In this document: piece after piece, positions 1 to 64,000 of the stretch | Layout: each line of letters begins with the position of its first letter | Numbering within the stretch: position 1 is the first letter of the stretch | NCBI GenBank assembly: GCA_045105515.1 | Contig: JBGCDR010000181.1 | Span: 4,460 to 68,459, forward strand | DNA from: Oligoflexales bacterium | GTDB lineage: Bacteria; Bdellovibrionota_B; Oligoflexia; Oligoflexales; Bog-1112 | DNA: 64,000 nt | Reading direction: 5' to 3' | The notes under the pieces: generated by a model | The model's input: only the letters and a program-made list of their open reading frames with translations | Databases searched by the model: none | What the model was told of the DNA's origin: nothing | Translations under genes and position numbers: made by a program

Positions 1-263
1 ACACCGCGTCCAACTAGATAAATATTTCGCGACTGTTCAGTTAATCCTTCAATGTATCTTCTTGAGGTGAGCTCAATATTCGCGGGATTAAAGAAAATAG
101 AATCAGGGGTATCATATTGAGTGATTGTTAATAGGCCACGAGAATAGTATTTACTATTTTTATATAAGCTTCTATCAAACATGATTCTAGCGTGCAAAGC
201 ATCAGCCAAAAAAAAAGTCAATATGAGCGTATATAAATTAAATATAGTGATTCTAGTCTCCAT
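1..263 (-). CDS. N-terminal part of a gene running off the left edge; exported, possibly outer-membrane protein
   Basis: My own minus-strand translation from the ATG (complement of 261-263) gives METRITIFNLYTLILTFFLADALHARIMFDRSLYKNSKYYSRGLLTITQYDTPDSIFFNPANIELTS... and stays open to position 1. The N-terminus is signal-peptide-like. The 'FFNPANI' motif resembles the 'FYNPAGLA' motif of the barrel protein at 21733-22836. It is absent from the supplied ORF track because it has no stop in the window. Confidence 0.35.
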   Translation of the reverse strand, partial: METRITIFNLYTLILTFFLADALHARIMFDRSLYKNSKYYSRGLLTITQYDTPDSIFFNPANIELTSRRYIEGLTEQSRNIYLVGRG

Positions 264-506
264 TCTTAGCAAGCTATCCCTAGGGTATAGTCTGGCTAAT
301 TGTTTTATTTACCTTAGATACTGATCGGCATCAGCTGATTAGGCCTTTAAACTATGACTCAAATTATAGTTAGCTAATTTTTAAGTATTTCTAATTTTAT
401 TTTTTATATTAGGTTGTTAATAGATTTTTTGCTTGATTCATGCTCTCAATAAAGTCATATAAAAAGCTTCAATTACAGATTATGGCTTATAATATCGATT
501 TGTGTA

Positions 507-716
507 GATTCCTCTATTACAGTCGAAAAGACTTAGACAGGAGCAAATCGATGTAAAGAGTTCTGAGATTCCAGGCGATTTCCCCGTTACTGTCGAAATG
601 TTGTTGATATTCATAGTTTCATCTCGATCAGAGCAAAGCGAAGTGGAGAGATCTGGTTTTCCAAAGGAAATTCTCCATTACTATCGAAATGACTTCGATA
701 GGCAAAGCGACTTCTT
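507..716. repeat. Tandem array of three units (about 70-90 nt; unit starts near 507, 577, 668; third unit truncated) of a structured intergenic repeat
   Basis: Hand alignment: unit1 gattcctctattacagtcgaaaagacttagacaggagcaaatcgatgtaaagagttctgagattcca; unit2 gatttccccgttactgtcgaaatg[insertion]tcgatcagagcaaagcgaagtggagagatctggttttcca; unit3 aattctccattactatcgaaatgacttcgataggcaaagcga. The core motifs (TTAC-N2-TCGAAAnGA, and the opposite orientation TCATCTCGA...GGAGAGATC) recur at 36296-36474, 52005-52040 and 11933-12030. Confidence 0.6.
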
Positions 717-742
717 TTTTAAAAAATTTGAGGATAACAAAG

Positions 743-1783
743 ATGATATATATTTTAGTAGTAATGATCTGTACCCTCATAAATGCATGCCTCTCCGCAT
801 TTGAGATGGGTTTAGTATCCATCAAACAAGCATCTTTAAAACTACTCATAGACAAAGGGTCAAAACAAGCAACTAAACTAATGGATATGCGCGACAATCT
901 AGAAAGTACTCTTTCGACTATCCAAGTAGGTATTACGATTGTTGCAATTATTAGTGGTACTATCGCTGGCAAACTCACTGACTTGTATGGGAGTCCATAT
1001 CTAATATCTATTGGAGTTAGTGACACGTTAGCAGAACCCCTATCGATGTCTATATTTGTAGTCTTAACAACTTTTATCACAGTGGTTTTTGGCGAACTCG
1101 TACCAAAAAGCATTGCTACAAAGTACCCTATGAATGTCTCCTTCTTTTTTGCAAAGGCAATTAGAACTGCCAATACAGCATTTTTACCTTTAGTTAAAAT
1201 CTTTGAAGTCACCACTCTTTGCGTTTTGAAAACCTTCGATATGATAGGTATGAAATCTAACAGGAAAGACCTTGAAGATGCAGATGATGCTTTCGCAATT
1301 CATAATCTTTCAAAAAAACACCGCGAATACGTCTACAATTTGGTGAACCTTCAAAAAACCTCTCTTGATGATGTGCTAGTAGATTGGACTCATGTAACAA
1401 AAATAAATACCCATATGCCTGATGTCGAAGTAGAGAATATCTTATTAAGTAGCGGTCACACACGGGTTCCAGTTATGGACAAACAAGAAATAAAAGGTCT
1501 TCTCAATGCAAAAGAGTTTTTTGCTTCTAGCAGAGGTCAATGGCAAGATTTAGTGCACCCTGTACTACTTGTTAACGAAAACGCCTTCCCTCTCAACACA
1601 TTAAGGCGGTTACAGGCTAAGAAAAGCCACATGGGTATCGTAGTTTCTATAGACGATAAGTCTCCACTGGGTATTATCACCATTGAAGATATCTTTGAGG
1701 AAATTGTTGGAGAAATTTTCGATGAAGATGATAAGTCGAAAAATAAGACGCAACAATTGAAAAAAAGAGTGCAAAATTCTTAG
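743..1783 (+). CDS. DUF21 + CBS-pair membrane protein (CNNM/CorB/TlyC-type, putative divalent-cation transporter)
   Basis: ORF track 689..1783. I moved the start to ATG 743, which has GAGGA 8 nt upstream; the 689-742 extension reads through the repeat array. It has a DUF21-like N-terminus (LSAFEMGLVSIKQASL...STIQVGITIVAIISG), CBS-type segments, and the family signature 'GIITIEDIFEEIVGEIFDEDD'. There is no C-terminal CorC/HlyC domain. Confidence 0.8.
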   Translation: MIYILVVMICTLINACLSAFEMGLVSIKQASLKLLIDKGSKQATKLMDMRDNLESTLSTIQVGITIVAIISGTIAGKLTDLYGSPYLISIGVSDTLAEPLSMSIFVVLTTFITVVFGELVPKSIATKYPMNVSFFFAKAIRTANTAFLPLVKIFEVTTLCVLKTFDMIGMKSNRKDLEDADDAFAIHNLSKKHREYVYNLVNLQKTSLDDVLVDWTHVTKINTHMPDVEVENILLSSGHTRVPVMDKQEIKGLLNAKEFFASSRGQWQDLVHPVLLVNENAFPLNTLRRLQAKKSHMGIVVSIDDKSPLGIITIEDIFEEIVGEIFDEDDKSKNKTQQLKKRVQNS

Positions 1784-1800
1784 ATAAGATAACAAGCTAC

Positions 1801-2499
1801 TTATTTTTTCGAAAAGTCTTTCCCTATCCATACGAGTTTAGAACTCTTAGAATCTTTTTTATGTGCAACAGGAAAAAAGTATAAGAGCTGACCATTTAAC
1901 CCTTTGAAATTTTTGTAAGCTACTAAGATTTGCTCGTTGAGAGGGACTGCTTTAAAAATTGCATTTGATTTAGAAGTTACATTTTCGCTACCTTTCATAA
2001 GGACTTTTACCATAATATGGTCTTTTGAGACAACCTTGGCGACCGATCCTTTAATTTCCCCACTCTTTGGATCGCGATTAGCAGTACGCGCTCTAACCCC
2101 TCCATCAGAGACAGAACTCGCTATATTGATGGCTTTGTTGGGCCTGATTCGGGCTTTGGAGACTGTTTTTAAAAAATCCGAGTCTTTACCCTTAGTAAAG
2201 CTAATTACAACCTTCTTCACATCGCCTGATACCTTAGCTCCAAATTTCTTGCCAAGGCGTTTCATCAAGGAGCTTTGAATCATCTCGAAAGTCAAACCAA
2301 CTTCTTTACCACCACTCTTTACAGTTTTACTTGGATCAATCGTAAAGCTGTAGGTTTTATCTGAATCTTTATTGTAGCTTTTTGCAATATCCGGTTTTAA
2401 TTTTTTCGTGATTAGAGTTTTTCCCACTCCGGATAAACCTGTAATCGGGAACATAATCATAAAAAATACGATGGTGACTCTTGATAACATTTCAAACAC
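1801..2499 (-). CDS. Hypothetical Lys-rich exported protein
   Basis: 232-aa ORF with a hydrophobic N-terminus (MFEMLSRVTIVFFMIMFPITGLSG). It is the last gene of a same-strand trio (4775 to 1801) with 37-nt and 13-nt spacers. I recognise no family. Confidence 0.5.
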   Translation of the reverse strand: MFEMLSRVTIVFFMIMFPITGLSGVGKTLITKKLKPDIAKSYNKDSDKTYSFTIDPSKTVKSGGKEVGLTFEMIQSSLMKRLGKKFGAKVSGDVKKVVISFTKGKDSDFLKTVSKARIRPNKAINIASSVSDGGVRARTANRDPKSGEIKGSVAKVVSKDHIMVKVLMKGSENVTSKSNAIFKAVPLNEQILVAYKNFKGLNGQLLYFFPVAHKKDSKSSKLVWIGKDFSKK

Positions 2500-2512
2500 C
2501 TCCTATGAAAAA

Positions 2513-2980
2513 CTATTCTGGGTAAGCTGAATAAGACACAGCAACGATCTTAGGATCAACGATAATTTTTTTATTAACCATCTTCTTCATTTTCTTCGGT
2601 ACTTTGAGAAAAAAAGTTTTCTGGCCATCTTCATGTTCAAGGTAATATGAACTATTAAGCAACTTGAGAACACCAACTGCTGGCTCTCTACCTGAAGATA
2701 GTTTCAAAATCTTAAATTCTTTTGAAGCAAAACAGGAGTTTTTTGCTCCTGCAGAACCCTTCCATTCTCCAGCAACTTCGATTGTCATAGCACTTAAAGT
2801 TTGTATCTTGTTGCTTAGATCTGAGTCGCATAAACGGACAGATTTATTTGTTTCTTTTGACTCCAAATTTACATACCGACCAGCAGTTGCCTTTGTTATT
2901 CGCACAAGTCCACTGACGGTACTTACTGCGTATGAAGGAAGTGACAATCCACAAAGTAAAAAAAATAAAATCCTATACAT
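2513..2980 (-). CDS. Hypothetical secreted protein
   Basis: 155-aa ORF with a signal peptide (MYRILFFLLCGLSLPSYA). It is the middle gene of the trio. Confidence 0.5.
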   Translation of the reverse strand: MYRILFFLLCGLSLPSYAVSTVSGLVRITKATAGRYVNLESKETNKSVRLCDSDLSNKIQTLSAMTIEVAGEWKGSAGAKNSCFASKEFKILKLSSGREPAVGVLKLLNSSYYLEHEDGQKTFFLKVPKKMKKMVNKKIIVDPKIVAVSYSAYPE

Positions 2981-3017
2981 ACCTTACCTACCTCTCAATT
3001 GATTTTGCATTTTTCCT

Positions 3018-4775
3018 TTATTTGAACCTTACAACCGATACTCCAGCATTTTCTGCCAATGTTTCTATTTCAATAGAATCATCAGTACTTTGCACTTTGT
3101 AAACAAATGGTTTCGTTTGGTAGAGGCTTATTTCAAAGGTTTCAGAATCGAGACTAGTGGCATTATCAGTGGCGTTTTCAAGCTCACCTCCATTGAATTT
3201 ATAACCATATTCCTTGCCGGAATCCCCTTGGACATTGTTTATATTGGCAATCACATCAGCAGTTTGGTAGCGACTTGCTACATCAAGGCTTGTCCCATCA
3301 AGCATCAATGCCCCAATATAATTTCCAACTATTTCTAGCCAAGAAAAGTCAGTATCAGCATACACAGTTCTGATATTTTTGATTCCTTTGTTCGGTGACT
3401 TAATCACATCAGCATAAAACTTTAACCCAGCACTTGCGCTAAGTGCACCATCTGTATAGCTAATCCCACCTTTCTGACTCATCAAGTAGTGAAGCAAAGA
3501 CTGGCCTGCAGCCCGTCCATACGAATCTAGGCTTGAGTCTGAAGAGGTAAGTGCTGCAGACACAAAGAACGGATAGTTACCTGAGTAGCGGTTTTGGAGA
3601 TAAATACTCGCGTAATTTTCGTAATTACCATCGTTCTTATACCCAAATAAGTCCTCTGCAACATGTGCAGCACCCTCATCAATATATAGGTCATCGAGTC
3701 CATTCTTATAGTAATAAGAGATCGCATGAGACACTTCATGAGCTAAGGTTCCCCAATATTGTCTAACATTGGCATCGGTTTCTCCTAATCCCACTCCAGC
3801 TAGAGTCTCCGTCATTAATAAAACTGGCCGGCCTGCGCTAACAGTCAAATCTTGATTAAAGGCACCAATGATTGAAGTAAGTGCGGAAGAGTGACCTAAA
3901 CCTACAAGGTCCTCAAAATTAGCAAAGATAAAATAAGGCTTAAAAGTGATGCCATTTTTAACTGGGAAGGTATCTTCGTAAATCACGTTCTTATAAATGT
4001 CGAGAATATTTTTAATGGTCGACTCTAAGACAGTCTTATCACTTAGCTTGTCAGAAAGACTATCTGTTACCAAGATCACACAAAAATCATCGTTTTCAAT
4101 GACTGCTTCAATGCTATCTTGTTCACTAACTTCATCATCATCTGTATCAACTCCAACGAAGAGTTCCACATCATCATCAGTGGTTGGACAGCCCTCCATA
4201 AGATTGAGGCTTTGGCCCTTCTTAGGTGTAAGACTGGGCTTAAAACTTGCAATAGAACTCTTAAGAAAAGCAGTCATAGAAGGGGTTGGGTTCAAACTCA
4301 GTTGACTTTGATCTTCTTGCTGAAGCTCATCATAGGTATGCGCTAGGGCCCAGAGTCCGTCATCTTGGGATTCTATTGGCTTCCTACGATTGAATCGATT
4401 CATAATCATTCGGTATATTTGACCCATTGATGCAACATCGGAAGGCTGTAGTAACCTTGCAGAAGATTTTTCTTTGGGTGAGAAACCTCTCAGATTTGCT
4501 GAACTCGGCAAAGTTACCGAATATTCACTTTGGCTCGTATCGCCCCCTTGCACAGTATCAATACTACCCAAGTGATAAGGCATTATTAAATACTCTTGAT
4601 CCACCTCCGCATTTGCAAAGCTCACTGTTGCTTTACCATCACTAAAAGGTTCGACCCATCCGGCTAATGCTGTACTATCACTAGCAGCATCTTCTTCAGA
4701 ATCCGTGCATGCGGACATACACAGTAAGGACATAAAAATCAAACCAGTAAGCCTATAAATGAGGAAAATGCGCAT
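3018..4775 (-). CDS. Lipoprotein with HExxH zinc-metallopeptidase motif
   Basis: 585-aa ORF. The lipobox is 'LLCMSAC', followed by an acidic linker. The single HExxH motif sits in 'WGTLAHEVSHAISYY'. GAGG-type RBS upstream of ATG 4775. Confidence 0.6.
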   Translation of the reverse strand: MRIFLIYRLTGLIFMSLLCMSACTDSEEDAASDSTALAGWVEPFSDGKATVSFANAEVDQEYLIMPYHLGSIDTVQGGDTSQSEYSVTLPSSANLRGFSPKEKSSARLLQPSDVASMGQIYRMIMNRFNRRKPIESQDDGLWALAHTYDELQQEDQSQLSLNPTPSMTAFLKSSIASFKPSLTPKKGQSLNLMEGCPTTDDDVELFVGVDTDDDEVSEQDSIEAVIENDDFCVILVTDSLSDKLSDKTVLESTIKNILDIYKNVIYEDTFPVKNGITFKPYFIFANFEDLVGLGHSSALTSIIGAFNQDLTVSAGRPVLLMTETLAGVGLGETDANVRQYWGTLAHEVSHAISYYYKNGLDDLYIDEGAAHVAEDLFGYKNDGNYENYASIYLQNRYSGNYPFFVSAALTSSDSSLDSYGRAAGQSLLHYLMSQKGGISYTDGALSASAGLKFYADVIKSPNKGIKNIRTVYADTDFSWLEIVGNYIGALMLDGTSLDVASRYQTADVIANINNVQGDSGKEYGYKFNGGELENATDNATSLDSETFEISLYQTKPFVYKVQSTDDSIEIETLAENAGVSVVRFK

Positions 4776-5031
4776 ACCCTGACCTCGTTATAATTATTCA
4801 ATAGTAACTATCATAGCCGAGTCTTTTACTGGAGTCATTATCGATAGTTATAGACTGCTAAATGGGTCTTTTCACCTAGGTAAAAACCCGAGTTTATTTG
4901 TAAAGTGACTTGTAGATTTTGCCTACAGAGTGGATATCCAGGAGTAATCGTAAAGATTGAGCACAAGCTATTGTATAATGAAAGAGATCAACATGATTCA
5001 CGGCAATGGACCTGTAGACTGAGGACAGTAA

Positions 5032-5652
5032 ATGAGCAATTCATTAGATGTAACTTTAAGGGCTACATTTGAAAAGATGCATGTGGTCATCCGGAAAAAT
5101 GCTAAATTGAAATTGATAGAGTCCTCCAAATATGAAGATATCGAGATACAAGAATTCACACCTGAAGACATAGAAAAACTTACTTGGGATCATTGGATCA
5201 CCAGTATTCAACAGAAGACCGATCTAGGATCTTTTTTATTCAATGTCCATTTTTTCTCTAAAGCTGCACGAAAAATGGCCGAGCATGCATTTCAATCTTC
5301 CACCAAAATGTCCTCAAATTTCTCGCAAGCACTCATACAGGAATATACCAATATTACTGGTGGAGCCATAAAACAAAGCCTGGTAGCTGCCGGTGCAAAA
5401 ATCTCTACAGACCTTCTGCAGGTTAATTTACCTGAAAGCAAGCCTAGCTATGACAAGGTCCATTTCACAGGATGGGAGGATAATCCGAAACTTGATAAAT
5501 GGAAGTTTAATTTTAAAGACGATGTTATCTACTGCACCTGCAAAATCGAAATAGCAAATGAAAATGAAATTTTACAACTTCATGAATTAAAATCTATTGA
5601 TGAACTTCATGAAGAAGAAGATACCGAAGACGGTGATATCGACTTTTTATAG
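5032..5652 (+). CDS. CheX/CheC-like (chemotaxis phosphatase fold) protein, paralogue 1, acidic GDIDFL C-terminus
   Basis: 206 aa. The E-x2-N helix 'LIQEYTNITGGAIKQSL' matches the CheX consensus (E-l-x-N-i-x-x-G). It aligns with the next ORF. It ends ...EEEDTEDGDIDFL. Confidence 0.55.
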   Translation: MSNSLDVTLRATFEKMHVVIRKNAKLKLIESSKYEDIEIQEFTPEDIEKLTWDHWITSIQQKTDLGSFLFNVHFFSKAARKMAEHAFQSSTKMSSNFSQALIQEYTNITGGAIKQSLVAAGAKISTDLLQVNLPESKPSYDKVHFTGWEDNPKLDKWKFNFKDDVIYCTCKIEIANENEILQLHELKSIDELHEEEDTEDGDIDFL

Positions 5653-5685
5653 ACTTTATTAAGTTTAGGTTTTAGCCAACACAGC

Positions 5686-6273
5686 ATGGAAATAAACACT
5701 AAACGAGTTTCAGATATTCAAGAAAAAAACCTGCAAGGCCTTTTGCGGCAAGCTTGTAGGTTACGTCTTTACTCGAGCTTAAAAATCGAGGGTGGCGTAG
5801 ATGTCGAAGAGCTTAGCAATCCAGATGACTTTCTATATGGGCAATGGATGTCGGTCATTTTATTATCTGGCCAGGAACTTCAGTGTACTCTTAAAATGCA
5901 TTATTTTAATGAATCAGCGATGGCACTCAGTTCCCATTCACTCGGTTTAGCAAGGGCAAAAATAAAGCCCGGCATGCTGACAGACTATATGCGAGAACTA
6001 ACCAATTTATTTGCTGGAGAAATAAAATCACAGTTATTTGCCAATAAGATTCTAGTTGGCATTAGTCTGCCACTCATAACACGAGGCTTCGATGAAATAC
6101 TCTTTTCAGATAACTTGGGAAAATTTATCGTAAGAGATTATTGGAAATTTCTATGGAGCGGTAACGAAATTGTTTTAACGGCTGAGACTGAGGTGTTTCA
6201 GCCTGAAATATTTAATTCTGTTACAATTAAAGAGTTCAATGCTGAAGACGAAGGCGATATTGACTTCTTATAA
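5686..6273 (+). CDS. CheX/CheC-like protein, paralogue 2, acidic GDIDFL C-terminus
   Basis: 195 aa. 'YMRELTNLFAGEIKSQLFANKILVGISLPLITRG' closely follows the CheX pattern (ElxNxxxGxxk...g..isLP.v..G). It ends ...NAEDEGDIDFL. Confidence 0.65.
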   Translation: MEINTKRVSDIQEKNLQGLLRQACRLRLYSSLKIEGGVDVEELSNPDDFLYGQWMSVILLSGQELQCTLKMHYFNESAMALSSHSLGLARAKIKPGMLTDYMRELTNLFAGEIKSQLFANKILVGISLPLITRGFDEILFSDNLGKFIVRDYWKFLWSGNEIVLTAETEVFQPEIFNSVTIKEFNAEDEGDIDFL

Positions 6274-6292
6274 ACCTTAAGGGAGCCTAACT

Positions 6293-6658
6293 ATGTCAAA
6301 AATTTTAATCGTCGATGACTCCGAAACCTTGCGCTTAGAGCTAAAAACATTTCTCGAAAGCCTTGGTCATTCTGTCGTTGAAGCTGAAAGTGGTCCAGAT
6401 GGACTTGAAAAAATAAGCCAAAATACGGACGTAAATCTGCTTATATCTGATTTTAATATGCCGGGTATGGATGGTATCTCAATGTGCAAAAAGATCAAAG
6501 ATGAAGCGCAATTCGCGAAGCTTCCGATCTTTATGCTAACCACTGAATCGACCCCCGAACTTAAAAGTGTAGGCAAGGAAGCAGGTGTGATGGCTTGGAT
6601 CGTAAAGCCGTTCAGTACTACAAAGCTTAAAACCGTGCTTGATAAAATTCTAAAATAG
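6293..6658 (+). CDS. Single-domain CheY-like response regulator
   Basis: 121 aa with all receiver landmarks: 'ILIVDDSE', phospho-acceptor 'LLISDFNMPGMDG', 'FMLTTE', 'IVKPF'. Confidence 0.9.
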   Translation: MSKILIVDDSETLRLELKTFLESLGHSVVEAESGPDGLEKISQNTDVNLLISDFNMPGMDGISMCKKIKDEAQFAKLPIFMLTTESTPELKSVGKEAGVMAWIVKPFSTTKLKTVLDKILK

Positions 6659-6688
6659 AAGATTTAGGCCGCTTATCCGGGAGACCTA

Positions 6689-7657
6689 ATGACCGATCAT
6701 TCCGACGAGCGAAGAGAGCTTATCAACCAGCACATGCTAGTGGCTCAAAATCTACGTGCTAGCCATAAAATTCTTTTTCAAATTGAAAGATCCAAGGCCA
6801 ATACCGAAACAATGGTCGATTTATTGCCAGACTTCTACTTTGTTATCGATCAAGGTGGCAGGATTCTAAAAGGCAATATCTCTGGTGCTAAGCTTCTTAA
6901 GACTAACACAGATGGGATCATAAACCAGAACGTAGGTCAGCTTTTTTCTTCTGAATCAAGTAACATATTTTTTAATAAAATAAGCAAGTTATCTGACGCA
7001 TATAGACGCACCCGCTTAAACAGAAGTGAGAACAAAACGGTTACCAGCTCATTTGAATTGCCAATTGATGCTGAAGAATACGAAACAAAAAGCATTCATT
7101 GGAACTTAAGAATTTTCGAGGGAGTTAGCCTACGCAGAGGTGCATTGATCTCTATTTTTGGGCGTGACATCACAGAAATTCGCAAGTACGAACAGCAGCT
7201 ATCTGAAATATTCTCAGCAATCCCTCTCGGGATCATGATGATCGACAACAATGGTGATGTAAATGGTCCCTACAGCGCCTATCTAGAATTTTTACTCGAG
7301 CAGGAAACCCTTAAAAACAAAAATATTTATGAAGTCTTATTCGACCCTTCTTCTGAAAATATGACATCAGAAGAAAAAAAAGGGTACCGAGAATTTCAAA
7401 ACGTATTTGGTGCAGATGAAATTTTTTATAAAGTCGATAAAAAGCGCTTTCCCAAAGTACTCAAACTCCCTCTAAAAAATGGTTTTCGTTGGCTAGAAGT
7501 GACCTATCATCCTATTATTAAGGATGAAATGATAAACAAAGTGCTCTTAGTATTTAGTGATATATCTCGACAAATGAAGGAGCAAGAAAAAAATAGCAGC
7601 CAGTCTGAAGATGATTTGAGCTACCATGAAAAGCAAGGAATCATTAAGCGCAGATAA
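6689..7657 (+). CDS. Dual PAS-like sensor protein without an output domain
   Basis: 322 aa. The two PAS-like segments are 'VDLLPDFYFVIDQGGRILKGN...IFGRDITEIRKYEQQL' and 'SEIFSAIPLGIMMIDNNGDV...VLLVFSDISRQMKEQE'. No kinase, GGDEF or HTH motif is visible. GGGAGA RBS. Confidence 0.6.
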   Translation: MTDHSDERRELINQHMLVAQNLRASHKILFQIERSKANTETMVDLLPDFYFVIDQGGRILKGNISGAKLLKTNTDGIINQNVGQLFSSESSNIFFNKISKLSDAYRRTRLNRSENKTVTSSFELPIDAEEYETKSIHWNLRIFEGVSLRRGALISIFGRDITEIRKYEQQLSEIFSAIPLGIMMIDNNGDVNGPYSAYLEFLLEQETLKNKNIYEVLFDPSSENMTSEEKKGYREFQNVFGADEIFYKVDKKRFPKVLKLPLKNGFRWLEVTYHPIIKDEMINKVLLVFSDISRQMKEQEKNSSQSEDDLSYHEKQGIIKRR

Positions 7658-7661
7658 CAAG

Positions 7662-8768
7662 CTAGCCCTGGTTCTCTAAATAAATTTGATCATAAATACT
7701 GAAAAACCTGGTTGCATTATCATTCACCTTAGAATGGTTCTTGCGAAAAGGATAATGAACTGATTGTAAGAACCCAGGCAGAAATTTTAACCAGTACTCT
7801 TCAACCTTTGAGGGTTCCGTTGTTTTAAGTTCGAGGGTGATTGTAGGAAGATTTCTTTCGTTTCCCGCATAATTCCCTAAAGATCCTGGGTAGAATGAGT
7901 AGTCTACTACTCTGTAATTACGAGTTTTCTTTGAAACTGCGTAGACAAACTGCTTTGCTTTTTTTTCAATGCGCGATAAATGTACAGGCTTCTGATCACC
8001 AGGGCCGTCATAATCAAGAAAGCCTAAAGGAGCATGCACTGAGAAAATCTTATCTGGCTTGAACTTGTCGATGAGCTTAACTTGGAAAAGGGTCTCAACC
8101 TCTGTATTGGGAAAGTATCCCGGAAAATATCTCGCAACTCCATTGCGGCGACCCCTCCAAGATTTTCCTGCCTTTTCATACCAATCTAGGGTAAAGAAAT
8201 TTCGATTTACATCCACAATTCGGTTAGTTCTTAGGGGATATTTTTGCAAAAATCCATCAGGATTAACGATAGGTGCGATAATCACTTTAATTCCATGTTT
8301 TATATATACGTCTGGATGAGATTGTAAATACCTCGCAAAACGGAAAGATAGATGAATTGGTGTTAGCTCGTCCGGGTGGACTCCCCCCATGAAGAGAGTA
8401 GTATCCTTCCCGCTACCAAAAGAAGCGTAGATCAGTGGATGACCAGCAACCGTTTTAAGATCGGCACGCCATTGAACACCACCACAGGGGTCACCATACC
8501 AACCATAACGCTTAAAGACCTGCTTAATATTTGTACAAAACTTTTTGATAATCAATGCTTCACGAGGCTGTGCAATAGAATAGTGCGGCATATTGTATGG
8601 GGAAATAAATGGTATTTTAGCCAGCCCCCGCTTCAAGGGTAATGAAGTGGCGATCATCTGCCCTTTGACCGACCATTCCCAAGTGAAGAACAGAACACCG
8701 CCGACAATAAAAAGCTTGGAAGCAATGCCTTTTCTCAGGAAAAACAAGAGAATCCTACTGCACCGCAC
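7662..8768 (-). CDS. M14-family zinc carboxypeptidase (MpaA / murein-peptide amidase-like)
   Basis: 368 aa with an N-terminal membrane or signal segment. The zinc motif is 'MGGVHPDE' (HxxE); 'FSVHAP' and 'PTITLELK' are typical of M14 peptidases. Confidence 0.65.
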   Translation of the reverse strand: MRCSRILLFFLRKGIASKLFIVGGVLFFTWEWSVKGQMIATSLPLKRGLAKIPFISPYNMPHYSIAQPREALIIKKFCTNIKQVFKRYGWYGDPCGGVQWRADLKTVAGHPLIYASFGSGKDTTLFMGGVHPDELTPIHLSFRFARYLQSHPDVYIKHGIKVIIAPIVNPDGFLQKYPLRTNRIVDVNRNFFTLDWYEKAGKSWRGRRNGVARYFPGYFPNTEVETLFQVKLIDKFKPDKIFSVHAPLGFLDYDGPGDQKPVHLSRIEKKAKQFVYAVSKKTRNYRVVDYSFYPGSLGNYAGNERNLPTITLELKTTEPSKVEEYWLKFLPGFLQSVHYPFRKNHSKVNDNATRFFSIYDQIYLENQG

Positions 8769-9076
8769 AAACTGATAATTCGATAAATGAATTGCTTAGT
8801 CTCCTTAAAACAGCGATTCCTCTTCAAGTTCCTATATCAAATTCTATATTTATTTCTTGAATGACTTAAGCTGTCAATTTGTTCCTAGTTTAATTTACGG
8901 AATGGTGAAAGAACTTAATCCCCTTCCATTTATTGGCTTGTATCGCCATGAATGTGAGATAACATGAGTATTCCTGTTTTAAGTAAATTTGTGAGCAGCC
9001 TCAAGCAGCCAAGTGATATACTTATTAAATATAGCGATTCTTAGGGATTTTATAGACAAAACAAGTAGGGAAATAG

Positions 9077-9913
9077 ATGTCTAGCAATTACTTTGTTAAG
9101 CTTGAGCAATTTGAGGGGCCCCTCGACTTATTGCTGCATTTGATCCGAATGCATGAGCTAAACATTTTTCAGATTGACTTGTTTATCCTTACTTCTCAAT
9201 ATCTTGATTATCTGCGTCTTATGAAGTTTAGAGACCTTAAAGATGCCGCTGCATTTATGGAAATGGCAGCAAGCCTTATCGAGATTAAATCGAGCCACCT
9301 TTTACCCAATGAGTCCACGAATGAAGGTGAAGAAGGTGACCTAGCTGAAGAAGAGGATCCCGCTACGATTTTACAAAAGCGCTTATTCGAATATGACACC
9401 TTCCGTAAAGCTTCAGAATTTTTGATGGAAAAACCTGTGGGCGGAGGGCTCATTGCTAGCAGTTCGGAGTGGCGTCGTATAGCCCCATTTTATGATCATT
9501 TAGAGTCCCCCTTAAGAGGTGATCCAAGCACCCTATTGGTCCTCTATGAACAAATGCTTAGCTCGCTTGCGGAAAAGCGTCCTGTGACTGTTAAAGCCGT
9601 CACCGAATCGCTCACCGTGGAACACGTTATCTCCAAGCTCAAGGAGTATGTGGAAAAACTTGGATTTATCATGTTTCAAAAGCTCATGCCCAAAATGGAG
9701 TCTCGATACGAGCTAGTTGCAAATATTCTTGCCATTCTGCAGTTGGTGAGAGACAGAGAGCTCAAACTTTACCAAGAAGAAATGCAGGGGCCAATTTGGT
9801 TGTACACCCAGCGCCTTAATGAAAAGGATCTTCCAGATGAGGCGTTTGAAAATTTCTCTGAAATCCCAAAAAAGAAACCTGAAAAATCAGAGCCCGCACC
9901 TAACACCTTATAA
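9077..9913 (+). CDS. scpA: Segregation and condensation protein A
   Basis: The ScpA N-terminal signature is 'LEQFEGPLDLLLHLIRMHELNIFQIDLFILTSQYLDYL'. scpB is directly downstream. Confidence 0.9.
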   Translation: MSSNYFVKLEQFEGPLDLLLHLIRMHELNIFQIDLFILTSQYLDYLRLMKFRDLKDAAAFMEMAASLIEIKSSHLLPNESTNEGEEGDLAEEEDPATILQKRLFEYDTFRKASEFLMEKPVGGGLIASSSEWRRIAPFYDHLESPLRGDPSTLLVLYEQMLSSLAEKRPVTVKAVTESLTVEHVISKLKEYVEKLGFIMFQKLMPKMESRYELVANILAILQLVRDRELKLYQEEMQGPIWLYTQRLNEKDLPDEAFENFSEIPKKKPEKSEPAPNTL

Positions 9914-9932
9914 AACCAAACAAGAGTGAAGT

Positions 9933-10853
9933 ATGACCGGTATATTTGACAAAGAAGCGCCACTAACGCCCAAGCCTACTCCTGCTAAAAATGAGGAACC
10001 CTCTTCTCTGAATCTCGAAGATTCAGAGGAAAGCTATAGCAAAAATGCTGAATTCGAAATTGAATTAGAACCCTTTATAAACCCAACTGATGGCGAGCAG
10101 CCTGCCTCAAGTATCACCGAAATCGCTCCGCAACAGCTTTCTCAAGCTGCTGAAGATCCCACAGAAGACGAGCAACTTGTTTTATTTGAGGATGAATTGA
10201 ATTTGCGCGGAAAGGTAGAGGCTATACTGTTTGCTGCCCCCACTCCACTTAAAGCTTCAGAAATTTTTGAGTTAATTCAGGAAGAAGGAATTAATATCAG
10301 AGACATCCTTGAAGTGACGGAAAGTCTTCAGCGCTTCTACCAAGAGAAGGGAGGTGGATTCAAACTGACCCACCAAAAAGGGAAAGGCTATCAGTTTCAA
10401 ACTGTCACTACTGCATCCTATTTGATGGAACGCCTATTTTCACAAAGACCCAGACCCCTTTCGCGTGCAGCTCACGAGACCCTTGCAATTATTGCCTACA
10501 GGCAACCCGTAACAAGGGCAGATATCGAATTTATCCGTGGTGTGGATGCTGGTAGTATTATTAAAAACCTCCTCGAACGGAACCTAATCCAATGCGTTGG
10601 AAGAAAGGAAGACTCACCAGGGAAGCCAATGGTTTTTGGCACAAGCACAGAGTTCCTCAAAACATACCGTTTGAAGAGTCTTGAAAGCCTTCCTCCACTC
10701 GATTCGTTCCAACCAGCCCAAGACGTTATGGAACAAGCACTCGAAAAAATCGATGCAAAACAGGAGATTGACGTTGAGGCGTTGATTACACAAAAGCCAG
10801 ATGGTATTCATAAGCCCGTCTCATCTTCCGCAAACGAAGAAGTCGAAAAATAA
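9933..10853 (+). CDS. scpB: Segregation and condensation protein B with acidic N- and C-terminal extensions
   Basis: The ScpB core motifs are 'GKVEAILFAAPTPLKASEI' and 'ETLAIIAYRQPVTRADIEFIRGVD'. They are preceded by about 90 aa of acidic low-complexity sequence in the same open frame. Confidence 0.85.
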   Translation: MTGIFDKEAPLTPKPTPAKNEEPSSLNLEDSEESYSKNAEFEIELEPFINPTDGEQPASSITEIAPQQLSQAAEDPTEDEQLVLFEDELNLRGKVEAILFAAPTPLKASEIFELIQEEGINIRDILEVTESLQRFYQEKGGGFKLTHQKGKGYQFQTVTTASYLMERLFSQRPRPLSRAAHETLAIIAYRQPVTRADIEFIRGVDAGSIIKNLLERNLIQCVGRKEDSPGKPMVFGTSTEFLKTYRLKSLESLPPLDSFQPAQDVMEQALEKIDAKQEIDVEALITQKPDGIHKPVSSSANEEVEK

Positions 10854-10922
10854 TAATACTCTTAAGTTTGTTGTCAGCATCAAGTTAACACATGCTTAAT
10901 CCTCCATTAAATAGGACAGAAA

Positions 10923-11669
10923 ATGGACGGTATTCGCATACAAAAATGGATTTCAGAATTAGGTCTAGCATCTCGCAGAGAAGCTGAAAGATGGATCACT
11001 GAAGGTAGGCTAGAAATCAATGAAAAAGTTGCTTCGCTTGGTGATCGCATTAACCCTGTGGGTGACAGAGTTTTTCTAGACGGCAAAAAACTAGTTGCGA
11101 AAACCCCTCCAAAAATTTATTGGATGCTGCACAAACCTAATGAAACATTGACATCAACAGCAAGGGATGGAAATAAAGCAAGAATATTTGATCTCCCTAA
11201 GCTACAAAAACAGTCTTTTCATATCTTCCCCATAGGTCGCTTGGACTTTAAAACCGAGGGCCTACTATTACTCACAAATGACGGAGAATTGTGTCATCGT
11301 CTTTGTCACCCTAAATACAAGCTCCCTCGCTTCTATCAAGTCCTAATCAAAGGCAAAGTAACCAGTGAGCAAATAAAACAAATTCGTAAAGGAATAGAGT
11401 TAGATGATGGCAAAGTAAGATGTGAGATTGTACCAGCTTATGGGGTAAACCTAGGAAAATCAAAGGGGAGTTGGTATTTTGTGACTGTGTACGAAGGTAG
11501 AAACAGACTAGTTCGACGAATATTCGAACATTTTGATCACAAAGTAATTCGACTTGTTCGCTATGGATTCGGTGATTTACGTTTAAGTGCGAGCCTTAAG
11601 CCTGGTGATTACAGACAGTTAAGTTCTCAGGAAATCAAATATCTCAAGGGTTCTGTACAGATCAATTAA
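10923..11669 (+). CDS. rluB: Pseudouridine synthase, RluB/RsuA family
   Basis: S4 domain 'IRIQKWISELGLASRREAERWITEGRLEIN'. Catalytic motif 'FPIGRLDFKTEGLLLLTNDGEL'. Confidence 0.85.
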   Translation: MDGIRIQKWISELGLASRREAERWITEGRLEINEKVASLGDRINPVGDRVFLDGKKLVAKTPPKIYWMLHKPNETLTSTARDGNKARIFDLPKLQKQSFHIFPIGRLDFKTEGLLLLTNDGELCHRLCHPKYKLPRFYQVLIKGKVTSEQIKQIRKGIELDDGKVRCEIVPAYGVNLGKSKGSWYFVTVYEGRNRLVRRIFEHFDHKVIRLVRYGFGDLRLSASLKPGDYRQLSSQEIKYLKGSVQIN

Positions 11670-12053
11670 GGCCCAATCAGGCACAAAATTTTGTTAATTT
11701 TTCTATTCTCACCTTAAAATTCAACTTACTAAAATAACTGAGATAATCATAAATAATTGGGTATTAAGATAGGATCTATAGGTGCACCTATTAAAACATA
11801 TTGAAAAAAATCAAAAAATCGGTTAGATTTGCCGCAAAAATGAGGAGTAGGTTTTTTCTCACGAATCCAAATTTGGACTACTGCTAAGAATCCAAGATCT
11901 AATCTCATTTTTTAAGAAGTAGTTGCTAAACAAGATCGAATCGCCTGAGTGAAAATTCCATATCCTTCTTGTTGAACAAATTATCAAATTTATTTTGACT
12001 AATATTGGTCTTCGTGACTATCGAAAACATATTTCAAAAAAGGACTTTAACCT

Positions 12054-13592
12054 ATGAGTTCAAGTAACGCGAGTACTGCAGAGTTCAGTAAATTAAGACA
12101 GATTCTGTGGCCTATCCATGGATTCGAAATGAAAAAATTTCTACCCATGTTCATCATGTTTGGGTGTGTGAGCTTAAACTACAGTTTATTGAGACTAACC
12201 AAAGATACCTTAGTTATTAACGCAGCATCTTCTGGAGCTGCTGTTCTTCCATACTTGAAGCTTTGGTGCACAACACCTGCAGCTATTCTATTTATGATGT
12301 TTTACATCAAACTCGCATCTATGCTAAGCCGTAAAAACTTATTCTATGCAGCAATGCTTCCATTCCTGCTATTTTTTCTAGTATTTCCATATCTATTATT
12401 TCCCAATATCGATGTACTTCACCCAACAAGCTCCGCTGACGCTCTATTATCTTTCTTACCAGCAGGCCTACATGGACTCGTGGAAGTTTACCGTAACTGG
12501 ACCTTCTCACTTTTCTACGTAATGGCAGAATTGTGGGGAAGTATCTGCTTATCTACCCTCTTTTGGGGATGCGCAAACGAAGTTACCAAAGTAAGTGAAG
12601 CTAAGCGATTCTATGGCTTCCTTGGAATTGGGGCTAATATCCCACTTCTTTTTGTTGGTAGCACCGTTAAGGAGATCCTAAGTTTAAACGACTGGGGCGC
12701 TTCAATTAGAGTATTAATGGGAATTTGCTTCGTGGTTGCTGTTTGTGTAATGGCCTTATACTGGTACCTCAATAACGTGGTTATGGAAGATCCTAGATTT
12801 AAAATCACTGAAGTTAAGAAGAAAAAGAAAAAAGTAAAAATGGGCTTTGCACAAAGCTTAAAAGTTCTTAGCACCTCAAAGTACCTTGCTTGTTTAGCGT
12901 TTATGGTACTCGCATATGGTATCTCCGTAAACCTTGTCGAAGTCTCTTGGAAACAATATGTCAAAGAACTATTCAAAGGTGACAATGCTGGCTATCTCCA
13001 GTTCACCAGTAACTGGATGTCTTACACTGGCCTTGCTAGTATCATTTTTATGTTATTTGGCACCAGCAACAGTTTACGAATCCTAGGCTGGGGAAAAACT
13101 GCACTCATCACTCCCGTCGTCTTGTTCGTCGCATCAGCAGCTTTCTTCGGCAACCTGATGTTTGAAGATGTCATGATGGGCATCATGGGCACTCTTAGCA
13201 TGTCTCCTTTGTTTATCGCTTGTTGGATTGGTGGCTTCCATAATACCTTCGGGAAAAGCTCCAAGTACTCTTTCTTTGACCCCACCAAAGAAATTGCATA
13301 CATTCCGCTTGACGAACACACTAAAAAAACTGGTAAAGCAGCTATCGACGGTGTAGGTGGTCGCCTTGGAAAGTCTGGCGGTGCTGCTATCAACATGATT
13401 TTGATCGGATTACTAGGTTCAGTTGAAGCAATCACAAGCTACGTTGGCGTGTTTACGCTGATTACTATTGGCTTTTGGATTGTAGCTGCGAATGCTCTTA
13501 ACAAGCAGTTTATTGCTCTTACTGAAAAACCAGAAACAACAGAGGCGAACGAGTCTGAAAAATCCTCTGACGCAGTTCCTGCTAAGGCTTAA
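12054..13592 (+). CDS. tlc: ATP/ADP translocase / nucleotide transporter (NTT, TLC family)
   Basis: 512 aa and collinear with my memory of Rickettsia/Chlamydia Tlc. Matching segments are 'LRQILWPIHGFEMKKFLPM', 'NYSLLRLTKDTLV', 'MAELWGS...LFWGCANEVTKVSEAKRFYGF', 'SKYSFFDPTKEIAYIPLDEHTKKTGKAAIDGVGGRLGKSGGA'. About 12 hydrophobic segments. Confidence 0.9.
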   Translation: MSSSNASTAEFSKLRQILWPIHGFEMKKFLPMFIMFGCVSLNYSLLRLTKDTLVINAASSGAAVLPYLKLWCTTPAAILFMMFYIKLASMLSRKNLFYAAMLPFLLFFLVFPYLLFPNIDVLHPTSSADALLSFLPAGLHGLVEVYRNWTFSLFYVMAELWGSICLSTLFWGCANEVTKVSEAKRFYGFLGIGANIPLLFVGSTVKEILSLNDWGASIRVLMGICFVVAVCVMALYWYLNNVVMEDPRFKITEVKKKKKKVKMGFAQSLKVLSTSKYLACLAFMVLAYGISVNLVEVSWKQYVKELFKGDNAGYLQFTSNWMSYTGLASIIFMLFGTSNSLRILGWGKTALITPVVLFVASAAFFGNLMFEDVMMGIMGTLSMSPLFIACWIGGFHNTFGKSSKYSFFDPTKEIAYIPLDEHTKKTGKAAIDGVGGRLGKSGGAAINMILIGLLGSVEAITSYVGVFTLITIGFWIVAANALNKQFIALTEKPETTEANESEKSSDAVPAKA

Positions 13593-13624
13593 GAAGAGCC
13601 CTCATTTCTCAAATCAAAAATGTC

Positions 13625-13653
13625 ATCGCCCCTACCTAGTAGGGTTAGGCGAT
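13625..13653. terminator. Interrupted hairpin between convergent tlc and R3H genes (possible bidirectional terminator)
   Basis: atcgcc-cctac / cta / gtagg-(gtta)-ggcgat gives 11 bp in two blocks. There is no clean U-tract on either side. Confidence 0.3.
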
Positions 13654-13736
13654 CTCCTTCAAGATTACCTAAGCACGGATGCTACGCACCCGCTTGGTAA
13701 TGACATGATAAGACCATGATCAAGGTATTGGTCAAT

Positions 13737-14753
13737 TCAATTCTTTTTACGGGAAATTTGAACTCCACGGTCAGAACCTTCACCGACCGAAGAAGACTCA
13801 TAACCAGCATCCACAATCAACTGGTGCTGCAACCTACGTAAATAACTATTTCTAGGCTTAAGGCGAAGTTCACCAAGATTTTCATCTTTCTCAAACTTTT
13901 CAATAGCTGTCTTTGCTTCAGCTACAGCTTCCTCTTCTTTTTCAGCAGATGAGCCCTTAGCTCCCGGTTTTTGATCCTTAAATCCTGGTTTTGAACCACT
14001 TTTTTCAGACCCGTTAAAACTTTTGGAATCTCTCCTGCCTTCATTAGACCTATTGGCAGCTTCGCTTTTCTGACCCTTCATACGTGCTGCTTTTTGCAAC
14101 ATGATGGTAAAACGTCCCACTGGAGGCAAGCTTGCTAGATCATACTCAACACCTTTAGCCCTCTTGTAAATCCATTCAAGGTAGGACAAGACAAAATGAC
14201 CATATTGCTCAAAACTTTGTTTTAAAGCATCATCAATACTTTGCCAAACAGCCTTCTCTTCTTCGCTCTGATCTGCTTTTTGACGATCATGAGGTTTTTT
14301 GCCGGTCTTCGCATTGACAAGAGCTTCAAAATCCTGAGTAAGAAGCACAAATTGGTTCATGGTGTTACCATGAACCTCGTAGTCAAGCGGTTGCTTGCTG
14401 GACAAAAGAGGATACTTCTCTTGATACCATACACAAAGACGCCTGATTAGGTTTACTAAGTCCCCATCGACCACCTCTTGAGAAGAAGGTTTTTCAGCGC
14501 CTTCTTCCAAGAAAGCCAAACTTTCGAAATAAGGCCTAACTAAGGGCCATCTCTTTTCATTGATTTGTTCTTGAAACTGAGCTGGCAAAGACTTAAGGGT
14601 TCGGTCTTCTTCTAAGCAGGTAAAAAGAAAGTAATCAAGTGAAATCTCTTGACCAAGAGATTTCCTATAAATTTCAGTTAGACTAGGCTTTTCTTCTGGA
14701 AGATCAACTACTTCTTCTAAACCAAAACTGTCATCAACAGCACTTCTTGTCAT
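13737..14753 (-). CDS. R3H-domain (single-stranded nucleic-acid binding) protein with unknown N-terminal domain
   Basis: The C-terminal 'LRLKPRNSYLRRLQHQLIVDAGYESSSVGEGSDRGVQI' fits the R3H consensus (P..s..RR.iH.........S.S.GeG..R.v.I). A Ser/Lys/Gly-rich linker precedes it. Confidence 0.6.
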   Translation of the reverse strand: MTRSAVDDSFGLEEVVDLPEEKPSLTEIYRKSLGQEISLDYFLFTCLEEDRTLKSLPAQFQEQINEKRWPLVRPYFESLAFLEEGAEKPSSQEVVDGDLVNLIRRLCVWYQEKYPLLSSKQPLDYEVHGNTMNQFVLLTQDFEALVNAKTGKKPHDRQKADQSEEEKAVWQSIDDALKQSFEQYGHFVLSYLEWIYKRAKGVEYDLASLPPVGRFTIMLQKAARMKGQKSEAANRSNEGRRDSKSFNGSEKSGSKPGFKDQKPGAKGSSAEKEEEAVAEAKTAIEKFEKDENLGELRLKPRNSYLRRLQHQLIVDAGYESSSVGEGSDRGVQISRKKN

Positions 14754-14886
14754 ATCGTTCCTATCTTCTTGATGGTAGTTCCCCTATTAGTTTGCCAGTT
14801 CTTAAGGCGCAGTTTTTGACACAAGGAAGGCATGAGCAGCGACTAGAGATTACTCATTGTAGAACAGCCCCAGGGGTATGCTGTTT

Positions 14887-15192
14887 TTAACAGTTAGTTT
14901 GCTCTTGTGCAATATAGGTCAAGTATCCACCTTGCAGAAAAAATACATCTTGGTCAGTCCAATTAGAGGCAATTTCCGCTGCCTGCATACTACGCATACC
15001 GGATCTGCAGTAGAAAATTGTTGGCTTGTTCTTAGGCATTGCATTTTTTCTAATACCAAAAGTCGAAAGCGGCCAATGCTCACCACCTTGGATGGTGCCG
15101 CCCTCTAATTCTTCGGGCTCTCTTACATCAACAAGCAAGGCTCCGTTACTCATCAGCTTCGAGAGCTGATTGAATGAAATATCTTTACTCAT
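14887..15192 (-). CDS. Single-domain rhodanese (sulfurtransferase)
   Basis: The active-site loop is 'YCRSGMRSMQAA'. I set the start at ATG 15192 (GGGAGAG RBS) rather than the track's TTG at 15207. Confidence 0.85.
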   Translation of the reverse strand: MSKDISFNQLSKLMSNGALLVDVREPEELEGGTIQGGEHWPLSTFGIRKNAMPKNKPTIFYCRSGMRSMQAAEIASNWTDQDVFFLQGGYLTYIAQEQTNC

Positions 15193-15357
15193 AGACAACT
15201 CTCCCAAAATGTGTCGACCATTTTTTGTGAGTTTTTATTATACCTAATTTTATATTGTCACATGCACCTGAGTCTATTTTCAAATAAAAAAAATAGACCG
15301 TGCAATTTTATCAGATATTAAGGCACTTTAACTTGGTAAAAAAGGGCAAGATTTGGA

Positions 15358-15435
15358 TGGCGTCCCCAGGGGGATTTGAACCCCCGTCGCCGCCGTGAAA
15401 GGGCGGTGTCCTGGGCCAGGCTAGACGATAGGGAC
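15358..15435 (-). tRNA. tRNA-Glu (anticodon UUC), CCA encoded
   Basis: The reverse complement is GTCCCTATCGTCTAGCCTGGCCCAGGACACCGCCCTTTCACGGCGGCGACGGGGGTTCAAATCCCCCTGGGGACGCCA. It has a 7-bp acceptor stem (one G-U pair), the anticodon loop CTTTCAC, and a T-loop GGTTCAAATCC. The layout matches E. coli tRNA-Glu. Confidence 0.9.
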
Positions 15436-15447
15436 CTGGTAATCTCG

Positions 15448-15523
15448 TGGTGAGCCCACCTGGATTCGAACCAGGGACCCGCACATTAAAAGTGTGCTGC
15501 TCTGCCAGCTGAGCTATGAGCCC
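15448..15523 (-). tRNA. tRNA-Lys (anticodon UUU), CCA encoded
   Basis: The reverse complement is GGGCTCATAGCTCAGCTGGCAGAGCAGCACACTTTTAATGTGCGGGTCCCTGGTTCGAATCCAGGTGGGCTCACCA (76 nt). The anticodon stem is GCACA/TGTGC, the loop is CTTTTAA, and the T-loop is GGTTCGAATCC. Confidence 0.9.
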
Positions 15524-15544
15524 GTACCACTCGAGATGAAAGAG

Positions 15545-15573
15545 TTTGTACTGGTACTACGTTCGTATGTCAA
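15545..15573 (-). promoter_or_regulatory. Sigma70-type promoter candidate for the tRNA-Lys/tRNA-Glu pair
   Basis: The minus strand reads TTGACA-17 nt-TACAAA and ends about 20 nt upstream of the tRNA-Lys 5' end. Confidence 0.35.
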
Positions 15574-15799
15574 CGAAATATTTTCACCTCATCCGGCAAG
15601 GTGTCATTTTTCAATAAAAAGAAACTCTCCCTTTAAATCCTATTGGCCAGAGTGTATCTTAGAGCAGAAATTTCTCAGAAGATCCTATAGGATACGCTTA
15701 TGCCAATTGCAATTTTATCCTCCCTACCATAAACTTCGCCTGCTCCTAGACAATTCAGGGAGGCTTTTTTAAATAGGTTCTATCATTAAGGGCAAATTA

Positions 15800-16129
15800 A
15801 TGACCGTCGTAATTAAGAAATCCAAAAAATCTTCAACTGCTGATCTACGCTCTGCCATGACAAAGCTGATATATTTGTTAGAGGGACAAAAAGAGGACGA
15901 GGCTGTTGCAGATCTGCGTATTGCCCTATCGGATATAGAAAAGTACCAAGTAGAATCAGCAGAGTTCCAGGCGGGCTTAAAACTAATCATCGAAGCTTTC
16001 GAGGGTGAACACGAGTTAAATGCTTATACCTACAAGCGCGATAAAGAAGACCAATGGACAGAGGTGGAAGAACTATACTTGGCTAGCACCAGCGTTCTCA
16101 ACCTTGTTAGAAGGCTGTTTAAACAATAG
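15800..16129 (+). CDS. Hypothetical small acidic protein
   Basis: 109-aa ORF with an AAGGG RBS, 12 nt upstream of cls. No motif recognised. Confidence 0.5.
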   Translation: MTVVIKKSKKSSTADLRSAMTKLIYLLEGQKEDEAVADLRIALSDIEKYQVESAEFQAGLKLIIEAFEGEHELNAYTYKRDKEDQWTEVEELYLASTSVLNLVRRLFKQ

Positions 16130-16141
16130 GTCAACACTATA

Positions 16142-17578
16142 GTGCAGGCTGACCCAGCAATCATTGCCATTAGCTTTTTGTTGTACTGCTTAGCCTTTTA
16201 CAACTGTTATCGTGTACTTGGTGCACGTCATTCTCCTGCAGCAAGCATTTCTTGGATTTGGGCAAACCTAACACTACCAATCATTGGCGTTCCCGCCTAT
16301 TGGCTATTTGGCATGGGTAGGCTAAAAAATTATCCAGGCTACCCCGAGCCACAGTTAGATAAACCCTCTTCACCAGAACTGAGCAACAACAACTCTGCTA
16401 TAACTGATTTTTCTAGGATTTTTTCCAAGTTTGGCAATATCTTTGTTCCTTTTTCCAGCGAAGTCTGCCTTTTAAAAGATGGAACCTCAACATTTTCAGC
16501 CATCTTTGAGGCCATTAATACCGGAAAGTCATATATTTTAGTTCAGTATTACATATTGAGGTCTGACCGGTTAGGCTTGGAATTAAAGGAGTTATTAATT
16601 AGCAAGGCAAAAGAGGGACTACAGGTATTCCTCCTTTATGACGACATGGGCTCTTTTTGGCTTTCTAAGCAGTATATTAGAGACCTAAGGTTAGCAGGCG
16701 TACATACCGCGACTTTTTTGCCCGTCTTTAGTTTAAAACGGTTTTATTTAATGAATTACCGCAACCACCGCAAACTCGTAGTGGTAGACGGACGAATAGC
16801 TTTTACAGGCGGGCTTAATGTCGGTGAAGAATATGCTGCCTCACGCTTCGGGAGGCATAGATACTGGCGGGACACCCATATGTCCATTACAGGCAAAAGC
16901 GTTAGACAACTTGAAGCCATCTTCGTTGGTGATTGGGAATTCTCAACTGGGAAAAAGATACTTGATAAGCTTGTAAAACCAAGAACTGGAAAAGCAACTA
17001 ACAAACATCCCACCTCAATTTCTAGCTTTGAACAAAGCATCCTAGTAGTTCCCTCTGGGCCTTACGATCAAACGAATATAGGTATGCTTCTTTTCATGCA
17101 AATCATCCATGGTGCAAAGAAAAAGCTCTGGGTTTCGACCCCATACTTTGTCCCTGATGAAGCACTACAAAAAGGCCTAGAATTAGCTGTACTTAAAGGG
17201 ATAGATGTAAAAATTCTTCTCCCAAAGCATTCTGAACAATTGCTCGTTCATTGGGTTACATTATCTTATGCCGAGCAGATGCAAAGAGCAGGAGTACAAG
17301 TTTATCTTTACGAAAAGGGATTTATCCATCAAAAGGTAATCTTGATTGATGAGGATGTTGCCTTTGTTGGTACAAGCAACTTCGACAACAGAACCTTATA
17401 TTTGAACTGCGAGTTGATGCTAGGTGTTTTTGGCGAAGATTTCAATAAGCAAATCAAGTCGATGCTTAATGATGACTTTAAGAGTGCCAAGGTTTTTACA
17501 CCAAAGAAAGACAGATTGATACGAAAGCTCATTCGCCTACGAGCAAACGGAGCCCGTTTATTGGCTCCACTACTATAA
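16142..17578 (+). CDS. cls: Cardiolipin synthase (PLD superfamily)
   Basis: Two HKD motifs, 'HRKLVVVDGRIAFTGGLNVGEEY' and 'HQKVILIDEDVAFVGTSNFDNRT'. The N-terminal transmembrane pair is typical of Cls. GTG start. Confidence 0.9.
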   Translation: MQADPAIIAISFLLYCLAFYNCYRVLGARHSPAASISWIWANLTLPIIGVPAYWLFGMGRLKNYPGYPEPQLDKPSSPELSNNNSAITDFSRIFSKFGNIFVPFSSEVCLLKDGTSTFSAIFEAINTGKSYILVQYYILRSDRLGLELKELLISKAKEGLQVFLLYDDMGSFWLSKQYIRDLRLAGVHTATFLPVFSLKRFYLMNYRNHRKLVVVDGRIAFTGGLNVGEEYAASRFGRHRYWRDTHMSITGKSVRQLEAIFVGDWEFSTGKKILDKLVKPRTGKATNKHPTSISSFEQSILVVPSGPYDQTNIGMLLFMQIIHGAKKKLWVSTPYFVPDEALQKGLELAVLKGIDVKILLPKHSEQLLVHWVTLSYAEQMQRAGVQVYLYEKGFIHQKVILIDEDVAFVGTSNFDNRTLYLNCELMLGVFGEDFNKQIKSMLNDDFKSAKVFTPKKDRLIRKLIRLRANGARLLAPLL

Positions 17579-17609
17579 ATCTCATCCATATTTGCATGAG
17601 GATTTTCAC

Positions 17610-19400
17610 ATGTTGACTCGACTTGAAGTTCAGGGCCTTGTCTTGATCAAGCATATAGAGGTCTCTTTTTCTTCTGGGTTTCACGTAATCACTGGTGAAA
17701 CAGGAGCGGGAAAGTCTATATTAATAAAAGCCATTCACCTGCTCCTCGGAGGTAAGGCATCAGCTGATACGATTGCAAAAGGCTGCAAGCAAGCAAGTGC
17801 AACGGGAAGTTTTCGTATTCCGAGCTCTCATAAGTGTTTTAAAGTTTTAGAAAGCTTAGGCGTTCCACAAATAAAGGACGGTGACAACCTATTAGTACGC
17901 AGGACTATCACCACAAAAGGACGCTCGTATTGTTGGATCAATGATACTCCTTTGACCATCAGTAGTCTGAGGCTTGTTGGTGAGACTCTGATCGATGTTT
18001 TTGCCCAACACGACAACCAAAAACTTTTAGATGAAAGTAGCCACACTCGCCAACTTGACGCATTTATCAAGACAAAAAATTGCTATGAAAACTATCGATC
18101 TTCCTACAAAAAAACTGTTGAATATTATTCAACTCTGCAAACCCTTGTTATGGACTTAAAGAAAAAGCTCCAGAGTCAAGACTATACCCTATTCAGGCAA
18201 AACCAGATGAAAGAATTAAATCCATGCCAGGAAGAGTACCTTGATTTAATAACTTTTTGTAAAAAAGCAGAAGGCAATTTCCAGAAAAAACAGCACCTAC
18301 TTGCTGTCGTAAAAACTTTAAATGAGGGCCACGATGGAAAATCTCTCAGTCAAGCTCTATGGAGCAGTAAAGACAAGCTCCTAAATACACCTGGCAACTG
18401 TGAAAAAAGCAAAAAAATGGGCACTAATATCGAAGAACTAGCTACTTCCCTGGATGATATTAGTTACGAGTTAGAACAACTCGTTGAAACAATTGGCTTA
18501 GACGAAGATAAATTGGAGCAAGCACAGTCACGACTTGCAGAGTATCAAACATTTATGCGGAAACTTAGTTTTTCGGATATAAAACAACTTTTAGAAGAAC
18601 AACAAAATATTGAAAGAGAAATCTCATATCTCGAAACTGCTACTGAAGGAATTGCGACCGCTCTTAAGCAACTCACCGCTCAATGTAAGAAACTACTACT
18701 GGCTGGTGAGCGGTTAAGTAAGGGCAGAAAAGAAGCTGTTGGTTCGATACGTAAAAAAGTTATTCAAGAATTTGCAGATTTGGGCATGAAAGCAACAAAA
18801 CTCGATGTGGAATTTATCAATCAAAAGGAAGCTCCACTTAGTTTAGATCTGAGCATCCTAGGAGATGAATTTTTGCAAGACTATGCTCTTGAGTGGAAAT
18901 CAATTTGTAAAATTCTATCCAAATTTAAAGAAGAAGGACAAGAAAAGGTTAGATTTCTCCTTGCAACTAATCCTGGAGAAGATCCGAAGCCGCTAAGCAA
19001 AATCGCTTCCGGAGGAGAAGTCTCACGAATTATGCTCGCTTTGAAGCGAGCGCTCATTGCTGAAGCTGAAACATGTATTTTAGTTTTTGATGAAATTGAT
19101 ACCGGAATATCGGGTAGAGTAGCAGATATGGTTGGCAAAAAACTTCGCGAAATGGCAGATGGTGTTCAAATCATCTGTATTTCACATCTTGCTCAAGTTG
19201 CTTCCTATGCTCATCATCACCTACAAGTAAGTAAAACCGTAAGTAAAAATAAAGCAGCGCAGGTAGATCTAAAGACCTTGAATGAACAAGAAAAAGTTGA
19301 GGAAATAGCAAGACTACTATCAGGTGATGAGATCACTCAGCTAAGCCTTGCTAACGCCAAAAGCTTGGTGGAAAGAATTAACGAGTCTACATTGGCGTAA
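17610..19400 (+). CDS. recN: DNA repair protein RecN
   Basis: Walker A 'ITGETGAGKSIL', a long coiled-coil middle region, the signature 'ASGGEVSRIMLALK', and Walker B 'ILVFDEIDTGISG'. I set the start at ATG 17610 (GAGGA 7 nt upstream) rather than TTG 17592. Confidence 0.9.
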   Translation: MLTRLEVQGLVLIKHIEVSFSSGFHVITGETGAGKSILIKAIHLLLGGKASADTIAKGCKQASATGSFRIPSSHKCFKVLESLGVPQIKDGDNLLVRRTITTKGRSYCWINDTPLTISSLRLVGETLIDVFAQHDNQKLLDESSHTRQLDAFIKTKNCYENYRSSYKKTVEYYSTLQTLVMDLKKKLQSQDYTLFRQNQMKELNPCQEEYLDLITFCKKAEGNFQKKQHLLAVVKTLNEGHDGKSLSQALWSSKDKLLNTPGNCEKSKKMGTNIEELATSLDDISYELEQLVETIGLDEDKLEQAQSRLAEYQTFMRKLSFSDIKQLLEEQQNIEREISYLETATEGIATALKQLTAQCKKLLLAGERLSKGRKEAVGSIRKKVIQEFADLGMKATKLDVEFINQKEAPLSLDLSILGDEFLQDYALEWKSICKILSKFKEEGQEKVRFLLATNPGEDPKPLSKIASGGEVSRIMLALKRALIAEAETCILVFDEIDTGISGRVADMVGKKLREMADGVQIICISHLAQVASYAHHHLQVSKTVSKNKAAQVDLKTLNEQEKVEEIARLLSGDEITQLSLANAKSLVERINESTLA

Positions 19401-20910
19401 GAGGTCTCAGTAATTCTTCCGAGTGCATTGCTTTTCGTTCCTGTTTTTCCTTTTGCAAGGAAAACATCCTTTCTGTCTGTTTTGCTTTTTTTTCAGGGAG
19501 ATAAAATGGAACTTCGATATGAGTAGTCACTCCAGGCTTGACGTAAACGGTCTGTTTATATACCTGTCTATCAATATCGGAAATCATTGTATACCGGGTT
19601 AAGGAGTAAGCACCTGCTATGAGAGTCATAGTCGTTTCTCGATCGGAGCTGATATCATGAGAGTGCCCACTAAACTGTTCACCTAATACCTCTAGTCGTA
19701 ATAGGTCAGTTAGATACGCAGGCTTGTAATATGGTTTTGGTGTTATCTTTACTTTGCCTACATATAACTTCAGATTATCTTTCTTAAGTGGTAGTCGATA
19801 ACGAATTCCTTTAGATCCCTCAATACCAACTTCAATGCTATCATTCTTGTAGAGAATCGGCACATCAGAGATGCTCTCAAGAAATGGATATTGCTGACCA
19901 GATAAATACAAACTTACTTCTCTCTTACCTAGGCATTCCCACTCCCAAGGTGAGCACCCTAAATCCACATGAATGCTTTTCATATTTAGCTGTGAGGTTT
20001 GATTTTCAACTAAGTCAACAAAATGATATCGATTTGAGCCATCAATTCTGAGCTTCGCTTTACCAGGTAAAACAGGGTAAAAGATATCAACCTCAAGTGA
20101 ATGATGATCGTTGAGCTCAATGTTAAACGGGTTACCTCTTATTTTTGTAAACAAGTCTAGGTCGATCTTAGGAGAAGTGTTTATTTTCAAACCTGCGGGG
20201 TGAATTAACCGCGATTCTTTTTCTTTTAGATTTACGAGACTGTCGGTCCCATTTACATAAACCACATAGGCTCCTGGAAGCAGAAATTGCCATTTACCAA
20301 AGGTCTGAGCCTGAGTTATGGATAATAAATCATTGCTTGGAGATATAAAGTACAAGGAATATGGGCTATTATTTTGAACCCATTTAGCTACCTGAAAAGC
20401 TGAAAGCTGGTAAGAAATCACCTTTGGTTTAAGATCTTTAGTCTGTGGGAAATCTATCTTCAAAGGCAGCATACCTACCAAGAGATCTCTAGCTCCTGAG
20501 ATCATATGAAAGGAAAACCGGTTAGTGATCTGCTGTTTCAAATGTGAACCATCGTAGCGACTACATTGGATAGAAAACAAATCACCCTCTTCCGGGGGAT
20601 GTGGAGGGATAAACTCGACCTTGTGAGCTACTGTATGAAAACGTTCTCCTGGTAAAATTGTCACCGTCTGGTGGGAGCAATCGGCAAGTACCAAATAGCT
20701 ACCCGGAGATAAGGCTAAGTCCTGATTAAAAAAACCCATATGTTCAGCGACATACTGGAGGCTAGAGTCTCCAGCAATGCTATATAATTCATAAGTTCCT
20801 TCTGATGGAGCAGAAATATGCAATACCCCTTTTTCCTGAGAGCGTTGGCACCCAAGAGGAAAAAAAAGGATATAGGTGAGCAGGAGCTTTAGTATTGAAT
20901 GCAGGTACAC
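19387..20910 (-). CDS. Hypothetical lipoprotein with repeated beta-sandwich-like modules
   Basis: 507 aa. GTG start with a GGGAGA RBS. The lipobox is 'FFPLGC'. The strand signature 'PGSYLVLAD', 'PGAYVVYVNG', 'AGAYSLTRY' recurs and is PEGA / carboxypeptidase-regulatory-like. Confidence 0.55.
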   Translation of the reverse strand: MYLHSILKLLLTYILFFPLGCQRSQEKGVLHISAPSEGTYELYSIAGDSSLQYVAEHMGFFNQDLALSPGSYLVLADCSHQTVTILPGERFHTVAHKVEFIPPHPPEEGDLFSIQCSRYDGSHLKQQITNRFSFHMISGARDLLVGMLPLKIDFPQTKDLKPKVISYQLSAFQVAKWVQNNSPYSLYFISPSNDLLSITQAQTFGKWQFLLPGAYVVYVNGTDSLVNLKEKESRLIHPAGLKINTSPKIDLDLFTKIRGNPFNIELNDHHSLEVDIFYPVLPGKAKLRIDGSNRYHFVDLVENQTSQLNMKSIHVDLGCSPWEWECLGKREVSLYLSGQQYPFLESISDVPILYKNDSIEVGIEGSKGIRYRLPLKKDNLKLYVGKVKITPKPYYKPAYLTDLLRLEVLGEQFSGHSHDISSDRETTMTLIAGAYSLTRYTMISDIDRQVYKQTVYVKPGVTTHIEVPFYLPEKKAKQTERMFSLQKEKQERKAMHSEELLRPLTPM

Positions 20911-20969
20911 GGTTTTGATCTCCCTAATTGCATCTATCTTGCTGGAAGATCAATTATCTCTATTATTGG

Positions 20970-21716
20970 CTAGAAGGCAAATGTCACATTTCCGCTAAGC
21001 TGAGCACTCATTAAAGTTCCGGCTCCCAAATGTAGGCGAGCTCCAACGGAGAGTTTTTCCATGGCAAGCCAGTCTACCCCTCCCCCAAACACCAAAGCAG
21101 CTCCAGTATCTTCTGGCTGCTTTTCATCAGCAAGTCCAATAATATCATTCAAATGAATCATGATAATTCCAAGCTCACCGGAAGCAACAGCCGTAAGTCC
21201 TTTGCCTAGAGGTAATGACCATCCCCCACCAAATAAATAAGACTCAACAACCCCTGTATAAGCCTCGGAGGGTGTCTCCTCATCTAAGTGAGGCGCAACA
21301 TCCATGGGTGCATAACGAAAAGTGCCTGATAATTCGCCTCCCACAAGCTGTTTCCCAAGTTTGTAAGTAAGAGTTACATCACTTGATCCACTTGCTCTCC
21401 AATGGGCGCTGCCACCTTGAATGTAAGCAAAACCATAGCTAGTCCCTATGAACAACTTGTCAGCAATATGCTTACTAAGCTTACTTCTGACCATATCTTC
21501 CGCAGGTTTTTCACTAACAGTAGGGTCGGCATTATCGATCTCGGCCCCTGGCACAGAAGGAGGTGCTAGGTCTTGCTCTGGAGCCGAAGATGGAGGAGGA
21601 GGAGGAGTTGGAGCTAACTCATTCAGACCTTTTCCCCAGCTCTGAGAACTAGCTAAACTAACAGCAAGTACCCAGAGGTAACAAAACCTTTGCGGTGGTC
21701 TTAGGTTAAACCACAT
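20970..21716 (-). CDS. Outer-membrane beta-barrel protein with Pro-rich N-terminal linker
   Basis: Signal peptide, then the linker 'APTPPPPPSSAPEQDLAPPSVPG', then an alternating Gly/aromatic strand pattern. The C-terminal 'NVTFAF' ends in Phe. GGGAGG RBS. Confidence 0.6.
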   Translation of the reverse strand: MWFNLRPPQRFCYLWVLAVSLASSQSWGKGLNELAPTPPPPPSSAPEQDLAPPSVPGAEIDNADPTVSEKPAEDMVRSKLSKHIADKLFIGTSYGFAYIQGGSAHWRASGSSDVTLTYKLGKQLVGGELSGTFRYAPMDVAPHLDEETPSEAYTGVVESYLFGGGWSLPLGKGLTAVASGELGIIMIHLNDIIGLADEKQPEDTGAALVFGGGVDWLAMEKLSVGARLHLGAGTLMSAQLSGNVTFAF

Positions 21717-21732
21717 TAGTTAGAACCTCCCA

Positions 21733-22836
21733 TCAAATTAGTAGTTTTAACTGCATCGTGTAGCGGCGTTCAGCAAGATCATCATGTGTACCTACCACAG
21801 GAGCATGGTCCACTGCGTAAGTAGCAAATCTCAAATTAAGTAAACCAACATCGAATTGAAATCCAGCGGTCAAATAGCCCTCTTTAAGGCCCGTTTGGAC
21901 TTTAATAATTTCCGAATACCCCCACTCAAGTCCCATATTAAGCTTATGAGAATAATGAACAGGTTGATTGATCATATGTGCATCAACAGCAGCAAGGACG
22001 TACATACGATCAGTTTTTATAGGTTTAATACTAAATCCAGTATTTACTGAAGGAAGCCTAGCTTCTGGAGCACCAATGGATGTACTTCCAACATCCATTT
22101 TCTCGTAAACAGTGCCTCCAACATCGGTAATACTAAGCCCAAAAGTAGGTTCCATGGTCTTAATGGGTGTGAACAGCATACCCACATCAGCACCTACACC
22201 CGAACCTCCTTCTACAAACCCCTCTAAATCTTCAGGATCAGTTAAAGCTGAAATGGTTTGGATCGTAAAATTCGCCTTTATACCACCTTTTGCAATAAGC
22301 TTTAGCGATCCCCCTATGCTTAGACGATCCTCAAGAAAATTCATTGCAAAAGATATTGGGGCCACAAGCCTTGGACCAGTTTCAAACTCAATATTTATAT
22401 TGCTATGGGCTACAAGTGAAAATGGTAGCGATAGACCGACCCCAAGACCAAAATGCTTAAATATCAGATGAGGAGTGAGGTACCCTGCCATATGATGAAT
22501 TTTGCCAGTTTGTGCTTGGAAAAGGTCAAGCACATCTGATGTTTGCTCGAAAGAGCCACTAGGAAGCTCTAGCAATTCATTGATAAAGTCGACGGTGCTC
22601 TTACCAATTTCAAGTGCCGGATTCAAAAATTCTCCATCCCACTCTTTTAGTCGAGCTAAGCCGGCTGGATTGTAAAATAAAGCGTTATAGTCATCTGCAA
22701 CAGCAACATAGGCATTCCCCATAGCCAAAGGACGCATGCCAAAGTGAGTCCATCGCAGCTCTTTTGCGACGAGAGCAGTGCTTGTAAAAAGCACGCAAAG
22801 ACAAATGAAATACCGCACAGTCTGCCTGCAATCCAT
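21733..22836 (-). CDS. Outer-membrane barrel protein (FadL/PorV-like N-terminal motif)
   Basis: I set the start at ATG 22836 (CAGGAG RBS 9 nt upstream; signal peptide MDCRQTVRYFICLCVLFTSTALVA). 'LAMGNAYVAVADDYNALFYNPAGLA' is typical of FadL/PorV-type barrels. Confidence 0.55.
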   Translation of the reverse strand: MDCRQTVRYFICLCVLFTSTALVAKELRWTHFGMRPLAMGNAYVAVADDYNALFYNPAGLARLKEWDGEFLNPALEIGKSTVDFINELLELPSGSFEQTSDVLDLFQAQTGKIHHMAGYLTPHLIFKHFGLGVGLSLPFSLVAHSNINIEFETGPRLVAPISFAMNFLEDRLSIGGSLKLIAKGGIKANFTIQTISALTDPEDLEGFVEGGSGVGADVGMLFTPIKTMEPTFGLSITDVGGTVYEKMDVGSTSIGAPEARLPSVNTGFSIKPIKTDRMYVLAAVDAHMINQPVHYSHKLNMGLEWGYSEIIKVQTGLKEGYLTAGFQFDVGLLNLRFATYAVDHAPVVGTHDDLAERRYTMQLKLLI

Positions 22837-23012
22837 TCTTGTAAGCTCCTGGGTTTGAAAGAAGTTCAAGCGAATCAATCTAACCAACTGCAAAAACACA
22901 TAATTACTATTGTTGAATTGACCTTCATTGTATCACACTCAGGATTGGAAAGACTAAGCTAAGGTGTATTGGCGTTACAATTCTTATGAAAAAAAGCTGG
23001 CGGCTCACAGCG

Positions 23013-23032
23013 TTGAACGTGTATAAGTTCAA
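23013..23032. promoter_or_regulatory. Candidate TetR operator palindrome
   Basis: TTGAAC-gtgtataa-GTTCAA (6-bp inverted arms), about 85 nt upstream of the TetR-family gene start. Confidence 0.25.
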
Positions 23033-23116
23033 TGCTAATATGGGCCAATGCTACTAATTATTAAATTCCCCAATACTAGCTAGATAAAAACTAAAAGGTG
23101 CAGGAGCAAGGTCAAA

Positions 23117-23710
23117 ATGACAAAAGCGGATGTGGCTGCAGAGCGGAAGAATCAAATTGTTAGAGCAACTGTAGATTGCATTGCAAAATACGGGTATCAT
23201 AATTTCTCAATGCAAGATGTTGCGAGAACTGCTGGAGTAAGTAAAGGGATTATACATTATTATTTCTTGAATAAAGATGACCTCATGATGTCAGTCTTGG
23301 ACAAAGTTGCCTCTGATATAGAGCGTGTCCTCCATGCTGACATGGACTCAATTGACAATCCTAAGAAGAAATTAGAAATATTCATTGACATTTGTCTTGA
23401 CGTTGTCAGAAGCACCAAAGAATACTACCAAGTGAACATGGATTTTTGGACTCAAATAAATCAAAAAGAAGAAGTAAGGCAAGTAATTGCGAAACATTAT
23501 GTTAAATTCAGAGAAACATGCTCGAAAGTAATAATAGAAGGAATAAAAAAGGGACAATTTGTTTCTGTTGAACCATATGAATACAGTTCCTATATAATAG
23601 CAGTTATAGATGGTATCAGCCTTCAGTGGCTATTTGATGAAAAAGTTTTTAATTACGATAAAATGTCAAAGCAAATCTGTCAGTTAATTATGAGGGGTTT
23701 GTTGCCTTAA
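23117..23710 (+). CDS. TetR/AcrR-family transcriptional regulator
   Basis: The N-terminal HTH is 'YHNFSMQDVARTAGVSKGIIHYYFLNKDDLM'. At 197 aa the length is typical for the family. Confidence 0.9.
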   Translation: MTKADVAAERKNQIVRATVDCIAKYGYHNFSMQDVARTAGVSKGIIHYYFLNKDDLMMSVLDKVASDIERVLHADMDSIDNPKKKLEIFIDICLDVVRSTKEYYQVNMDFWTQINQKEEVRQVIAKHYVKFRETCSKVIIEGIKKGQFVSVEPYEYSSYIIAVIDGISLQWLFDEKVFNYDKMSKQICQLIMRGLLP

Positions 23711-23721
23711 ATCCTAACTTA

Positions 23722-24843
23722 ATGAGAAGAACTATGACTTTTGATGTAAGGGATAAGACTTTGGAGCAGGTCAATTCCATGGTACTAAAAGTCAGAACGA
23801 AGGAAGCCCTCAGTGAAGAGGAAATTAGTAATTTTTTAAACACCTTCGAAAGTTACGAATGTTGGACCCCTTATCTGATGTTGTTAAGCTCGAAGCTTGA
23901 CATATCTGATTCGCCCAATAAAAAAGATTACTATATTTCTTATATCAAGACCCAAAACATTCACTTAAAAAATTCATCTGGCGCCTTAAGCATGTGTAAG
24001 CGCATGATAAAGGATCTCAACCTGAGTTTTATGGAGTTTTGGTCTAAGGTGCTTCCAGAGATTTCCTTAAAACAAGACCATGAAAGTAAAGCTGCTTTTC
24101 TTAAAACTGCGTCAACCCAATTTAAGACGATACCCGAACAGGTGGCATGCCTAGAACACCTTGGCATGATCTATGACAAGAAGATCCACCTTGAGCATGA
24201 ATTACCAGATGTTTACGAAAAGATACTCGAACTGGATCCTAGCAATGTAAAAGCCCTTAAGTATTTTAAAGCGGTATTCACACAGACAGGTTCCTGGGAA
24301 GAAGTGGCTGGAGCATTAGGAAGACTATTGAAAGCTGTAAGCCACAAAAATGAGGAATACCGGGTTGCCCAAGAGTTGGCAGGAGTTTTTTTATACCAGC
24401 TTAACAACCCGCAAAAAGCTATCGACGTGTTAGAAAAGTACTGTGCACAGAGCCCACTGGACACTTCCACCATCCACTACGATGCTTATGCTAGCCTTCA
24501 GGATTGGTCCGGCTGCTTAAAGGTATTAAACCGCTGTATTTTAACCACTGAGGAAGATACGGTCCAAGCAACTCTTTACTACCGAATAGGCCAACTTCAC
24601 GCCCAGCTTGGCAATAATTCCGCAGCAGATTCCAGCCTACAAAAATCCCTAGAGCTTTGGCCACAATTTTTAGAGCCATTAGAGGAACTCATACACATTG
24701 CTGTCGATAAAAAAGATTGGCCTACTTTAAAAAAATACTTAGAAACTCTCGAAAATCTGATACAAGGGGAAGACCAAAAGCGAAAAGTTGCCTCCCTCAT
24801 TGACGTCATAAAAGGGTGCCTAGGGAATGAAAAAATCGAATGA
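23722..24843 (+). CDS. TPR-repeat protein
   Basis: 373 aa with TPR-like helical repeats (for example 'EKILELDPSNVKALKYFKAVFTQTGSWEEVAGAL' and 'YYRIGQLHAQLGNNSAADSSLQKSLELWPQ'). It starts 11 nt after the TetR stop. Confidence 0.6.
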   Translation: MRRTMTFDVRDKTLEQVNSMVLKVRTKEALSEEEISNFLNTFESYECWTPYLMLLSSKLDISDSPNKKDYYISYIKTQNIHLKNSSGALSMCKRMIKDLNLSFMEFWSKVLPEISLKQDHESKAAFLKTASTQFKTIPEQVACLEHLGMIYDKKIHLEHELPDVYEKILELDPSNVKALKYFKAVFTQTGSWEEVAGALGRLLKAVSHKNEEYRVAQELAGVFLYQLNNPQKAIDVLEKYCAQSPLDTSTIHYDAYASLQDWSGCLKVLNRCILTTEEDTVQATLYYRIGQLHAQLGNNSAADSSLQKSLELWPQFLEPLEELIHIAVDKKDWPTLKKYLETLENLIQGEDQKRKVASLIDVIKGCLGNEKIE

Positions 24844-25873
24844 TATATCCGTCTTAATGAAGTCCTACAAGATTCAATTCGAGCCTATCCCTTTTATTGC
24901 CCGTTCCCTAACCGAAAGTTTCCCAAAACGATTTAATACTAGCAAATTACTGATTAGTGGGCTTTATAAAGTAGTTGGCTCCACCCAAGTCAAATGCGAC
25001 CAGTACTTTATCAACGCTCCAGAACAGCGCCAAGCATTTAATGATTTAAGCCGTTTTGACCCAATCACTGAACTGATTCACATAGACTTTCTTCCTTTTA
25101 AACAGTTGCTAAAGCTACTGGAGACATGGAAACAGCCAACCTCACTTTCGATCTATGATCATCAAGATTACAAAATAGACAAACCTCTGTGTGAGCTAGC
25201 ACAAGCACTCCACGGAATTTATCCAAATTTGCAGTCCGATCTTGGGAAACGTTATCTTGACGAATCTTTGAACAGCGACCTTCTCAATAAGCATTTTCCA
25301 TATACTGATGATGCCTTAGTATTGCAAGAAAGACCGGGAAAAATGGTCATTTGGAACCCTCGAATGGCTTGCGAACAAGGATTCTCTCAAAAGTACAAAA
25401 ATGTATCGAGCGAACATGTACAAAAAAAATCGCTAATGAATGTTGGAAGAACTCAAGGTTTGGTGAGCATGATTGTTTGGGAAGGGCACGACCATCCGCA
25501 CACCGTACATAAGCAACTAAGCGCTATGTCTTATAGACTTGAAGACCATGGATTTGACCTTACAGCACCCGAAAAAATTACTGACAAGATTTGGGATTTT
25601 GCCAAATCGATCTTCGCAAACCAAGGTGATAGTAAAGTACATATCTACTTATCTTGTCCTTTTCAGACCATCACCAATGCTTTAATGCAGTCCTTTGGAA
25701 AAGTTTTATCTGGTAAACCACTTTCTTTCAAGGTTCATGATCTTATAACTGGATACAGCCCTAAGCTCTCATTTATGAGTTTTCTATCTTCAATTGAAGA
25801 AGCTGCTATTTTCGTAGATTTAAGTGATTTTCCAGAAGTCGTTTGCGTTGTTGGCCAAAATGAAGGGGGCTGA
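24827..25873 (+). CDS. Hypothetical protein
   Basis: 348-aa ORF whose start overlaps the TPR gene end by 17 nt. No motif recognised. Confidence 0.55.
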   Translation: MKKSNDISVLMKSYKIQFEPIPFIARSLTESFPKRFNTSKLLISGLYKVVGSTQVKCDQYFINAPEQRQAFNDLSRFDPITELIHIDFLPFKQLLKLLETWKQPTSLSIYDHQDYKIDKPLCELAQALHGIYPNLQSDLGKRYLDESLNSDLLNKHFPYTDDALVLQERPGKMVIWNPRMACEQGFSQKYKNVSSEHVQKKSLMNVGRTQGLVSMIVWEGHDHPHTVHKQLSAMSYRLEDHGFDLTAPEKITDKIWDFAKSIFANQGDSKVHIYLSCPFQTITNALMQSFGKVLSGKPLSFKVHDLITGYSPKLSFMSFLSSIEEAAIFVDLSDFPEVVCVVGQNEGG

Positions 25874-25875
25874 TT

Positions 25876-27723
25876 TTGGAAAGCTATATTAAAGATGATA
25901 TCGGGTTCATAAATATCGAACCTCACGCTGACCTAATCAGCGAAAAAGGTTTTGAATATCTTAAAAATCTTAGATCCGAACTCCTAGAGTTCTCTAAGCA
26001 AAAGTTAAGCACTATTTTTTTCATCCAGCTGGAAAAAGTAGAAGATAATTTGGAGTGCTGGGAAAAAAAAACAAGAAACGATCTTTTGCTACATGATTTA
26101 TACAAAAAAATTCTATTTCTTAGATCAGTTCTTTATTTTATTCATAACAGCGCACAACAATTTATCTATATAGGTGGAGATAGCTGTCTTGGATCTTTTT
26201 GGGAACTAGCTTTATGCTGCGATAAACGTATGTGGTTTGCGGCTGATGGCACTGTAGGATTCCCCGAAATAGATCTAGGATTTTCTCCATTAGGGGGAAG
26301 TCTAGAACATCTTGCCGAGGAATCCTCTAGAACCAAGGATCAATGGTTTGAGCAATCTACCTTGACTCTTACTAGAGCAAAAGAAAAAGGTTTTATAGAT
26401 TTTTTAGGTGGCTCAACGTTTCATCCCGAGTACGCTATTAATTGGGTCAAAGAGAATTCGCAGGGATCAAGTAATAGAAAAGTACAACCGGAAACTAACT
26501 TTAAGCCACTTGAGTGGGACAAAATCCAGGAACTAGAAAAACAATGGTTAGCTATTAAACGGATCACAAACTTATCTCAGTCATGGGAATATGCCTGGAG
26601 TCTCAATAAATCAAAACGCTGGTTCAAAACTTCACAGGAATACGAAAATTTAATCTCTTTTGTCTTAGGTAGATTCATTCTCGCTCCTTCATTAAAAAGG
26701 CTTGCAACAAAAGTAGATATTGGCAAATTTCAGGCTGAACATATTGATCATAAGGTTGTATATATAGATAGTGAACTGTGGGCACCACCACTCGAAATCT
26801 TTGGCTACCTTCTAATGAATCAATATAGGATCGTATTCTTTGGTGAAAATCCAAAAGTTTTAGCTTCGCTACTTGAACGTATGTTTCTTAAATTAGATCG
26901 ATTGGAAGATAAACAGCTTTTAAAAAAACTCTGGTCAAAATATGTCAGTTGGTTTCATGGAAACAAAATCGGTCCAAAATCTATCGCAATTAGATGGAAC
27001 ATCGGTGATACCATTGAGATCTTTTTCAACAACAGAACATTTCATTTCCTCAATTTAGAAAGTAACCTTTTTGATGCCAAAAAAGGTTATATGGAAAGAG
27101 TAGCTCCTAGTACTGATCAAATTGAAGAAAAAAGAGTAGAGGACCTAGTCAATAAAATAAGTTTTGGAGTTATTAAAGAAAAGATTATAGGCAAAGATAC
27201 TCCTATCAGCAGTTGGATTAGATTAATGATCCTCCAAGAGATCATTAAATTAGCAAACAATTTTGAAGGTGAAATTGACAAACTCTTATCTAGTCTGAAT
27301 CAAAAAGGATGGAGGTTTGCAGGATCTGAAGAAAGATGGGGTCATTTTCTTCAGACCAGGAGAGGAAGTATTTATCCAGACAAAGGAGTTTGCTTTCCGG
27401 GCAAGGATATTTGGAACCTTGGAAGGTGGAAGCAAGTTTATACCCTTCTCCAACCAAAGAAAAAATCCTCTAGATATTGGAACCCTGCAGAAATGGAAGT
27501 TCACTTAAGCCTATACTTACTTGCACTTAGTGAGTACTTATGTAGAAAAAATTTCTTTCAACATGAAAAACAATCTTTATTACTACTTAGCGAAGCAATT
27601 GGCTTTCCCCGAGGCTTAGGAAACCCAAAGGACTATATGCTGTGCTGGGGAAGAAGAAGGTACAACTTATATAAGAATCGATTTTGGCCTTACTTAGAGA
27701 ACACAAAAGGAATCAGCCAATGA
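25876..27723 (+). CDS. FadB/FadJ-like protein: crotonase-fold N-domain plus degenerate 3-hydroxyacyl-CoA-dehydrogenase-like region
   Basis: TTG start preceded by GAAGGGGG. The crotonase signature is 'GGDSCLGSFWELALCCDKRMWFAADGTVGFPEIDLGFSPLGGSLEHL'. Where the Rossmann GxGxxG is expected I read 'VVYIDSELWAPP'. The C-terminal 'SEAIGFPRGLGNPKDYM' resembles the FadB C-domain. Confidence 0.55.
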   Translation: MESYIKDDIGFINIEPHADLISEKGFEYLKNLRSELLEFSKQKLSTIFFIQLEKVEDNLECWEKKTRNDLLLHDLYKKILFLRSVLYFIHNSAQQFIYIGGDSCLGSFWELALCCDKRMWFAADGTVGFPEIDLGFSPLGGSLEHLAEESSRTKDQWFEQSTLTLTRAKEKGFIDFLGGSTFHPEYAINWVKENSQGSSNRKVQPETNFKPLEWDKIQELEKQWLAIKRITNLSQSWEYAWSLNKSKRWFKTSQEYENLISFVLGRFILAPSLKRLATKVDIGKFQAEHIDHKVVYIDSELWAPPLEIFGYLLMNQYRIVFFGENPKVLASLLERMFLKLDRLEDKQLLKKLWSKYVSWFHGNKIGPKSIAIRWNIGDTIEIFFNNRTFHFLNLESNLFDAKKGYMERVAPSTDQIEEKRVEDLVNKISFGVIKEKIIGKDTPISSWIRLMILQEIIKLANNFEGEIDKLLSSLNQKGWRFAGSEERWGHFLQTRRGSIYPDKGVCFPGKDIWNLGRWKQVYTLLQPKKKSSRYWNPAEMEVHLSLYLLALSEYLCRKNFFQHEKQSLLLLSEAIGFPRGLGNPKDYMLCWGRRRYNLYKNRFWPYLENTKGISQ

Positions 27724-28604
27724 GCTTTAGAGTAAAATTAGAGCAATCCATAGAAAAAAAGAACTCCAGTCTATGCATTGGAATAGATCCTCACCAAAAT
27801 TCATGGCCTCCACTATTCGAAAAAATCGAGCAAGAACAAGGGCGATTAAAAGCGATTTCATATTGGGCACATAGTACCTTAGAAATTGCAGCTTCAAGAA
27901 TACCTGCTGTAAAGTTTCAAAGTGCTATGTTTGAATCTTATGGATCAGAAGGTTTTCACCTACTCCACGAACTTTGTTTAAAAGCAAAAGAATATGGATT
28001 CCATGTTATCCTTGATGCCAAAAGAGCTGATATCTCCTCGACCATGGAAGCATATGGAAGAAGCGCCTTCGAAATTTTTCAAGCAGATAGTCTTACAGTT
28101 TTACCTTATATGGGTTCAGATATTTTAGTGGCTTTAGCACCTTGGTTAAGAGATGGAAAAGGTATCTATATTGTCTGGATCAGCTCTAACTCATCAGGTC
28201 AGGAAGTACAGCTTCTAGAAACTGCCGACAAAAAAACTACTGCTCACAGGGTACTAGAATGCTTTGAAGCCCGGTCTGCGGAACTCTCGATAGAGAATTC
28301 ATTTGGATTGGTTTTAGGGGCAACAATGCTCGACATTCTTAATGAGGATCTTTGGAAAAGTGCTCAAACTTACCCTTTGCTTCTCCCGGGACTTGGAGCA
28401 CAGGGTGCTTCACCTGAGCACCCTAAGATAAAAAGACTTAGCGAGCTTGGTTCGAACCTCCTCCCCATATCTAGATCCTTGACCGGTATAGGGGACAAGG
28501 GAACCGACTTATCTGGTCTGACTACCCTAGATGAGTTTCAAAGAGCCCTTAACTCAAGAATTAGCAAATATTTAAGGCCACTTACAGTAAAACCTCCCTA
28601 TTGA
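27720..28604 (+). CDS. pyrF: Orotidine-5'-phosphate decarboxylase (type 2)
   Basis: Motifs 'SSLCIGIDPH' and 'HVILDAKRADISSTMEAY'. ATG 27720 overlaps the upstream stop (ATGA). The track's 27684 start is probably an extension. Confidence 0.85.
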   Translation: MSFRVKLEQSIEKKNSSLCIGIDPHQNSWPPLFEKIEQEQGRLKAISYWAHSTLEIAASRIPAVKFQSAMFESYGSEGFHLLHELCLKAKEYGFHVILDAKRADISSTMEAYGRSAFEIFQADSLTVLPYMGSDILVALAPWLRDGKGIYIVWISSNSSGQEVQLLETADKKTTAHRVLECFEARSAELSIENSFGLVLGATMLDILNEDLWKSAQTYPLLLPGLGAQGASPEHPKIKRLSELGSNLLPISRSLTGIGDKGTDLSGLTTLDEFQRALNSRISKYLRPLTVKPPY

Positions 28605-28651
28605 GTGTCATAAATGCAACACTTCTAGTACATTGTGTCATTAGCGCAACA
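28605..28651 (+). repeat. Two direct 17-nt repeats immediately after the pyrF stop
   Basis: gtgtcataaatgcaaca (28605-28621) and gtgtcattagcgcaaca (28635-28651) are identical at 14 of 17 positions. The second copy forms the 5' arm of a long-range hairpin, gcgcaacattcc (28644-28655) with ggaatgttccgc (28682-28693). Confidence 0.4.
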
Positions 28652-28978
28652 TTCCTTAACTAAAAGGATTTTCCTCTGAGGGGAATGTTCCGCATTCATC
28701 CAAGTGCATGATATTCTTAGATAGGTAGCCAATCTACTGTTATTACGTCTAAATATCAAGCTCACTCATGCTGAAGTATTTTGACATTGGTTTCAGCTGG
28801 ATTCAACAGAACATGGTACGATTATTGCATTTTATTTATCGTAGCCCTGAATCCAGTCTTTTTGATAAATATAATCATCTGGAATAATGGGATTTTTTGT
28901 GAAGACCTTAGCTTTAGCCTCAAACGTGGCAAGCTCTCCGTGTCTTTTTTTCATTGGCTCGATTTTAGGTTGGAATGC

Positions 28979-29947
28979 ATGACAAGATTCGACATAAGTA
29001 ACTATCAAGGCACAATCACCCGTAACATCAGATTTGCTGGAGTAGGACTTCACACTGGCAAGCTCGTCGAACTTGACGTGTTGCCCGCATCACCAAATAC
29101 TGGCATCAGATTCATCAGATTGGACGTTCCAAATCCCCAACCAATACTTGCACATCCTAACAATATTACATCGACAACTTTATGTACTACCATTGGCAAC
29201 AGCGATTATTCCATTTCAACAATAGAGCACCTCATGGCTGCATTTGCTGGCTTGGGCATTGACAATGCTTTAGTTCAGGTTAACGCTTGCGAGCTTCCTA
29301 TTCTTGATGGGAGCGCCGCTCCATTCGTAGATAAGTTAAATGAGGTGGGGATCCAGATTCAGAGTACAAAGCGTAAAATTATCATCCCAAAACGAGCCAT
29401 AGAAGTTCAAAATGGTGATCAATTTATGCGTTTGGAGCCACTTAGTGACTCTCGTGACGAACAGATCAAAAACCCATATCTTGATATTTCTTGTTCGATA
29501 GACTTTCCTTTTAGCAAAGTTATTGGACAGCAAAAAATAGAGGTTAACTTCTCAAGACGTAATTTTATGGACCTATGTGAAGCGAGAACTTTCTGCCACG
29601 TGGATGACGTGTCTATGATGCGGAAAAAAGGTTTGGCTCAAGGTGGTTCTTTAGATAATGCTGTTGTGGTCAACCATGAAAAAGTTATGAACAATGATGG
29701 TTTAAGGTATAACGATGAATTCGTTAGGCACAAACTATTAGACTGTATCGGTGACTTAGCCCTGTTAGGAGGCAGGCTCACCGGCAGACTTACTCTTCAC
29801 AAAGCTGGACATGGCCTACATGCTCAATTCACTAAAAAAGTATTGGCTGAAGATACTTGTACCACTGTTCCTAGTAATTTGGATGATAAACGCATCAATG
29901 CTGTCGAGGGCATGGGTTTAGCTGCTATGGCAAAAAAACAACCATGA
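28979..29947 (+). CDS. lpxC: UDP-3-O-acyl-N-acetylglucosamine deacetylase
   Basis: 'RNIRFAGVGLHTGKLVELDVLPASPNTGIRFIR', 'TIEHLMAAFAGLGIDN', 'FVRHKLLDCIGDLALLG', 'HKAGHGLH'. I set the start at ATG 28979; the 28781-28978 part of the track ORF has no LpxC-like sequence. Confidence 0.9.
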   Translation: MTRFDISNYQGTITRNIRFAGVGLHTGKLVELDVLPASPNTGIRFIRLDVPNPQPILAHPNNITSTTLCTTIGNSDYSISTIEHLMAAFAGLGIDNALVQVNACELPILDGSAAPFVDKLNEVGIQIQSTKRKIIIPKRAIEVQNGDQFMRLEPLSDSRDEQIKNPYLDISCSIDFPFSKVIGQQKIEVNFSRRNFMDLCEARTFCHVDDVSMMRKKGLAQGGSLDNAVVVNHEKVMNNDGLRYNDEFVRHKLLDCIGDLALLGGRLTGRLTLHKAGHGLHAQFTKKVLAEDTCTTVPSNLDDKRINAVEGMGLAAMAKKQP

Positions 29948-29957
29948 AGTAAAGTTC

Positions 29958-30941
29958 CTACAAACCTTTGCTTGGTTCTGATTCAATAAGACCATCCAAG
30001 ATTTTTTTTGCAGGCCCAAACCATTTTTTTTCACCAAGTAACCTAAGAATAGTGCCAAGTTTCTGAGTTGAACAGAGGGCTTTTTTCAAACTTTTCCACT
30101 CAATCTCCTCAGCAAGGATCTCCATCCAATCTAAACGATCTGACCTGACTACCAATTTAAGAAGTTTTTCTACGAACTCTTCGTTTTCCTTATATTCAGG
30201 TAAAAAAGCCAACATTTCTTCCCAGGCTTTCTTGTGCCAAGAAAAAAGATAAGGAGCATCTAGTACCACAACAGCCATAAAAAACGATATTTCAGGATTT
30301 GAACCCACGACCTTCAAACAACTTTGCAATGAATCAAATGCCCCTTGATACTTTTTTTCCAACCAAAAAGCCTTTGCAAGTTGAAACCATGCTAATACTT
30401 CTTGTTCATCTGCAGCTGTAGCATCTTCCAACACTGGGATCGCTGCCGCTGACATTCCAGATTCCAGAAGAGCCTGACCCTTGAGAGTTAGGATGGGTGC
30501 ATAGGATACCTGAACCTGGTCACAAATATCTAAGCATGAATCATAGTCATTTTGATTAAAAGCTGACCATGCCGCCAAAAAATAAAAACTAACCAGCCCC
30601 GTATTTACTGCAGCTTTCTGCATCAAAAGAAAAAATTCATCTTCCTTTCCAATAGCAAATGCATCATAACCCCAGCTTGATATAATTTGTGCAAGAGAAA
30701 CCCCTGAAAAATCAAAGAACCTCTCAATCTCCTGATAATCTATGAGAATATTCTCTGACTCTTTTAGCAAGCGTGATAAAGCACTATGCCATATTATTGA
30801 TGCTTCAGTGGGCCTTAGTGTAAGTGCACGACAAAATTGCCATACGATATGCTCTACCGGATCCTCTTCAAATGTGGGATATATATCTGAGTTTTCTTGG
30901 TACCATCGACTTAAACTGGGAAATTCGTCAAGATGGGGCAT
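29958..30941 (-). CDS. Hypothetical helical-repeat protein
   Basis: 327-aa ORF with a GAAGGT RBS. The composition is TPR-like alpha-helical. No catalytic motif recognised. Confidence 0.5.
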   Translation of the reverse strand: MPHLDEFPSLSRWYQENSDIYPTFEEDPVEHIVWQFCRALTLRPTEASIIWHSALSRLLKESENILIDYQEIERFFDFSGVSLAQIISSWGYDAFAIGKEDEFFLLMQKAAVNTGLVSFYFLAAWSAFNQNDYDSCLDICDQVQVSYAPILTLKGQALLESGMSAAAIPVLEDATAADEQEVLAWFQLAKAFWLEKKYQGAFDSLQSCLKVVGSNPEISFFMAVVVLDAPYLFSWHKKAWEEMLAFLPEYKENEEFVEKLLKLVVRSDRLDWMEILAEEIEWKSLKKALCSTQKLGTILRLLGEKKWFGPAKKILDGLIESEPSKGL

Positions 30942-31130
30942 AATTAACCTTCGAAAATGTCATTTTCTTTTTCACACTGTTTCAATTAGTCATCTAGCAA
31001 TTTATCAAATTTTATCACATTTCTCATGTAATCATTAAGTTTTTATCAGCTGATGTCCGTTGAATTTTCGAATATTTCATTGTAAGAATTTTTTATGTAA
31101 AAATGACGTAGCTGCTCAACGAGGATATGG

Positions 31131-32486
31131 ATGGCCTACAAGATTTTGCTTGGAATCATAATTGGTAGGCTTATTCAAGATCATTATAATATATTGATTG
31201 ATGTATTTTTCAATAGATGGCCTGCTCCTATGTTTGCCTTCATCATCTCTCATATATTGAAGAAGCACAGGTTATTTCATTCCTTTGTTCTTATCTTGTA
31301 TGGATCCGTTTCTGCTCTAGGCACCCCTCAATTTCAAAACACCTCGCTAAACTCTGCAAAGGTAATTTACACAAATATGTTTGGCTTAAGTTCTAAACTA
31401 GCAATAGTCCAAAGTGACACGAAAAGATATTTAGTCAAAGGATCAAAGCTCCTCCCCAATTTGGAGGGTACAGTTGAACATGGTCAATTCAAGCCTCAAT
31501 TTCAAATTCCAGGTAAATATCATCCATGGTCAAATGTTCAAATTTGGTCAACGAAGCTATCTAGTTTTATCCAAAGACAAATATCTACACTTCCTCATTC
31601 AATAAAAACCTGGATAGAGGCGCTTTTACTAGGAAAAGTAGGCACTATTTCCAAAGATTTGCAAGATGCACTAAAATTCCTCGGGATTTATCATATTGCA
31701 ATTATTAGTGGGCTCCATCTAAGCATATTGAGTAAACTTCTAAACCAAGCTCTCTATATGCCAATAAATTTTTTGTATAGCATAAGAGTTTTATCGCCCA
31801 CTTTGCATATCCTTTCCAAACTATTTTCAGATTTAGTTTTTTTATTTTTTTTGATTATATATGCAGAGTCATTATGTTTTACGCAACCGATCCAAAGAGC
31901 AATAATTCTTTTTGGTATGGGATTAATCCATTCGCTTTTTTGGGGTAAATCACAGCAATTTAGTCAGATACCTTACTATCTTTGCTGCCAGGCTTTGATA
32001 TTTCCTTTAGGATTTTTTAGTTTCTCAACCTTCATGAGTTGGGGAGCGTATTTTGTCGCTGTTTCACCTGAACATCAAATATTTGGTCCGATCATCTGGC
32101 AAAAAATAGCAAAACAGCTGCTCCTCACACTGTTATGTTTTTCTATTTTTGGTGAGCTCAGCCTAGCCGGTATAATCATCAACTTAATTTTAAATTTTTT
32201 TCTACCTAGTTTATTGATTAGTGCAATTACACTAATTTTCGTCACCGGAAATTATTTCCAAATAGAATTGATACTGGTTGAATATCACAAGAAATTTCAA
32301 GAAATTTGTATTTACTTATACAATAATTTAGGTAGTTATCAATTCTTATATATTAAATTGTATGACTACAGTCTCTTAAGAACGATAGTCGGGCTAGTCG
32401 TTAGTTTATGCGTACTCATAATTTACTCAGACAGGTCGATAAAGAGCGAGCCATACAACAAACTGAATGGACCAAGCCATGCTTAG
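31131..32486 (+). CDS. comEC: ComEC/Rec2-family membrane protein (competence domain only)
   Basis: The family motif is 'LKFLGIYHIAIISGLHLSILS'. Many hydrophobic segments. No HxHxDH metallo-beta-lactamase motif occurs anywhere in the 451 aa. Confidence 0.65.
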   Translation: MAYKILLGIIIGRLIQDHYNILIDVFFNRWPAPMFAFIISHILKKHRLFHSFVLILYGSVSALGTPQFQNTSLNSAKVIYTNMFGLSSKLAIVQSDTKRYLVKGSKLLPNLEGTVEHGQFKPQFQIPGKYHPWSNVQIWSTKLSSFIQRQISTLPHSIKTWIEALLLGKVGTISKDLQDALKFLGIYHIAIISGLHLSILSKLLNQALYMPINFLYSIRVLSPTLHILSKLFSDLVFLFFLIIYAESLCFTQPIQRAIILFGMGLIHSLFWGKSQQFSQIPYYLCCQALIFPLGFFSFSTFMSWGAYFVAVSPEHQIFGPIIWQKIAKQLLLTLLCFSIFGELSLAGIIINLILNFFLPSLLISAITLIFVTGNYFQIELILVEYHKKFQEICIYLYNNLGSYQFLYIKLYDYSLLRTIVGLVVSLCVLIIYSDRSIKSEPYNKLNGPSHA

Positions 32487-32919
32487 AGATTTAAAAGTAC
32501 TTATAGTAGAAGATTCCCCGCTAGTGCAAAAACAAATAACCCTAGCATTTGAAGATGCTGGCTTTGATGTCATCGGAAAAGCTCAAAACGGTGTGGAAGC
32601 GCTGATGAAATGCAAGAAAGTTCAACCCGATCTAATAAGTATCGATGTCATTATGCCAGAAATGCATGGAATAGATTTGTATAAGCAAATAAAAAAACTG
32701 TACCCAGATATAAAGTGCTTATTCATAACCTGTTTACGATCAGACCAAATCAAGGATGCATTCCCAAATGAAATACAACCTTTCCAATTCCTTGACAAAC
32801 CAACAAATCCTGAGACTCTATATGCTGCTGTGGAAACTCTCTACGAAACCCCTACTCAGGAAACTGAGCCAACTAACGATGAAAAAAGCCCAGAGCTCCC
32901 GACCCAAGGAGCATCATAA
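32467..32919 (+). CDS. Stand-alone receiver-domain response regulator with Pro/Glu/Thr-rich tail
   Basis: 'VLIVEDSPLV', phospho-acceptor 'DLISIDVIMPEMHGID', 'LFITC', 'FLDKP'. The tail is 'ETPTQETEPTNDEKSPELPTQGAS'. The start may be ATG 32479. Confidence 0.85.
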   Translation: MDQAMLRDLKVLIVEDSPLVQKQITLAFEDAGFDVIGKAQNGVEALMKCKKVQPDLISIDVIMPEMHGIDLYKQIKKLYPDIKCLFITCLRSDQIKDAFPNEIQPFQFLDKPTNPETLYAAVETLYETPTQETEPTNDEKSPELPTQGAS

Positions 32920-34071
32920 CTATTCCGGTGCAGTACCAACATCTGGTTTCAATCCTTGTTTTATGAAGGTCGTTCTATTCAAACGATTAGAGGGTGAGCT
33001 CGATTTAACAGTTGCCATATAACCACTTAGAAGAGCTACCAAGAGCGAAAAAAGCCCTACTAAGAGAAAAGCGTTATGCCATACCGCACCAAGAAGGAAG
33101 AGTCCAAACGTAGCAATTCCGCAAACAATAGCGTTGATCAAAAGCTTATCTTTTTTGACTATGGACATTTCGCCTTTTAAAATGCCTCCCGCATAGCCTT
33201 CAAGCATCACATTTTTTTCCCTGGCTTTATGGAAATGTTTAAGCACACTCGCAGGTTGGTATATATACCTAGCATGCCAAAATGGAAGGTGAATCAGTTG
33301 GATACCAGCTATTTCTAATTCACTCCTTGTATCGACCAAAATTTCAACATTCAGTTTTGCCAGAGCATGGTGGTAGTTTGTCACGTGATTACGGGCCCTC
33401 CGTAAGGCCTCTTCCTCTGATACTTGAATAGTTAATATTGGCAGGCCATTAGCATACTTAAACTCGAAAAATTCGCGAACATCATAGGCGGAAAGCTCAT
33501 CATCACCTGATTTTGAGGTCTTTATACCTAGGCTAGGATCAATCCTACCTCTTGAAAAAGTAGAATCTAAAGGAAAACCATCCCAGTCAACTTCAAGCTG
33601 CTCCTTAGGTTCGTGAAGATGAGTCATTCCCCAATTTTCGCAAAGATTTTTACGGGCTGAAATAGCCCAACGATAGTTTCTCCTAAACTGGCCTTCTTCC
33701 ATAATATAGTTAGCGCCTAATCCGTGATCTAAGGCAGATTTTTGGCGTTTTACTAGGCCTTTCCACATGGTATGGGCTTCAAGGGACACAATCCAGAATG
33801 GGATGGAAAAACCATTAATATCAGTAATAAAGTATTCTTTGTCTACATTCTCAGCATGGTGATGAAGGCGTTTGATCCACTCGGTAAAAATTGCCTTTAC
33901 TTGCCTTTGATCGCAAGAATTAGGAACAATATAGTGATCTGAATATATTTCCTTTTTCCCGGTTTCCATGGATATTCTAAAGGTTACCGAACAAAAGGGG
34001 CACATAAGGAGCTTATCCATCAGGTCATATTGGGAAGGTGCATTACAGCTCGGACAGGCTAACTCATGCAT
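32920..34071 (-). CDS. Zinc-ribbon protein with two C-terminal transmembrane helices, unknown function
   Basis: I set the start at 'MHELACPSCNAP...CPFCSVTF' (a CxxC...CxxC ribbon); the track ORF extends to 34197. The C-terminal hydrophobic segments are 'LLINAIVCGIATFGLFLLGAVW' and 'FLLVGLFSLLVALLSGYM'. Confidence 0.5.
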   Translation of the reverse strand: MHELACPSCNAPSQYDLMDKLLMCPFCSVTFRISMETGKKEIYSDHYIVPNSCDQRQVKAIFTEWIKRLHHHAENVDKEYFITDINGFSIPFWIVSLEAHTMWKGLVKRQKSALDHGLGANYIMEEGQFRRNYRWAISARKNLCENWGMTHLHEPKEQLEVDWDGFPLDSTFSRGRIDPSLGIKTSKSGDDELSAYDVREFFEFKYANGLPILTIQVSEEEALRRARNHVTNYHHALAKLNVEILVDTRSELEIAGIQLIHLPFWHARYIYQPASVLKHFHKAREKNVMLEGYAGGILKGEMSIVKKDKLLINAIVCGIATFGLFLLGAVWHNAFLLVGLFSLLVALLSGYMATVKSSSPSNRLNRTTFIKQGLKPDVGTAPE

Positions 34072-34275
34072 AGGCCGAATCTCCTTAGGGTGTGGTCCAC
34101 AAGATAATTTTAGCACGCATAGAGTTGACAAGACACGGATCGGCATTAGTTTGTGGTTATCAGGCAGGCAGGACTGCAGAAGACAGATTTCTTGCAAGCC
34201 CTAAAAGCTATAACTAAATGATTTTACTAAATTATTTTATATTCAAATAACTCACTCATAGAATGGAGAGAAGGC

Positions 34276-36186
34276 ATGGGAAAGATTATTGGAATTGATT
34301 TAGGGACTACTAACTCGGTTGTTTCGGTCTTGGAGCAGGGGCAAGTTAAAATTATCCCAAATGCCGAAGGACAAAGAACCACCCCTAGTGTGGTTGCTTA
34401 CACCAAAGATGGCGGAGAAGTTTTAGTTGGTGCTGCAGCACGAAGACAAGCCGTAACCAACCCACAAAGAACAGTATTTTCAGCAAAAAGATTTATCGGC
34501 TGTAAGTTTACCGAGCGCGAAGATGAATCAAGAAAAGTTCCTTACACTGTAAAAAGTGGTAACGGAGGAACTGCTGTATTTGATATTGATGGCAAAGATG
34601 TCCATCCTACAGAAATTTCTGCGAAAGTTTTAGGCAAGCTTAAGCAGGCTGCGGAAGATTACCTGGGAGAGGCTGTCACTGAAGCCGTTATTACTGTACC
34701 TGCTTATTTCAACGACTCCCAACGGCAAGCAACCAAAGACGCTGGTAAAATTGCTGGCCTAGACGTTAAGCGGATCGTCGCTGAACCAACTGCAGCAGCC
34801 TTAGCTTATGGGATGGACAAGAAACACCACGAAAAAGTCGCCGTATTTGACTTCGGTGGCGGTACTTTTGATATATCCATCCTTGAAGTGGGTGACAATG
34901 TTGTCGAAGTTCTTGCGACCAACGGCGACTCTCACTTAGGTGGTGATAATGTTGATGAAGTTTTGATTCACTTCTTAGTAGAAACTTTCAAAAAAGACAC
35001 TGGCATTGATGTCTCAGCAGATCCAATGGCAATGCAACGCCTAAAAGAGGCAGCAGAAAAAGCAAAGATCGAGCTTTCTTCTTCTGTAACGACTGAAGTG
35101 AATCTACCATTCTTAACGGCTGATCAATCTGGCCCTAAGCATTTAAACGTATCAATCCAACGATCTGAGTTTGAGAAACTCATTGCCGGCCTGATTGAGA
35201 AGACGTTGGAGCCATGCAGAAAGTGTGTCGCCGATGCCGGAATTCCTGTATCAGACATCAACGAAATCCTTCTAGTTGGTGGCTCCACTCGTATTCCTTT
35301 AGTACAGCAAAAAGTCAAAGAGTTTTTCCAAAAAGAACCCAATAAAAGTGTAAACCCAGATGAAGTAGTTGCACACGGTGCTGCAATCCAAGCAGGTATC
35401 TTAGGCGGTGATGTAAAAGACATTCTTCTGCTTGACGTTACACCACTATCTCTTGGAATTGAAACTCAAGGTGGTGTTATGACACGCCTCATTGATCGCA
35501 ACACCACAATCCCTACTAAGAAAAGCCAGGTCTTCTCAACTGCTGCTGATAACCAAACTTCAGTAGAGATCCTAGTCCTTCAGGGTGAACGCGATATGGC
35601 TTCAGACAACCGTAAGATTGGTAGTTTCAGCTTAGTGGATATTCCTCCTGCACCACGCGGAGTTCCACAGATCGAAGTAACCTTCGATATTGACGCCAAT
35701 GCCATCCTTTCTGTCTCTGCTAAAGACATGGGCACAGGAAAGGAACAAAACATCAAAATTACTGCAGAAACTAAGCTTTCAGACGATGATATCGACAAAA
35801 TGGTCAAGGAAGGTGAGGCGAACGCTGAAGCCGATAAAGCCAAAAGAGAAAAAGTTGAAGCCCACAATAACTTGGACTCTATGGTCTACCAGGCTGAGAA
35901 GCTTCTAAAAGACAATACCAACTTGCCAAAAGACCTCAAAGAAGAGGTTGAGTCTGCAATCAACACAGCTAAGTCCAAGCTTGATGGAGACGTACCAACC
36001 CTTAAAGCCGCAAAGACTGAGTTTGAAGCTAAGCTCCACAAACTTACTGAACATGTTTACAAGCAGGCGGGTGCTCAGCAAGGTCAAGGGGGTCAAACCG
36101 GTGATCCTCAGCAGGCACAGACAGAGAACAAGTCTGACGACAATGTGGTTGACGCAGAGTTCGAAGAAGGTGATAGCAAAAAATAA
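34276..36186 (+). CDS. dnaK: Molecular chaperone DnaK (Hsp70)
   Basis: '[11 protein letters not shown]', '[21 protein letters not shown]', '[12 protein letters not shown]', '[11 protein letters not shown]'. Full-length at 636 aa. Confidence 0.98.
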
Positions 36187-36206
36187 TCTCGTACAACGAG
36201 AAGCTC

Positions 36207-36250
36207 AAAAAGCTCCTAGTGCCTCGGTTCTAGGAGCTTTTTATTTTTAT
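36207..36250 (+). terminator. Rho-independent terminator of dnaK
   Basis: The 13-bp stem pairs aaaaagctcctag with ctaggagcttttt. The loop is tgcctcggtt, and ttatttttat follows. Confidence 0.75.
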
Positions 36251-36295
36251 AAGACAATTTATAGAGTCTATAAGCATTTGAGCCACATAGAGCTA

Positions 36296-36474
36296 AGATC
36301 TCTCCCTTCACTTGCGCTCAGTCGAGATGATAGAGACCTAAATCGTTATCTTGAGCAAAGCCAATACGAGAACCCTTCACTGAGTCGAGATGATGGGCTA
36401 GAATCTAGATTAGTCAAAATAGTCATCTCGAGCATAGTCGAGAGATCCCTCTCGCTTACTGCAGAATCAAGATA
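36296..36474. repeat. Cluster of the same intergenic repeat family as 507-716 (direct and inverted copies)
   Basis: Copies: agatctctcccttcacttgcgctcagtcgagatgat (36296-36331); gagaacccttcactgagtcgagatgat (36368-36394); the inverted core agtcatctcgagc (36421-36433), followed by gtcgagagatccctctcgcttactgcagaatcaaga. tcgagatga (36385-36393) pairs with tcatctcga (36423-36431). Confidence 0.55.
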
Positions 36475-36546
36475 ACAAACTCAAACCAGGCCAACGAATT
36501 TATGTTTTATGGCAGGAACAAATTTTCGGTGAAAAAAGAGAAAAAT

Positions 36547-37161
36547 TTAAGAATGGACTGCCTGACTCCGATGCACTCCAACTCTGTGAAGCATCTTCGG
36601 ATGTTTCATAAATGAATTTTTGTTTCTACTTTTAAATTTTTGCTCCATAGCTTTTTTTGCCTTATGACGTTTCTTATGGAGTTTAAAATCTTTTAGATAA
36701 TCTTTACGAGCAGCCTCAGCTTCTTCCCATGCATTTGAACTGGTAACAAATTGATATAGATGCTCGCATTCTTCGCAGGCTTTACTCCCTAGAGCATCCA
36801 TGGCATCTGCGAATTGTACTCCCCAAACAGCATAAATATCTTCAGGTTTATCTAGTTTTTCTGCCATCAATGGCAAAACCCAACCAGCATACTCTTCTTT
36901 TATCCAACGAAAAGTATAAAAACCTATGTTTGTAAAAGGAGCAAAACCGAACTTACGGGATTGCTGTCTTGAGTAATCAATTCTATTTTTTTCTTTAAGT
37001 AATGCCTTTGCAATCCAACTACCGTCACCAGCCTTTTGATTGTTAATCATATCCTGGGCAATCTTTTGAAAAGAACTGTTCGGTAATTTGTAGAGGGTAC
37101 TGCAAGCGAAATCCTTAACCATCTTTGTGGTTTCCCTCAGTGTCTCTTTATCTCGATGCAT
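36547..37161 (-). CDS. Hypothetical protein with basic C-terminal tail
   Basis: 204-aa ORF with GAGGA 7 nt upstream of the ATG. The C-terminus is Lys/His-rich (KLHKKRHKAKKAMEQKFKSRNKN). No motif recognised. Confidence 0.5.
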   Translation of the reverse strand: MHRDKETLRETTKMVKDFACSTLYKLPNSSFQKIAQDMINNQKAGDGSWIAKALLKEKNRIDYSRQQSRKFGFAPFTNIGFYTFRWIKEEYAGWVLPLMAEKLDKPEDIYAVWGVQFADAMDALGSKACEECEHLYQFVTSSNAWEEAEAARKDYLKDFKLHKKRHKAKKAMEQKFKSRNKNSFMKHPKMLHRVGVHRSQAVHS

Positions 37162-37475
37162 GGTTAATCCTCACTATCATATATAAACTGCAACTCTTTG
37201 ATTTTAAAAAGCTCAACTTGTGGCCAGTGAAACAAAATTCAATTCTGTGGATTTTTCGAAACCAAGCTTGCTTTATCTGAAGCAAAGATTAGCTCTATTT
37301 GGCACTTATACACAAGAAAAAACTATGAATCCACCTCTAAAGAGGCGCCTAAACAAGAATCTCTAAGACAACACGCTGGAATAAAATATTTTTCTTTTCT
37401 AGCCCGCCAATACCTTAAGAGCCATATCTTTATATGAAATACAGGCAAAAAAGAAAAGCTAAAAGTTATAACATA

Positions 37476-38201
37476 TTAATAAAATGGGTTTTTTTCTGCG
37501 GTAAAAGGAACCGTTTCCTGGAGGGGTTTGTGGTAGTTTATGCGCATAAATTCTTTAAAATAGTCACTAGTTAAGCAAATTTTCTTTCCGACTCCCTTGG
37601 AAATAGCTCCTCCCCAAAACTGGGCTGCAAGTTTATTTGCAGCTTCATATCGCTCATGATTAACGATGTCAGCTTTATCGAACAGAACACTCCTAAGCTG
37701 GTGCAAATGTGGATTACCTTGCTGTTGAAGGAGCATAATCGCGGAAAACAAAAACTTATCGATTTCTCCTTGCCATTCTAGCTCTAACTGAGACACCTCT
37801 CTATTCTGCTGAGCTCTCTGAAATATAAGGTGAAAATGACTAAGCTCTTCAACTAAAACACAAAAAGCATCAAGGTTTTTATAATTTAAAGATTCTAAAG
37901 GATTCTCTGCTAAAACCCGATTTATTAAATCAGTTTCAAAGTATATTCCCAAAAACAGTTCTGGATCAGAACTCACTTCGCAGGTAGATTCTTGCAAGCA
38001 AACTGCAGCTCTAGGAGAGCCTTTCTCAGAAGTATCTAAACTAGCAGCTAAATAATCTTTTTCCAACAAAAAATCGGTGGCAGTTGGCGACTCAAAACCA
38101 TAATAGGAAGTTAAAAAAGACTCCACGTCTTCTAAAAGCTTGGTAAAACATTTGGATTTAGATGTTGTGGCTTGTTCGCAATTTGTGGTCTCTTCAGCCA
38201 T
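37476..38201 (-). CDS. Hypothetical protein
   Basis: 241-aa ORF with an AGAGGTGA RBS, 23 nt downstream of the preceding ORF and so probably in the same operon. It contains 'VEELSHFHLIF'. Confidence 0.5.
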   Translation of the reverse strand: MAEETTNCEQATTSKSKCFTKLLEDVESFLTSYYGFESPTATDFLLEKDYLAASLDTSEKGSPRAAVCLQESTCEVSSDPELFLGIYFETDLINRVLAENPLESLNYKNLDAFCVLVEELSHFHLIFQRAQQNREVSQLELEWQGEIDKFLFSAIMLLQQQGNPHLHQLRSVLFDKADIVNHERYEAANKLAAQFWGGAISKGVGKKICLTSDYFKEFMRINYHKPLQETVPFTAEKNPFY

Positions 38202-38224
38202 TTAAAATCACCTCTTATCTGTGA

Positions 38225-38842
38225 TTACTGTGCCACTTTCATATTAACCTGGATTGGCTCTATACCTGACTCTTCCAACTTCTTGCGAAGCCGCTCCGAT
38301 TGATTTTTAGTCCACCTATCGTACAAGGCAAGTAAGTTAGCATTTTCAGAATTTCCCAATAAGTCGGCTACTTCAGCTAAAACTTCGACGAGCATTGGAA
38401 AGTTGTCGGATAGAGAATGATAAATTTGAGGGAATCTTTTATCTTTAAATCCATCTCTCATAAGCGATGAAACATTATTATAAGCGCTAGAACCAAGAGT
38501 AATATAGTAATCTATATCATAAGTCTTGCTGTTAAAAAAGTCTTGGAAATATCCTGAAACATATAAACTAGTATCACCAAGAACTTTATAAAGTTTAATC
38601 TGCTCTTCCTGTTGTGGAGATTCTAATGCTTTTTTAAGTATGAGCGCTAAAGGCGTCTCTAAAATATCAATTTCTTCTAAAACAGAATTCATTTTTTCAG
38701 GATTTATAAAATCACAAAGTAAGTTTACTAAATAAAACTCTATCTCTTCATTTAGTTCTAACTTTTGATTTCCAATTGCACTAGATACTTTTTCCCTAAA
38801 AAACTCTGTCGGGTTGATTAATAAACTTACACCTTCTGACAT
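38225..38842 (-). CDS. Hypothetical protein
   Basis: The track ORF runs to 38848 (GTG). ATG 38842 has AAGAGG 5 nt upstream. No motif recognised. Confidence 0.5.
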   Translation of the reverse strand: MSEGVSLLINPTEFFREKVSSAIGNQKLELNEEIEFYLVNLLCDFINPEKMNSVLEEIDILETPLALILKKALESPQQEEQIKLYKVLGDTSLYVSGYFQDFFNSKTYDIDYYITLGSSAYNNVSSLMRDGFKDKRFPQIYHSLSDNFPMLVEVLAEVADLLGNSENANLLALYDRWTKNQSERLRKKLEESGIEPIQVNMKVAQ

Positions 38843-39125
38843 ATGCACCTCTTCTATTGCAAGCTCTCTTCCTCTTCTCAGCCTGTAATTAGGACTAGCG
38901 AATAAGGCGGTTTCCAGCTATCATAGCTTCGGCAGAACACATCGATTTCTTTAACCAAGTTTCATAGCGGAAGAGACTTTACGTCAATAAATTCGACATT
39001 TTCAGCTCGTAATAATTTGAAATTAAAAGGTGTTTCGGAAATCAACAGTCTCACCTGGAAATTTTTGGTAGACATGAAAAGAACCTCACATAGTATCTCA
39101 GATAAAGAAGCATTAAGGTACCCCA

Positions 39126-39494
39126 ATGACTAGACCTCCCCTCAATGACCAAAAGCGCCAAATTGACCACATGAGCTTGGAAGAAATTGTCCACTTAGCA
39201 AATAAAGTGGGTATGGAATACTGCGATGCTAAACGCAAATCAGAACGCCTCGAATTACTAAAGCCAACACAGCGAGCCAAGGCTATGGAAAAATATGACG
39301 ACGGCAAAAGAAGTGAAGCAAAAATAAAACGTCTAGCAGAAGTTGATCAAGAATACATACGTTCTCTTGAAGAACTATCTGAGGCTAAATCCGCTTCAGA
39401 GAAACTTCGTCTACGTTATGAGTCTTTTAAAAACCTATTCGAAGCTCGAAGGAGTATGCTGAGTTACCAGAAAGCCGAAATGAAACTTTTATAA
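39126..39494 (+). CDS. Hypothetical coiled-coil protein
   Basis: 122-aa charged heptad-like sequence with a weak RBS. Its 3' end overlaps the convergent TPR lipoprotein gene by 6 nt. Confidence 0.4.
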   Translation: MTRPPLNDQKRQIDHMSLEEIVHLANKVGMEYCDAKRKSERLELLKPTQRAKAMEKYDDGKRSEAKIKRLAEVDQEYIRSLEELSEAKSASEKLRLRYESFKNLFEARRSMLSYQKAEMKLL

Positions 39495-40481
39495 ATTTTC
39501 TTTCGCATTTCCTCGCTTCTTGCTCTTCCTAAGACTACTAATACGTTTTTTTACATCTGTCAGTAAGCTTATATACTCAGGATCTGTAGATGCTTGCCTA
39601 CGAAATAATTGATAGTGTTTCACTGCTTTTTGTGAGTTAATCTTTTCGTATGCTTTTCCTAATAAAAGATGCGTTTCAGTAAGATATGGTCTAATTCTAA
39701 GCGCTCTTTCCATATAAGTAATTGCTACTTTGAACTTTTTTTCTTCGAGGTAACATTTTCCCAACCCCAACAAGGCACCAGCTAATAAAGGTTGCTGTTT
39801 CACAGCAAGCTTATATAACTTCATAGCTTTCTTAACTGCACCTACCTCAAACATTATGTCACCCTCAACACTATGTAGGTATGCTAGATCAAATTTTTCG
39901 GCGTCTTCTTTAGAAGCTCTGATGGTCTTGAGAGCTTCTCGATACCTTTTAATTTTTAAATAGGTCCTTGCAATGATTATTGCCGTCTGTGCATCTCGAG
40001 GCTCAACTTTTTGGAGTTTACGAGCCGTTTGCAGAGCTTCACTGTAGTATCTAATTCTAAAATAGCTCCATGCTAAAGCCTTGAGAGCCTTGCTATCTAA
40101 GGATTTTATTTTAAGAGATTTTTGATAGTGAAAGATCGCATCAGCATAATTTTCTAATGCTCTATAGGCCTCACCCAGATAAAAATTTGCATCAAAATTA
40201 TTGCTATACCGATACATTGCTTTATCAAGATATCGGACCGCATCCTTATAATTTCCAACTTTTACTAAAACCATTCCCAGGTTTCTATATGCTGTAAAAT
40301 TTTTAGGTCTAACTGCTATTGATTTTTTATAGCTTTCAATAGCTTCTCGCAGGAGTCCATCTTTAGCATACTGATTGCCAATTGAAACATAGGTTCTTTT
40401 GGAGGTACTCTGACAAGATGAAATCAGAGTCGAAGAAATAATAAAAAGAATTAGAACGATATTACCAATTTTTCGATCCAT
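39489..40481 (-). CDS. TPR-repeat lipoprotein
   Basis: Lipobox 'LISSCQS'. It has about 8 TPR units (for example 'AIESYKKSIAVRPKNFTAYRNLGMVLVKVGNYKDA'). Confidence 0.7.
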   Translation of the reverse strand: MDRKIGNIVLILFIISSTLISSCQSTSKRTYVSIGNQYAKDGLLREAIESYKKSIAVRPKNFTAYRNLGMVLVKVGNYKDAVRYLDKAMYRYSNNFDANFYLGEAYRALENYADAIFHYQKSLKIKSLDSKALKALAWSYFRIRYYSEALQTARKLQKVEPRDAQTAIIIARTYLKIKRYREALKTIRASKEDAEKFDLAYLHSVEGDIMFEVGAVKKAMKLYKLAVKQQPLLAGALLGLGKCYLEEKKFKVAITYMERALRIRPYLTETHLLLGKAYEKINSQKAVKHYQLFRRQASTDPEYISLLTDVKKRISSLRKSKKRGNAKENL

Positions 40482-40557
40482 ATGGATAATAGCTCTTGTT
40501 ACATAGTGTTCTTTTTTTAATATTATAGCTTATTTTCTTGAGGACGTCAGCCAAGGT

Positions 40558-40914
40558 CTAATCGAGGACATAGTATTCTTCAAACAATGACCAACAACGG
40601 CTGTCTTTCGAATAAAAAGATAAGATAATCTGCTTTTCTTGCCAATCTTTATAGCTTGCAGCATTATAGGTATAATACCTTAAACTTAATGATCCAGACT
40701 TTCCTGTTACCATATTATTTGGTACAGGCATGAAATCATCCAAATAGTAACACTCATTAGGGGTATTTTTCAAAAATGGTAATGCAACTCCTTGATCTGT
40801 TAACTTCTTGGTGGAAATCAAGAGTTGGCAAGCTGACAGCAAGTACAGCGAAACTAGGAGAGCAAATCTAGTGAAGATGTTCATAACCATCCCGCTTACT
40901 TTTAGATTACTCAT
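40558..40914 (-). CDS. Small hypothetical lipoprotein
   Basis: Lipobox 'YLLSAC'. The start is ambiguous (ATG 40914 or 40890); the track ORF starts at 40968. Confidence 0.45.
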   Translation of the reverse strand: MSNLKVSGMVMNIFTRFALLVSLYLLSACQLLISTKKLTDQGVALPFLKNTPNECYYLDDFMPVPNNMVTGKSGSLSLRYYTYNAASYKDWQEKQIILSFYSKDSRCWSLFEEYYVLD

Positions 40915-41004
40915 ACCCTTATTCCCTGAATTTATTAATAACTCCAAAAAACATTCGTCGATCCCCAATTTACCTTTAGGTTATTTTTTATAGGGTACTG
41001 TTTT

Positions 41005-42288
41005 ATGAAGATTTTTTTTATTTTTTTGGTTTTTATGCTAAGTGCTTGCACGATCTTTATTGGCAAAAGGCAATCATTGTGGACCGAGTTAGACAAAACC
41101 GAAACAGTTTCCTGTGAGAGCATATCCCCCCCACTCAATCACATTGGACTTATGGATGTGATGCTGATCAAAGATAGAAACAGTTCTTCTTTTCTTTTAA
41201 AATCAAAATCTCGTTTAAATGAAAACAAATTTTTCACCTATAAAATCCCAACAGATGGGAGTATTAATGAAGAGCTCTTCGTACCCGTAAGTTTAAACCC
41301 AGAGTCTGAGTGGGCAGGCTCTGGAAAGGGTATATGGGGAATGTATGAAAGTACCCTAGAAAATGAAGCACAAAACAAGACCGAGAAGGTACATCTCAAA
41401 CTTTATTCCGTTAGCAATAATAGGAAATCTGCTAAGAAATTAGCACCAATTACTCTTAATAGCAATCCTGACAAGATTTTTCTCAAAGAAAGTAGACAGG
41501 GACTTTGGTTGGTAGATCAAAAAGATTCGAAATTTAATCTACACAATCTTGAATTAGAGACAAATACTGAAAAATATTCAACCCTAAAAATGCAAACAAG
41601 TTTCTATGCTAAGCCAAGTCCTTTCACAATCAGATCCGAGGATAATGAATATGCTATTTTTCTAGAAGAAACAGGGGGTGACCTCATTGCTGAGGAAGCT
41701 GAAGAAGGAGAAATCAACATAGAAGAGTATTTAGAGGCTGATGACTTAACAACTCCATCCATAAACCTGGAAACAAATCCAATCACCAATACCTTCAAAC
41801 TTCAAGCTCTCAACTCCCAGGATGCAACAACGCTCGAGTTACCCACCAAACAAGGTATAGAAAATTGGAGTATCCATCCTCATAACTCTGGTTTTTACCT
41901 AGCGTACCTTGAAGGGGATTCTTTGATTGGACAAGCGAAACTACATATAGCAAATTATCTAATCTCCAATAGTAAACAAGAGCTGGTTTGGTTCAAAACC
42001 TTTCCTATGAACCATATTCATGTTGGAGATATTGAATGGATAGACCTCAAAAACGGTAAAGTCCAGCTTCATTTTCTTAAATGGTTAGATGGAGAGGCCA
42101 CCTTGGCTTCTTTTAACCTTGCGCAGACCGAGGTTAATCCTATAGAAAATAAAGGTGTCTTTCCAAGTGGAAGTACCTTGATGGGAGTTTTTGCTCCCAA
42201 AACGGATAACGATTTATACTATGCCCTGATTCGTTACAGTAGTGGAGCCTTTTGGCAATTTGACGTATGTCAGCTATACAATGACTGA
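41005..42288 (+). CDS. Hypothetical lipoprotein
   Basis: 427 aa. The signal peptide plus lipobox is 'MKIFFIFLVFMLSAC'. No family recognised. Confidence 0.55.
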   Translation: MKIFFIFLVFMLSACTIFIGKRQSLWTELDKTETVSCESISPPLNHIGLMDVMLIKDRNSSSFLLKSKSRLNENKFFTYKIPTDGSINEELFVPVSLNPESEWAGSGKGIWGMYESTLENEAQNKTEKVHLKLYSVSNNRKSAKKLAPITLNSNPDKIFLKESRQGLWLVDQKDSKFNLHNLELETNTEKYSTLKMQTSFYAKPSPFTIRSEDNEYAIFLEETGGDLIAEEAEEGEINIEEYLEADDLTTPSINLETNPITNTFKLQALNSQDATTLELPTKQGIENWSIHPHNSGFYLAYLEGDSLIGQAKLHIANYLISNSKQELVWFKTFPMNHIHVGDIEWIDLKNGKVQLHFLKWLDGEATLASFNLAQTEVNPIENKGVFPSGSTLMGVFAPKTDNDLYYALIRYSSGAFWQFDVCQLYND

Positions 42289-42311
42289 GGGGCCAGCTAA
42301 GGATTAGAGAA

Positions 42312-43220
42312 ATGGGATCTTACTCACCCGAAGAGAGGCTCGCCAGCCTCAATTTTTTAAGTAGCTCAGTTTTTTTTTTCAAAGATATCAAATTAGTACA
42401 TAGTGTTTTTGCTCTCCCCTTTGCTGCAGTTGCCATGCTAATGATACCGCTACCTGATAATTTGCTGCAGATTTCTCCATATTTGCTGGTTTGTATGATT
42501 ACAGCAAGAAGCTTCGCCATGGGCATGAACAGATATCTGGATCGCCATATCGATAAGTTAAATCCGAGGACAGCAGATCGCCTAATCGCAAATGGCACTC
42601 TAAGCCCCAAGTTTGGTCTCATGTGGAGCCTGCTTATGGGTTTGAGCTTCACGATATCTTCGTTTTTGATATCTACCTCGGTAGGCTTTTTAAGTCTACC
42701 TCTACTGCTCATTCTTGCAGCATATTCTCTTATGAAGAAAATTACATGCTTGACTCATTGGTACCTTGGTTTTTGCCTAGGCCTGGCACCAGTAGCAGTG
42801 TGTGTGGCTCTTTCTGGAACTGTAACAATACCGGTCATACTGATTGGAGTTGCCGTTATGATGTGGACAGCCGGCTTTGATATTCTTTATTCTCTTCAAG
42901 ATCATAGTTTTGATCTGAATGAAAATTTGCATAGCATTCCTTCGAAATTTGGCACTAGTGCAGCAGTTTACATAAGCAGGATTTCTTTTTTAGTGATGCT
43001 ATTGAGCCTCACCCTCTGCGGTATTGAGGCTGAATTTGGCACAACTTATTTTCTAGGTTTGGGAGTCATAGCTTTATTCTTAACATATGAACATTGGCTC
43101 GTTCGTGATGTACTACAATTTGGACATTCGAAGAATATCAATAAAGCCTTCTTTAATGTCAATGCTTGGGTAGGCATTTTGTTTTTCATAGTCGTGCAGC
43201 TTGATCGATTTTTAACCTAG
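42312..43220 (+). CDS. UbiA-family aromatic prenyltransferase (quinone biosynthesis)
   Basis: The first Asp-rich motif is 'NRYLDRHIDKLNPRT' (NxxxDxxxD) and the second is 'DILYSLQD'. About 8 transmembrane segments. Confidence 0.8.
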   Translation: MGSYSPEERLASLNFLSSSVFFFKDIKLVHSVFALPFAAVAMLMIPLPDNLLQISPYLLVCMITARSFAMGMNRYLDRHIDKLNPRTADRLIANGTLSPKFGLMWSLLMGLSFTISSFLISTSVGFLSLPLLLILAAYSLMKKITCLTHWYLGFCLGLAPVAVCVALSGTVTIPVILIGVAVMMWTAGFDILYSLQDHSFDLNENLHSIPSKFGTSAAVYISRISFLVMLLSLTLCGIEAEFGTTYFLGLGVIALFLTYEHWLVRDVLQFGHSKNINKAFFNVNAWVGILFFIVVQLDRFLT

Positions 43221-43429
43221 AACGATCATGCCTATAATTCTTCTCAATTAATTACCAGAAAAAACTTCCCAGTTATAAAAGGTCTAAACAACTAAAAGTC
43301 TTATCATTATACCAAAATAATGGATTCTTTTTACCTCCGAAAAATTCACCTATTGAGCAATCAAGCAGATCGCGATAATTTTAATCCTAGGAAACTTACT
43401 CCATTCCTAACTATTCAGGCTACGACTAA

Positions 43430-44107
43430 ATGCCAACTGTATGGATCTGTGAAAAAATTAAATCCTGGGAACGATCTCTTATCGCAATGCTTTGTTGTAA
43501 GTATCCGGTCTTCCTTGTAGATGAGCTAGAAAAACTTATTGAAGGATTTGCTTTAAGACAAAATCAAGACCTCAAAGGGCACCTCATTATCGATCTAGAC
43601 TCCTTCGACATCACTTTAAAATGCCTAAGAACACTTATATCTCCTTTAAAACCAACTGGTTCAACAATTATTCTATCTAAGGAATTTCAAGCTCAGGAAA
43701 AGCTTAACACCCCAATATTTTCTGAAAAACCTGAATACCTCGTAAACACTCTAAATTCTGAAATTGTTCTTACCAGGCTAATAGGAAAATCCACAAGTTC
43801 AGAAGCTTCAAATAACGGCTCTATAAGGTATAAAACGATTGAATTTTCGTTTGAAAAAATGTTTTTGAGATTCCTACCTGATGGAGAGCCAGAAAGTCTA
43901 CCGCTAAAAGAAGCTAGACTCCTGAGAGTATTGCTTCAAGATCCAACAAAGATTTGGACTAGAAACGAGCTTCAACAGGCTGTTTGGGATCGTCTAAAAG
44001 TATCTCCTCGTACCATTGATAGTCACATTTCACGGCTGAGAAAAAAGCTCCACTATTCTGGAATAAACATCGAATCTAAATATGGTGGTGGATATACAAT
44101 CACTTAG
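43430..44107 (+). CDS. OmpR/PhoB-type winged-helix regulator with divergent receiver-like N-domain
   Basis: The C-terminus is 'LPLKEARLLRVLLQDPTKIWTRNELQQAVWDRLKVSPRTIDSHISRLRKKL...GGGYTI'. The N-domain is 'PVFLVDE...HLIIDLD...TIILS...EKPE'. The start may be ATG 43490. Confidence 0.7.
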   Translation: MPTVWICEKIKSWERSLIAMLCCKYPVFLVDELEKLIEGFALRQNQDLKGHLIIDLDSFDITLKCLRTLISPLKPTGSTIILSKEFQAQEKLNTPIFSEKPEYLVNTLNSEIVLTRLIGKSTSSEASNNGSIRYKTIEFSFEKMFLRFLPDGEPESLPLKEARLLRVLLQDPTKIWTRNELQQAVWDRLKVSPRTIDSHISRLRKKLHYSGINIESKYGGGYTIT

Positions 44108-44175
44108 TGTGCACTGCAAAGAAACTATGATAATAATAGGCTATCATAATTAGTCATCTTCGTAGGTCTTTGTAT

Positions 44176-45576
44176 ATGCTTTATTTCAGACACCTCATTT
44201 TTTTTGTCTCCATACAAATACTAGGACTAACTCCATTACCTTGTTTAGCAAGTCAGGAACTAGACTGGCTCGCTTTCGGCGATATACGCGGCAACATAGA
44301 AACATGCGGATGTGACCCAAGAACTGATCTAGGGGGAATTGAGCGCATTGCGAGTTTAATCGCCCGAGAACGAGCAGTAAATCCTCATATATTAATATTG
44401 GATCTCGGCAACAACTTTCACAAAAACGAAGCCATCAAATCTAAATACTTGGCCCATGGATTAACCCAAATTGGTGCAAGTGCTTCTTTAGTGAACCACG
44501 CAGAACTACAAATTAATCCTAGCTTGTGGGGTGATAGGTCATTTGTGATTGGTAACTTAAATAAAAAACACAGAGCTTACTCGCAAACCAAACCTTTCAT
44601 AGTGCATAATAATATTCTCATACTAGGTTATCACTGGGATGAGGATCATAAAGAATTTCTTGGCCGCTGGAACAAGCATCTATCAAAAACTTACAAAGAA
44701 TATCTTGATAAATTTCCTAAGCACCAGAAGGTTCTTTTATTTAGTGGACCTATTTCTGACCTTCACAAAATTGCAACTACTAATTGGTTTAACCTTATAA
44801 TTAGCAGCAATACAAAGCATGAAGATGAAAAACCGGGTTTTGAAGAAAAAGAAAATCCAGATAGGCTGCTTAGGTTTGAAAAGCCTTTTGTACGTATGGT
44901 CCCGCTTGGAGGTATCGGAGTTTTAAGAGGTGGCAAACTCATGCAAAAAGAAGCACCTTCTCTTGCTAAGCTATTTGAATCTTCCTCTGATATGAGTTCT
45001 ACAGGCTCAGAACTCTCCTTTGGACATAAATTGAATTCAGTTCCATCTGAAAATTCAGCGCTGAACTCTGTTACTGTTTCATGGTTAGACTACACATTCG
45101 ACGAGGGTTCACCTCTTAATAACCTTATGCAAGCTTATAATGCAGAAACTAAGGAGGTTTTTGAAAAAATTGCTAAATCACGATTAAAAGACCTTCAAAA
45201 CACGTCTTTTATCGGTGCTAACGCATGTAAAACATGCCATCCCAAAGCCTTTAAAACATGGGATAAATCAAATCATGCTCATGCTTATGACACTTTGGAA
45301 AACGCGGGAAAAGACAAAGACCCTGAATGTGTTTCATGTCACGTCCTAGGATTTTCAGAAAAGGGGGGATTTATTTCAAAAAAAGAAAGCCCGCAGTTTG
45401 CACATGTCCAATGTGAAAATTGCCATGGCCCAGGCAAAGCTCACGCTCAAAATCCAAATCAACCCCCAAGCAGTAATCAAGCAAAAAACATCTGTGTCAG
45501 CTGTCATCACGTCCCCCACTCTTCAAACTTCGTCTTTGACTCTTACTGGAAAAAAATTCAGCATGGGCAAAAATAG
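44176..45576 (+). CDS. Periplasmic tetrahaem c-type cytochrome fused to a degenerate metallophosphoesterase-like N-domain
   Basis: Four CxxCH motifs: 'ANACKTCHPKAF', 'DPECVSCHVLGF', 'VQCENCHGPGKAH', 'NICVSCHHVPH' (cytochrome c554-like layout). The N-domain reads 'LAFGDIRGNIETCGCDPRTDLGGIERIASLI...ILDLGNNF...LVNHAE'. Signal peptide present. I preferred ATG 44176 over TTG 44170. Confidence 0.8.
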   Translation: MLYFRHLIFFVSIQILGLTPLPCLASQELDWLAFGDIRGNIETCGCDPRTDLGGIERIASLIARERAVNPHILILDLGNNFHKNEAIKSKYLAHGLTQIGASASLVNHAELQINPSLWGDRSFVIGNLNKKHRAYSQTKPFIVHNNILILGYHWDEDHKEFLGRWNKHLSKTYKEYLDKFPKHQKVLLFSGPISDLHKIATTNWFNLIISSNTKHEDEKPGFEEKENPDRLLRFEKPFVRMVPLGGIGVLRGGKLMQKEAPSLAKLFESSSDMSSTGSELSFGHKLNSVPSENSALNSVTVSWLDYTFDEGSPLNNLMQAYNAETKEVFEKIAKSRLKDLQNTSFIGANACKTCHPKAFKTWDKSNHAHAYDTLENAGKDKDPECVSCHVLGFSEKGGFISKKESPQFAHVQCENCHGPGKAHAQNPNQPPSSNQAKNICVSCHHVPHSSNFVFDSYWKKIQHGQK

Positions 45577-45631
45577 GCTAGTCAATGCTATAATATGCAA
45601 AACGTCTTAAATTAATCTAGTAGGACTACGA

Positions 45632-46561
45632 ATGCCACATCCCCTCAGTAGAAGAATGGCAGTAAGAATGATTCCATTTGGATTGGTAATTGGGACATGT
45701 ACAGTCCTTCTCCAATGTTTAAACAATAAGAAAAAGAAAAACGATCAAACAGGCGAAGAACTTGAAGAAGGATCAGGTACACCTACCTTCGAACAAGAAA
45801 ACCCTAAAGAAGAGTTAAAAAAAGAAGACTCCAGTAACAAGCAAAAAGACAATACACCGAATGTTTTCCAAACTACGAAGCCAAATTGTATTGATGGATC
45901 AAACCAAATTGCAATAGATAAAGTACAAGATGCAGAAGAAGCCTTTGATCCGATCATAAAACTATTCGGGCTCGAAAGTAATGCGATGATAGTAATCGCC
46001 CTGCCTAAATACCAGCATAGTAACTTGAAGGATATTTTTTTGCTAACCAATACGGGGACACTACTAGCTCATAAAGGTATTGGCCAACTCAGTGATATTG
46101 ATGTAGATAAGACCTTAAAACCCGTCGTATTTGACAACATATTCATTGGAAACCATCGACGATTTGCACTTCTTTATCAGACTATAGACAACTTGTATTC
46201 AAAACATGTCCTGGGAAAATCCATTCAGTTTGAAACAAATTTTAATGGAAAGAAAGTCTATGGGCTCACTCCAGTGTCAGTACCAACTCAAGACTATTTC
46301 AAATCATATATTAACAACATTGTAGAGCCAATCAAAGAACAGTTTGATTATCAGCAGGATCAAAATATCCCTATTTTTGCAGGCCTTGATACCAAATTCC
46401 ATCCTTTAACCTTAGATAAGAATAGCCTAATTACTGACCTAATTGGCACGAGCTTGAATACCACAAATGGAGAATTCAAGGATTTCGGTCGGCATAATAT
46501 GTTTATTCATTACAAATTGGTTGAAGACTTTTATTTAAGAACCATAATCAAGATTGTGTGA
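45632..46561 (+). CDS. Hypothetical exported protein (possible lipoprotein) with Lys/Glu-rich linker
   Basis: 309 aa. N-terminal 'RMIPFGLVIGTCTVLLQC' is followed by a low-complexity KKKKNDQTGEELEEG... linker. Confidence 0.5.
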   Translation: MPHPLSRRMAVRMIPFGLVIGTCTVLLQCLNNKKKKNDQTGEELEEGSGTPTFEQENPKEELKKEDSSNKQKDNTPNVFQTTKPNCIDGSNQIAIDKVQDAEEAFDPIIKLFGLESNAMIVIALPKYQHSNLKDIFLLTNTGTLLAHKGIGQLSDIDVDKTLKPVVFDNIFIGNHRRFALLYQTIDNLYSKHVLGKSIQFETNFNGKKVYGLTPVSVPTQDYFKSYINNIVEPIKEQFDYQQDQNIPIFAGLDTKFHPLTLDKNSLITDLIGTSLNTTNGEFKDFGRHNMFIHYKLVEDFYLRTIIKIV

Positions 46562-46569
46562 GTTTCTCT

Positions 46570-47535
46570 ATGCCTTCAATATGTAATAGAATTGTATTAG
46601 ATCGAAGAAAATTTGTATCCTTAGGATCAATGCTAAGTATTTCAAATTATGTTGCGATTATTGACAAGCTATTTGCAGACAATCATTGCACTAAAATTGA
46701 CATAAAAAATGATCTATCACCAATTGGTATATTTGATGAATCAATTTTTTATTGGATCGATGGAATGCGACCTGGCTCCAGTTCGAATATTGCCTTTTAT
46801 ATCCATCTAAAGCAAACAAATGAGGAATACGTTGAGAGGGTAGTATTGACCAGTGCGGAAAAAAAAACCCTCGGAGCAAGATACTATGACCCAAAAGCTG
46901 CAAACTCAAAAGGCTTTGCTCCCTATATGATCTTCAATCAAATTGATCTGAAGTTTAGTAAAAAAATATTCTTGGTGGTACAAGTAAAAACCGGCAACAG
47001 TATAAAAATTTACCGCTATACTCTCGATACTACAAAACTATCGCAAAGTAAGCTTCACATGGAGAAGCTTCCCCTCGAACTAATGAGCGACTTTAAGGAT
47101 AAACATGCGGGGCAGTGTTACTCCAGCTATCACTTTCAAGTCAAAGCTGTGCGAGAACAAATTTGCAATAATCTAGGATTAACAATGCCATGTTTTAATT
47201 CTCTTTTTCCTACACCAAAAATAAAATCTATTTCAGAAAACTCGCAATTTAGCTTGGATGTATTAAATCGCTACCCAGATATTAGTTCAGAGAACTACAT
47301 GCGCTACTTTTTTCTAACTGACCCTGTTGGTCGGCACTTGGCAATCCATAAGAGAAATTATCAGGACAATTATTCCGAACTTATCCCTCTATTTACCTTG
47401 TCGAGTGACTTCTGGAAATCAAGATGGGGTGTCGTAGCCGAAATGGTGCCCAGAATTAATGACTGCCCATACCTTTTATTATTTTCAGAAAACCCTAAGT
47501 ATGGGATTTTTTACAGCCATATTTGGCTTCGTTAA
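46570..47535 (+). CDS. Hypothetical protein with Tat-like N-terminal motif
   Basis: The N-terminus is 'MPSICNRIVLDRRKFVSLGSMLSISNYVAIIDKLFA' (RRxF followed by a hydrophobic stretch). The alternative GTG start at 46558 overlaps the upstream stop. Confidence 0.5.
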   Translation: MPSICNRIVLDRRKFVSLGSMLSISNYVAIIDKLFADNHCTKIDIKNDLSPIGIFDESIFYWIDGMRPGSSSNIAFYIHLKQTNEEYVERVVLTSAEKKTLGARYYDPKAANSKGFAPYMIFNQIDLKFSKKIFLVVQVKTGNSIKIYRYTLDTTKLSQSKLHMEKLPLELMSDFKDKHAGQCYSSYHFQVKAVREQICNNLGLTMPCFNSLFPTPKIKSISENSQFSLDVLNRYPDISSENYMRYFFLTDPVGRHLAIHKRNYQDNYSELIPLFTLSSDFWKSRWGVVAEMVPRINDCPYLLLFSENPKYGIFYSHIWLR

Positions 47536-47815
47536 GATATAAACAGAACCTCACCTGTAAAAATCAACCAAGAACTTTCATTAATCTAACAAAGTACTAA
47601 AATTAATAGTATATTTTCAAGAATTTCTAACAATAACCCCTCTATTTTGATCATAAAATATAGTGATTAGTCATTTAATATTGGTCTAATAAAGTTTTTT
47701 TTGGATCTTTTTCGCGCACATTCCGAAACATATAGTATCAAACGGAAATACATCATATTACTAAGAACTCTCATCTTCTCTTTGCTTGAAGATGGGTATT
47801 TAGAAGGTCAAAGAA

Positions 47816-48301
47816 ATGGAAACCAACACTAACCCAATAGCAGTTAGTAACATCAAAATCTTCGAAAATGGTCTTAAAAAGCTAGTAGACGACTTCTTTT
47901 CAGATGCCAACCAATCGAAAGAAAAATTGCATACGATGGTCAATCAAATTAAACAGCTGAATACAGATAATATGTATAAGGATTGCTTTCCTAAAATTTG
48001 TAAAAATTGCAGAGAAACTTACAAATGTAAGAATGATTATAGTGAAAAGACGGTACCACTCCTCCATGAAAATGATGAAATAGGTATGTACGATCAGAAA
48101 TGTGGATTTATTGAGTATGCGAACTGTAACTGTGGTACTACCTTAGTTCTAGTACTACGAAAAATAAGAAATGACTCTAAATTCGGCAGCGAAAAGCGTA
48201 GGATTTTCAATAATTGGCTAGAAAGATTAGGCGACCAGTTCCCGCAAGTAAGGAAAAAAGATTTGAGTGAAATCCTCCGCTTCCTTTACCGGCATGTTTA
48301 A
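47816..48301 (+). CDS. Hypothetical Cys-rich protein
   Basis: 161 aa with a GAAGG RBS. The Cys clusters are 'CFPKICKNCRETYKC' and 'CGFIEYANCNCG'. Confidence 0.5.
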   Translation: METNTNPIAVSNIKIFENGLKKLVDDFFSDANQSKEKLHTMVNQIKQLNTDNMYKDCFPKICKNCRETYKCKNDYSEKTVPLLHENDEIGMYDQKCGFIEYANCNCGTTLVLVLRKIRNDSKFGSEKRRIFNNWLERLGDQFPQVRKKDLSEILRFLYRHV

Positions 48302-48434
48302 TTTATTATTCTTTTTCGAATCCCTCCCTCCTCTTTTAATTAAATAGAGCATCATATACGTCTAATGCAGGAAGAAGTTTCTTATGCTACGATGGGAAAA
48401 TCTGCAGGTATTTTCCACTGAAGGAGCCAACCTT

Positions 48435-49421
48435 ATGAGTACTCGGCATTTTACGCCTTATCAAAAGATTGCTGCACTATTGCTCTCATTTGGTAAAGAC
48501 ATTGCTGCACAAGTTCTCAAGCAAATGAGCAAGGAAGAGGTAAAGAAAGTAACTAGAGCTTTGCAAGATTTAGGGCAGATCGAAAAAATTCAGATCGACG
48601 AGCTAAGCAATGAATTTTATCAAGTATTGCAAAGTGAAGATATCCACTTAAAAGGAGGAAAAAGAAAGACTATAGAGCTATTAAAACATAGCTTCAAAGG
48701 TGAAAAAGGAGAATCTCTTGCCCATGAGATAGAAAACTCTAACCCTCAACTTGAAGCAGTAAACCTTGCAACTGCCAAGGTGTTAAGTACTCTAATCAGC
48801 AACGAACACCCGCAAACAATTGCTATTGTAATTGCATTTTGTGATCCAATAAAAGCTGGGCAAGTACTTAAGTTGCTACCAGAGTCCCTTCATAGTGAAG
48901 TTTTCATGAGGATAGCAAACCTCGACACAGTTTCTGCTGAAATAGTAGAAGAACTTGATGAAACTTTAAAAAAGCAGATTGAAGAACGCAGCCCTGGCAA
49001 TCAAAGAAAAGTGGGAGGAATCGAACAAATTGTAGGGATGCTCAACAAACAAGATTCCAAGCAAAGAGAAATATTTCTAATCGGTCTAGAAGAACGAGAT
49101 CCTCAGCTTGTACAAGCAGTAAGAGAGCGATTATTTACCTTCAGTCATCTACTTAAGCTATCAGATAAGGATCTACAAAGCGTTTTAAGCCACATCAATC
49201 GAGAGCGGTTAAAAGTTGCACTGGCTGGCGAAAGCAGGAAACTAGTCGAAAAGTTTATGCTAAACATGTCTAAAAGATCTGCAGAAAGCTTGCATGAAGA
49301 CCTAGAAAACCGGAAAAAATTAAGAAAATCTGAGGTGGCTCAAGCACAACAAGAAATTTTAACAAAAATTAAATTATTGGCTGATCAAGGAGTCATCTCA
49401 CTTTTTGATGAAACCGTCTGA
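48435..49421 (+). CDS. fliG: Flagellar motor switch protein FliG
   Basis: 'EHPQTIAIVIAFCDP', 'RLFTFSHLLKLSDKDLQSVLSHI', 'MSKRSAESLHEDLE', 'EVAQAQQEILTKIKLLADQGVI'. I set the start at ATG 48435 (AAGGAG 8 nt upstream). Confidence 0.85.
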   Translation: MSTRHFTPYQKIAALLLSFGKDIAAQVLKQMSKEEVKKVTRALQDLGQIEKIQIDELSNEFYQVLQSEDIHLKGGKRKTIELLKHSFKGEKGESLAHEIENSNPQLEAVNLATAKVLSTLISNEHPQTIAIVIAFCDPIKAGQVLKLLPESLHSEVFMRIANLDTVSAEIVEELDETLKKQIEERSPGNQRKVGGIEQIVGMLNKQDSKQREIFLIGLEERDPQLVQAVRERLFTFSHLLKLSDKDLQSVLSHINRERLKVALAGESRKLVEKFMLNMSKRSAESLHEDLENRKKLRKSEVAQAQQEILTKIKLLADQGVISLFDETV

Positions 49422-49489
49422 AAGGTTTATATTTGGATTCCACAAAACTAAATAGCTTTGGCAATTAAAACCTATCTCAGAAAAAATAC

Positions 49490-49786
49490 TTAGTTTTCTT
49501 CTGAACCAGCATCAGCTGAAGTTTGAATTTCCTTTCCGGATTCACTAGGCAAAGAACCTCCTTTGCTCTCTTTATCCCAATCTCTTTTTGCTTGAGTATA
49601 AGAATCCCCTAACCACTTACTTACATGATCTAAGGTAGTATGCATCCGACCTGGCTCACATTTCACCGAGAGGGTTCTGCAATTCTCGAGATAGTTCTTC
49701 TCGCCCCTAAGCGACAAAGCCACCAAAACAACCAAGGCAATACTTACTACCAATATAAACCAAAAAAAACTCTTAATCTTACCCAT
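49490..49786 (-). CDS. Small membrane-anchored hypothetical protein
   Basis: 98 aa with a GAGGGA RBS. The N-terminal transmembrane segment is 'FFWFILVVSIALVVLVALSL'. Confidence 0.5.
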   Translation of the reverse strand: MGKIKSFFWFILVVSIALVVLVALSLRGEKNYLENCRTLSVKCEPGRMHTTLDHVSKWLGDSYTQAKRDWDKESKGGSLPSESGKEIQTSADAGSEEN

Positions 49787-49873
49787 TATCTCTCCCTCAA
49801 GTAAGGGGCAATCATTGCATGAGCATTACTGTCCAAGCTATTAAATCAGTTTTTAAGGATACAAGCAAAGGCC

Positions 49874-51899
<2,026 letters not shown>

Positions 51900-52004
51900 A
51901 TCCTCCAGATTAATAATGAATTGCTACCCACAATCAGGGGAGTTCATGCTATTAAATTCTTGAAATAAGGGAAAGTTGGATGATGGCTACATCAGAATGA
52001 ATGT

Positions 52005-52040
52005 GAGCCCAAAGTCATCTCGACTTTAAGGAGAGATCTC
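52005..52040. repeat. Single copy of the intergenic repeat family
   Basis: gagcccaaagtcatctcgactttaaggagagatctc aligns with the reverse complement of 36368-36399 (agcccatcatctcgactcagtgaagggttctc) and with 617-656. Confidence 0.45.
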
Positions 52041-52047
52041 AAAGCAG

Positions 52048-53463
52048 CTAAATCAAAGAGCCGGTCAACGCAGTCTTATTTGCCCCATCCACTTTGACCA
52101 TGGCCAATTCACCCATTAAAGGTCTACGCGAGCGAACGCGAATCAATCGAAAATGAGTCGTCCTTCCATAGTAAATACCGGGCTCTTTTAAGCTTTCGTA
52201 GAGAAATAACACTTCTCTGTCTTTACCTATCTCTGACTCATTTTGAGAAATCGTAATCTCATTTTGCAATTTGTTGAGCCTGGCTAGACGCTCTGCCTTG
52301 ACTGTTTCAGGAACCTGATCTTTGAACCGAATTGCTGCAGTACCTTTACGAGGAGAATACATAAACGCATAAGAAAAGCAGAATTGCACTTTTTCAATCA
52401 GGTCTAAGGTAGCCTGGAAGTCTTCCTCTGTCTCTGAAGGAAATCCAACAATTAAATCTGTTGAAATTGCCATATCGGGAACAGCTTCTCTTAACCAAAG
52501 AACCCTTTGCAAGTATTCTTCAACAGTAACTTTACGTTTCATAGCACCAAGGATTACGTCACTGCCACTTTGAACAGGAAGATGAAAGTAAGTTCCCAGT
52601 TTTCTTTCTTTAGCAAATAGATCAGCTAAAGGTTTTGTTAGGTCATGAGGATTAGAGGTCGTAAAGCGTAGCCGTTTGAGCTGAGAGATCGAAGCAACTT
52701 CTGCTAACAAGTCGACAAAAGGACCTGCAGATGATGGATCTATTTGACCATTTTTCTGTAAATCTTGGCCATAGCTATTAACGTTCTGGCCTAAAAGAGT
52801 TATTTCCGAAGCTCCGTGAAGAACATGAGCCTTAGCTTTCGCATAGATAACTTTAGGAGTTTCACTCACTTCCCTTCCGCGAGTAAAAGGCACCACACAG
52901 AAGGTACAAAAATTATCACAACCTTGTTGAATGTTTACAAAGCGTGAAACTTCATTTTTTCCGAAAAGGCTTGGTGTTATGTCTACACTCTGCTGACAAG
53001 AAAGATCACCAGTAGGTAAATCGTCATATTTAGGTTTGTTAAATCCAATTGACATGGCCTGAGAACCACTATCTTGGCGCTGCTTAAGTAAACGCGGAAG
53101 CTCGTCTATCTTCCCAGGTCCCATTAGGATATCGATCGTTGGAGCCTGCTTCAGCAACTTTTTACCTTCAGCTTGAGCCACGCATCCAGCAACAGCAATC
53201 TTCAATTCTTTATTTTCTTGTTTTAGCTCCTTCAGAACTCCCAGGCGACTTACAACTTTATGTCGCGCTTTTTCCCGAATATGACAAGTATTGAGAACAA
53301 TCAAGTCTGCATCCGAAGGGTCCTCGGTTAGGAGAAAGTCCTCCTTTTGCATAAGCGCCAGGATTTTTTCACTGTCAGCTACATTCATCTGACAGCCCCA
53401 CGTTTCAATATGTATGCGTTTAGCTTTTGCTTTTAAAACGGAATCATCCACTGAATGACTCAT
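52048..53463 (-). CDS. miaB: tRNA-i6A37 methylthiotransferase MiaB
   Basis: The N-terminal cluster is 'IETWGCQMNVADSE' and the radical-SAM motif is 'CDNFCTFCVVP'. The C-terminus is TRAM-like. Confidence 0.9.
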   Translation of the reverse strand: MSHSVDDSVLKAKAKRIHIETWGCQMNVADSEKILALMQKEDFLLTEDPSDADLIVLNTCHIREKARHKVVSRLGVLKELKQENKELKIAVAGCVAQAEGKKLLKQAPTIDILMGPGKIDELPRLLKQRQDSGSQAMSIGFNKPKYDDLPTGDLSCQQSVDITPSLFGKNEVSRFVNIQQGCDNFCTFCVVPFTRGREVSETPKVIYAKAKAHVLHGASEITLLGQNVNSYGQDLQKNGQIDPSSAGPFVDLLAEVASISQLKRLRFTTSNPHDLTKPLADLFAKERKLGTYFHLPVQSGSDVILGAMKRKVTVEEYLQRVLWLREAVPDMAISTDLIVGFPSETEEDFQATLDLIEKVQFCFSYAFMYSPRKGTAAIRFKDQVPETVKAERLARLNKLQNEITISQNESEIGKDREVLFLYESLKEPGIYYGRTTHFRLIRVRSRRPLMGELAMVKVDGANKTALTGSLI

Positions 53464-53488
53464 GGCATCTCTTTCTAATTGGAGGAAA

Positions 53489-55048
53489 TTATTTCTTACG
53501 ATTACGCTTACGACTATTTTTTGCCGCTCGCCTCGCCTTTTTGACTTTATCTTTGTCTACCCGTTTTAAGGCAGGAGAGCCTCCAGGCAAGTGAGCTCCA
53601 GCTCCTTCCATACCACCCATCATACTCGCAAGGCTACCCATATCAGGCATCCCTCCACCGGTAGCCATTTTTCGCATTTGGTTCATTTGAGATAGCTTAT
53701 TCATTCCAGGGATTTTCCCCATCAAGCCACCCATGTTTTTTCCTAGGTTGCCCATCATTGAGTGCATGGTCTTAAAGCGCTTAACTAGTTCGCTCACTTC
53801 CTTAGCACTACGACCGCTTCCCATTGCTATTCGCTTAGCACGGCTCTGGCTCTGATAAAGTAGGTTCGGATTGAGGCGCTCTTTTTCAGTCATAGAGTCA
53901 ATCATAGCTTTGATACGACCTAGCTCTTTTTCATCCACATTAACATCTTTAGGAATCATGTTTTGCATGGGGAGCTTTGCCATGATGTCTTTGAGAGGTC
54001 CCATTTTTTGAATCATGGAGATCTGCTCATAAAAGTCCCTGAAATTGAACTGGCCACTCAACATGCGCATAGCTTCTTCTTCGCTATCCCCGTCAGCAAC
54101 CCTTTCAAAGTCCTCCATCAAGCCAACAATATCACCCAAGCCAAGAATTCGGCTTGCTAACCCTTCAGGTCTGAATTCTTCAAGTCTCTCAAGGTCCTCT
54201 CCTATTCCAAGAAACTTAATAGGAGCACCAGTTACTTCTTTTATACTTAAGGCAGCACCACCCCTGGCATCGCCATCGAGCTTAGTCATCACGACACCAC
54301 TCAAGTCGAGCCGTTCGTGAAAAGCTTTAGCAGTTGTGACAGCATCTTGCCCCATCATTGCATCGCAAACGAGGAGGATATTGTCGGGGTGACATTCAGA
54401 TTTGATATCAGAAAGCTCATCCATCAACTTGTCATCAATGGTAAGTCGGCCTGCAGTATCGAAGAGTAATGTATCGCAGTCAAGCTCCATTGCTTTTTGC
54501 TTGGCTTTAACACAGATTTCTACTGGAGAGGTGTTTTCCAAATGAAATACTGGGACATCAATCCGTTCACCAAGAACTTTTAACTGGTTAACCGCTGCAG
54601 GTCGGTAAATATCAGCAGCTACCAGCAAAGGCTTCCTCTTATTGCGAATCAAATACTTTGCCAGCTTACCAGTAGTGGTGGTTTTTCCTGTTCCTTGCAA
54701 TCCAACCATCATAATGGAGGCTGGACGGTTATTCGGAAGACTCAAACTAGTATCAACAGGGCCCATCAAGCCCTCTAGCTCTTCCTTACAGATTTTTATG
54801 AAATGATCACCTGGGCTTACCTTTAACTTATCGCCACCTTTCCCTGCCTTTAGAGAAACAACTTCCCCTAAAGACTTCTCTTTAACACGAGAAAGGAAGA
54901 TTTTTGCAACTGAATACTCCACATCAGCTTCTAGAAGACTTCGGCGAATATCACCCATTGCCTCGTTGATATTGTCTTCCGATAACTTTGTTTTTCCTTG
55001 AAACTTTTCTGTAGCTTTTTTGAATCCATTACTGAGGACGTCAAGCAT
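53489..55048 (-). CDS. ffh: Signal recognition particle protein Ffh
   Basis: 'MMVGLQGTGKTTTTGKLA', 'DTAGR', 'TKLDGDARGGAALS', a Met-rich M domain, and a basic tail. Confidence 0.95.
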   Translation of the reverse strand: MLDVLSNGFKKATEKFQGKTKLSEDNINEAMGDIRRSLLEADVEYSVAKIFLSRVKEKSLGEVVSLKAGKGGDKLKVSPGDHFIKICKEELEGLMGPVDTSLSLPNNRPASIMMVGLQGTGKTTTTGKLAKYLIRNKRKPLLVAADIYRPAAVNQLKVLGERIDVPVFHLENTSPVEICVKAKQKAMELDCDTLLFDTAGRLTIDDKLMDELSDIKSECHPDNILLVCDAMMGQDAVTTAKAFHERLDLSGVVMTKLDGDARGGAALSIKEVTGAPIKFLGIGEDLERLEEFRPEGLASRILGLGDIVGLMEDFERVADGDSEEEAMRMLSGQFNFRDFYEQISMIQKMGPLKDIMAKLPMQNMIPKDVNVDEKELGRIKAMIDSMTEKERLNPNLLYQSQSRAKRIAMGSGRSAKEVSELVKRFKTMHSMMGNLGKNMGGLMGKIPGMNKLSQMNQMRKMATGGGMPDMGSLASMMGGMEGAGAHLPGGSPALKRVDKDKVKKARRAAKNSRKRNRKK

Positions 55049-55106
55049 AATTTAAAACTCCCACTTCGGGGCAAAAGATAAAGGCTCCCCATTTTAAACT
55101 AGTGCC

Positions 55107-55134
55107 TATATAACGAATCCGGTATGTCAGTCAA
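55107..55134 (-). promoter_or_regulatory. Sigma70-type promoter candidate for ffh
   Basis: The minus strand reads TTGACT-16 nt-TATATA, about 55 nt upstream of the ffh ATG. Confidence 0.35.
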
Positions 55135-55200
55135 TAAATGTATTGCAATCGTCTGCAAAAAGATATCAAGTCGCCGATTTTGTAAAATTTTACTCAGAAC

Positions 55201-56691
55201 TTACCAGGTCTTAATTTGGGGCCGAGGCCGCCTATTAGACCAAGCAAAAGCACCTTTGCTTTGATCTTTCAGCTTTAAAGGGGCCCATCTCTTAGAGCTT
55301 GGAGGAAGGTTTACAATAGTATAATTGTACGTTCCCATAGGAAGATGAAGGACTTTATATCGGCCATTATCAACAACAAAAGAGGTTTCCCCGATTATGC
55401 CTTCATAAAGATATGAGGTATGGGATAGGTTATCCATATCTCCCTCATCACGCAGATAACACCGAATTGGGCGGTTGCCACTGAGTAGCATCAGTGAAGC
55501 TAGACTTAAGCTAAGGTTGTCATCATGATAGAGTGGATTCCAACAACTAGTGCTAGCCCTTAAAGGCAACTCTAACAACTGTAACTTTTCCCGTTCTCCA
55601 AGCACGCTGAATGGGTTCATGCTTATTGCCGTCTTTAGAACCTGACTAGCCACATCCTGATCCGGCTGAATTTGAACCCATAGCTCTTTTGTTCGGTGAA
55701 GAGTTCGAGGAATATGAACCCTTAGCTGACCTAAGCGGTTTGATTTATCAAGAAGTTTCTGAAAAAAACTCAACTCCCGAGTTGCCTGCTCAATCCCAAT
55801 TTCTCCCCAACGAAAACTATCTGCTGATGAACTTTGGCATAAGCCTTTTTGCCAAATTTTGGACCTCATCACAAGCGGCAGCTCCTTAGCATGTGATAAG
55901 GAAAGCAAGGAGCAGAATTGCTCCATTTCATCAAACTGGGAACGGTTAAGCAATAACTGGGCAAGCTGTTTTGTTATGGTAAGTCTTCTCAGAAATAGAT
56001 AGGGCTGTCTCTTCCACTTTCGCAAAATATGTTTTTGCATCTTTTTCAAACGACTAATTGCAGAACCAGCATCTAGAGATGCCAGCTCACAAACAAACCC
56101 CTCACCGGCAAGTTCTCTAATCTTACAATCTGGAGCCATTTCTTCCAAAAGCTGTGTCAACACTTCTCGAAATCCAGTTATAAGTTTATGGTTCGGACTT
56201 TTTTGACACAAAAAAGTCCTCAAGGTTGAAACCTGCTCTTTATTAGCAGGAATCCAAAATTTATTTTCACCTTCATTAAAATCTACTTCAAACAGTGATT
56301 CCGAGCTTGTCTCCAAAGGCCCTAAAATCCTAACGTATTTGATCTCGTGCTTCGGTTTTAAAATTAATGGTAAAGTCAGTGAAATAGGGAGGGTTTGTAG
56401 GGAGCACCAAGTACGAGGCAAAGGGATTACACTGTAACCTCCATCCTGAGCAAAAGCAGGATGGACATTGATCTGTGCTTCCAACTGACTAAGCTTGGGA
56501 GAATCATTAACCTCAGCCTTAATCTCTATTTTCTGATTTTCTGATGTAGATGAAATTTTTTGGACCCTGAGCTTATTAGATAAAAGCACAGGCTCTCTCT
56601 GAGTAGCAGTACAAGCACCCAAGAAAGTGACGAATACCATCAGTAATTTAAAAAATTGCGATTTCCTGAACAGCAAGATCAACTTTTTCAT
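55201..56691 (-). CDS. Hypothetical lipoprotein
   Basis: 496 aa. The signal peptide plus lipobox is 'MKKLILLFRKSQFFKLLMVFVTFLGAC'. Its start overlaps the upstream ORF end by 44 nt. Confidence 0.55.
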   Translation of the reverse strand: MKKLILLFRKSQFFKLLMVFVTFLGACTATQREPVLLSNKLRVQKISSTSENQKIEIKAEVNDSPKLSQLEAQINVHPAFAQDGGYSVIPLPRTWCSLQTLPISLTLPLILKPKHEIKYVRILGPLETSSESLFEVDFNEGENKFWIPANKEQVSTLRTFLCQKSPNHKLITGFREVLTQLLEEMAPDCKIRELAGEGFVCELASLDAGSAISRLKKMQKHILRKWKRQPYLFLRRLTITKQLAQLLLNRSQFDEMEQFCSLLSLSHAKELPLVMRSKIWQKGLCQSSSADSFRWGEIGIEQATRELSFFQKLLDKSNRLGQLRVHIPRTLHRTKELWVQIQPDQDVASQVLKTAISMNPFSVLGEREKLQLLELPLRASTSCWNPLYHDDNLSLSLASLMLLSGNRPIRCYLRDEGDMDNLSHTSYLYEGIIGETSFVVDNGRYKVLHLPMGTYNYTIVNLPPSSKRWAPLKLKDQSKGAFAWSNRRPRPQIKTW

Positions 56692-57133
56692 AAAAACCGC
56701 CTATTGCAGGGCCAGCAGCTTCCACTGTCCATGACAAAGGCTTGCATAGTTTAAGAATATACCGGGACACTTCTTGCCCATCTTCTGTTTTCATAATAAG
56801 GCGGATATCGGTCAGACTCGCTCTGGTTTCTGAAGCTTTTTTTGCCCATAGATATAAAGAAGGATCTGTAACAAAGTCTCTCTTCAAACTCACGCGCGTG
56901 AAAGTTTCATCAGCACTTTGTCGCTGAGAAGTGAGGTCTCTAAGATCGTTGATATGGTCAAAGGTTCCATAGTCAAGACCATCAATCTCTATGTGAGTTT
57001 TAGTTTGAAGAGGCGTAAATTTTGCCGACACACCACTTGTGAGTGAAAAAGCCAAACCTAAAGTAAAGACTACAACCCCAAGCACTGCAAGAACCCAAGA
57101 AACGCTCCTTAAACTTTTGTTTTCTCTATGCAC
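56648..57133 (-). CDS. Membrane-anchored protein with phage-tail-tube-like (T4 gp19 / TIGR02241-type) domain
   Basis: 161 aa with a GTG start. The N-terminal transmembrane segment is 'SVSWVLAVLGVVVFTLGLAFSL'. After it come 'THIEIDGLDYGTF', 'FTRVSLKRDFVTDPSLYLWAKK', 'DIRLIMKTEDGQEVSRYILKLCKPLSWTVEAAG' and 'EKVDLAVQEIAI'. These follow the tail-tube family pattern (..idG...f.evsGL / nvtLkRG...d..l.dW / i.lld..g.ev.rw.l..awP.kw..p / iE.lel.he) as I remember it. Confidence 0.5.
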   Translation of the reverse strand: MHRENKSLRSVSWVLAVLGVVVFTLGLAFSLTSGVSAKFTPLQTKTHIEIDGLDYGTFDHINDLRDLTSQRQSADETFTRVSLKRDFVTDPSLYLWAKKASETRASLTDIRLIMKTEDGQEVSRYILKLCKPLSWTVEAAGPAIGGFYEKVDLAVQEIAIF

Positions 57134-57413
57134 TACCTGTTGCCTACTTTCTAATAAATATTGCCTTATTAACTAAAGAATACCACATACACTACAAGCA
57201 ATCCAACACCACACAGCAGAACGGAATCATCTATATGTATGGGACGCTCTTTTCCACATGGCCTACGCATCGGTAAAAGTAACACAAGCTTTACCGGGGA
57301 AAGGCCTCCCAGATTTCACATAGTATTATAATAAGCTAAAAAAATAAAAAGAATTCACCAGATTTCAGCCACTACCAAACTAAATTTTAGCAGACATTGG
57401 CTTTGGCTTTGCA

Positions 57414-58358
57414 CTAGGATTCTAAAGATTCTTTGATCAAATCTTTCAACTCTTGTCTATGTTGACTAGGAAATTCTCGATCAGCAAGAAGAGAGTCTGC
57501 CTGACGCCTAAAGGCTTCTTTTTGATCCATAGCTAAATGAGCTTGGGCAGCATGGGCCTTGAGCTTCCATGGGATATTGGAAAAAGATTTCTCTGCTTCC
57601 CAGACAATAGGAGGAATTCTGTCATAATCACCAGCTACCCCAAGGGCTCCTGTGTACTCTACCAAGAAAGTGGCCTCTCGTTCGCCTGATTGGTAAAAGG
57701 GTTCAAGATAGGAAGCCTTAGACTGCTGATTGCTCTGTTCATCTAAATCCGCGACAAGCGATTTTCCAGCCCATGAATGTAGGTCATCCGCTCGAGCCCA
57801 TAGCTCAGCAACATGATCTTGCTCTGCTTCTGATAAATAAGTATAGAAAAGCTCCCAGAGTGGGAAATGATTAGGACAAGCTTTTAAGCCTGCTTTGATC
57901 CACGCAACAGACTCCTCCCATCTCTTGTCGTGATGCATAATCTGAACTACGTTTACATAGGGAGCGGGCTCACTGGGATGCAACTTGTGAGCATCAAAAA
58001 AACAAAGCTCAGCACGGCTTAGCTCACCGCAGTACATGGCAGCCAATCCCTCGATATAAAGACCTCGAAAATCTCTTCGTGACCATTGTTGAAGGTTGAG
58101 GTCAACAAGCTTAAGTACAAGGATTGAAAGATCCATGCCCAGGAGTTCATCCATCAGATCAACCATACTTTTTTCATCTGTAACTTGATGGTCTTTCATG
58201 TAAGCCAACAAGTAATCAACGAAATCTGTTTTCAGTTCCGCGACCACAACATCAGTCTTAAACCCTGAATATTCTGACTTAGAAATTCCTAGCCACTGAC
58301 GCAGTTTTGGCCCCATCGGATAGTGATTCCAAGAGTTTTTTTCTGAGGGATTCATCAA
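57414..58358 (-). CDS. Hypothetical helical (TPR-like) protein, translationally coupled to aspS
   Basis: 314-aa ORF whose ATG overlaps the aspS stop (ATGA). Confidence 0.5.
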
Positions 58359-60154
58359 TCCTCCTGTTTTGGGTCAGCAAGCAAAATCCCTAAGTCATCA
58401 AGTGAAGGCTTAGGTACCGGAGATGGAGCCTCTGTCATTAAACAGCTCGCTTTTTGAGTTTTTGGAAAAGCGATCACATCTCTGATTGCATCACAGCCTG
58501 TTAACAGCATTACAAGTCGGTCTAGTCCGAAAGCAATACCACCATGAGGAGGGGCACCAAATTTAAGCGCTTCCAATAAAAATCCAAACTTTTTCTCGGC
58601 TTCTTCCGGGGTCATACCTATTGTTGCAAACACCTTAGCCTGAATCTCAGGTTTGTGTATTCTGATCGAACCGCCCGCAATTTCATAGCCATTACACACA
58701 AGATCATATGCTGCAGCACGCACCTTCTGTGGTGCCGTGTCAAGCAAATGGAGGTCTTCTTCCCTAGGCATACAAAAAGGGTGATGTCGTGCTGACCATT
58801 TACCTGTAGTCTCATCCTGTTCCATCAAGGGAAACTCAGTAACCCAAAGAAAATTTAAGGTTTCCTTGTTAAACAGTTGCAGTTCTGTACCCAAATGATT
58901 TCTAAGAGCGGATAAACTAGCCTTTACAGTTTCATACTTGCCAGCACCGAACAAGACCAGATCATTAGGCTCGAGTCCAATTTTAGTTTCGAAGCTTTGA
59001 ACAAATTCATCATTAAAGAACTTGCTTATAGGCGACTGCCAGCTAGCTATCCCAGTCCCTGTTTTTTTCTTTAGCCAAGCCAAGCCATTTGAGCCATGAT
59101 GTTTGGCAAGCTCAGTAAGCTCATCAATTTTCTTTCGAGAATAGGTTTCCGCAGCATTCTTAACAACTATGGCATTAACAATTCCTCCGGTACTGACAGC
59201 ATCCCTGAATACTTTGAATTCACAACCCTCAGCCAATGTCGTAAGATCGTTCAGCTTCAAATCAAAACGAGTATCTGGCTTATCACAACCGTATTCTTCC
59301 ATTGCTTGTGCATAGGTCATATGAGGAATCTCTGCAACGACCTCTTCCTGAAAGAACTCATTAACGAGTTCTTTAGTCAAGGCTGTAACCGTTGCTATAA
59401 CCTCAGATTCATCTACAAAAGACATCTCACAATCAATCTGTGTGAACTCAGGCTGCCGGTCTGCACGCAAGTCCTCATCACGAAAGCACTTAACAATCTG
59501 GTAATACCTATCAAAACCACTGATCATATATATTTGTTTGAAGAGCTGAGGGCTCTGCGGCAAGGCGTAAAACTTGTTTACATTGATCCGCGAGGGCACT
59601 AAGAATTCTCTAGCTCCTTCTGGTGTAGATTTGTAAAGGTATGGGGTTTCTAAATCAAGAAAACCAAACCCTTCAAGCCCCCTCCTAGCAAGCGAAGTTA
59701 TTTTGCTTCTTGCAACAATACGCTCTTTCATTACTTGTCGGCGCAAATCCAAATATCGGTATTTAAGTCTAAGATGTTCAGATGCTTCAGACTTTTCTGT
59801 TACTACAAAAGGTAAGACCTCGCATTTGTTATCAATGCGAAGTTCATCCAATTGTACTTCTATGGCACCCGTAATCATATCATCATTGATCATGCCTTCT
59901 GGTCTGCCACAGACTTTTCCTTTAATTGATAAAACAAACTCACTTTTTATGTCTTTTGCTTTGTCCACTAATTCAGGATTTTTGGCTGGATCTAAGACAA
60001 CTTGGGTAATACCAAATCGATCACGCAAATCAATAAAGACCAAGCCCCCTAAGTCTCGACGTTTCGCAACCCAACCCATAAGGATAACTTCAATTCCTTT
60101 ATGTTCTCCCCTGAGTTCACCACAAGTATGACTTCTTTTCCAAACGCTATCCAA
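58355..60154 (-). CDS. aspS: Aspartate--tRNA ligase
   Basis: The N-terminus is OB-fold-like. The class II motifs are '[18 protein letters not shown]', 'GGSIRIH' and '[17 protein letters not shown]'. Confidence 0.95.
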
Positions 60155-60453
60155 TGCTTGCCCCTATTTTCTTGCTCTCTTAAACTTACGAGTTTGCTTA
60201 TTCATACCCAGGTGCTGGGTGTGCAACCCTCAATTAGTAGCACTACCAAGAAATGAGTTCCATACTATAAAGGCACTTCACAGCATCCTTTTAAAAAAAT
60301 AGCCCTTTCTCCCTATCCCAGCCGACAAAACCCTGGCCACCTAAGTAAAGTAACTAGAGCTAGGCAAAACTCCAAATCAAGAGAAAATATATTGTTTGGT
60401 GAATCTGTACTTGTCTGCTACTACTCGAAAAAACCCAAATTGAGGACAATCCT

Positions 60454-60897
60454 ATGACGCCTAATACCCTGCAAGAGAATATGAGCAATTGTCGCCCATT
60501 CCATCTAGCTCTTCCTGTTAATGACCTGGAGGAGACCAAGGACTTTTACATGAAAACAATTGGTTGCAGCCTAGGCAGAACCTCTGACTCATGGATAGAC
60601 CTAAACTTTTTTGGACATCAATTGACTTTCCACCAATCTGCACTATACGAAAGCTCAAAAATCTCCAACAAAGTTGATTCCAAAAGCGTCCCTATCCCAC
60701 ACCTTGGAGTTATCTTGACTATGGAGCAATGGAAGGATCTTGCAAAACAATTACAGGAAAAGGAAATTGAATTTATCATCGAACCTTACATAAGATTCGC
60801 TGGACAAAGTGGCGAGCAAGCCACCATGTTCATTCCGGATCCAAGTGGTTACCATCTAGAGTTTAAGGCTTTTGCTGATGACCAATCCATTTTTTGA
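60454..60897 (+). CDS. Glyoxalase/bleomycin-resistance/dioxygenase (VOC) family protein
   Basis: 'FHLALPVNDLEETKDFYMKTIGCSL' and 'PDPSGYHLEFKAF' are typical of the VOC fold. Confidence 0.7.
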   Translation: MTPNTLQENMSNCRPFHLALPVNDLEETKDFYMKTIGCSLGRTSDSWIDLNFFGHQLTFHQSALYESSKISNKVDSKSVPIPHLGVILTMEQWKDLAKQLQEKEIEFIIEPYIRFAGQSGEQATMFIPDPSGYHLEFKAFADDQSIF

Positions 60898-60978
60898 ATT
60901 AGCTCAACCAAGCCCAGTTCAATAGAGTAATCAAATTTTGTTCGATATTTTGTTATTTTAAGAAAGGAAGAAAAAAAT

Positions 60979-61359
60979 CTAGAAACCAAACATTTTCATT
61001 TTCTTGCGCAGCGTATTCCTATTGATCCCTAGGATTCTAGCAGCATGCACTTGGTTTCCGCCAGTTCTCAATAAAATTTGTTTAATGAGGGGTTTTTCTA
61101 CCTTTTTCATGATCATATCGTACATGTTTTCTGGATAATAGGTACCAATTTGATCTAAGAATCGTGAAATTTTCAGTTCAACAATGGCCTCAAGGGAGTA
61201 ACCATCCAGTTTACCTGCTAGCTCATTGTCAGAAATCTTTTCGACTCCAGCAACAGGTGGCTCAGTCTTAACTGCTTCAAGTTTGCTTTGTGTTAGTTGA
61301 TGACAATTTTCTGCAACACTTTCGGTGGTTTTCACGTAACTTTTCTCCCAGTTTACCAA
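60979..61359 (-). CDS. Fis-type HTH DNA-binding protein
   Basis: The C-terminus is 'LLRTGGNQVHAARILGINRNTLRKKMKMFGF'. The start is non-ATG (TTG 61359) and therefore uncertain. Confidence 0.7.
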   Translation of the reverse strand: MVNWEKSYVKTTESVAENCHQLTQSKLEAVKTEPPVAGVEKISDNELAGKLDGYSLEAIVELKISRFLDQIGTYYPENMYDMIMKKVEKPLIKQILLRTGGNQVHAARILGINRNTLRKKMKMFGF

Positions 61360-61826
61360 AACGGACCAAAGGATTCTTAATTGCTGAGTTTGACACCAGA
61401 ATTAAGCGCACTTCTAATTAGCAAGCGCTATGGCTAGGTGTCAACCAGCATTGGCAAATATTTCACCAATAGCTGTAACTAGTCGAAACCATGCATATAA
61501 TATAATACCGCCCTTACTTATGGGGAATTTTTACCTCTTTCATGAACTTTCGGATGTCGTTAGTATTTATATATAAGCACGCAACTAAATCCATTAAATT
61601 TCATTTTAATGTTAGGCCCGACAACAAATAAGGTCGTTCAATCGCTTGAAGTTTCCGGATTACATTAAAAAATATTAACAAGCACCTTGATTGGTGCCAG
61701 CGAATTCTTATATTTTAGAGGCCTAGACAGTAGACTAGGACCTGACATTGGATTAAGAATAAATCAGCTTTATTTAATCTCAGGACCAAGGAATAGAGCG
61801 AAGACATTTAGGAAAAGTGAATAACA

Positions 61827-62483
61827 ATGCAAGCACGTGAAGAACTAGGAAAAAAAGTGACTAATAACAGCAATTTAAACAAAAAAAACCAGACCAACGA
61901 AAACAATGTTCATGAAGAAGAAACAACTGAAAATCTTCAGAAAGGACAAGAAAGTTCTCCAGATACCGGAGAAAAGACAGAGGTAGCGAACCTTCAACAA
62001 GAACTTGAGCAGCTTAAACAAGAAAGCTCTGATAACTACGATAAATATTTAAGAGCGATGGCTGATATGGATAATATCAAGCGAAGATCTGAAAAAGAAA
62101 AAAGCGACATCCGGCAGTATGGCCTGGAGTCCTTCCTCAGAGAGATGCTGCCAATTCTCGATAGCTTCAATCAAGCTACTGAAAATAGTGAGAAGGAAGA
62201 AAGCGCAAGTAAAAGTGAGAAAGGTGAGAGTTTTTTTGAAGGTATGCTTATGGTCAAGCGCCAGTTAAGTGAAACTCTTGAAAAATACGGTTTGACTGGC
62301 ATAGAAGCCAAAGGAGCTCCATTCGATCCAAACCTCCACCAAGCAATCTCGAAAGTCGAGTCGAGCGACGCTGAACAAGAAATCGTAAAAGATGAATACT
62401 CGAAAGGTTATACCTTGAACGGACGTTTGCTTCGTCCCGCAATGGTGAGCGTTTTGGTACCTAGTGAAAATAACCAAAATTGA
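61827..62483 (+). CDS. grpE: Nucleotide exchange factor GrpE
   Basis: 'DKYLRAMADMDNIKRRSEKE', 'LLPILDSF' and 'GAPFDPNLHQAIS...GYTLNGRLLRPAMV'. Confidence 0.9.
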   Translation: MQAREELGKKVTNNSNLNKKNQTNENNVHEEETTENLQKGQESSPDTGEKTEVANLQQELEQLKQESSDNYDKYLRAMADMDNIKRRSEKEKSDIRQYGLESFLREMLPILDSFNQATENSEKEESASKSEKGESFFEGMLMVKRQLSETLEKYGLTGIEAKGAPFDPNLHQAISKVESSDAEQEIVKDEYSKGYTLNGRLLRPAMVSVLVPSENNQN

Positions 62484-62509
62484 GCGAACCATTGACCTAG
62501 GTTCTCAAA

Positions 62510-62914
62510 ATGAACGGGAAACCGCCTGGAAAAAATGCCATCTCAGTTCCACCTAGTTCATCCGATGATGGAATCTGTGAGGGCGACATTGATGCTCTTG
62601 ATGAATTTTGCAGTCAGGTAGAATTTGAAGATATTAGCTTTGAAATTTGGAAAAATACTCACAGCAATCTTAACTTAATAATCTCGATACCTTTGCACTT
62701 AAACCATCTGCAAAAAGGTGGAAAACATACCATAAACTTTGTCAGGACCATATCCTCTACATGCGGAAAATATAAAAAGAAAGAAAAAATACATCGCCAA
62801 ATCACTTGGAGTAAAACGGTAGAAAAACTCTTGGAGCTGACATTTGAGAATGAAGGAGATCAAGCTGGCGACCAAAAGGGTGATTTGATCGTCCACCTAG
62901 TGGGTGCAGACTAA
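62510..62914 (+). CDS. Hypothetical protein resembling a DnaJ C-terminal substrate-binding domain, no J-domain
   Basis: 134 aa. 'LNLIISIPLHLNHLQKGGKHTINFVRTISSTCGKY' and 'LELTFENEGDQAGDQKGDLIVHLV' resemble the DnaJ pattern (l...l.isleea..G..k.i...r...C..C.G / lrl.geG..g..g..GDLyv.i.v). Confidence 0.4.
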   Translation: MNGKPPGKNAISVPPSSSDDGICEGDIDALDEFCSQVEFEDISFEIWKNTHSNLNLIISIPLHLNHLQKGGKHTINFVRTISSTCGKYKKKEKIHRQITWSKTVEKLLELTFENEGDQAGDQKGDLIVHLVGAD

Positions 62915-62966
62915 ATCTAGGAAACCGTAGTCCATTTTTTCGACCACCCTTTGCACTTCATAAAAT

Positions 62967-62993
62967 TAAAGCTCGATTAAGACGGGCCGATAA
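62967..62993 (+). promoter_or_regulatory. Sigma28 (FliA/SigD)-type promoter candidate upstream of lon
   Basis: The sequence is TAAAGCTC (62967-62974), an 11-nt spacer, then GCCGATAA (62986-62993). The consensus is TAAAGTTT-N11-GCCGATAA, so the -10 element matches at 8 of 8 and the -35 at 6 of 8. It lies 48 nt upstream of the lon ATG. Confidence 0.4.
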
Positions 62994-63041
62994 TATGATT
63001 GAGTGATAACAGGTAAACGCTTTTGATAAAAGGATAGTTGA

Positions 63042-64000
63042 ATGGTCGTCAAGAAGGATCACAACGAAACTGGTACTGATGTGGAGCTTCCGTTGTTGCC
63101 ACTGAAAGATATTGTCGTATTTCCACATATGATTATTCCCGTATTTATAAACGAAGACTTATGTGTAAATGCTGTCGAAGAAAGTTTAAATTCTCACAGA
63201 AAGATTTTCCTTTCTGCCTTCAAGGTAGCTGGTGAAGAAGGTGAAGGTCTTGAATCGAGTCTGGAAGCTCCTTTTGACGTTTATGACATTGGCACCGTTT
63301 GCTCAATAATGCGTACTAGAAAACTTCCAGATGGAAGAATGAAAGTCTTAGTCCAAGGTCTAAATAAAGCCTGTATTCAAGAGTTAAGCCGAACAGAAGA
63401 ATTTCCAGCTGTAGTTTTAAAAAGCCGCAAAGAGCCAACTCTCTCAGCTCAATCACCCGAAGTCGAAGCTATGTTGAGAGCTGTAAGAGAAAATCTTGAG
63501 CGTGTAGTAAGCCTTGGAAAAATATTGTCGCCTGATATTCTAATGGTCCTAGAGGACGTAAAAGATCCAGGACGTTTAGCTGATCTTGTCGCAGCAAATT
63601 TGGGATTAAAGGTTGAGGAAGCCCAATCAATATTAGCAATATTTGACCCGATCGAGAGATTAAACAAGGTTCACACCTATCTTTCTAGAGAGATTGAAGT
63701 CTATCAGATGCAAGTTAGAATTCAGTCGCAAGCTAAAGAAGAGATCGGTCGTGTCCAAAGGGAACACTACCTTAGAGAGCAAATTAGAGCATTAAAAACA
63801 GAGCTAGGTGATTCAGATCCAAAAGACGAGCTAGATGATTTATGGAAGCAGATAGAAGACGTAGAGCTTACCAAGGAAGCAAAAGATGAGGTATCTAGGC
63901 AACTTAGAAGATTAGAAAGAATGCATCAGGATACAAGTGAAGCAGCCCTCACTAGAAACCACATCGAAACCATCCTACAATTACCCTGGTCAGTTTTCTC
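63042..64000 (+). CDS. lon: ATP-dependent protease Lon, N-terminal part (runs off the right edge)
   Basis: My own translation gives MVVKKDHNETGTDVELPLLPLKDIVVFPHMIIPVFINEDL...KLPDGRMKVLVQGLNKACIQE...RRLERMHQDTSEAALTRNHIETILQLPW, the classic Lon N-domain. It is absent from the ORF track because it has no stop in the window. Confidence 0.9.
   Translation, partial: MVVKKDHNETGTDVELPLLPLKDIVVFPHMIIPVFINEDLCVNAVEESLNSHRKIFLSAFKVAGEEGEGLESSLEAPFDVYDIGTVCSIMRTRKLPDGRMKVLVQGLNKACIQELSRTEEFPAVVLKSRKEPTLSAQSPEVEAMLRAVRENLERVVSLGKILSPDILMVLEDVKDPGRLADLVAANLGLKVEEAQSILAIFDPIERLNKVHTYLSREIEVYQMQVRIQSQAKEEIGRVQREHYLREQIRALKTELGDSDPKDELDDLWKQIEDVELTKEAKDEVSRQLRRLERMHQDTSEAALTRNHIETILQLPWSVF

Follow-up and report, generated by a model that had tools for sequence, protein, structure and literature searches.

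The 64-kb stretch of DNA analysed here (the window) carries two tandem genes, ORF1 and ORF2, whose products, judged by profile comparison and structure prediction, are CheX-fold proteins ending in the same six residues, GDIDFL. That both proteins have this tail is more than chance and, across the sequences compared, the tail is a hallmark of their family rather than a local oddity. The explanation that we favour, with a probability of roughly 0.6, is that ORF1 and ORF2 are CheX-family phosphatases whose tail docks the CheY-like receiver encoded next to them.

Bacterial signalling owes its time constant to dedicated receiver phosphatases. Here, a six-residue C-terminal motif is the most conserved non-catalytic feature of a large CheX subfamily (hundreds of clusters at 50% identity). 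If it is a docking peptide, the CheX tail would be the third, independent case of a catalytic domain combined with a substrate-docking peptide, and would provide a simple sequence rule for phosphatase-receiver pairing in the poorly studied predatory and intracellular Bdellovibrionota. As McpA-like receptors end in the same motif in Pseudomonas aeruginosa, Vibrio cholerae and Shewanella, the hypothesis is testable in model organisms, and a solved structure exists for one member of the CheY subfamily concerned (PDB 4H60, which we take to be V. cholerae CheY4).

Table 1. Features of the tailed CheX-like locus in the window.
Feature	Position	Strand	Description	Basis
ORF1	5032..5652	+	206 aa, CheX-like predicted phosphatase, 'type B' subfamily	ORF list, model, orthologues
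ORF1 E-x2-N active-site motif	5341..5352	+	E104-Y-T-N107	long helix 95-119 (model)
ORF1 C-terminal acidic linker	5572..5631	+	…DELHEEEDTED	sequence; predicted helix 189-199, then low-confidence residues
ORF1 C-terminal tail	5632..5649	+	GDIDFL-COOH	ggt gat atc gac ttt tta
ORF2	5686..6273	+	195 aa, CheX-like predicted phosphatase, 'type A' subfamily (GISLPLITRGFDE)	model, Foldseek, homologues
ORF2 E-x2-N active-site motif	5995..6006	+	E104-L-T-N107	helix 95-119 (model); invariant in alignments A1, A2
ORF2 linker, folded domain to tail	6214..6252	+	…NSVTIKEFNAEDE	pLDDT down to 72 (residues 181-190)
ORF2 C-terminal tail	6253..6270	+	GDIDFL-COOH	ggc gat att gac ttc tta
CheY-like receiver	6293..6658	+	single domain, 121 aa	Pfam Response_reg 4.9e-25, NCBIfam CheY 1.5e-23
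PAS-PAS protein	6689..7657	+	322 aa	Pfam PAS

The two CheX-like paralogues and their tail

Both genes had been proposed in an earlier note on this DNA; they are confirmed by the ORF list, and the helix segments that it quoted, LIQEYTNITGGAIKQSL and YMRELTNLFAGEIKSQL...GISLPLITRG, are both found in the sequence. AlphaFold models reach a pLDDT of 90.2 for ORF1 and 89.8 for ORF2 (pTM 0.86). The best Foldseek matches of the ORF2 model are 3h2d, 3iic, 6vpw, 1squ and 3hzh_B (E from 1e-10 to 1e-8, target TM scores of 0.75-0.80), the last being a CheX bound to CheY3, while the ORF1 model matches only CheC/CheX/FliY/FliM folds below 1e-3. E104, N107 and G111 are invariant across 148 family sequences, the first two forming the E-x2-N motif described as catalytic in CheX (PMC12887009). 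At the family level, 138 of the 148 relatives match the CheX profile PF13690 at E<=0.01 (best 2.6e-9), and the family profile retrieves CheC-like 3iic and 3h2d as well as CheX 6vpw and 1squ from the PDB (1.5e-9 to 2e-3). Taken singly, both proteins score under the PF13690 gathering threshold of 27 (22.6 bits, E 1.1e-4 for ORF2; 15.6 bits, E 0.018 for ORF1). The CheX assignment made earlier nevertheless holds, as family profile, fold and E-x2-N motif all agree with it. No NCBIfam model matches ORF1 or ORF2, and a single-sequence search of ORF2 against PDB sequences retrieved nothing relevant, as was also the case for the small L028 protein. We infer phosphatase activity from motif and fold only.

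Canonical CheX proteins (Thermotoga 1XKO/1SQU, Borrelia 3HZH, Vibrio vulnificus 6VPW; PF13690) have the same fold with one long E-x2-N helix. They provide the best structural and profile matches, and presumably the mechanism on a CheY-type receiver is the same. The solved CheX chains are however about 155 aa long, against about 185-215 aa in the tailed family, which is extended at the N-terminus and carries the conserved peptide at the C-terminus; alignments of solved CheX proteins stop at position 145 of the 194 positions of the family profile, leaving no room for linker and tail. The tailed family also differs from canonical CheX in that its genes lie beside PAS-Hpt kinases and not within classical che operons.

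Outside the tail, the two proteins are as strongly diverged as had been claimed: they align end to end with only 24% identity (E 1e-12). The type B subfamily of ORF1 is recognizable by LPExxPS[YF]D where type A has LPLITRGFD; orthologues of ORF1 were found (P0008-P0010), and a type B paralogue is also present in loci L006 and L011. As judged from these sequences, ORF1 and ORF2 are anciently diverged paralogues, members of two old subfamilies that occur as a pair in L006 too. Tandem tailed paralogues recur (in the window, L011, L006 and L007), and many other loci have a single tailed gene.

The tails, in contrast, are identical, each following an acidic run (HEEEDTED in ORF1, NAEDE in ORF2), and their codons show three synonymous differences within 18 nt, exactly as described previously. 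When the window was scanned for endings of the form [DE][IVLM][DE][FWYL][LIVMF], only ORF1 and ORF2 were retrieved among 540 ORFs (stop-to-stop, at least 40 aa), and the strict 5-mer occurs in control ORFs at a frequency of 6e-6 per position (328,140 positions). In the AlphaFold monomer models, the tail is of low confidence and undocked in both proteins; the pLDDT of 44 for ORF2 residues 191-195 indicates no cis docking of the tail in that model.

A profile search of the tailed CheX-like family returned 762 cluster representatives, and nearly all of the best 150 carry an acidic linker, variable among them, that leads into the C-terminus acidic-G-[DE]-[IV]-[DE]-F-[LF]-COOH. Their source organisms, where known, are Oligoflexia and Bacteriovoracia. 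Of 148 relatives, 130 have F at position -2 and 140 have L or F at position -1; F194 and L195 are among the 15 most informative alignment columns. The preceding linker is variable in both sequence and length among relatives of ORF2, and D/E make up 27% of linker residues across the family versus 13% in the rest of the protein. The motif is nearly always terminal. The earlier note had made tail conservation in orthologues a check of its proposal: the tail is kept there and also in far more distant relatives, down to 25-30% identity.

The receiver and its gene neighbourhoods

The CheY-like receiver lies directly downstream of the paralogues, as previously claimed, starting 19 nt after the ORF2 stop. 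It retains D8, D9, D53, T83 and K105 (acidic pocket, phospho-acceptor Asp, Thr and Lys) and displays the subfamily signature MLTTES…AWIVKPF, W102 being at the position of E. coli Tyr106. Its closest solved chains are CheY proteins, including 4h60 and 4hnr with the same signature, and MLTTE…W..KPF is shared with receivers located beside McpA-like genes in Pseudomonas sp. HR96 and Aeromonas sp. BC14. Tail-associated receivers are set apart by residues on beta4-alpha4, beta5 and alpha5 (equivalents of E. coli E89, G105, Y106, E117 and K122). We presume that this receiver is both the substrate and the partner of the tail.

A receiver of the same subfamily is found in the cluster of the tailed gene in the window, L011, L006 (twice), L003, L009, L001 and L014. 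It directly follows the tailed gene in the window, L011, L014 and the plus-strand pair of L006; in L003, L009, L001 and the minus-strand cluster of L006, a kinase gene lies between the two. A tailed gene also lies directly against the receiver in L016, L019 and L021. The Halobacteriovoraceae loci L007/L008 have three tandem tailed genes and no receiver within 7 kb. The gene directly upstream of the LTTE...W-x-x-KPF CheY subfamily ends in [IVLM]x[FL][FL]-COOH at 29 of 41 loci, versus none of 23 control loci with more distant receivers (p 6e-9), the receivers compared also differing in phylogeny; because loci were fetched through the receiver, co-occurrence is partly built into these counts, which are informative only through adjacency and the identity gradient. 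The metagenome scan relied on generic N-terminal receiver patterns and thus yielded a graded sample of receivers that serves as a built-in control, and the genome locus search with alignment A1 retrieved only 3 genome loci. Tail carriers beside this CheY subfamily, with C-termini of the type [DE][IVL]x[FL][FL], span several families, namely CheX-like proteins, REC-CheX fusions and McpA-like receptors.

The receiver gene of the window is followed by one encoding a PAS-PAS protein, a homologue of the sensor half seen in the PAS-PAS-Hpt-HATPase_c kinases of relatives (over 305 aa it is 48% identical to the L009 kinase's N-terminal half), with the Hpt and catalytic half absent. In L001, L003 and L009 such a kinase comes directly after the tailed gene, and one more is present in L006, while the 322-aa PAS gene itself also occurs in L011. 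No kinase core was detected elsewhere in the window by tblastn, and a promoter and terminator scan of positions 4700-7800 gave results no better than shuffles.

Comparison with known tethering peptides

To our knowledge, CheZ and FliY have tethering peptides, and none has been described for CheX. Literature searches, including Bdellovibrio and ITFF-type strings, returned no account of a CheX with a C-terminal or docking peptide, in agreement with the earlier view that the architecture is undescribed. In CheZ, the C-terminal peptide tethers CheY-P. The E. coli protein likewise combines a phosphatase, a flexible linker and a C-terminal acidic-hydrophobic peptide (residues 200-214, …DDLLDSLGF; domain layout in PMC7750401), which ends in a free aromatic/aliphatic residue as the window tails do. 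The latter have the same placement, at the free C-terminus after the flexible linker of a CheX-like predicted phosphatase. The catalytic fold of CheZ is however unrelated to that of CheX (four-helix bundle with D-x3-Q), and no convincing alignment of the CheZ and window tails was obtained, so that their relation is one of analogy and not homology. The 'CheZ-style' wording of the earlier note is thus fair as an analogy, but homology is not supported by the tail alignment and McpA-like receptors have a C-terminus that matches the motif more closely. FliY is a phosphatase of the CheC/CheX superfamily with a CheY-docking peptide. This N-terminal CheY-binding peptide of FliY and FliM, LSQxEIDALL, has a core E-I-D-x-L that resembles E-I-D-F-L; it is chain-internal, without a free carboxylate, and FliY has two active sites and belongs to the switch complex. 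As for the NWETF-type tether of CheR/CheB, its pattern x-[HFYW]-x2-[HFYW] places aromatics at positions 2 and 5 (PMC7184735), where DIDFL has I and L, respectively; neither a CheR nor a CheB gene is found at the window locus.

The C-terminal motif of McpA-like receptors in F7 clusters (PA0180, VCA1088, SO_2117), [DET][IVL][ED]L[FY], was described by Ortega et al. 2020 (PMC7184735), who reported the tails EVELF, EIELF, DIDLF and EIDLF, found the McpA C-terminus to be strongly conserved, called its role unclear, and observed no interaction with any of four CheR proteins. These tails and those of the tailed CheX family (DIDFL, EIDFL, EVEFL) are both [DET]-[IVL]-[ED]-hydrophobic-hydrophobic-COOH at the extreme C-terminus. 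The first three positions of the window D-I-D-F-L fit the McpA motif and the last two are swapped, with L-F in published McpA tails (F-F in the metagenomic set) versus F-L in the window; the two endings may differ in kind and not be equivalent. Ends of the McpA type are nevertheless present among family members and related CheX-like proteins (ELELF, EVELL, EVDLF), ELELF being carried by the CheX-like proteins of L016, L019 and L021. The McpA carrier is a receptor, as opposed to a phosphatase in the window family, but both in stage-2 F7 clusters and in the loci studied here the gene with the McpA-like tail adjoins a LTTE…W..KPF CheY, as in the window. We tentatively propose, at somewhat less than even odds, that [DE]-[IVL]-[DE]-hydrophobic-hydrophobic-COOH is a general docking motif for F7-type CheY proteins (LTTE, Trp), attached independently to CheX-like proteins, REC-CheX fusions and McpA-like receptors. 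If so, the McpA C-terminus of PA0180, VCA1088 and SO_2117 would be a CheY tether, and the co-evolution of McpA with the F7 system, although McpA sits in another array, would be accounted for.

We also considered a CheZ module in McpA-like receptors, as hhalign relates their LQFQDRVSQ to the CheZ active site DFQDLTGQ (E 0.017) and Pfam CheZ is matched below threshold in 10 of 24 of them. BLASTP, however, aligns LQFQDRVSQ with VSEMDRVTQ, the canonical receptor helix in E. coli Tar, and no such module is claimed.

A proposed docking model and its alternatives

We infer, from comparative genomics only, that the tail would act as a CheY-docking peptide, in line with the proposal of the earlier note; docking on the receiver is suggested by the adjacency to one CheY subfamily, the presence of the same tail on unrelated neighbours and the published exclusion of CheR for McpA. 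Each protein has a CheX-fold domain with a single E-x2-N catalytic helix, followed by a variable and acidic linker, probably a flexible one, of about 15-25 residues and by the almost invariant end G-[DE]-[IV]-[DE]-F-L-COOH. This end would be a short linear motif binding the neighbouring CheY-like receiver (LTTE subfamily, Trp at the Tyr106 position), probably on its alpha4-beta5-alpha5 face. Docking would raise the substrate concentration locally and thereby let the E-x2-N helix enter the receiver active site and position a water molecule for hydrolysis, a step modelled on the Borrelia CheX-CheY3 complex; CheZ, with its C-terminal peptide, and FliY/FliM, with an N-terminal one, follow the same logic. 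Phosphorylation of the receiver would come from a soluble CheA-type (Hpt) kinase that has PAS sensors, such as those adjacent in relatives, and as only the sensor half of the kinase is left at the window locus, this enzyme would have to be encoded elsewhere. More speculatively, since CheX is dimeric, the two paralogues may work as a heterodimer.

The tail might instead dock another partner (Hpt-type kinase, PAS protein, component of a receptor array or flagellar switch) and thereby localise the phosphatase. E. coli CheZ is indeed localised through CheA-short. Such a role would be in line with the Hpt-type kinases adjoining the tailed gene in L001, L003 and L009 (and the one in L006), with the PAS remnant kept in the window operon, with the L007 tails lacking a nearby receiver, and with the CheA, CheW, CheD, CheB and STAS proteins also encoded by F7 clusters with the McpA tail. 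We nevertheless regard it as unlikely: the kinase catalytic half is missing in both the window and L011 although the tails of both paralogues are intact, the tailed gene lies directly against the receiver in L014, L016, L019 and L021, and, apart from L007, all locus types have the receiver, and no other component, in common. For the McpA tail, CheR has moreover been excluded experimentally (PMC7184735). It appears distinctly improbable that the tail acts within the phosphatase, by contacting the partner subunit of a homodimer, or of a heterodimer of the two paralogues, or as an acidic pseudo-substrate that folds back on the E-x2-N helix and autoinhibits it until it is displaced. Solved CheX structures are two-chain entries and CheX is reported to be dimeric (PMC12887009), tandem paralogues exist in the window, L011, L006 and L007, and the tail is acidic, as is the active-site face of the receiver; but the tail is undocked and of low confidence in both monomer models, a single tailed gene is found at many loci, and the same tail ends McpA-like receptors that have no CheX domain, which a CheX-internal role would leave unexplained.

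A C-terminal degradation or sorting signal, read by a protease adaptor or localisation factor and controlling phosphatase and receptor levels, would account for the nearly always terminal position of the motif. Degrons and PDZ ligands typically have hydrophobic residues at the extreme C-terminus and a free carboxylate. However, compared with known bacterial C-degrons the motif is much more specific and much more acidic, a general degron would not be expected to be so strictly linked in the genome to one CheY subfamily, and the motif is found on no other ORF in 64 kb, making this a very improbable explanation. Finally, six identical residues in adjacent genes could be viewed as a functionless by-product of recent duplication, gene conversion or chance, a reading to which we give practically no weight. 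The earlier note had argued for selection on the peptide against a recent copy, and its argument holds: the paralogues are old, with only 24% identity between members of two subfamilies that are paired in L006 as well, the tail codons differ at their synonymous sites, and the conservation of the motif across hundreds of 50%-identity clusters refutes the by-product reading.

CheX identity of the two adjacent genes

As the earlier note had described, ORF1 and ORF2 are adjacent, strongly diverged paralogues (24% identity across their full length, E 1e-12) followed by a CheY-like receiver gene, which starts 19 nt past ORF2. Both proteins end in GDIDFL, encoded by ggt gat atc gac ttt tta in ORF1 and by ggc gat att gac ttc tta in ORF2, so that the three synonymous differences previously reported are indeed present within these 18 nt. 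Acidic runs (HEEEDTED and NAEDE, respectively) lie upstream of the tails. The exact ORF1 protein is already deposited, annotated as hypothetical, from an Oligoflexales MAG.

Searched as single sequences, ORF2 and ORF1 score 22.6 and 15.6 bits, respectively, against Pfam CheX, both below the curated cut-off of 27, and no NCBIfam model matches either of them. Word-indexed searches yielded 7, 3, then 22 relatives, and an exhaustive profile search 762 cluster representatives at E<=1e-3 (539 at E<=1e-10). In an alignment of 148 family members, E104, N107 and G111 are invariant, 138 members match Pfam CheX, and the family profile matches solved CheX/CheC-like chains at 1.5e-9. The best matches of the ORF2 AlphaFold model (pLDDT 89.8) are CheX structures (TM 0.75-0.80), among them CheX of Borrelia from its complex with CheY3, and matches of the ORF1 model (pLDDT 90.2) are confined to the CheC/CheX/FliY/FliM superfamily. 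On this family-level evidence, the CheX fold and E-x2-N motif proposed earlier hold, and we assign ORF1 and ORF2 to the CheX family, with an intact catalytic motif and a predicted phosphatase activity. They fall into two anciently separated subfamilies, marked by LPExxPS[YF]D (ORF1) and LPLITRGFD (ORF2); a pair of the same types, in the same order, is found in a relative only 33% and 54% identical.

Two other window genes deserve mention. One encodes an ATP/ADP transporter of the TLC type at full length (Pfam PF03219, E 1.4e-167); such transporters are a hallmark of energy parasitism, and the presence of one in an Oligoflexales genome is notable. The other, transcribed divergently from the CheX-like operon, encodes a protein of 585 aa whose N-terminus is lipoprotein-like and which contains an HExxH-like segment (LAHEVSHAI); no Pfam match was detected for it at E<=1e-3.

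Coordinates of features in the window and in loci of relatives
Feature	Locus	Positions	Strand	Length
ORF1, CheX-like	window	5032-5652	same as ORF2	206 aa
ORF2, CheX-like	window	5686-6273	same as ORF1	195 aa
CheY-like receiver	window	6293-6658		121 aa
PAS-PAS protein, next after receiver	window	6689-7657		322 aa
TLC-type transporter	window	12054-13592
Protein with lipoprotein-like N-terminus	window	3018-4775	minus	585 aa
Truncated PAS gene	L011	7003-7971
Three tandem tailed paralogues	L007	7001-8944		203, 199, 196 aa
Receiver-CheX fusion	L006	3864-4766	minus
Receiver-CheX fusion	L016	1483-2442
McpA-like receptor	L094	9013-10251
McpA-like receptor	L097	5737-6951
Small helical protein	L023	4860-5390
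Small helical protein	L028	8384-8968
Small helical protein	L040	1252-2103

Conservation of the C-terminal tail

The tail is kept by all close and distant relatives (e.g. GDIDFL, GEIDFL, GEVDFL, GDVEFL, GDIDFF), nearly always at the extreme chain end. Counting from the C-terminus in the 148 sequences, position -6 is G in 103, -5 is D or E in 115, -4 is I or V in 110, -3 is D or E in 122, -2 is F in 130 and -1 is L or F in 140; F194 and L195 rank within the top 15 columns of the family by information content. The 14 residues ahead of the motif are variable and 27% acidic, versus 13% elsewhere, and in both monomer models the tail is of low confidence and undocked. These features are characteristic of a short linear motif that sits on a flexible tether and is bound in trans, probably with involvement of the free carboxylate. 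Solved CheX proteins (~155 aa) leave no room for such a tail. The sharing of the tail by both proteins is confirmed and extends to the wider family.

Three tandem tailed paralogues on a Halobacteriovoraceae contig (L007, also L008) end in GDIDFL (203 aa), GEIDFF (199 aa) and GDIDFF (196 aa); neither a receiver nor a kinase is encoded within 7 kb of them, and they are flanked by housekeeping genes and a TPR_6 lipoprotein-like gene. Another relative (P0022, 153 aa, on a JGI contig of 1173 nt) matches radical SAM (PF04055) over its first ~60 residues and, over the rest, corresponds to the C-terminal half of a CheX-like protein with the tail; chimeric assembly or gene miscalling is the probable cause.

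Receivers and kinases near the tail

In three loci of relatives (L001, L003, L009), genes for a soluble PAS-PAS-Hpt-HATPase_c kinase and for a receiver of 121-128 aa come after the tailed gene. Four tailed CheX-like genes, one kinase and two receivers are present in L006, and in L014 the tailed gene immediately precedes the receiver. The PAS protein of the window and of a second Oligoflexales MAG (L011) corresponds to just the sensor half of such a kinase (the window protein and the L009 kinase are 48% identical over 305 aa), the Hpt and catalytic parts being missing, and no kinase core was found elsewhere in the 64 kb. As the truncated gene is conserved in L011, it is not an assembly error, and the stand-alone sensor may now regulate something else. 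No kinase, CheR, CheB, CheW or receptor is encoded in the window. The window receiver has all phospho-acceptor residues and is better conserved across relatives (55-96% identity) than the phosphatase (33-87%).

A receiver alignment retrieved 80 metagenomic loci and, its patterns being generic for receivers, these form a gradient in which identity to the window receiver falls from 52% to 30%. In 29 of the 41 loci at 38-52% identity, the gene directly upstream of the receiver encodes a protein with the C-terminus [IVLM]-x-[FL]-[FL]-COOH; at 30-37% identity this holds for 0 of 23 (Fisher p = 6e-9). Carriers span several families: CheX-like proteins with EVEFL or ELELF (L014, L019, L021), a REC-like-CheX fusion with ELELF (L016, Pfam CheX 1.3e-8), ~20 proteins resembling receptors (Pfam MCPsignal), with the endings [DE][IV]TFF, LEFF or VELF, and small helical proteins in the usual CheZ position (L023, L028). 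All tail-associated receivers share MLTTE…[AG]W..KPF with the solved CheY 4H60/4HNR. They are distinguished from other receivers, in a comparison confounded by phylogeny, at E85, A101, W102, position 113 and K118 (E89, G105, Y106, E117 and K122 in E. coli), which fall on the beta4-alpha4 loop, beta5 and alpha5. This is the face bound by the FliM and CheZ peptides in structures 1F4V and 2FMF, both among the structure matches of the receiver; the pattern, confounded as it is, is no more than suggestive.

Two proteins of 300-319 aa (in L006 and L016) begin with a receiver-like region (VLVLDDS… in L016), have their Pfam CheX domain at the C-terminal side and bear the tails GEVCFL and GELELF, respectively; they are natural receiver-CheX fusions keeping the putative docking peptide.

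McpA-like receptors and the candidate partner

In F7-type clusters, the first, McpA-like receptor ends in [DE][IV]TFF, LEFF or VELF directly before a MLTTE…W..KPF CheY, and the second in the CheR-type DFxRF. In annotated plasmid-borne clusters from Pseudomonas sp. HR96 and Aeromonas sp. BC14, with the gene order MCP-CheY-STAS-CheA-MCP-CheW-(CheR-CheD-CheB), these endings are DITFF or DVTFF and DFTRF or DFVRF (CheR-type pentapeptide), respectively. Ortega et al. 2020 (PMC7184735) reported that the McpA-like C-terminus lacks the x-[HFYW]-x2-[HFYW] tether but is nevertheless 'highly conserved', as in EVELF (PA0180, VCA1088) and EIELF (SO_2117) in their Supplementary Table 12, further listed C-termini being DIELF, DIDLF, EIDLF and TVELF; they excluded CheR as its partner. 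DIDLF of Marinomonas and Frateuria becomes the window's DIDFL when its two final residues are swapped, and ELELF occurs on CheX-like proteins among our loci. The window tail probably belongs to this motif class, already noted in the literature and unexplained there; we found no paper reporting the motif on CheX-like proteins or naming its partner.

Such McpA-like receptors lie just upstream of the receiver in L022, L025-L027, L029, L031, L035, L042-L044, L046, L048, L051, L060, L094 and L097. The idea that they contain a CheZ module was dropped: their QFQDRVSQ aligns with the CheZ active site, but equally with the receptor helix EMDRVTQ of E. coli Tar.

To our knowledge, the sole recognised partner of CheX is a phosphorylated CheY-type receiver. 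In addition, both the CheX-like phosphatases and the receptors that bear the motif are encoded beside a single CheY lineage, CheR is excluded as partner of the McpA version, and the window has no gene for a kinase, CheR, CheB, CheW or a receptor; that lineage would therefore be the simplest common partner. The tail would then dock onto the adjacent receiver as substrate, a reading to which we give a probability of about 0.58. Docking onto another partner is rather improbable, and an action within the phosphatase, whose models leave the tail undocked, is unlikely. A degron is less probable still, and chance has essentially no weight, this type of ending being limited to ORF1 and ORF2 among 540 window ORFs of at least 40 aa. 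Of the tethered CheX phosphatase envisaged in the earlier note, the fold and the tail conservation were borne out: the pair is a CheX-family phosphatase with a C-terminal motif, for which we infer docking onto the receiver. The sharing of the motif with CheX-like phosphatases also points to CheY as the McpA partner; this would give the conserved C-terminus of McpA a function that can be tested in well-studied bacteria.

Finally, the small helical proteins of L023, L028 and L040 are encoded within che clusters, in one case exactly between the cheY and cheA genes. They contain F-[QY]-D-x3-Q together with a YSM/YT..E motif, and their tails are EDIELF, GEVDLF or EELLLF. Although they have the look of remote CheZ analogues, no Pfam CheZ match was detected for them at E<=0.01, and F-[QY]-D-x3-Q is similar to the canonical receptor helix EMDRVTQ as well.

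Follow-up and report, generated by a model that had tools for sequence, protein, structure and literature searches.

Nucleotide transporters (NTTs) of the NTT/Tlc family are often taken as the hallmark of an obligately intracellular bacterium whose genome is decaying. Among them, Npt2 of Chlamydia trachomatis and NTT2, NTT3 and NTT5 of Protochlamydia provide models of broad specificity. Structures of C. pneumoniae NTT1 (also Npt1; PDB 9j3n and 9j3o) have reportedly been obtained by Lin et al. in 2025 (Nature 641:797). Closely related paralogues of the canonical subfamily vary both in substrate and in mode, with ATP/ADP exchange as well as NTP/H+ symport represented (PMC5381601). Members of the wider family occur widely among bacteria with a free-living or predatory life, Halobacteriovorax included (Major et al. 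2017, PMC5381601), and ATP/ADP translocases (K03301) have been described as 'common in BALO genomes' (Seymour et al. 2023, PMC10066038). In the literature searched, nothing specific was found that links Oligoflexales or Oligoflexia with an NTT, a translocase or energy parasitism.

The stretch of DNA analysed here (the window, 64 kb in length) carries such a gene. An open reading frame on the plus strand at 12054-13592, with an ATG start, encodes a protein of 512 aa that is a real, intact and full-length member of the NTT/Tlc family. Membership of this family (PF03219/TIGR00769/TC 2.A.12) is defined by a full-length profile match above the curated threshold, and the protein matches PF03219 (TLC) with E=1.4e-167 and 558.9 bits (cutoff 21) over profile positions 4-491 of 491, and TIGR00769 with 518.8 bits (cutoff 387.2). 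Sequence matches in the PDB are to 9j3n (C. pneumoniae NTT1, E=6.6e-144) and to 9j3j (AtNTT1 of the Arabidopsis plastid, E=3.5e-119). Collinearity with the Rickettsia and Chlamydia carriers had been proposed in the initial annotation; with the chlamydial and the plastid carriers it is borne out by these matches and by the motif blocks MAELWG (aa 157-162), EAKRFY (182-187), YIPLD (416-420) and GGRLGKSGGA (434-443). An identical protein is deposited at NCBI as MFK7825490.1 [Oligoflexales bacterium] under the label "Npt1/Npt2 family nucleotide transporter"; the gene had been annotated automatically before, and the carrier is a further member of a known family. PF03219 is the single domain detected (aa 7-486 of 512), and the domain search revealed neither a HEAT or cNBD fusion nor an adjacent cNBD gene, the 3' neighbour encoding an R3H-domain protein. 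In this it differs from the NTT-HEAT(-cNBD) fusions of cyanobacteria and other free-living bacteria, in which an NTT domain likewise occurs outside obligate endosymbionts but is joined to HEAT or cyclic-nucleotide-binding domains (PMC5381601).

Among described carriers, C. pneumoniae NTT1/Npt1 likewise has PF03219 as its single domain, is equally long and 46-47% identical over its full length, and shares with the Oligoflexales NTT the fold (as predicted for the latter), the charged helix residues and a Lys-rich central loop. AtNTT1 (PDB 9j3j, 9j3l and 9j3m) is 42-44% identical. Hydropathy analysis of the Oligoflexales protein gives 11 clear segments and one amphipathic segment, and its AF2 model (pLDDT 83.7, pTM 0.83) aligns in Foldseek with ATP-bound 9j3n at TM 0.87/0.91 and an rmsd of 2.2 Å, and with ATP-bound AtNTT1 (9j3l) at TM 0.89/0.94, compared with a TM of only ~0.5 for other MFS carriers. 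The predicted structure has a twelve-helix MFS-type fold that superimposes on the solved NTT structures. By homology, a carrier of this kind would hold a nucleoside triphosphate within a central cavity whose walls carry conserved Lys, Arg and Glu residues, and would switch between outward-open and inward-open states.

The charged residues expected of a working carrier of this family are in place. K69 in helix 2 (codon 12258-12260, plus strand, as for the other three) is Lys in every one of 76 close homologues and in 134 of 144 diverse representatives of the family; E159 in the MAELWG block of helix 4 (12528-12530) is Glu in 76/76 and 140/144, respectively; E296 in the VEVSWK motif of helix 7 (12939-12941) is Glu in all 76 close homologues and in 123 of the 144, with Asp in 18; and K440 in the LGKSGGA motif of helix 11 (13371-13373) is Lys in 76/76 and 138/144. 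We take these four to be the counterparts of K155, E245, E385 and K527 of AtNTT1 (matched by their motifs), charged helix residues that Trentmann et al. are reported to have found in 2000 to be required for transport. Further conserved charged positions are K50, R185, K300, K404, D409, K412, K428, D432 and R437, and overall the protein retains 51 of 55 near-invariant columns. The two six-helix halves are connected by a central loop on the cytoplasmic side that is rich in Lys, VKKKKKKVKM (aa 254-263; 12813-12842, plus strand); its low pLDDT in the AF2 model is consistent with a flexible loop. The Lys run had been noted in the initial annotation, with coordinates (12815-12841) that were 1-2 nt off. 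It is present, but the corresponding loops of Npt1 (KGKKGAKPKM) and AtNTT1 (KNKKEKPKM) and of most homologues are also Lys-rich, so it is no peculiarity of the Oligoflexales NTT.

Assignment of the carrier to a transport class draws on several lines of comparison. The Oligoflexales NTT belongs to a small and isolated group (22 clusters among 5.8 billion proteins), which is recovered as a separate clade with 100% support in a neighbour-joining (NJ) tree from which the characterised Npt2, PamNTT2-5 and Tlc1-5 were left out. C. pneumoniae NTT1 falls outside this clade: the latter lies apart from the Npt1 clade and is sister, at 70%, to a different chlamydial paralogue clade. With a backbone support of 24-38% and this position outside the Npt1 clade, the phylogeny does not fix the class, and assignment by phylogeny was dropped for the weakness of the backbone and the omission of those characterised carriers. 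The Npt1-type chlamydial clade gives the highest profile score (620 bits), followed by the second chlamydial paralogue clade (540) and a Holosporales clade (506), and AtNTT1, a known ATP/ADP exchanger, gives the same pattern. AtNTT1 thus resembles the Oligoflexales NTT in its score pattern and in the four charged residues as mapped above; it differs in that it bears a transit peptide and supplies a eukaryotic organelle, the plastid, whereas the Oligoflexales protein would reside in a bacterial inner membrane. The reading that we favour, with moderate confidence, is that the gene encodes a functional, canonical NTT of the inner membrane which most likely exchanges ATP and ADP and most likely taps the nucleotides of a host or prey cell. 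As in C. pneumoniae NTT1 and AtNTT1, ATP would most likely be imported in return for ADP (with phosphate), the counter-exchange that defines class I NTTs.

The same family and fold would also accommodate a broad-specificity nucleotide importer, working by NTP/H+ symport or by heterologous NTP exchange and supplying rapidly replicating cells with building blocks rather than energy. The separation from the Npt1 clade and the weak sister relationship with another chlamydial paralogue clade would fit such a carrier, as would the diversity of specificities and modes in the canonical subfamily (PMC5381601). The clade-specific substitutions N89S/T, K426T, Q396H and F173C, which set the present protein (S89, T426, H396, C173) apart from C. 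pneumoniae NTT1, also lean in this direction because they fall at positions that differ among family members. These positions are invariant in 52 close homologues, and S/T89, T426 and H396 might alter the substrate range. However, positions 89, 173, 396 and 426 vary among the 144 diverse family representatives (His at 396 in 7 of 144), which makes the substitutions only a weak hint of a new function, and they were set aside as proof of one. The retention of pyrF (27684-28604), which makes de novo pyrimidine synthesis probable, speaks against an importer of building blocks, as do the top profile similarity to the Npt1-type clade, shared in pattern with the ATP/ADP exchanger AtNTT1, and the fact that the best structural matches of the model are ATP-bound ATP/ADP translocators. 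On balance a broad importer seems unlikely, although of the alternatives to ATP/ADP exchange it is the one that carries most weight.

Transport of another adenylate-containing metabolite, such as NAD+ in the manner of Protochlamydia NTT4, or a reverse mode in which ATP is exported to a partner, appears very improbable. NAD+-specific NTTs are known, and some endosymbionts are considered to provide their hosts with ATP (PMC5381601, PMC11549363). However, carriers of the PamNTT4 type are placed outside the canonical subfamily by Major et al. (2017, PMC5381601), whereas the Oligoflexales NTT shares 46-47% identity with Npt1 and belongs within the canonical group, and nothing points to a mutualistic, ATP-exporting lifestyle. 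The canonical position also distinguishes it from the NTTs of Bdellovibrio-like bacteria (Halobacteriovorax marinus; K03301). These belong to the same protein family and come from the same phylum-level predatory group with non-reduced genomes, but the Halobacteriovorax NTT is described as lying outside the canonical subfamily, in a group with NTT4 of Simkania and NTT5-6 of diatoms (PMC5381601), and the distinction follows that description.

The NTT is an old gene that has been inherited vertically in the Oligoflexales lineage, as indicated by conserved synteny and by flanks that diverge in step with it. The order scpA-scpB-rluB-NTT is kept in three related contigs (L081, L085 and L090) and scpB-rluB-NTT in L088, where the locus lies at a contig end, giving four related contigs in all with scpB-rluB-NTT. 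In L090 the NTT has diverged to 59% identity and the flanking proteins to 59-65%. The locus is syntenic on contigs of several separate samples and in two separately deposited MAGs, and the GC and GC3 of the gene are typical for the window. A dN/dS of 0.02-0.03, with dS >1, points to strong purifying selection on a gene that is in use. Given that the nearest named relatives after the Oligoflexales sister are almost all Chlamydiota, at 45-49% identity, a chlamydial contig misbinned into an Oligoflexales MAG might be suspected. This explanation is effectively refuted, since the NTT lies within 64 kb of contiguous sequence whose aspartyl-tRNA synthetase (AspRS) has its relatives in Oligoflexus/Oligoflexales, and since the shared synteny across samples and MAGs, the co-diverging flanks, the typical composition and the low contamination of the sister MAG (0.84%) all stand against it. 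Synteny, flank co-divergence, composition and AspRS affiliation led to the rejection of a recent horizontal transfer as well.

The gene belongs to a marine member of the Oligoflexales (Bdellovibrionota) in or close to the family Bog-1112. The syntenic sister MAG, DT-Oligoflexales-1, was recovered from sinking marine particles, is placed by GTDB in Bdellovibrionota; Oligoflexales; Bog-1112, and comprises 4.55 Mb and 4376 genes at 90.8% completeness. A genome of this size is not a reduced one, in keeping with the earlier judgement that the context is not that of a reduced endosymbiont. The classical setting of an NTT, a small reduced genome without genes for biosynthesis, respiration and motility, is thus not what the sister MAG and the genes of the window present, and, unlike the obligately intracellular C. 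pneumoniae, the bacterium is a member of the Oligoflexales with a large genome. In addition to pyrF, the window encodes LpxC (28781-29947), a tetrahaem cytochrome with four CXXCH motifs (44170-45576), an MqnP/UbiA-like prenyltransferase and FliG (48384-49421), the last with all three Pfam FliG domains and 231.3 bits against TIGR00207 (cutoff 226.7). The genes that the initial annotation had listed as context are therefore present, but its term chemotaxis-type regulators over-reads two single-domain response regulators (6293-6658 and 32467-32919) with plain receiver (CheY-like) domains. The fliG gene is isolated, with no flagellar genes flanking it, and the putative motility of the window's bacterium rests on this one gene.

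This combination of genes had prompted the proposal that a motile bacterium takes up nucleotides from its host or prey. The premise that the combination is unusual is weakened by the published distribution of the family (PMC5381601, PMC10066038) and by the existing NCBI annotation. The proposal itself is plausible, in line with the description of flagellated Oligoflexales that invade Nannochloropsis and multiply within it (PMC12865303). The origin of the sister MAG on sinking particles and the Ank, SET and Myb proteins next to the NTT of one relative were also counted in favour of such a use. The ATP or nucleotide pool of the host or prey would most likely be tapped during an attached or intracellular growth phase, and energy parasitism would be an addition to an otherwise self-sufficient metabolism with its own biosynthesis, quinone synthesis and flagellar motor protein.

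A free-living scavenger, taking up ATP or nucleotides from lysing cells on marine particles and having no dedicated interaction with host or prey, would fit the large, non-reduced genome, the particle-associated sister MAG and the broad occurrence of NTTs in free-living bacteria (PMC5381601). No secretion system or effector was identified within the 64-kb window, nor was any direct sign of host or prey contact. A candidate contractile-injection or phage-tail module at 55201-57133 was rejected because its gp19 match is sub-threshold and has no PHROG or NCBIfam support. We nevertheless regard scavenging as distinctly unlikely. Dilute external ATP offers little to an exchanger that gives up ADP in return; the phylum is one of predators in which some Oligoflexales replicate inside algae (PMC12865303); the NTT of one relative adjoins eukaryote-like Ank, SET and Myb proteins; and most other members of the canonical subfamily come from intracellular bacteria.

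At a single locus, a canonical NTT of the chlamydial type has thus been inherited vertically and kept under strong purifying selection while its flanks diverged to ~60% identity, in a genome of ~4.5-5 Mb. If ATP of a host or prey is indeed imported, energy parasitism can be a stable addition to a self-sufficient metabolism. More tentatively, the NTT clade may mark an unrecognised group of large-genome, flagellated marine Oligoflexales (Bog-1112 and relatives) that live, like the alga-invading, FD111-like Oligoflexales, as long-term energy parasites of eukaryotes (microalgae or protists, on sinking particles) without genome reduction, a proposal that we put forward as possible rather than probable. 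Given an import of host or prey ATP, the NTT would also serve as a marker gene with which Oligoflexales that invade eukaryotes could be traced, both on marine particles and in algal cultures; in the latter, bacteria of this type cause pond crashes. The claim is a modest one, the family being known and NTT homologues having been reported before in predatory Bdellovibrio-like and in free-living bacteria.

The gene is preceded by 384 nt of non-coding DNA (11670-12053, plus strand) comprising the putative promoter and leader. The length had been noted correctly, but the repeat-family copies said to lie in this region were not recovered within the window by a repeat search (seed 12, minimum 24 nt) or by an exact k-mer scan (k=11-16); the region shares no match of at least 14 nt with the rest of the window, only chance 12-13-mers, and contains three short local palindromes. 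Alignment with the sister genome gives 88% identity over its 3' 264 nt (11790-12053) and is not possible over the 5' 120 nt. No special leader element is claimed, because intergenic regions elsewhere in the syntenic block are equally conserved (86-88% identical) and because conservation of the leader is absent in relatives whose proteins are 70-80% identical. A search for a riboswitch or structured leader gave no Rfam match at E<=1, and the leader fold has z=-1.0.

Within this region a candidate sigma-70-like promoter, TTGAAA-17-TAGATT (11801-11829, plus strand), matches the consensus at 9 of 12 positions, and both hexamers are unchanged in an alignment of the three closest genomes. It may be the promoter of the NTT, with a predicted leader of ~220 nt, although the number of sigma-70-like sites in the upstream region is not above shuffled expectation. 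A 12-nt perfect palindrome, TCCAAATTTGGA (11866-11877), is conserved in L081 and L001 and might, speculatively, serve as an operator. A Shine-Dalgarno-like AAGGA (12040-12044, plus strand), read from the sequence 9 nt before the ATG, is conserved in the same two. A minus-strand open reading frame of 53 aa (11747-11908), which is annotated in one assembly and not in L081, extends partly into the non-conserved segment. At the other end of the gene, a consensus scan places a weak terminator-like hairpin of 5 pairs with a poor T-run (13586-13600, plus strand) over the NTT stop codon. The neighbouring R3H-domain protein gene, identified by open reading frame and domain search (13737-14753, minus strand), is convergent, which makes the monocistronic unit originally proposed for the NTT plausible.

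The nucleotide transporter encoded at 12054-13592 (+) in the window is a canonical-type NTT from a small, isolated and vertically inherited clade in marine Oligoflexales. Family assignment of this ORF (ATG start, 512 aa) is secure. In a Pfam scan it matched positions 4-491 of the 491 in the profile PF03219 (TLC ATP/ADP transporter; E=1.4e-167), a near full-length match whose absence the initial annotation had named as a refutation, and in an NCBIfam scan it scored 518.8 bits against TIGR00769 (NTP/NDP exchange transporter), above the curated cutoff of 387.2. The sequence blocks on which the homology was first recognised are all in place (MAELWG, aa 157-162; EAKRFY, 182-187; YIPLD, 416-420; GGRLGKSGGA, 434-443). 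The lysine run VKKKKKKVKM that was also pointed out exists, but it occupies aa 254-263 (nt 12813-12842 rather than 12815-12841) and is a common feature, the central loop being Lys-rich throughout the family (KGKKGAKPKM in Npt1, the NTT1 of Chlamydia pneumoniae; KNKKEKPKM in AtNTT1, the Arabidopsis plastid ATP/ADP carrier). Since NCBI MFK7825490.1, an Npt1/Npt2 family nucleotide transporter from an Oligoflexales bacterium, is 100% identical to the protein, the gene has already been automatically annotated.

Structures have been solved for two NTTs, C. pneumoniae NTT1 and AtNTT1, and both are PDB matches of the query (E=6.6e-144 and E=3.5e-119, respectively). An AlphaFold2 model built on a 46-sequence alignment (pLDDT 83.7, pTM 0.83) superposes on ATP-bound Npt1 (9j3n) with TM 0.87/0.91 and rmsd 2.2 A at 46% identity, and fits ATP-bound AtNTT1 (9j3l) with TM 0.89/0.94, with other MFS carriers next in the structural ranking at a TM of only ~0.5. 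Residues K69, E159, E296 and K440 are all conserved in homologue alignments, as are further charged positions. From motif-based mapping we take these four to correspond to AtNTT1 K155, E245, E385 and K527, which Trentmann et al. in 2000 reportedly found to be essential. By homology, the protein would be a 12-helix alternating-access carrier binding nucleotide in a central cavity, and its most likely reaction is the import of ATP in exchange for ADP (plus Pi). The main alternative is that it imports NTPs more broadly. The query retains 51 of 55 near-invariant columns, and the four exceptions (N89S, F173C, Q396H and K426T) are clade-specific; as a pointer to altered specificity they give a weak hint only, because the same positions vary among 144 diverse family representatives.

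A neighbour-joining tree was built from the query, the other 90%-identity clusters, the GTDB sister protein L001 and family members. The query and 21 other clusters (P0001-P0022) formed one clade with L001 at 100% bootstrap, within which the scpB-rluB-linked NTT genes made up an inner subclade, also at 100%. When 5.8 billion proteins were searched with a profile of the outer clade members, these 22 clusters and no others came up before scores dropped to chlamydial sequences, and clustering at 50% reduced the entire clade to one representative, the next being only 45% identical. Oligoflexus tunisiensis was absent from the matches to the clade, so the gene marks a sublineage and not the entire order. 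The closest relatives outside the clade are nearly all Chlamydiota (45-50% identity), followed by Holosporales (~40%). The clade is sister to a second chlamydial paralogue clade at only 70%, on a backbone with 24-38% support that is too weak for phylogeny to assign a functional class. By profile score the clade is nearer to the Npt1-type clade (620 bits) than to the second chlamydial paralogue clade (540) or Holosporales (506), a pattern shared by the plastid ATP/ADP exchanger AtNTT1.

The locus is syntenic on related contigs from other samples. In the sister genome L081, gene order is the same over at least 21 kb and the NTT is 95% identical (78-92% for flanking proteins). Contig L085 (NTT 73%) retains scpA and scpB-rluB-NTT; L088 (70%) has scpB-rluB-NTT and ends just upstream of scpB; and L090 (59%) carries the full block M14 peptidase-scpA-scpB-rluB-NTT-x-rhodanese-...-PLD-recN, where most neighbour proteins are 59-65% identical and have thus diverged in step. 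GC and GC3 of the gene lie inside the range of other window genes, and dN/dS against the two closest genomes is 0.02-0.03 (dS >1). Together, these results show that the lineage has long had the gene, has passed it on vertically and keeps it under strong purifying selection. It is not a pseudogene, and recent transfer and a binning artefact were both rejected on the synteny, the co-diverging flanks, the typical composition and the Oligoflexales affiliation of the aspartyl-tRNA synthetase in the window. Across window positions 2500-23700, intergenic DNA is 86-88% identical to that of L081 over almost its full length; NTT third codon positions are only ~62% identical (dS >1). Small genes may lie hidden in part of this supposedly non-coding DNA; in L081, a gene of 109 aa is called at the position matching window ~15800-16130. 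In L090, an IS605-type OrfB/TnpB (Cas12f-like) gene and a resolvase (3298-5150) lie directly upstream of the M14-scpA-scpB-rluB-NTT block.

Upstream, the gene for an RluB-type pseudouridine synthase stops at 11669, leaving the 384 nt of intergenic DNA described in the initial annotation. The repeat-family copies reported there were not recovered in this region, which holds just three short perfect palindromes: ACAAAATTTTGT (11683-11694), ATAGGTGCACCTAT (11778-11791) and TCCAAATTTGGA (11866-11877). The last is a possible operator, as both L081 and L001 conserve it and a predicted promoter precedes it. Over the final 264 nt ahead of the ATG, identity to the sister genome is 88%, and it is within this leader that the promoter-like TTGAAA-17-TAGATT and the conserved palindrome lie. 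The leader is not exceptional, since intergenic DNA elsewhere in the syntenic block is just as conserved, more distant relatives share no similarity with it, an Rfam search gave no match and its predicted structure is not unusual (z=-1.0). The proposed monocistronic unit is plausible because the following gene is convergent. Tandem tRNA-Glu(TTC) and tRNA-Lys(TTT) genes (15358-15523, -) lie ~1.8 kb downstream.

The aspartyl-tRNA synthetase (AspRS; 58355-60154) likewise has an identical NCBI entry from an "Oligoflexales bacterium", and its named relatives at 59-64% are Oligoflexus and Oligoflexales. Among GTDB species representatives, the best match to the NTT (95% protein identity) is in MAG DT-Oligoflexales-1, which the supplement of Leu et al. 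(2022) places in Bdellovibrionota; Oligoflexia; Oligoflexales; f__Bog-1112; g__JABSRF01 and traces to sinking particles at Station ALOHA. The entry there gives 4.55 Mb, 42.5% GC, 4376 genes, 90.8% completeness and 0.84% contamination. The genome is thus not that of a reduced endosymbiont, in agreement with the initial annotation. Contig L089 (NTT cluster P0021) and P0218, an AspRS relative (64% identical), are both labelled 'Zetaproteobacteria bacterium' at NCBI, though the two need not stem from one MAG. The label is probably wrong, since the AspRS groups with Oligoflexales and its nr name begins 'Pseudobde...'.

When the larger window ORFs were scanned against Pfam and NCBIfam, the results upheld FliG (48384-49421), a multihaem cytochrome, LpxC (28781-29947) and pyrF (OMP decarboxylase, 27684-28604), but the supposed chemotaxis-type regulators are plain single-domain response-regulator receivers (6293-6658 and 32467-32919) with nothing chemotaxis-specific. 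FliG has three FliG domains and narrowly passes TIGR00207 (231.3 bits, cutoff 226.7); its gene is solitary, with no flanking flagellar genes. A MqnP/UbiA-like polyprenyltransferase (42312-43220) points to quinone synthesis. The cytochrome is part of an unusual fusion (44170-45576, +), its c554-like C-terminal part bearing four CXXCH haem motifs and its N-terminal part being UshA-like (5'-nucleotidase/metallophosphoesterase; NF041198 148 bits, below cutoff); that an organism importing nucleotides should encode a nucleotidase-like domain may not be mere chance. Even lenient thresholds gave no Pfam or NCBIfam match for about one third of the larger ORFs (for example 3018-4775, 19387-22899, 24827-27723, 36547-38848 and 45632-48301), and with the TPR-repeat proteins (23722-24843, 29958-30941 and 39489-40481) they constitute lineage-specific gene content. 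A 161-aa ORF (56648-57133, -) with a sub-threshold T4 gp19 tail-tube match (26.9 bits, cutoff 28.2) runs into the start of an ORF for a 496-aa protein without family match. In this region (55201-57133, minus strand) a contractile injection system may have left a remnant, or may be represented by a divergent tube/sheath pair; either would bear on contact with a host or prey, although PHROG and NCBIfam lend the reading no support.

The large, non-reduced genome makes the unexpected context of the transporter genuine; however, there is precedent in free-living and predatory bacteria. NTTs occur widely among bacteria, both free-living and host-associated, one subfamily holding nearly all characterised members; the set surveyed had 33 sequences from deltaproteobacteria and took in the predator Halobacteriovorax marinus, with an NTT that lies outside the canonical subfamily (Major, Embley & Williams 2017, PMC5381601). 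Genomes of Bdellovibrio-like organisms (BALOs) are said to commonly encode ATP/ADP translocases (K03301; Seymour et al. 2023, PMC10066038). One FD111-like Oligoflexales bacterium is a single-flagellum rod that attaches to Nannochloropsis, replicates inside the alga and leaves ghost cells (2026, PMC12865303), and a report on Aiptasia has Oligoflexales abundance tracking algal symbiont density. On contig L084 (P0014, NTT 57% identical), ankyrin-repeat, SET-domain and Myb-DNA-binding proteins (7898-8668, 12523-12948 and 15841-17262) are encoded within 6 kb of the NTT. Such proteins are eukaryote-like and typical effectors of bacteria that manipulate eukaryotic hosts. These precedents and neighbours make it credible that a motile, metabolically full bacterium taps the nucleotide pool of a host or prey, a scenario that is not new in kind. 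A literature search linking Oligoflexales specifically with NTTs found no paper. The finding would be of greater interest if these large-genome bacteria proved to live as energy parasites of eukaryotic cells, or if a new specificity emerged for the carrier. Elsewhere in the clade, the 779-kb contig L082 (P0022) encodes another MFS protein, which matches TLC weakly (18906-20165, -), 7.5 kb downstream of its NTT, and in L089 an MFS_1 gene directly follows the NTT.

Follow-up and report, generated by a model that had tools for sequence, protein, structure and literature searches.

We describe a two-gene module in an Oligoflexales bacterium that is best read as derived from a contractile-tail tube protein and not as a functioning injection system or phage tail. 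On balance, though with no great confidence, we favor a model in which a tube-fold protein, domesticated and exported, joins the lipoprotein encoded next to it in an envelope complex, the two genes making up a module specific to Oligoflexales-type bacteria. Oligoflexales are poorly known and include predators and host-associated bacteria. An earlier note on this DNA had suggested a domesticated tube fold used in the envelope, and this is still the best reading in view of the fold, the isolation from injection loci, the coupling to a lipoprotein and the conservation as a cellular gene.

The locus and its genes

The window is the whole stretch of 64,000 nucleotides that was analyzed. The features of the locus are as follows.

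56648..57133, minus strand: tube-fold protein gene (precursor); open reading frame with a GTG start, 161 aa
57023..57133, minus strand: probable export signal, codons 1-37; basic n-region, hydrophobic core and c-region ending in ...GVSA; signal peptidase I site predicted after Ala37
56651..57022, minus strand: predicted mature tube-fold domain, residues 38-161 (~124 aa), from the secondary structure of the model
56648..56691, minus strand: 44-nt dual-coding overlap; last 14 codons and stop of the tube gene, first 15 codons of the lipoprotein gene (basic n-region MKKLILLFRKSQFFK)
56697..56701, minus strand: GGCGG, Shine-Dalgarno-like, from the Gly145-Gly146 codons; putative ribosome-binding site of the lipoprotein gene
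56689-56691, minus strand: ATG of the lipoprotein gene, made up of the Tyr148 codon (His in most relatives, xAT) and the first base of the invariant Glu149 codon
55201..56691, minus strand: partner lipoprotein gene; open reading frame with an ATG start, 496 aa, lipobox LGAC (Cys27)
57414..58358, minus strand: gene of a 314-aa conserved protein; open reading frame with a 4-nt overlap with aspS
53489-55048: ffh, flanking gene
58355-60154: aspS, flanking gene

The two overlapping open reading frames that the earlier note had described, with their starts, strand and 44-nt overlap, proved to be real. The note had also placed the tube-like gene among housekeeping genes, between ffh and aspS. This placement is right, but the 314-aa gene, which had gone unmentioned, separates the tube-like gene from aspS. 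The 314-aa protein looks cytoplasmic and carries an N-terminal YPMGPKLR motif, and its matches to TPR families in Pfam are weak and below threshold. Its gene lies upstream of the pair in most loci and is missing from several (for example, L009, L011, L012, L026, L027 and L040-L048). Since its presence is frequent but not constant, the 314-aa gene is probably outside the core module.

Two readings of the 280-nt gap upstream of the tube-like gene, as an RNA element already known and as a relic of ridA, were rejected: the gap had no match in Rfam, and the sole trace of ridA was a nine-residue tblastn match (E=0.85). Promoter and terminator scans returned fewer sites than the shuffled controls, none of them usefully placed. 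When 30 open reading frames of the window (29 of at least 300 aa, and GrpE) were scanned against Pfam, none matched a sheath, baseplate or spike family, which bears out the earlier claim that such genes are absent from the window.

The fold of the 161-aa protein

The sole sequence family that matched the 161-aa protein was PF06841 (E=4.7e-6, 26.9 bits, below the gathering score of 28.2), with residues 72-138 aligned to profile positions 44-112 of 134. Nearly all members of the tube-fold family (84 of 86) matched PF06841 at E<=0.01, the best of them at E=1.2e-9. The score against NCBIfam TIGR02241 was 18.5 bits (E=1.3e-3), short of the curated cut-off of 62.4, and the Hcp family PF05638 gave no Pfam match at E<=1. 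By sequence, the family reads as a borderline, divergent form of PF06841 and is no clean member of it. The profile searches proposed earlier therefore gave a mixed outcome, PF06841 being supportive though below its cut-off and TIGR02241 weak.

The AlphaFold2 model of the 161-aa protein (pLDDT 86.9) has beta1 at residues 44-50, beta2 at 53-62, a variable loop at 63-78, beta3 at 79-86, a helix at 93-102, beta4 at 108-116, a long beta5 at 121-139 and beta6/7 at 147-160. In a Foldseek search of the PDB, each of the best 50 matches was a tube or Hcp protein, and 19 reached E<=1e-3. The top matches were tube proteins of eCIS, phages and T6SS, with AlgoCIS 7aeb_Y at E=6.5e-6; the others at E<=1e-3 included AFP 6rao_F, Streptomyces CIS 9gts, PVC 6j0n, and Hcp 8gra and 6bdc. 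The model thereby assigns the protein to the contractile-tail tube/Hcp fold, a beta-sandwich with one flanking helix. The comparison with tube structures came out as the earlier note had anticipated, and the tube-like sequence pattern that it had recognized goes beyond chance, given the PF06841 matches across the family and a set of top fold matches made up of tube and Hcp proteins only.

The PDB sequence-profile search gave no significant tube match (7adz_1a, E=0.72); it paired positions 69-131 with residues 48-111 of the AlgoCIS tube. By both the Pfam and the PDB profile alignment, canonical tubes would be ~10-15 residues longer in their N-terminal third. The beta2-beta3 region (residues 63-78) is short, variable and modeled with lower confidence, which hints that ring stacking may be altered.

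The N-terminal segment

The N-terminal hydrophobic segment had been read earlier as a transmembrane anchor, with the caveat that a wrong GTG start would remove it. The segment is present and translated in every homolog, lying in frame at each of the 52 loci. Its reading as an anchor fared less well, since the anatomy across 86 homologs is that of a cleavable Sec signal.

We assigned Sec/signal peptidase I substrates by manual criteria, namely a basic n-region, an h-region ~7-15 residues long and, at -3 and -1, residues that are small and neutral. The tube-fold family agrees with this pattern, the window protein's own h-region being long. In the family alignment (A2), the residue at -1 is Ala in 86 of 86 sequences, and the residue at -3 is Ser in 46, Leu in 24, Val in 7, Ala in 7 and Ile in 2. 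The n-region is net positive in nearly all homologs, the commonest length of the hydrophobic core is 14 residues, and in 59 of the 86 a five-residue polar c-region with Lys or Arg comes after the uncharged core. Apart from the -1 and -3 positions, the segment is unconserved. Pro at -2 (28 of 86) and Leu at -3 (24 of 86) are less usual for signal peptidase I sites. Taken together, the 14-residue core, the polar c-region, the invariant Ala at -1 and the Ser, Leu, Val, Ala or Ile at -3 point to cleavage by signal peptidase I, which would give a soluble exported protein; in the window protein the cut is predicted after Ala37. Of the two readings of the segment, a cleavable Sec signal peptide is likelier than a membrane anchor.

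The alternative is an uncleaved signal anchor, by which a single transmembrane helix would hold the tube-fold domain at the inner membrane, on its outer face, where the domain would work with the lipoprotein. The uncharged stretch of the window protein is 28 residues long (24-28 when its closest relatives are included), enough for a membrane span, and AlphaFold2 models residues 7-34 as a single helix. Against this, the commonest core is just 14 residues long and 59 homologs break the stretch with a charged c-region; moreover, a fixed Ala at -1 and a restricted -3 position within a segment that is otherwise free to vary fit recognition by signal peptidase I and not a transmembrane helix. We consider the anchor unlikely for the family, at a level that still deserves some weight. 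It is possible in about one-quarter of the members, because in these the uncharged stretch runs through to the Ala.

Gene pairing and the 44-nt overlap

Wherever a locus is long enough to include both genes, the tube-like gene lies directly upstream of the lipoprotein gene. In 43 of 49 loci the ATG of the lipoprotein gene precedes the stop of the tube-like gene by exactly 44 nt, with GGnGG upstream, and the context ggnggnttyc/tATGa is conserved across loci. Residues G145, G146 and E149 of the tube-fold protein are invariant, and its invariant G-G-F-H/Y-E tail also encodes the start codon and a putative ribosome-binding site of the partner. The overlap is almost frozen: set against the relative of 93% identity, it shows a single change in 45 nt, whereas synonymous sites outside it have reached saturation. 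The overlap would be an example of dual coding, in which an invariant protein motif doubles as the start codon and the likely ribosome-binding site of the next gene. The gene linkage suggests that the tube-fold protein and the lipoprotein interact physically, and they most likely act as one envelope complex.

An intermolecular disulfide between Cys130 of the tube-fold protein and the partner was considered and rejected. Cys130 is the single conserved Cys of the tube-fold protein, and throughout the L040-L050 clade it gives way to Ser or Ala, with all nine Cys of the partner kept. Covariation with the partner cysteines, the sole covariation test, was negative.

The partner lipoprotein

The 496-aa protein belongs to a family of ~410-560 aa. 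It had been called a lipoprotein before, and we agree: with [LVI][ASTVI][GAS]C as the lipobox pattern, it carries L-G-A-C27, and the lipobox Cys is kept in 73 of 80 homologs, the remaining 7 being truncated gene calls. The residue at -1 is Ser, Ala or Gly in 60 of 68 sequences, and Asp is found at +2 in only 2 sequences. The family has eight conserved Cys, six of them invariant (80 of 80) and two more present in at least 74 of 80 (at least 92%). The protein, modeled by AlphaFold2 with pLDDT 85.5 and pTM 0.82, has a variable N-terminal region (~30-140) and a conserved core (~170-496), which holds the eight Cys and a C-terminal beta-sandwich (437-484). By these features the partner is most likely a disulfide-rich lipoprotein in the outer membrane.

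With a diverse alignment of the partner as the profile, a search of a large protein database yielded no more than the same five close relatives, and an exhaustive representative search was used instead, which found 198 representative clusters of the family in 1.84 billion proteins. Beyond its own family, no relative of the partner was found in Pfam, NCBIfam, PHROGs, PADLOC, PDB or BFVD, by sequence or by fold, and the PDB sequence-profile search gave no match. The Pfam scan covered 23 homologs. The one match, to a pPIWI-associated nuclease (E=0.0025, 30 residues), occurred in a single homolog and was treated as chance. An origin of the partner from a phage tail found no support (best BFVD E=0.11; best PDB E=0.086 with TM 0.11; no match to Pfam or PDB profiles), and a role in anti-phage defence, for which PADLOC returned nothing meaningful, was rejected.

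The partner evolves about five times faster than the tube-fold protein (dN 0.179 versus 0.036). Such a pairing of a slow small protein with a fast partner could be expected of a periplasmic chaperone or carrier, and we weighed the possibility that the tube-fold protein serves the lipoprotein or another client in this way and is no structural element itself. The fixed overlap, by which the two genes would be translationally coupled, speaks for it, as do the Hcp-type rings among the closest folds (8gra, 6bdc and 5xhh, with target-normalized TM-scores up to 0.66-0.76). Such a role would have a parallel in T6SS, whose effectors are held within the lumen of Hcp rings. Judging from its model, the 496-aa partner, with its several domains, would be far too large for an Hcp lumen. 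A chaperone or carrier seems improbable to us, and it is a sub-case of the envelope-complex model, not a true alternative to it.

Distribution and selection

We found 113 homologs of the 161-aa protein. The pair occurs in 45 species-level genomes, all of them Oligoflexales or Oligoflexia-type MAGs, usually between aspS and ffh, and orthologs at 38-59% identity share neighbours across these 45 species. The neighbours in related loci include aspS, ridA, ffh, miaB, and the Nuo or Nqr complexes. No tail genes were seen beside the pair within +/-6-10 kb in the 45 genomes. The synteny check in relatives suggested earlier thus showed the pair and its housekeeping neighbours to be kept, outside any injection locus, in the window and the 45 related loci.

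The tube-fold family was found on 0 of 2.9 million viral contigs, and tblastn against phage proteins gave no match (best E of 3). The tube-like gene is under strong purifying selection: its dN/dS of 0.024 and its dN of 0.036 are the same as those of ffh, with synonymous sites near saturation. Because of the low dN/dS and the absence from viral contigs, we regard the tube-like gene as a conserved cellular gene and no phage remnant.

A displaced paralog of an eCIS or T6SS tube gene, supplying subunits to a machine encoded elsewhere in the genome, would account for the PF06841 match and for eCIS tube proteins being the nearest structural neighbours, and eCIS loci do occur in related phyla, for example in Myxococcota MAGs (PMC11937823). 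The gene, however, always accompanies the lipoprotein gene and never tail genes in the genomes surveyed, and the region that forms the inter-ring hairpin of canonical tubes is shortened and variable here. Known tube proteins, moreover, are assembled in the cytoplasm without an export signal, and the tube-fold family always has one. We consider such a paralog very improbable. A decaying prophage or tailocin remnant without current function, as the GenBank label "phage tail protein" of a 93%-identical ortholog might suggest, is effectively refuted by the ffh-like constraint, the synteny kept among divergent orthologs, and the absence of the family from viral contigs and phage genomes.

Proposed pathway to the envelope

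Under the favored model of an exported tube-fold protein in complex with its lipoprotein, the 161-aa precursor would be exported by the Sec pathway and its signal peptide cut off after the invariant Ala37, freeing a mature tube-fold domain of ~124 residues into the periplasm. Ribosomes would start the lipoprotein within the final 44 nt of the gene before it, from the ribosome-binding site and start codon in the G-G-F-H/Y-E tail, and the disulfide-rich product would most likely reside in the outer membrane. The two proteins, being co-produced, would most likely assemble into one envelope complex, in which the tube-fold protein is probably an Hcp-like ring or a small adaptor on the lipoprotein.

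In a more elaborate and rather doubtful form of the model, the exported subunits would form a periplasmic ring or short tube, anchored or capped by the lipoprotein at the outer membrane. This would be a new envelope structure (a conduit, scaffold or plug) made from a phage tail part without sheath or baseplate. On this reading, constraint equal to that of SRP54 would suggest that the tube-like gene is near-essential in these bacteria.

Comparison with known systems

To our knowledge, all tail-tube and Hcp-fold proteins described so far are built in the cytoplasm and work inside a contractile or phage-tail machine. The eCIS and phage tubes (PF06841; AlgoCIS Alg1, AFP Afp1/Afp5, PVC Pvc1/Pvc5 and T4 gp19) share the beta-sandwich-plus-helix fold with the 161-aa protein and are its best structural matches, with the motifs "hIEIDG..yG.F..i.GL" (N-terminal) and ".vsLkRdf..d..L..W" in common. 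In contrast to these tubes, the 161-aa protein has a Sec-type export signal and a fixed lipoprotein partner, with no sheath, baseplate or spike genes nearby, and its family occurs in a single bacterial lineage and not in viruses. The shortening relative to canonical tubes falls at beta2-beta3, the site of their protruding hairpin. The gp19-like genes of predatory bacteria in Myxococcota are ordinary sheath-linked eCIS tubes (PMC11937823).

The T6SS protein Hcp (TssD), including the short Hcps of Bacteroidota, has the same fold and gave the lowest-rmsd matches (8gra_B, 2.7 Å; 9vne, ~3 Å), and the short Hcps, at ~120-130 aa, are similar in size to the mature product of the 161-aa gene. Since the Hcp ring also binds clients, it may serve as a working analogy for the tube-fold protein. 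Hcp lacks a signal peptide; it is a cytoplasmic product that exits the cell by sheath contraction. Unlike Hcp, the 161-aa protein has no Pfam Hcp match, lies in a window without T6SS genes and has its own Sec signal.

Coupled pairs of a periplasmic protein and an outer membrane lipoprotein likewise join a small exported protein to a lipoprotein, co-transcribed from overlapping frames. The pair described here differs in that one member has a tube fold, which no known pair of such kind uses, and in that the partner is without detectable relatives. A literature search returned no report of a Sec-exported or periplasmic tube-fold protein or of a tube-fold protein in such a pair. The two genes define two uncharacterized protein families specific to Oligoflexales, the partner family having no detectable relative in the libraries searched. 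With its Sec signal, lack of tail genes, fixed lipoprotein and housekeeping-level conservation, the module would be a clear case of reuse of a phage fold in the cell envelope, and it would reveal a second route for the tube fold out of the cytoplasm.

The tube-like gene and its partner form the invariant core of the locus

The tube-like gene, which encodes a predicted tail-tube fold, is followed by the gene for its partner, a lipoprotein. Both ORFs lie on the minus strand where the earlier note had placed them, and the 44-nt overlap that it described was confirmed, the first 44 nt of the partner gene being the end of the tube-like gene.

Features around the tube-like gene and its partner
53489-55048: ffh, downstream of the pair, as is a miaB-like gene
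55201-56691, minus strand: partner gene, 496 aa, ATG start
56648-57133, minus strand: tube-like gene, 161 aa, GTG start
57414-58358, minus strand: 314-aa gene, upstream of the pair
58355-60154: aspS, upstream of the pair

A scan with one genome per species showed that 45 species carry the tube-like gene. The carriers are all uncultured, and their genomes are all MAGs labeled Oligoflexales, Pseudobdellovibrionaceae, Pseudobacteriovorax, Oligoflexus, or with looser names. A partner homolog lies immediately 3' of the tube-like gene in every locus of sufficient length. The order aspS, 314-aa gene, (ridA), tube-like gene, partner, further genes, ffh, and miaB was found in many loci, not in all, and the invariant core of the locus is the pair.

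Of 49 loci, 43 have an ATG in the partner frame at exactly 44 nt from the end of the tube-like gene. The other six (L006/L007, L033, L037, L038, and L049) have ACG at that position; the partner frame is still open in five of them, and L038 has its partner in another frame. Since the partner must start elsewhere in the ACG loci (for example, at a GTG 53 nt before the tube-like stop in L006), the fixed 44-nt overlap is usual, not obligatory. The His/Tyr148 codon (xAT) supplies the first two bases of the partner ATG and the invariant Glu149 codon supplies the third; the invariant Gly145-Gly146 codons produce GGnGG 5 to 7 bases 5' of the ATG, at the Shine-Dalgarno position. Thus, the conserved C-terminal motif of the tube-like protein would double as the translation start signal of its partner. 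Within the partner, the overlap codes only for the basic n-region of the signal peptide. Compared with the 93%-identical relative, 1 of 45 nt in the overlap is changed, whereas outside it the synonymous sites have reached saturation.

In many relatives, the 314-aa and tube-like genes are separated by a ridA (L-PSP) gene (L004, 9463-9846; L006, 9474-9854), where the window, like the closest relative, has a non-coding gap (57134-57413; 280 nt). A search of this gap for a ridA trace returned a single 9-residue match (E = 0.85), and no Rfam match was found in it. The 314-aa protein has a conserved N-terminal motif and no family above threshold, with weak TPR matches only. Its gene, which at its start shares 4 nt with the end of aspS, adjoins aspS in most related loci (33 to 48% identity) and looks like an uncharacterized aspS-coupled gene.

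The tube-like protein has the fold of tail-tube proteins

The earlier note had likened the protein to contractile-tail tubes of the T4 gp19 / TIGR02241 family. PF06841 (T4 gp19 tail tube) was the sole Pfam match (E = 4.7e-6; residues 72 to 138), with a score of 26.9 bits, just below the gathering score of 28.2, and TIGR02241 matched only weakly (18.5 bits; cut-off, 62.4). A PHROGs search gave no match. At E<=3e-28, a large protein database yielded 113 homologs. Their lengths are almost all 145 to 170 aa, and the closest of them (93% identity) is annotated "phage tail protein" in an Oligoflexales MAG. PF06841 matched 84 of 86 homologs when these were scanned individually (best E = 1.2e-9).

The AlphaFold2 model, built from the 86-sequence alignment, is confident (mean pLDDT 86.9), and among PDB structures its best Foldseek matches were all tube proteins, including that of AlgoCIS (7aeb_Y; E = 6.5e-6). 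Other contractile injection system (eCIS) matches were AFP (6rao_F), Streptomyces CIS (9gts), and PVC (6j0n and 9qgl); the T6SS tube protein Hcp (8gra, 6bdc, and 5xhh) and the tubes of phages 812 and A-1(L) were also matched. The matches to PF06841 and to known tubes bear out the claimed tail-tube-like pattern. Since the sequence profile gave no significant tube match among PDB chains (7adz_1a, E = 0.72), the kinship is remote in sequence and, as modeled, clear in fold.

The Pfam and 7adz alignments agree that the first third of the mature domain is about 10 to 15 residues shorter than in canonical tubes. The shortfall lies in the beta2-beta3 segment (residues 63 to 78), where conservation and model confidence are lowest. 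The corresponding region of canonical tubes bears a protruding hairpin or loop that touches neighboring rings, and stacking may therefore be altered in this protein.

The N-terminal segment resembles a signal peptide

A hydrophobic segment preceded by basic residues is in frame in all 52 loci irrespective of the start codon, which settles the doubt about the GTG start. Among the 86 homologs, the N terminus is variable in sequence and constant in anatomy: a positively charged n-region, a longest uncharged stretch with a median of 16 residues (commonest length, 14 residues, in 28 sequences), and, in 59 of 86, a 5-residue polar c-region with Lys or Arg first. Position -1 is Ala in 86 of 86. At -3, the residue is S in 46 sequences, L in 24, V and A in 7 each, and I in 2. 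By the von Heijne -3/-1 rule, a small residue at -1 and a small or aliphatic residue at -3 are the signature of signal peptidase I. Because the -1 Ala is invariant and the -3 residue is small or aliphatic in an otherwise unconserved segment, this signature was assigned, and signal peptidase I most likely frees the tube-like protein.

A tube-like domain anchored in the inner membrane, a version of the membrane anchor proposed in the earlier note, ranks second. The hydrophobic segment is there, but at 14 residues the core is not long enough to form a stable transmembrane helix, which, like the invariant -1 Ala, argues against an anchor in such homologs. The core is longer in the window protein and its closest relatives, where 28 uncharged residues continue into ...TSGVSA, which makes an anchor possible in these.

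The partner is a probable disulfide-rich lipoprotein

The partner has the lipobox L-G-A-C27. The lipobox Cys is present in 73 of 80 homologs, the other seven being truncated gene calls, and position -1 is S, A, or G in 60 of 68. Asp at +2, the inner-membrane retention signal of E. coli, was found in two cases only; the partner is probably located in the outer membrane. Six further cysteines are invariant (80/80) and two more are present in at least 74 of 80, an even number as expected of a disulfide-bonded protein outside the cytoplasm. As a test of direct contact, the loss of Cys130 of the tube-like protein in one clade was negative, the partner cysteines being unchanged there.

Sequence divergence is much more rapid in the partner than in the tube-like protein (73% versus 93% identity; 22 to 33% versus 40 to 59%), and its conserved part is roughly residues 170 to 496. 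A confident AlphaFold2 model (pLDDT 85.5; pTM 0.82) predicts a beta domain at the N terminus and a beta-sandwich at the C terminus with a long helical core between them, and it has no significant match among PDB structures (best E = 0.086; TM 0.11) or viral protein structures (best E = 0.11). No match was found in Pfam, NCBIfam, PHROGs, PADLOC, or PDB sequences. Among 1.84 billion representatives, searched exhaustively with HMMER, only 198 clusters matched, all of them belonging to the partner family. In L006, a distant relative, a 1549-aa ORF without a Pfam match (11884-16533, minus strand), not seen in the window, lies directly beyond the partner on the opposite strand.

The tube-like gene evolves as a cellular gene

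As the earlier note had claimed, sheath, baseplate, and spike families are absent from the 30 scanned window ORFs, which include CNNM, ScpB, TLC transporter, PLD, RecN, PyrF, LpxC, ComEC, DnaK, UbiA, cytochrome, FliG, Tgt, arginase, GrpE, and several without a match. The reading that the protein is a displaced subunit, serving an injection system encoded elsewhere in the genome, is a distant third.

When the window is compared with its closest relative, the tube-like gene has a dN/dS of 0.024 and a dN of 0.036, equaling ffh (0.019 and 0.036); dN is higher for aspS (0.093) and is 0.179 for the partner. The family was not found in 2.9 million viral contigs, and the best E in 50,697 phage genomes, searched by tblastn with the mature domain, was 3. 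This low dN/dS and the absence from the viral contigs and phage genomes searched effectively exclude a decaying phage relic.

Nine window ORFs of 309 to 615 aa matched no family in Pfam at E<=1e-5, an unusually large share of unannotatable large genes for 64 kb otherwise full of housekeeping genes.

Window ORFs without a Pfam family
3018-4775, minus strand
19387-20910, minus strand
21733-22899, minus strand
32920-34197, minus strand
24827-25873, plus strand
25876-27723, plus strand
41005-42288, plus strand
45632-46561, plus strand
46558-47535, plus strand

The window also encodes a full-length TLC-type ATP/ADP translocase (12054-13592, plus strand; PF03219, E = 1.4e-167). Such translocases import nucleotides and are typical of obligate intracellular bacteria, e.g., Rickettsia and Chlamydia; its presence in an Oligoflexales genome hints at a host-dependent or predatory lifestyle.

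Comparison with known tube proteins

The best-supported reading is that the tube-like protein is a domesticated, Sec-exported tube fold, in line with the envelope role suggested by the earlier note. It would be made in fixed coupling with its disulfide-rich partner, and the two would presumably form an envelope complex, for which an Hcp-like ring, or an adaptor attached to the lipoprotein, ranks first.

No report of a Sec-exported tube-fold protein was found in the literature searched. The only paper found on gp19-like genes of predatory bacteria (PMC11937823) concerns Myxococcota and eCIS loci of the ordinary, sheath-linked kind.

The fold is the same as in eCIS and T4 tube proteins and Hcp. 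However, unlike members of the tube class, the tube-like protein scores under the PF06841 and TIGR02241 thresholds; its gene lacks the tail-gene neighborhood that defines the tube and Hcp functional classes, and the protein, being predicted to be exported, would not share their cytoplasmic location. Since it departs from these classes in all three respects, we class the tube-like protein as an offshoot of the tube fold, divergent and specific to one lineage, and not as a tube subunit.
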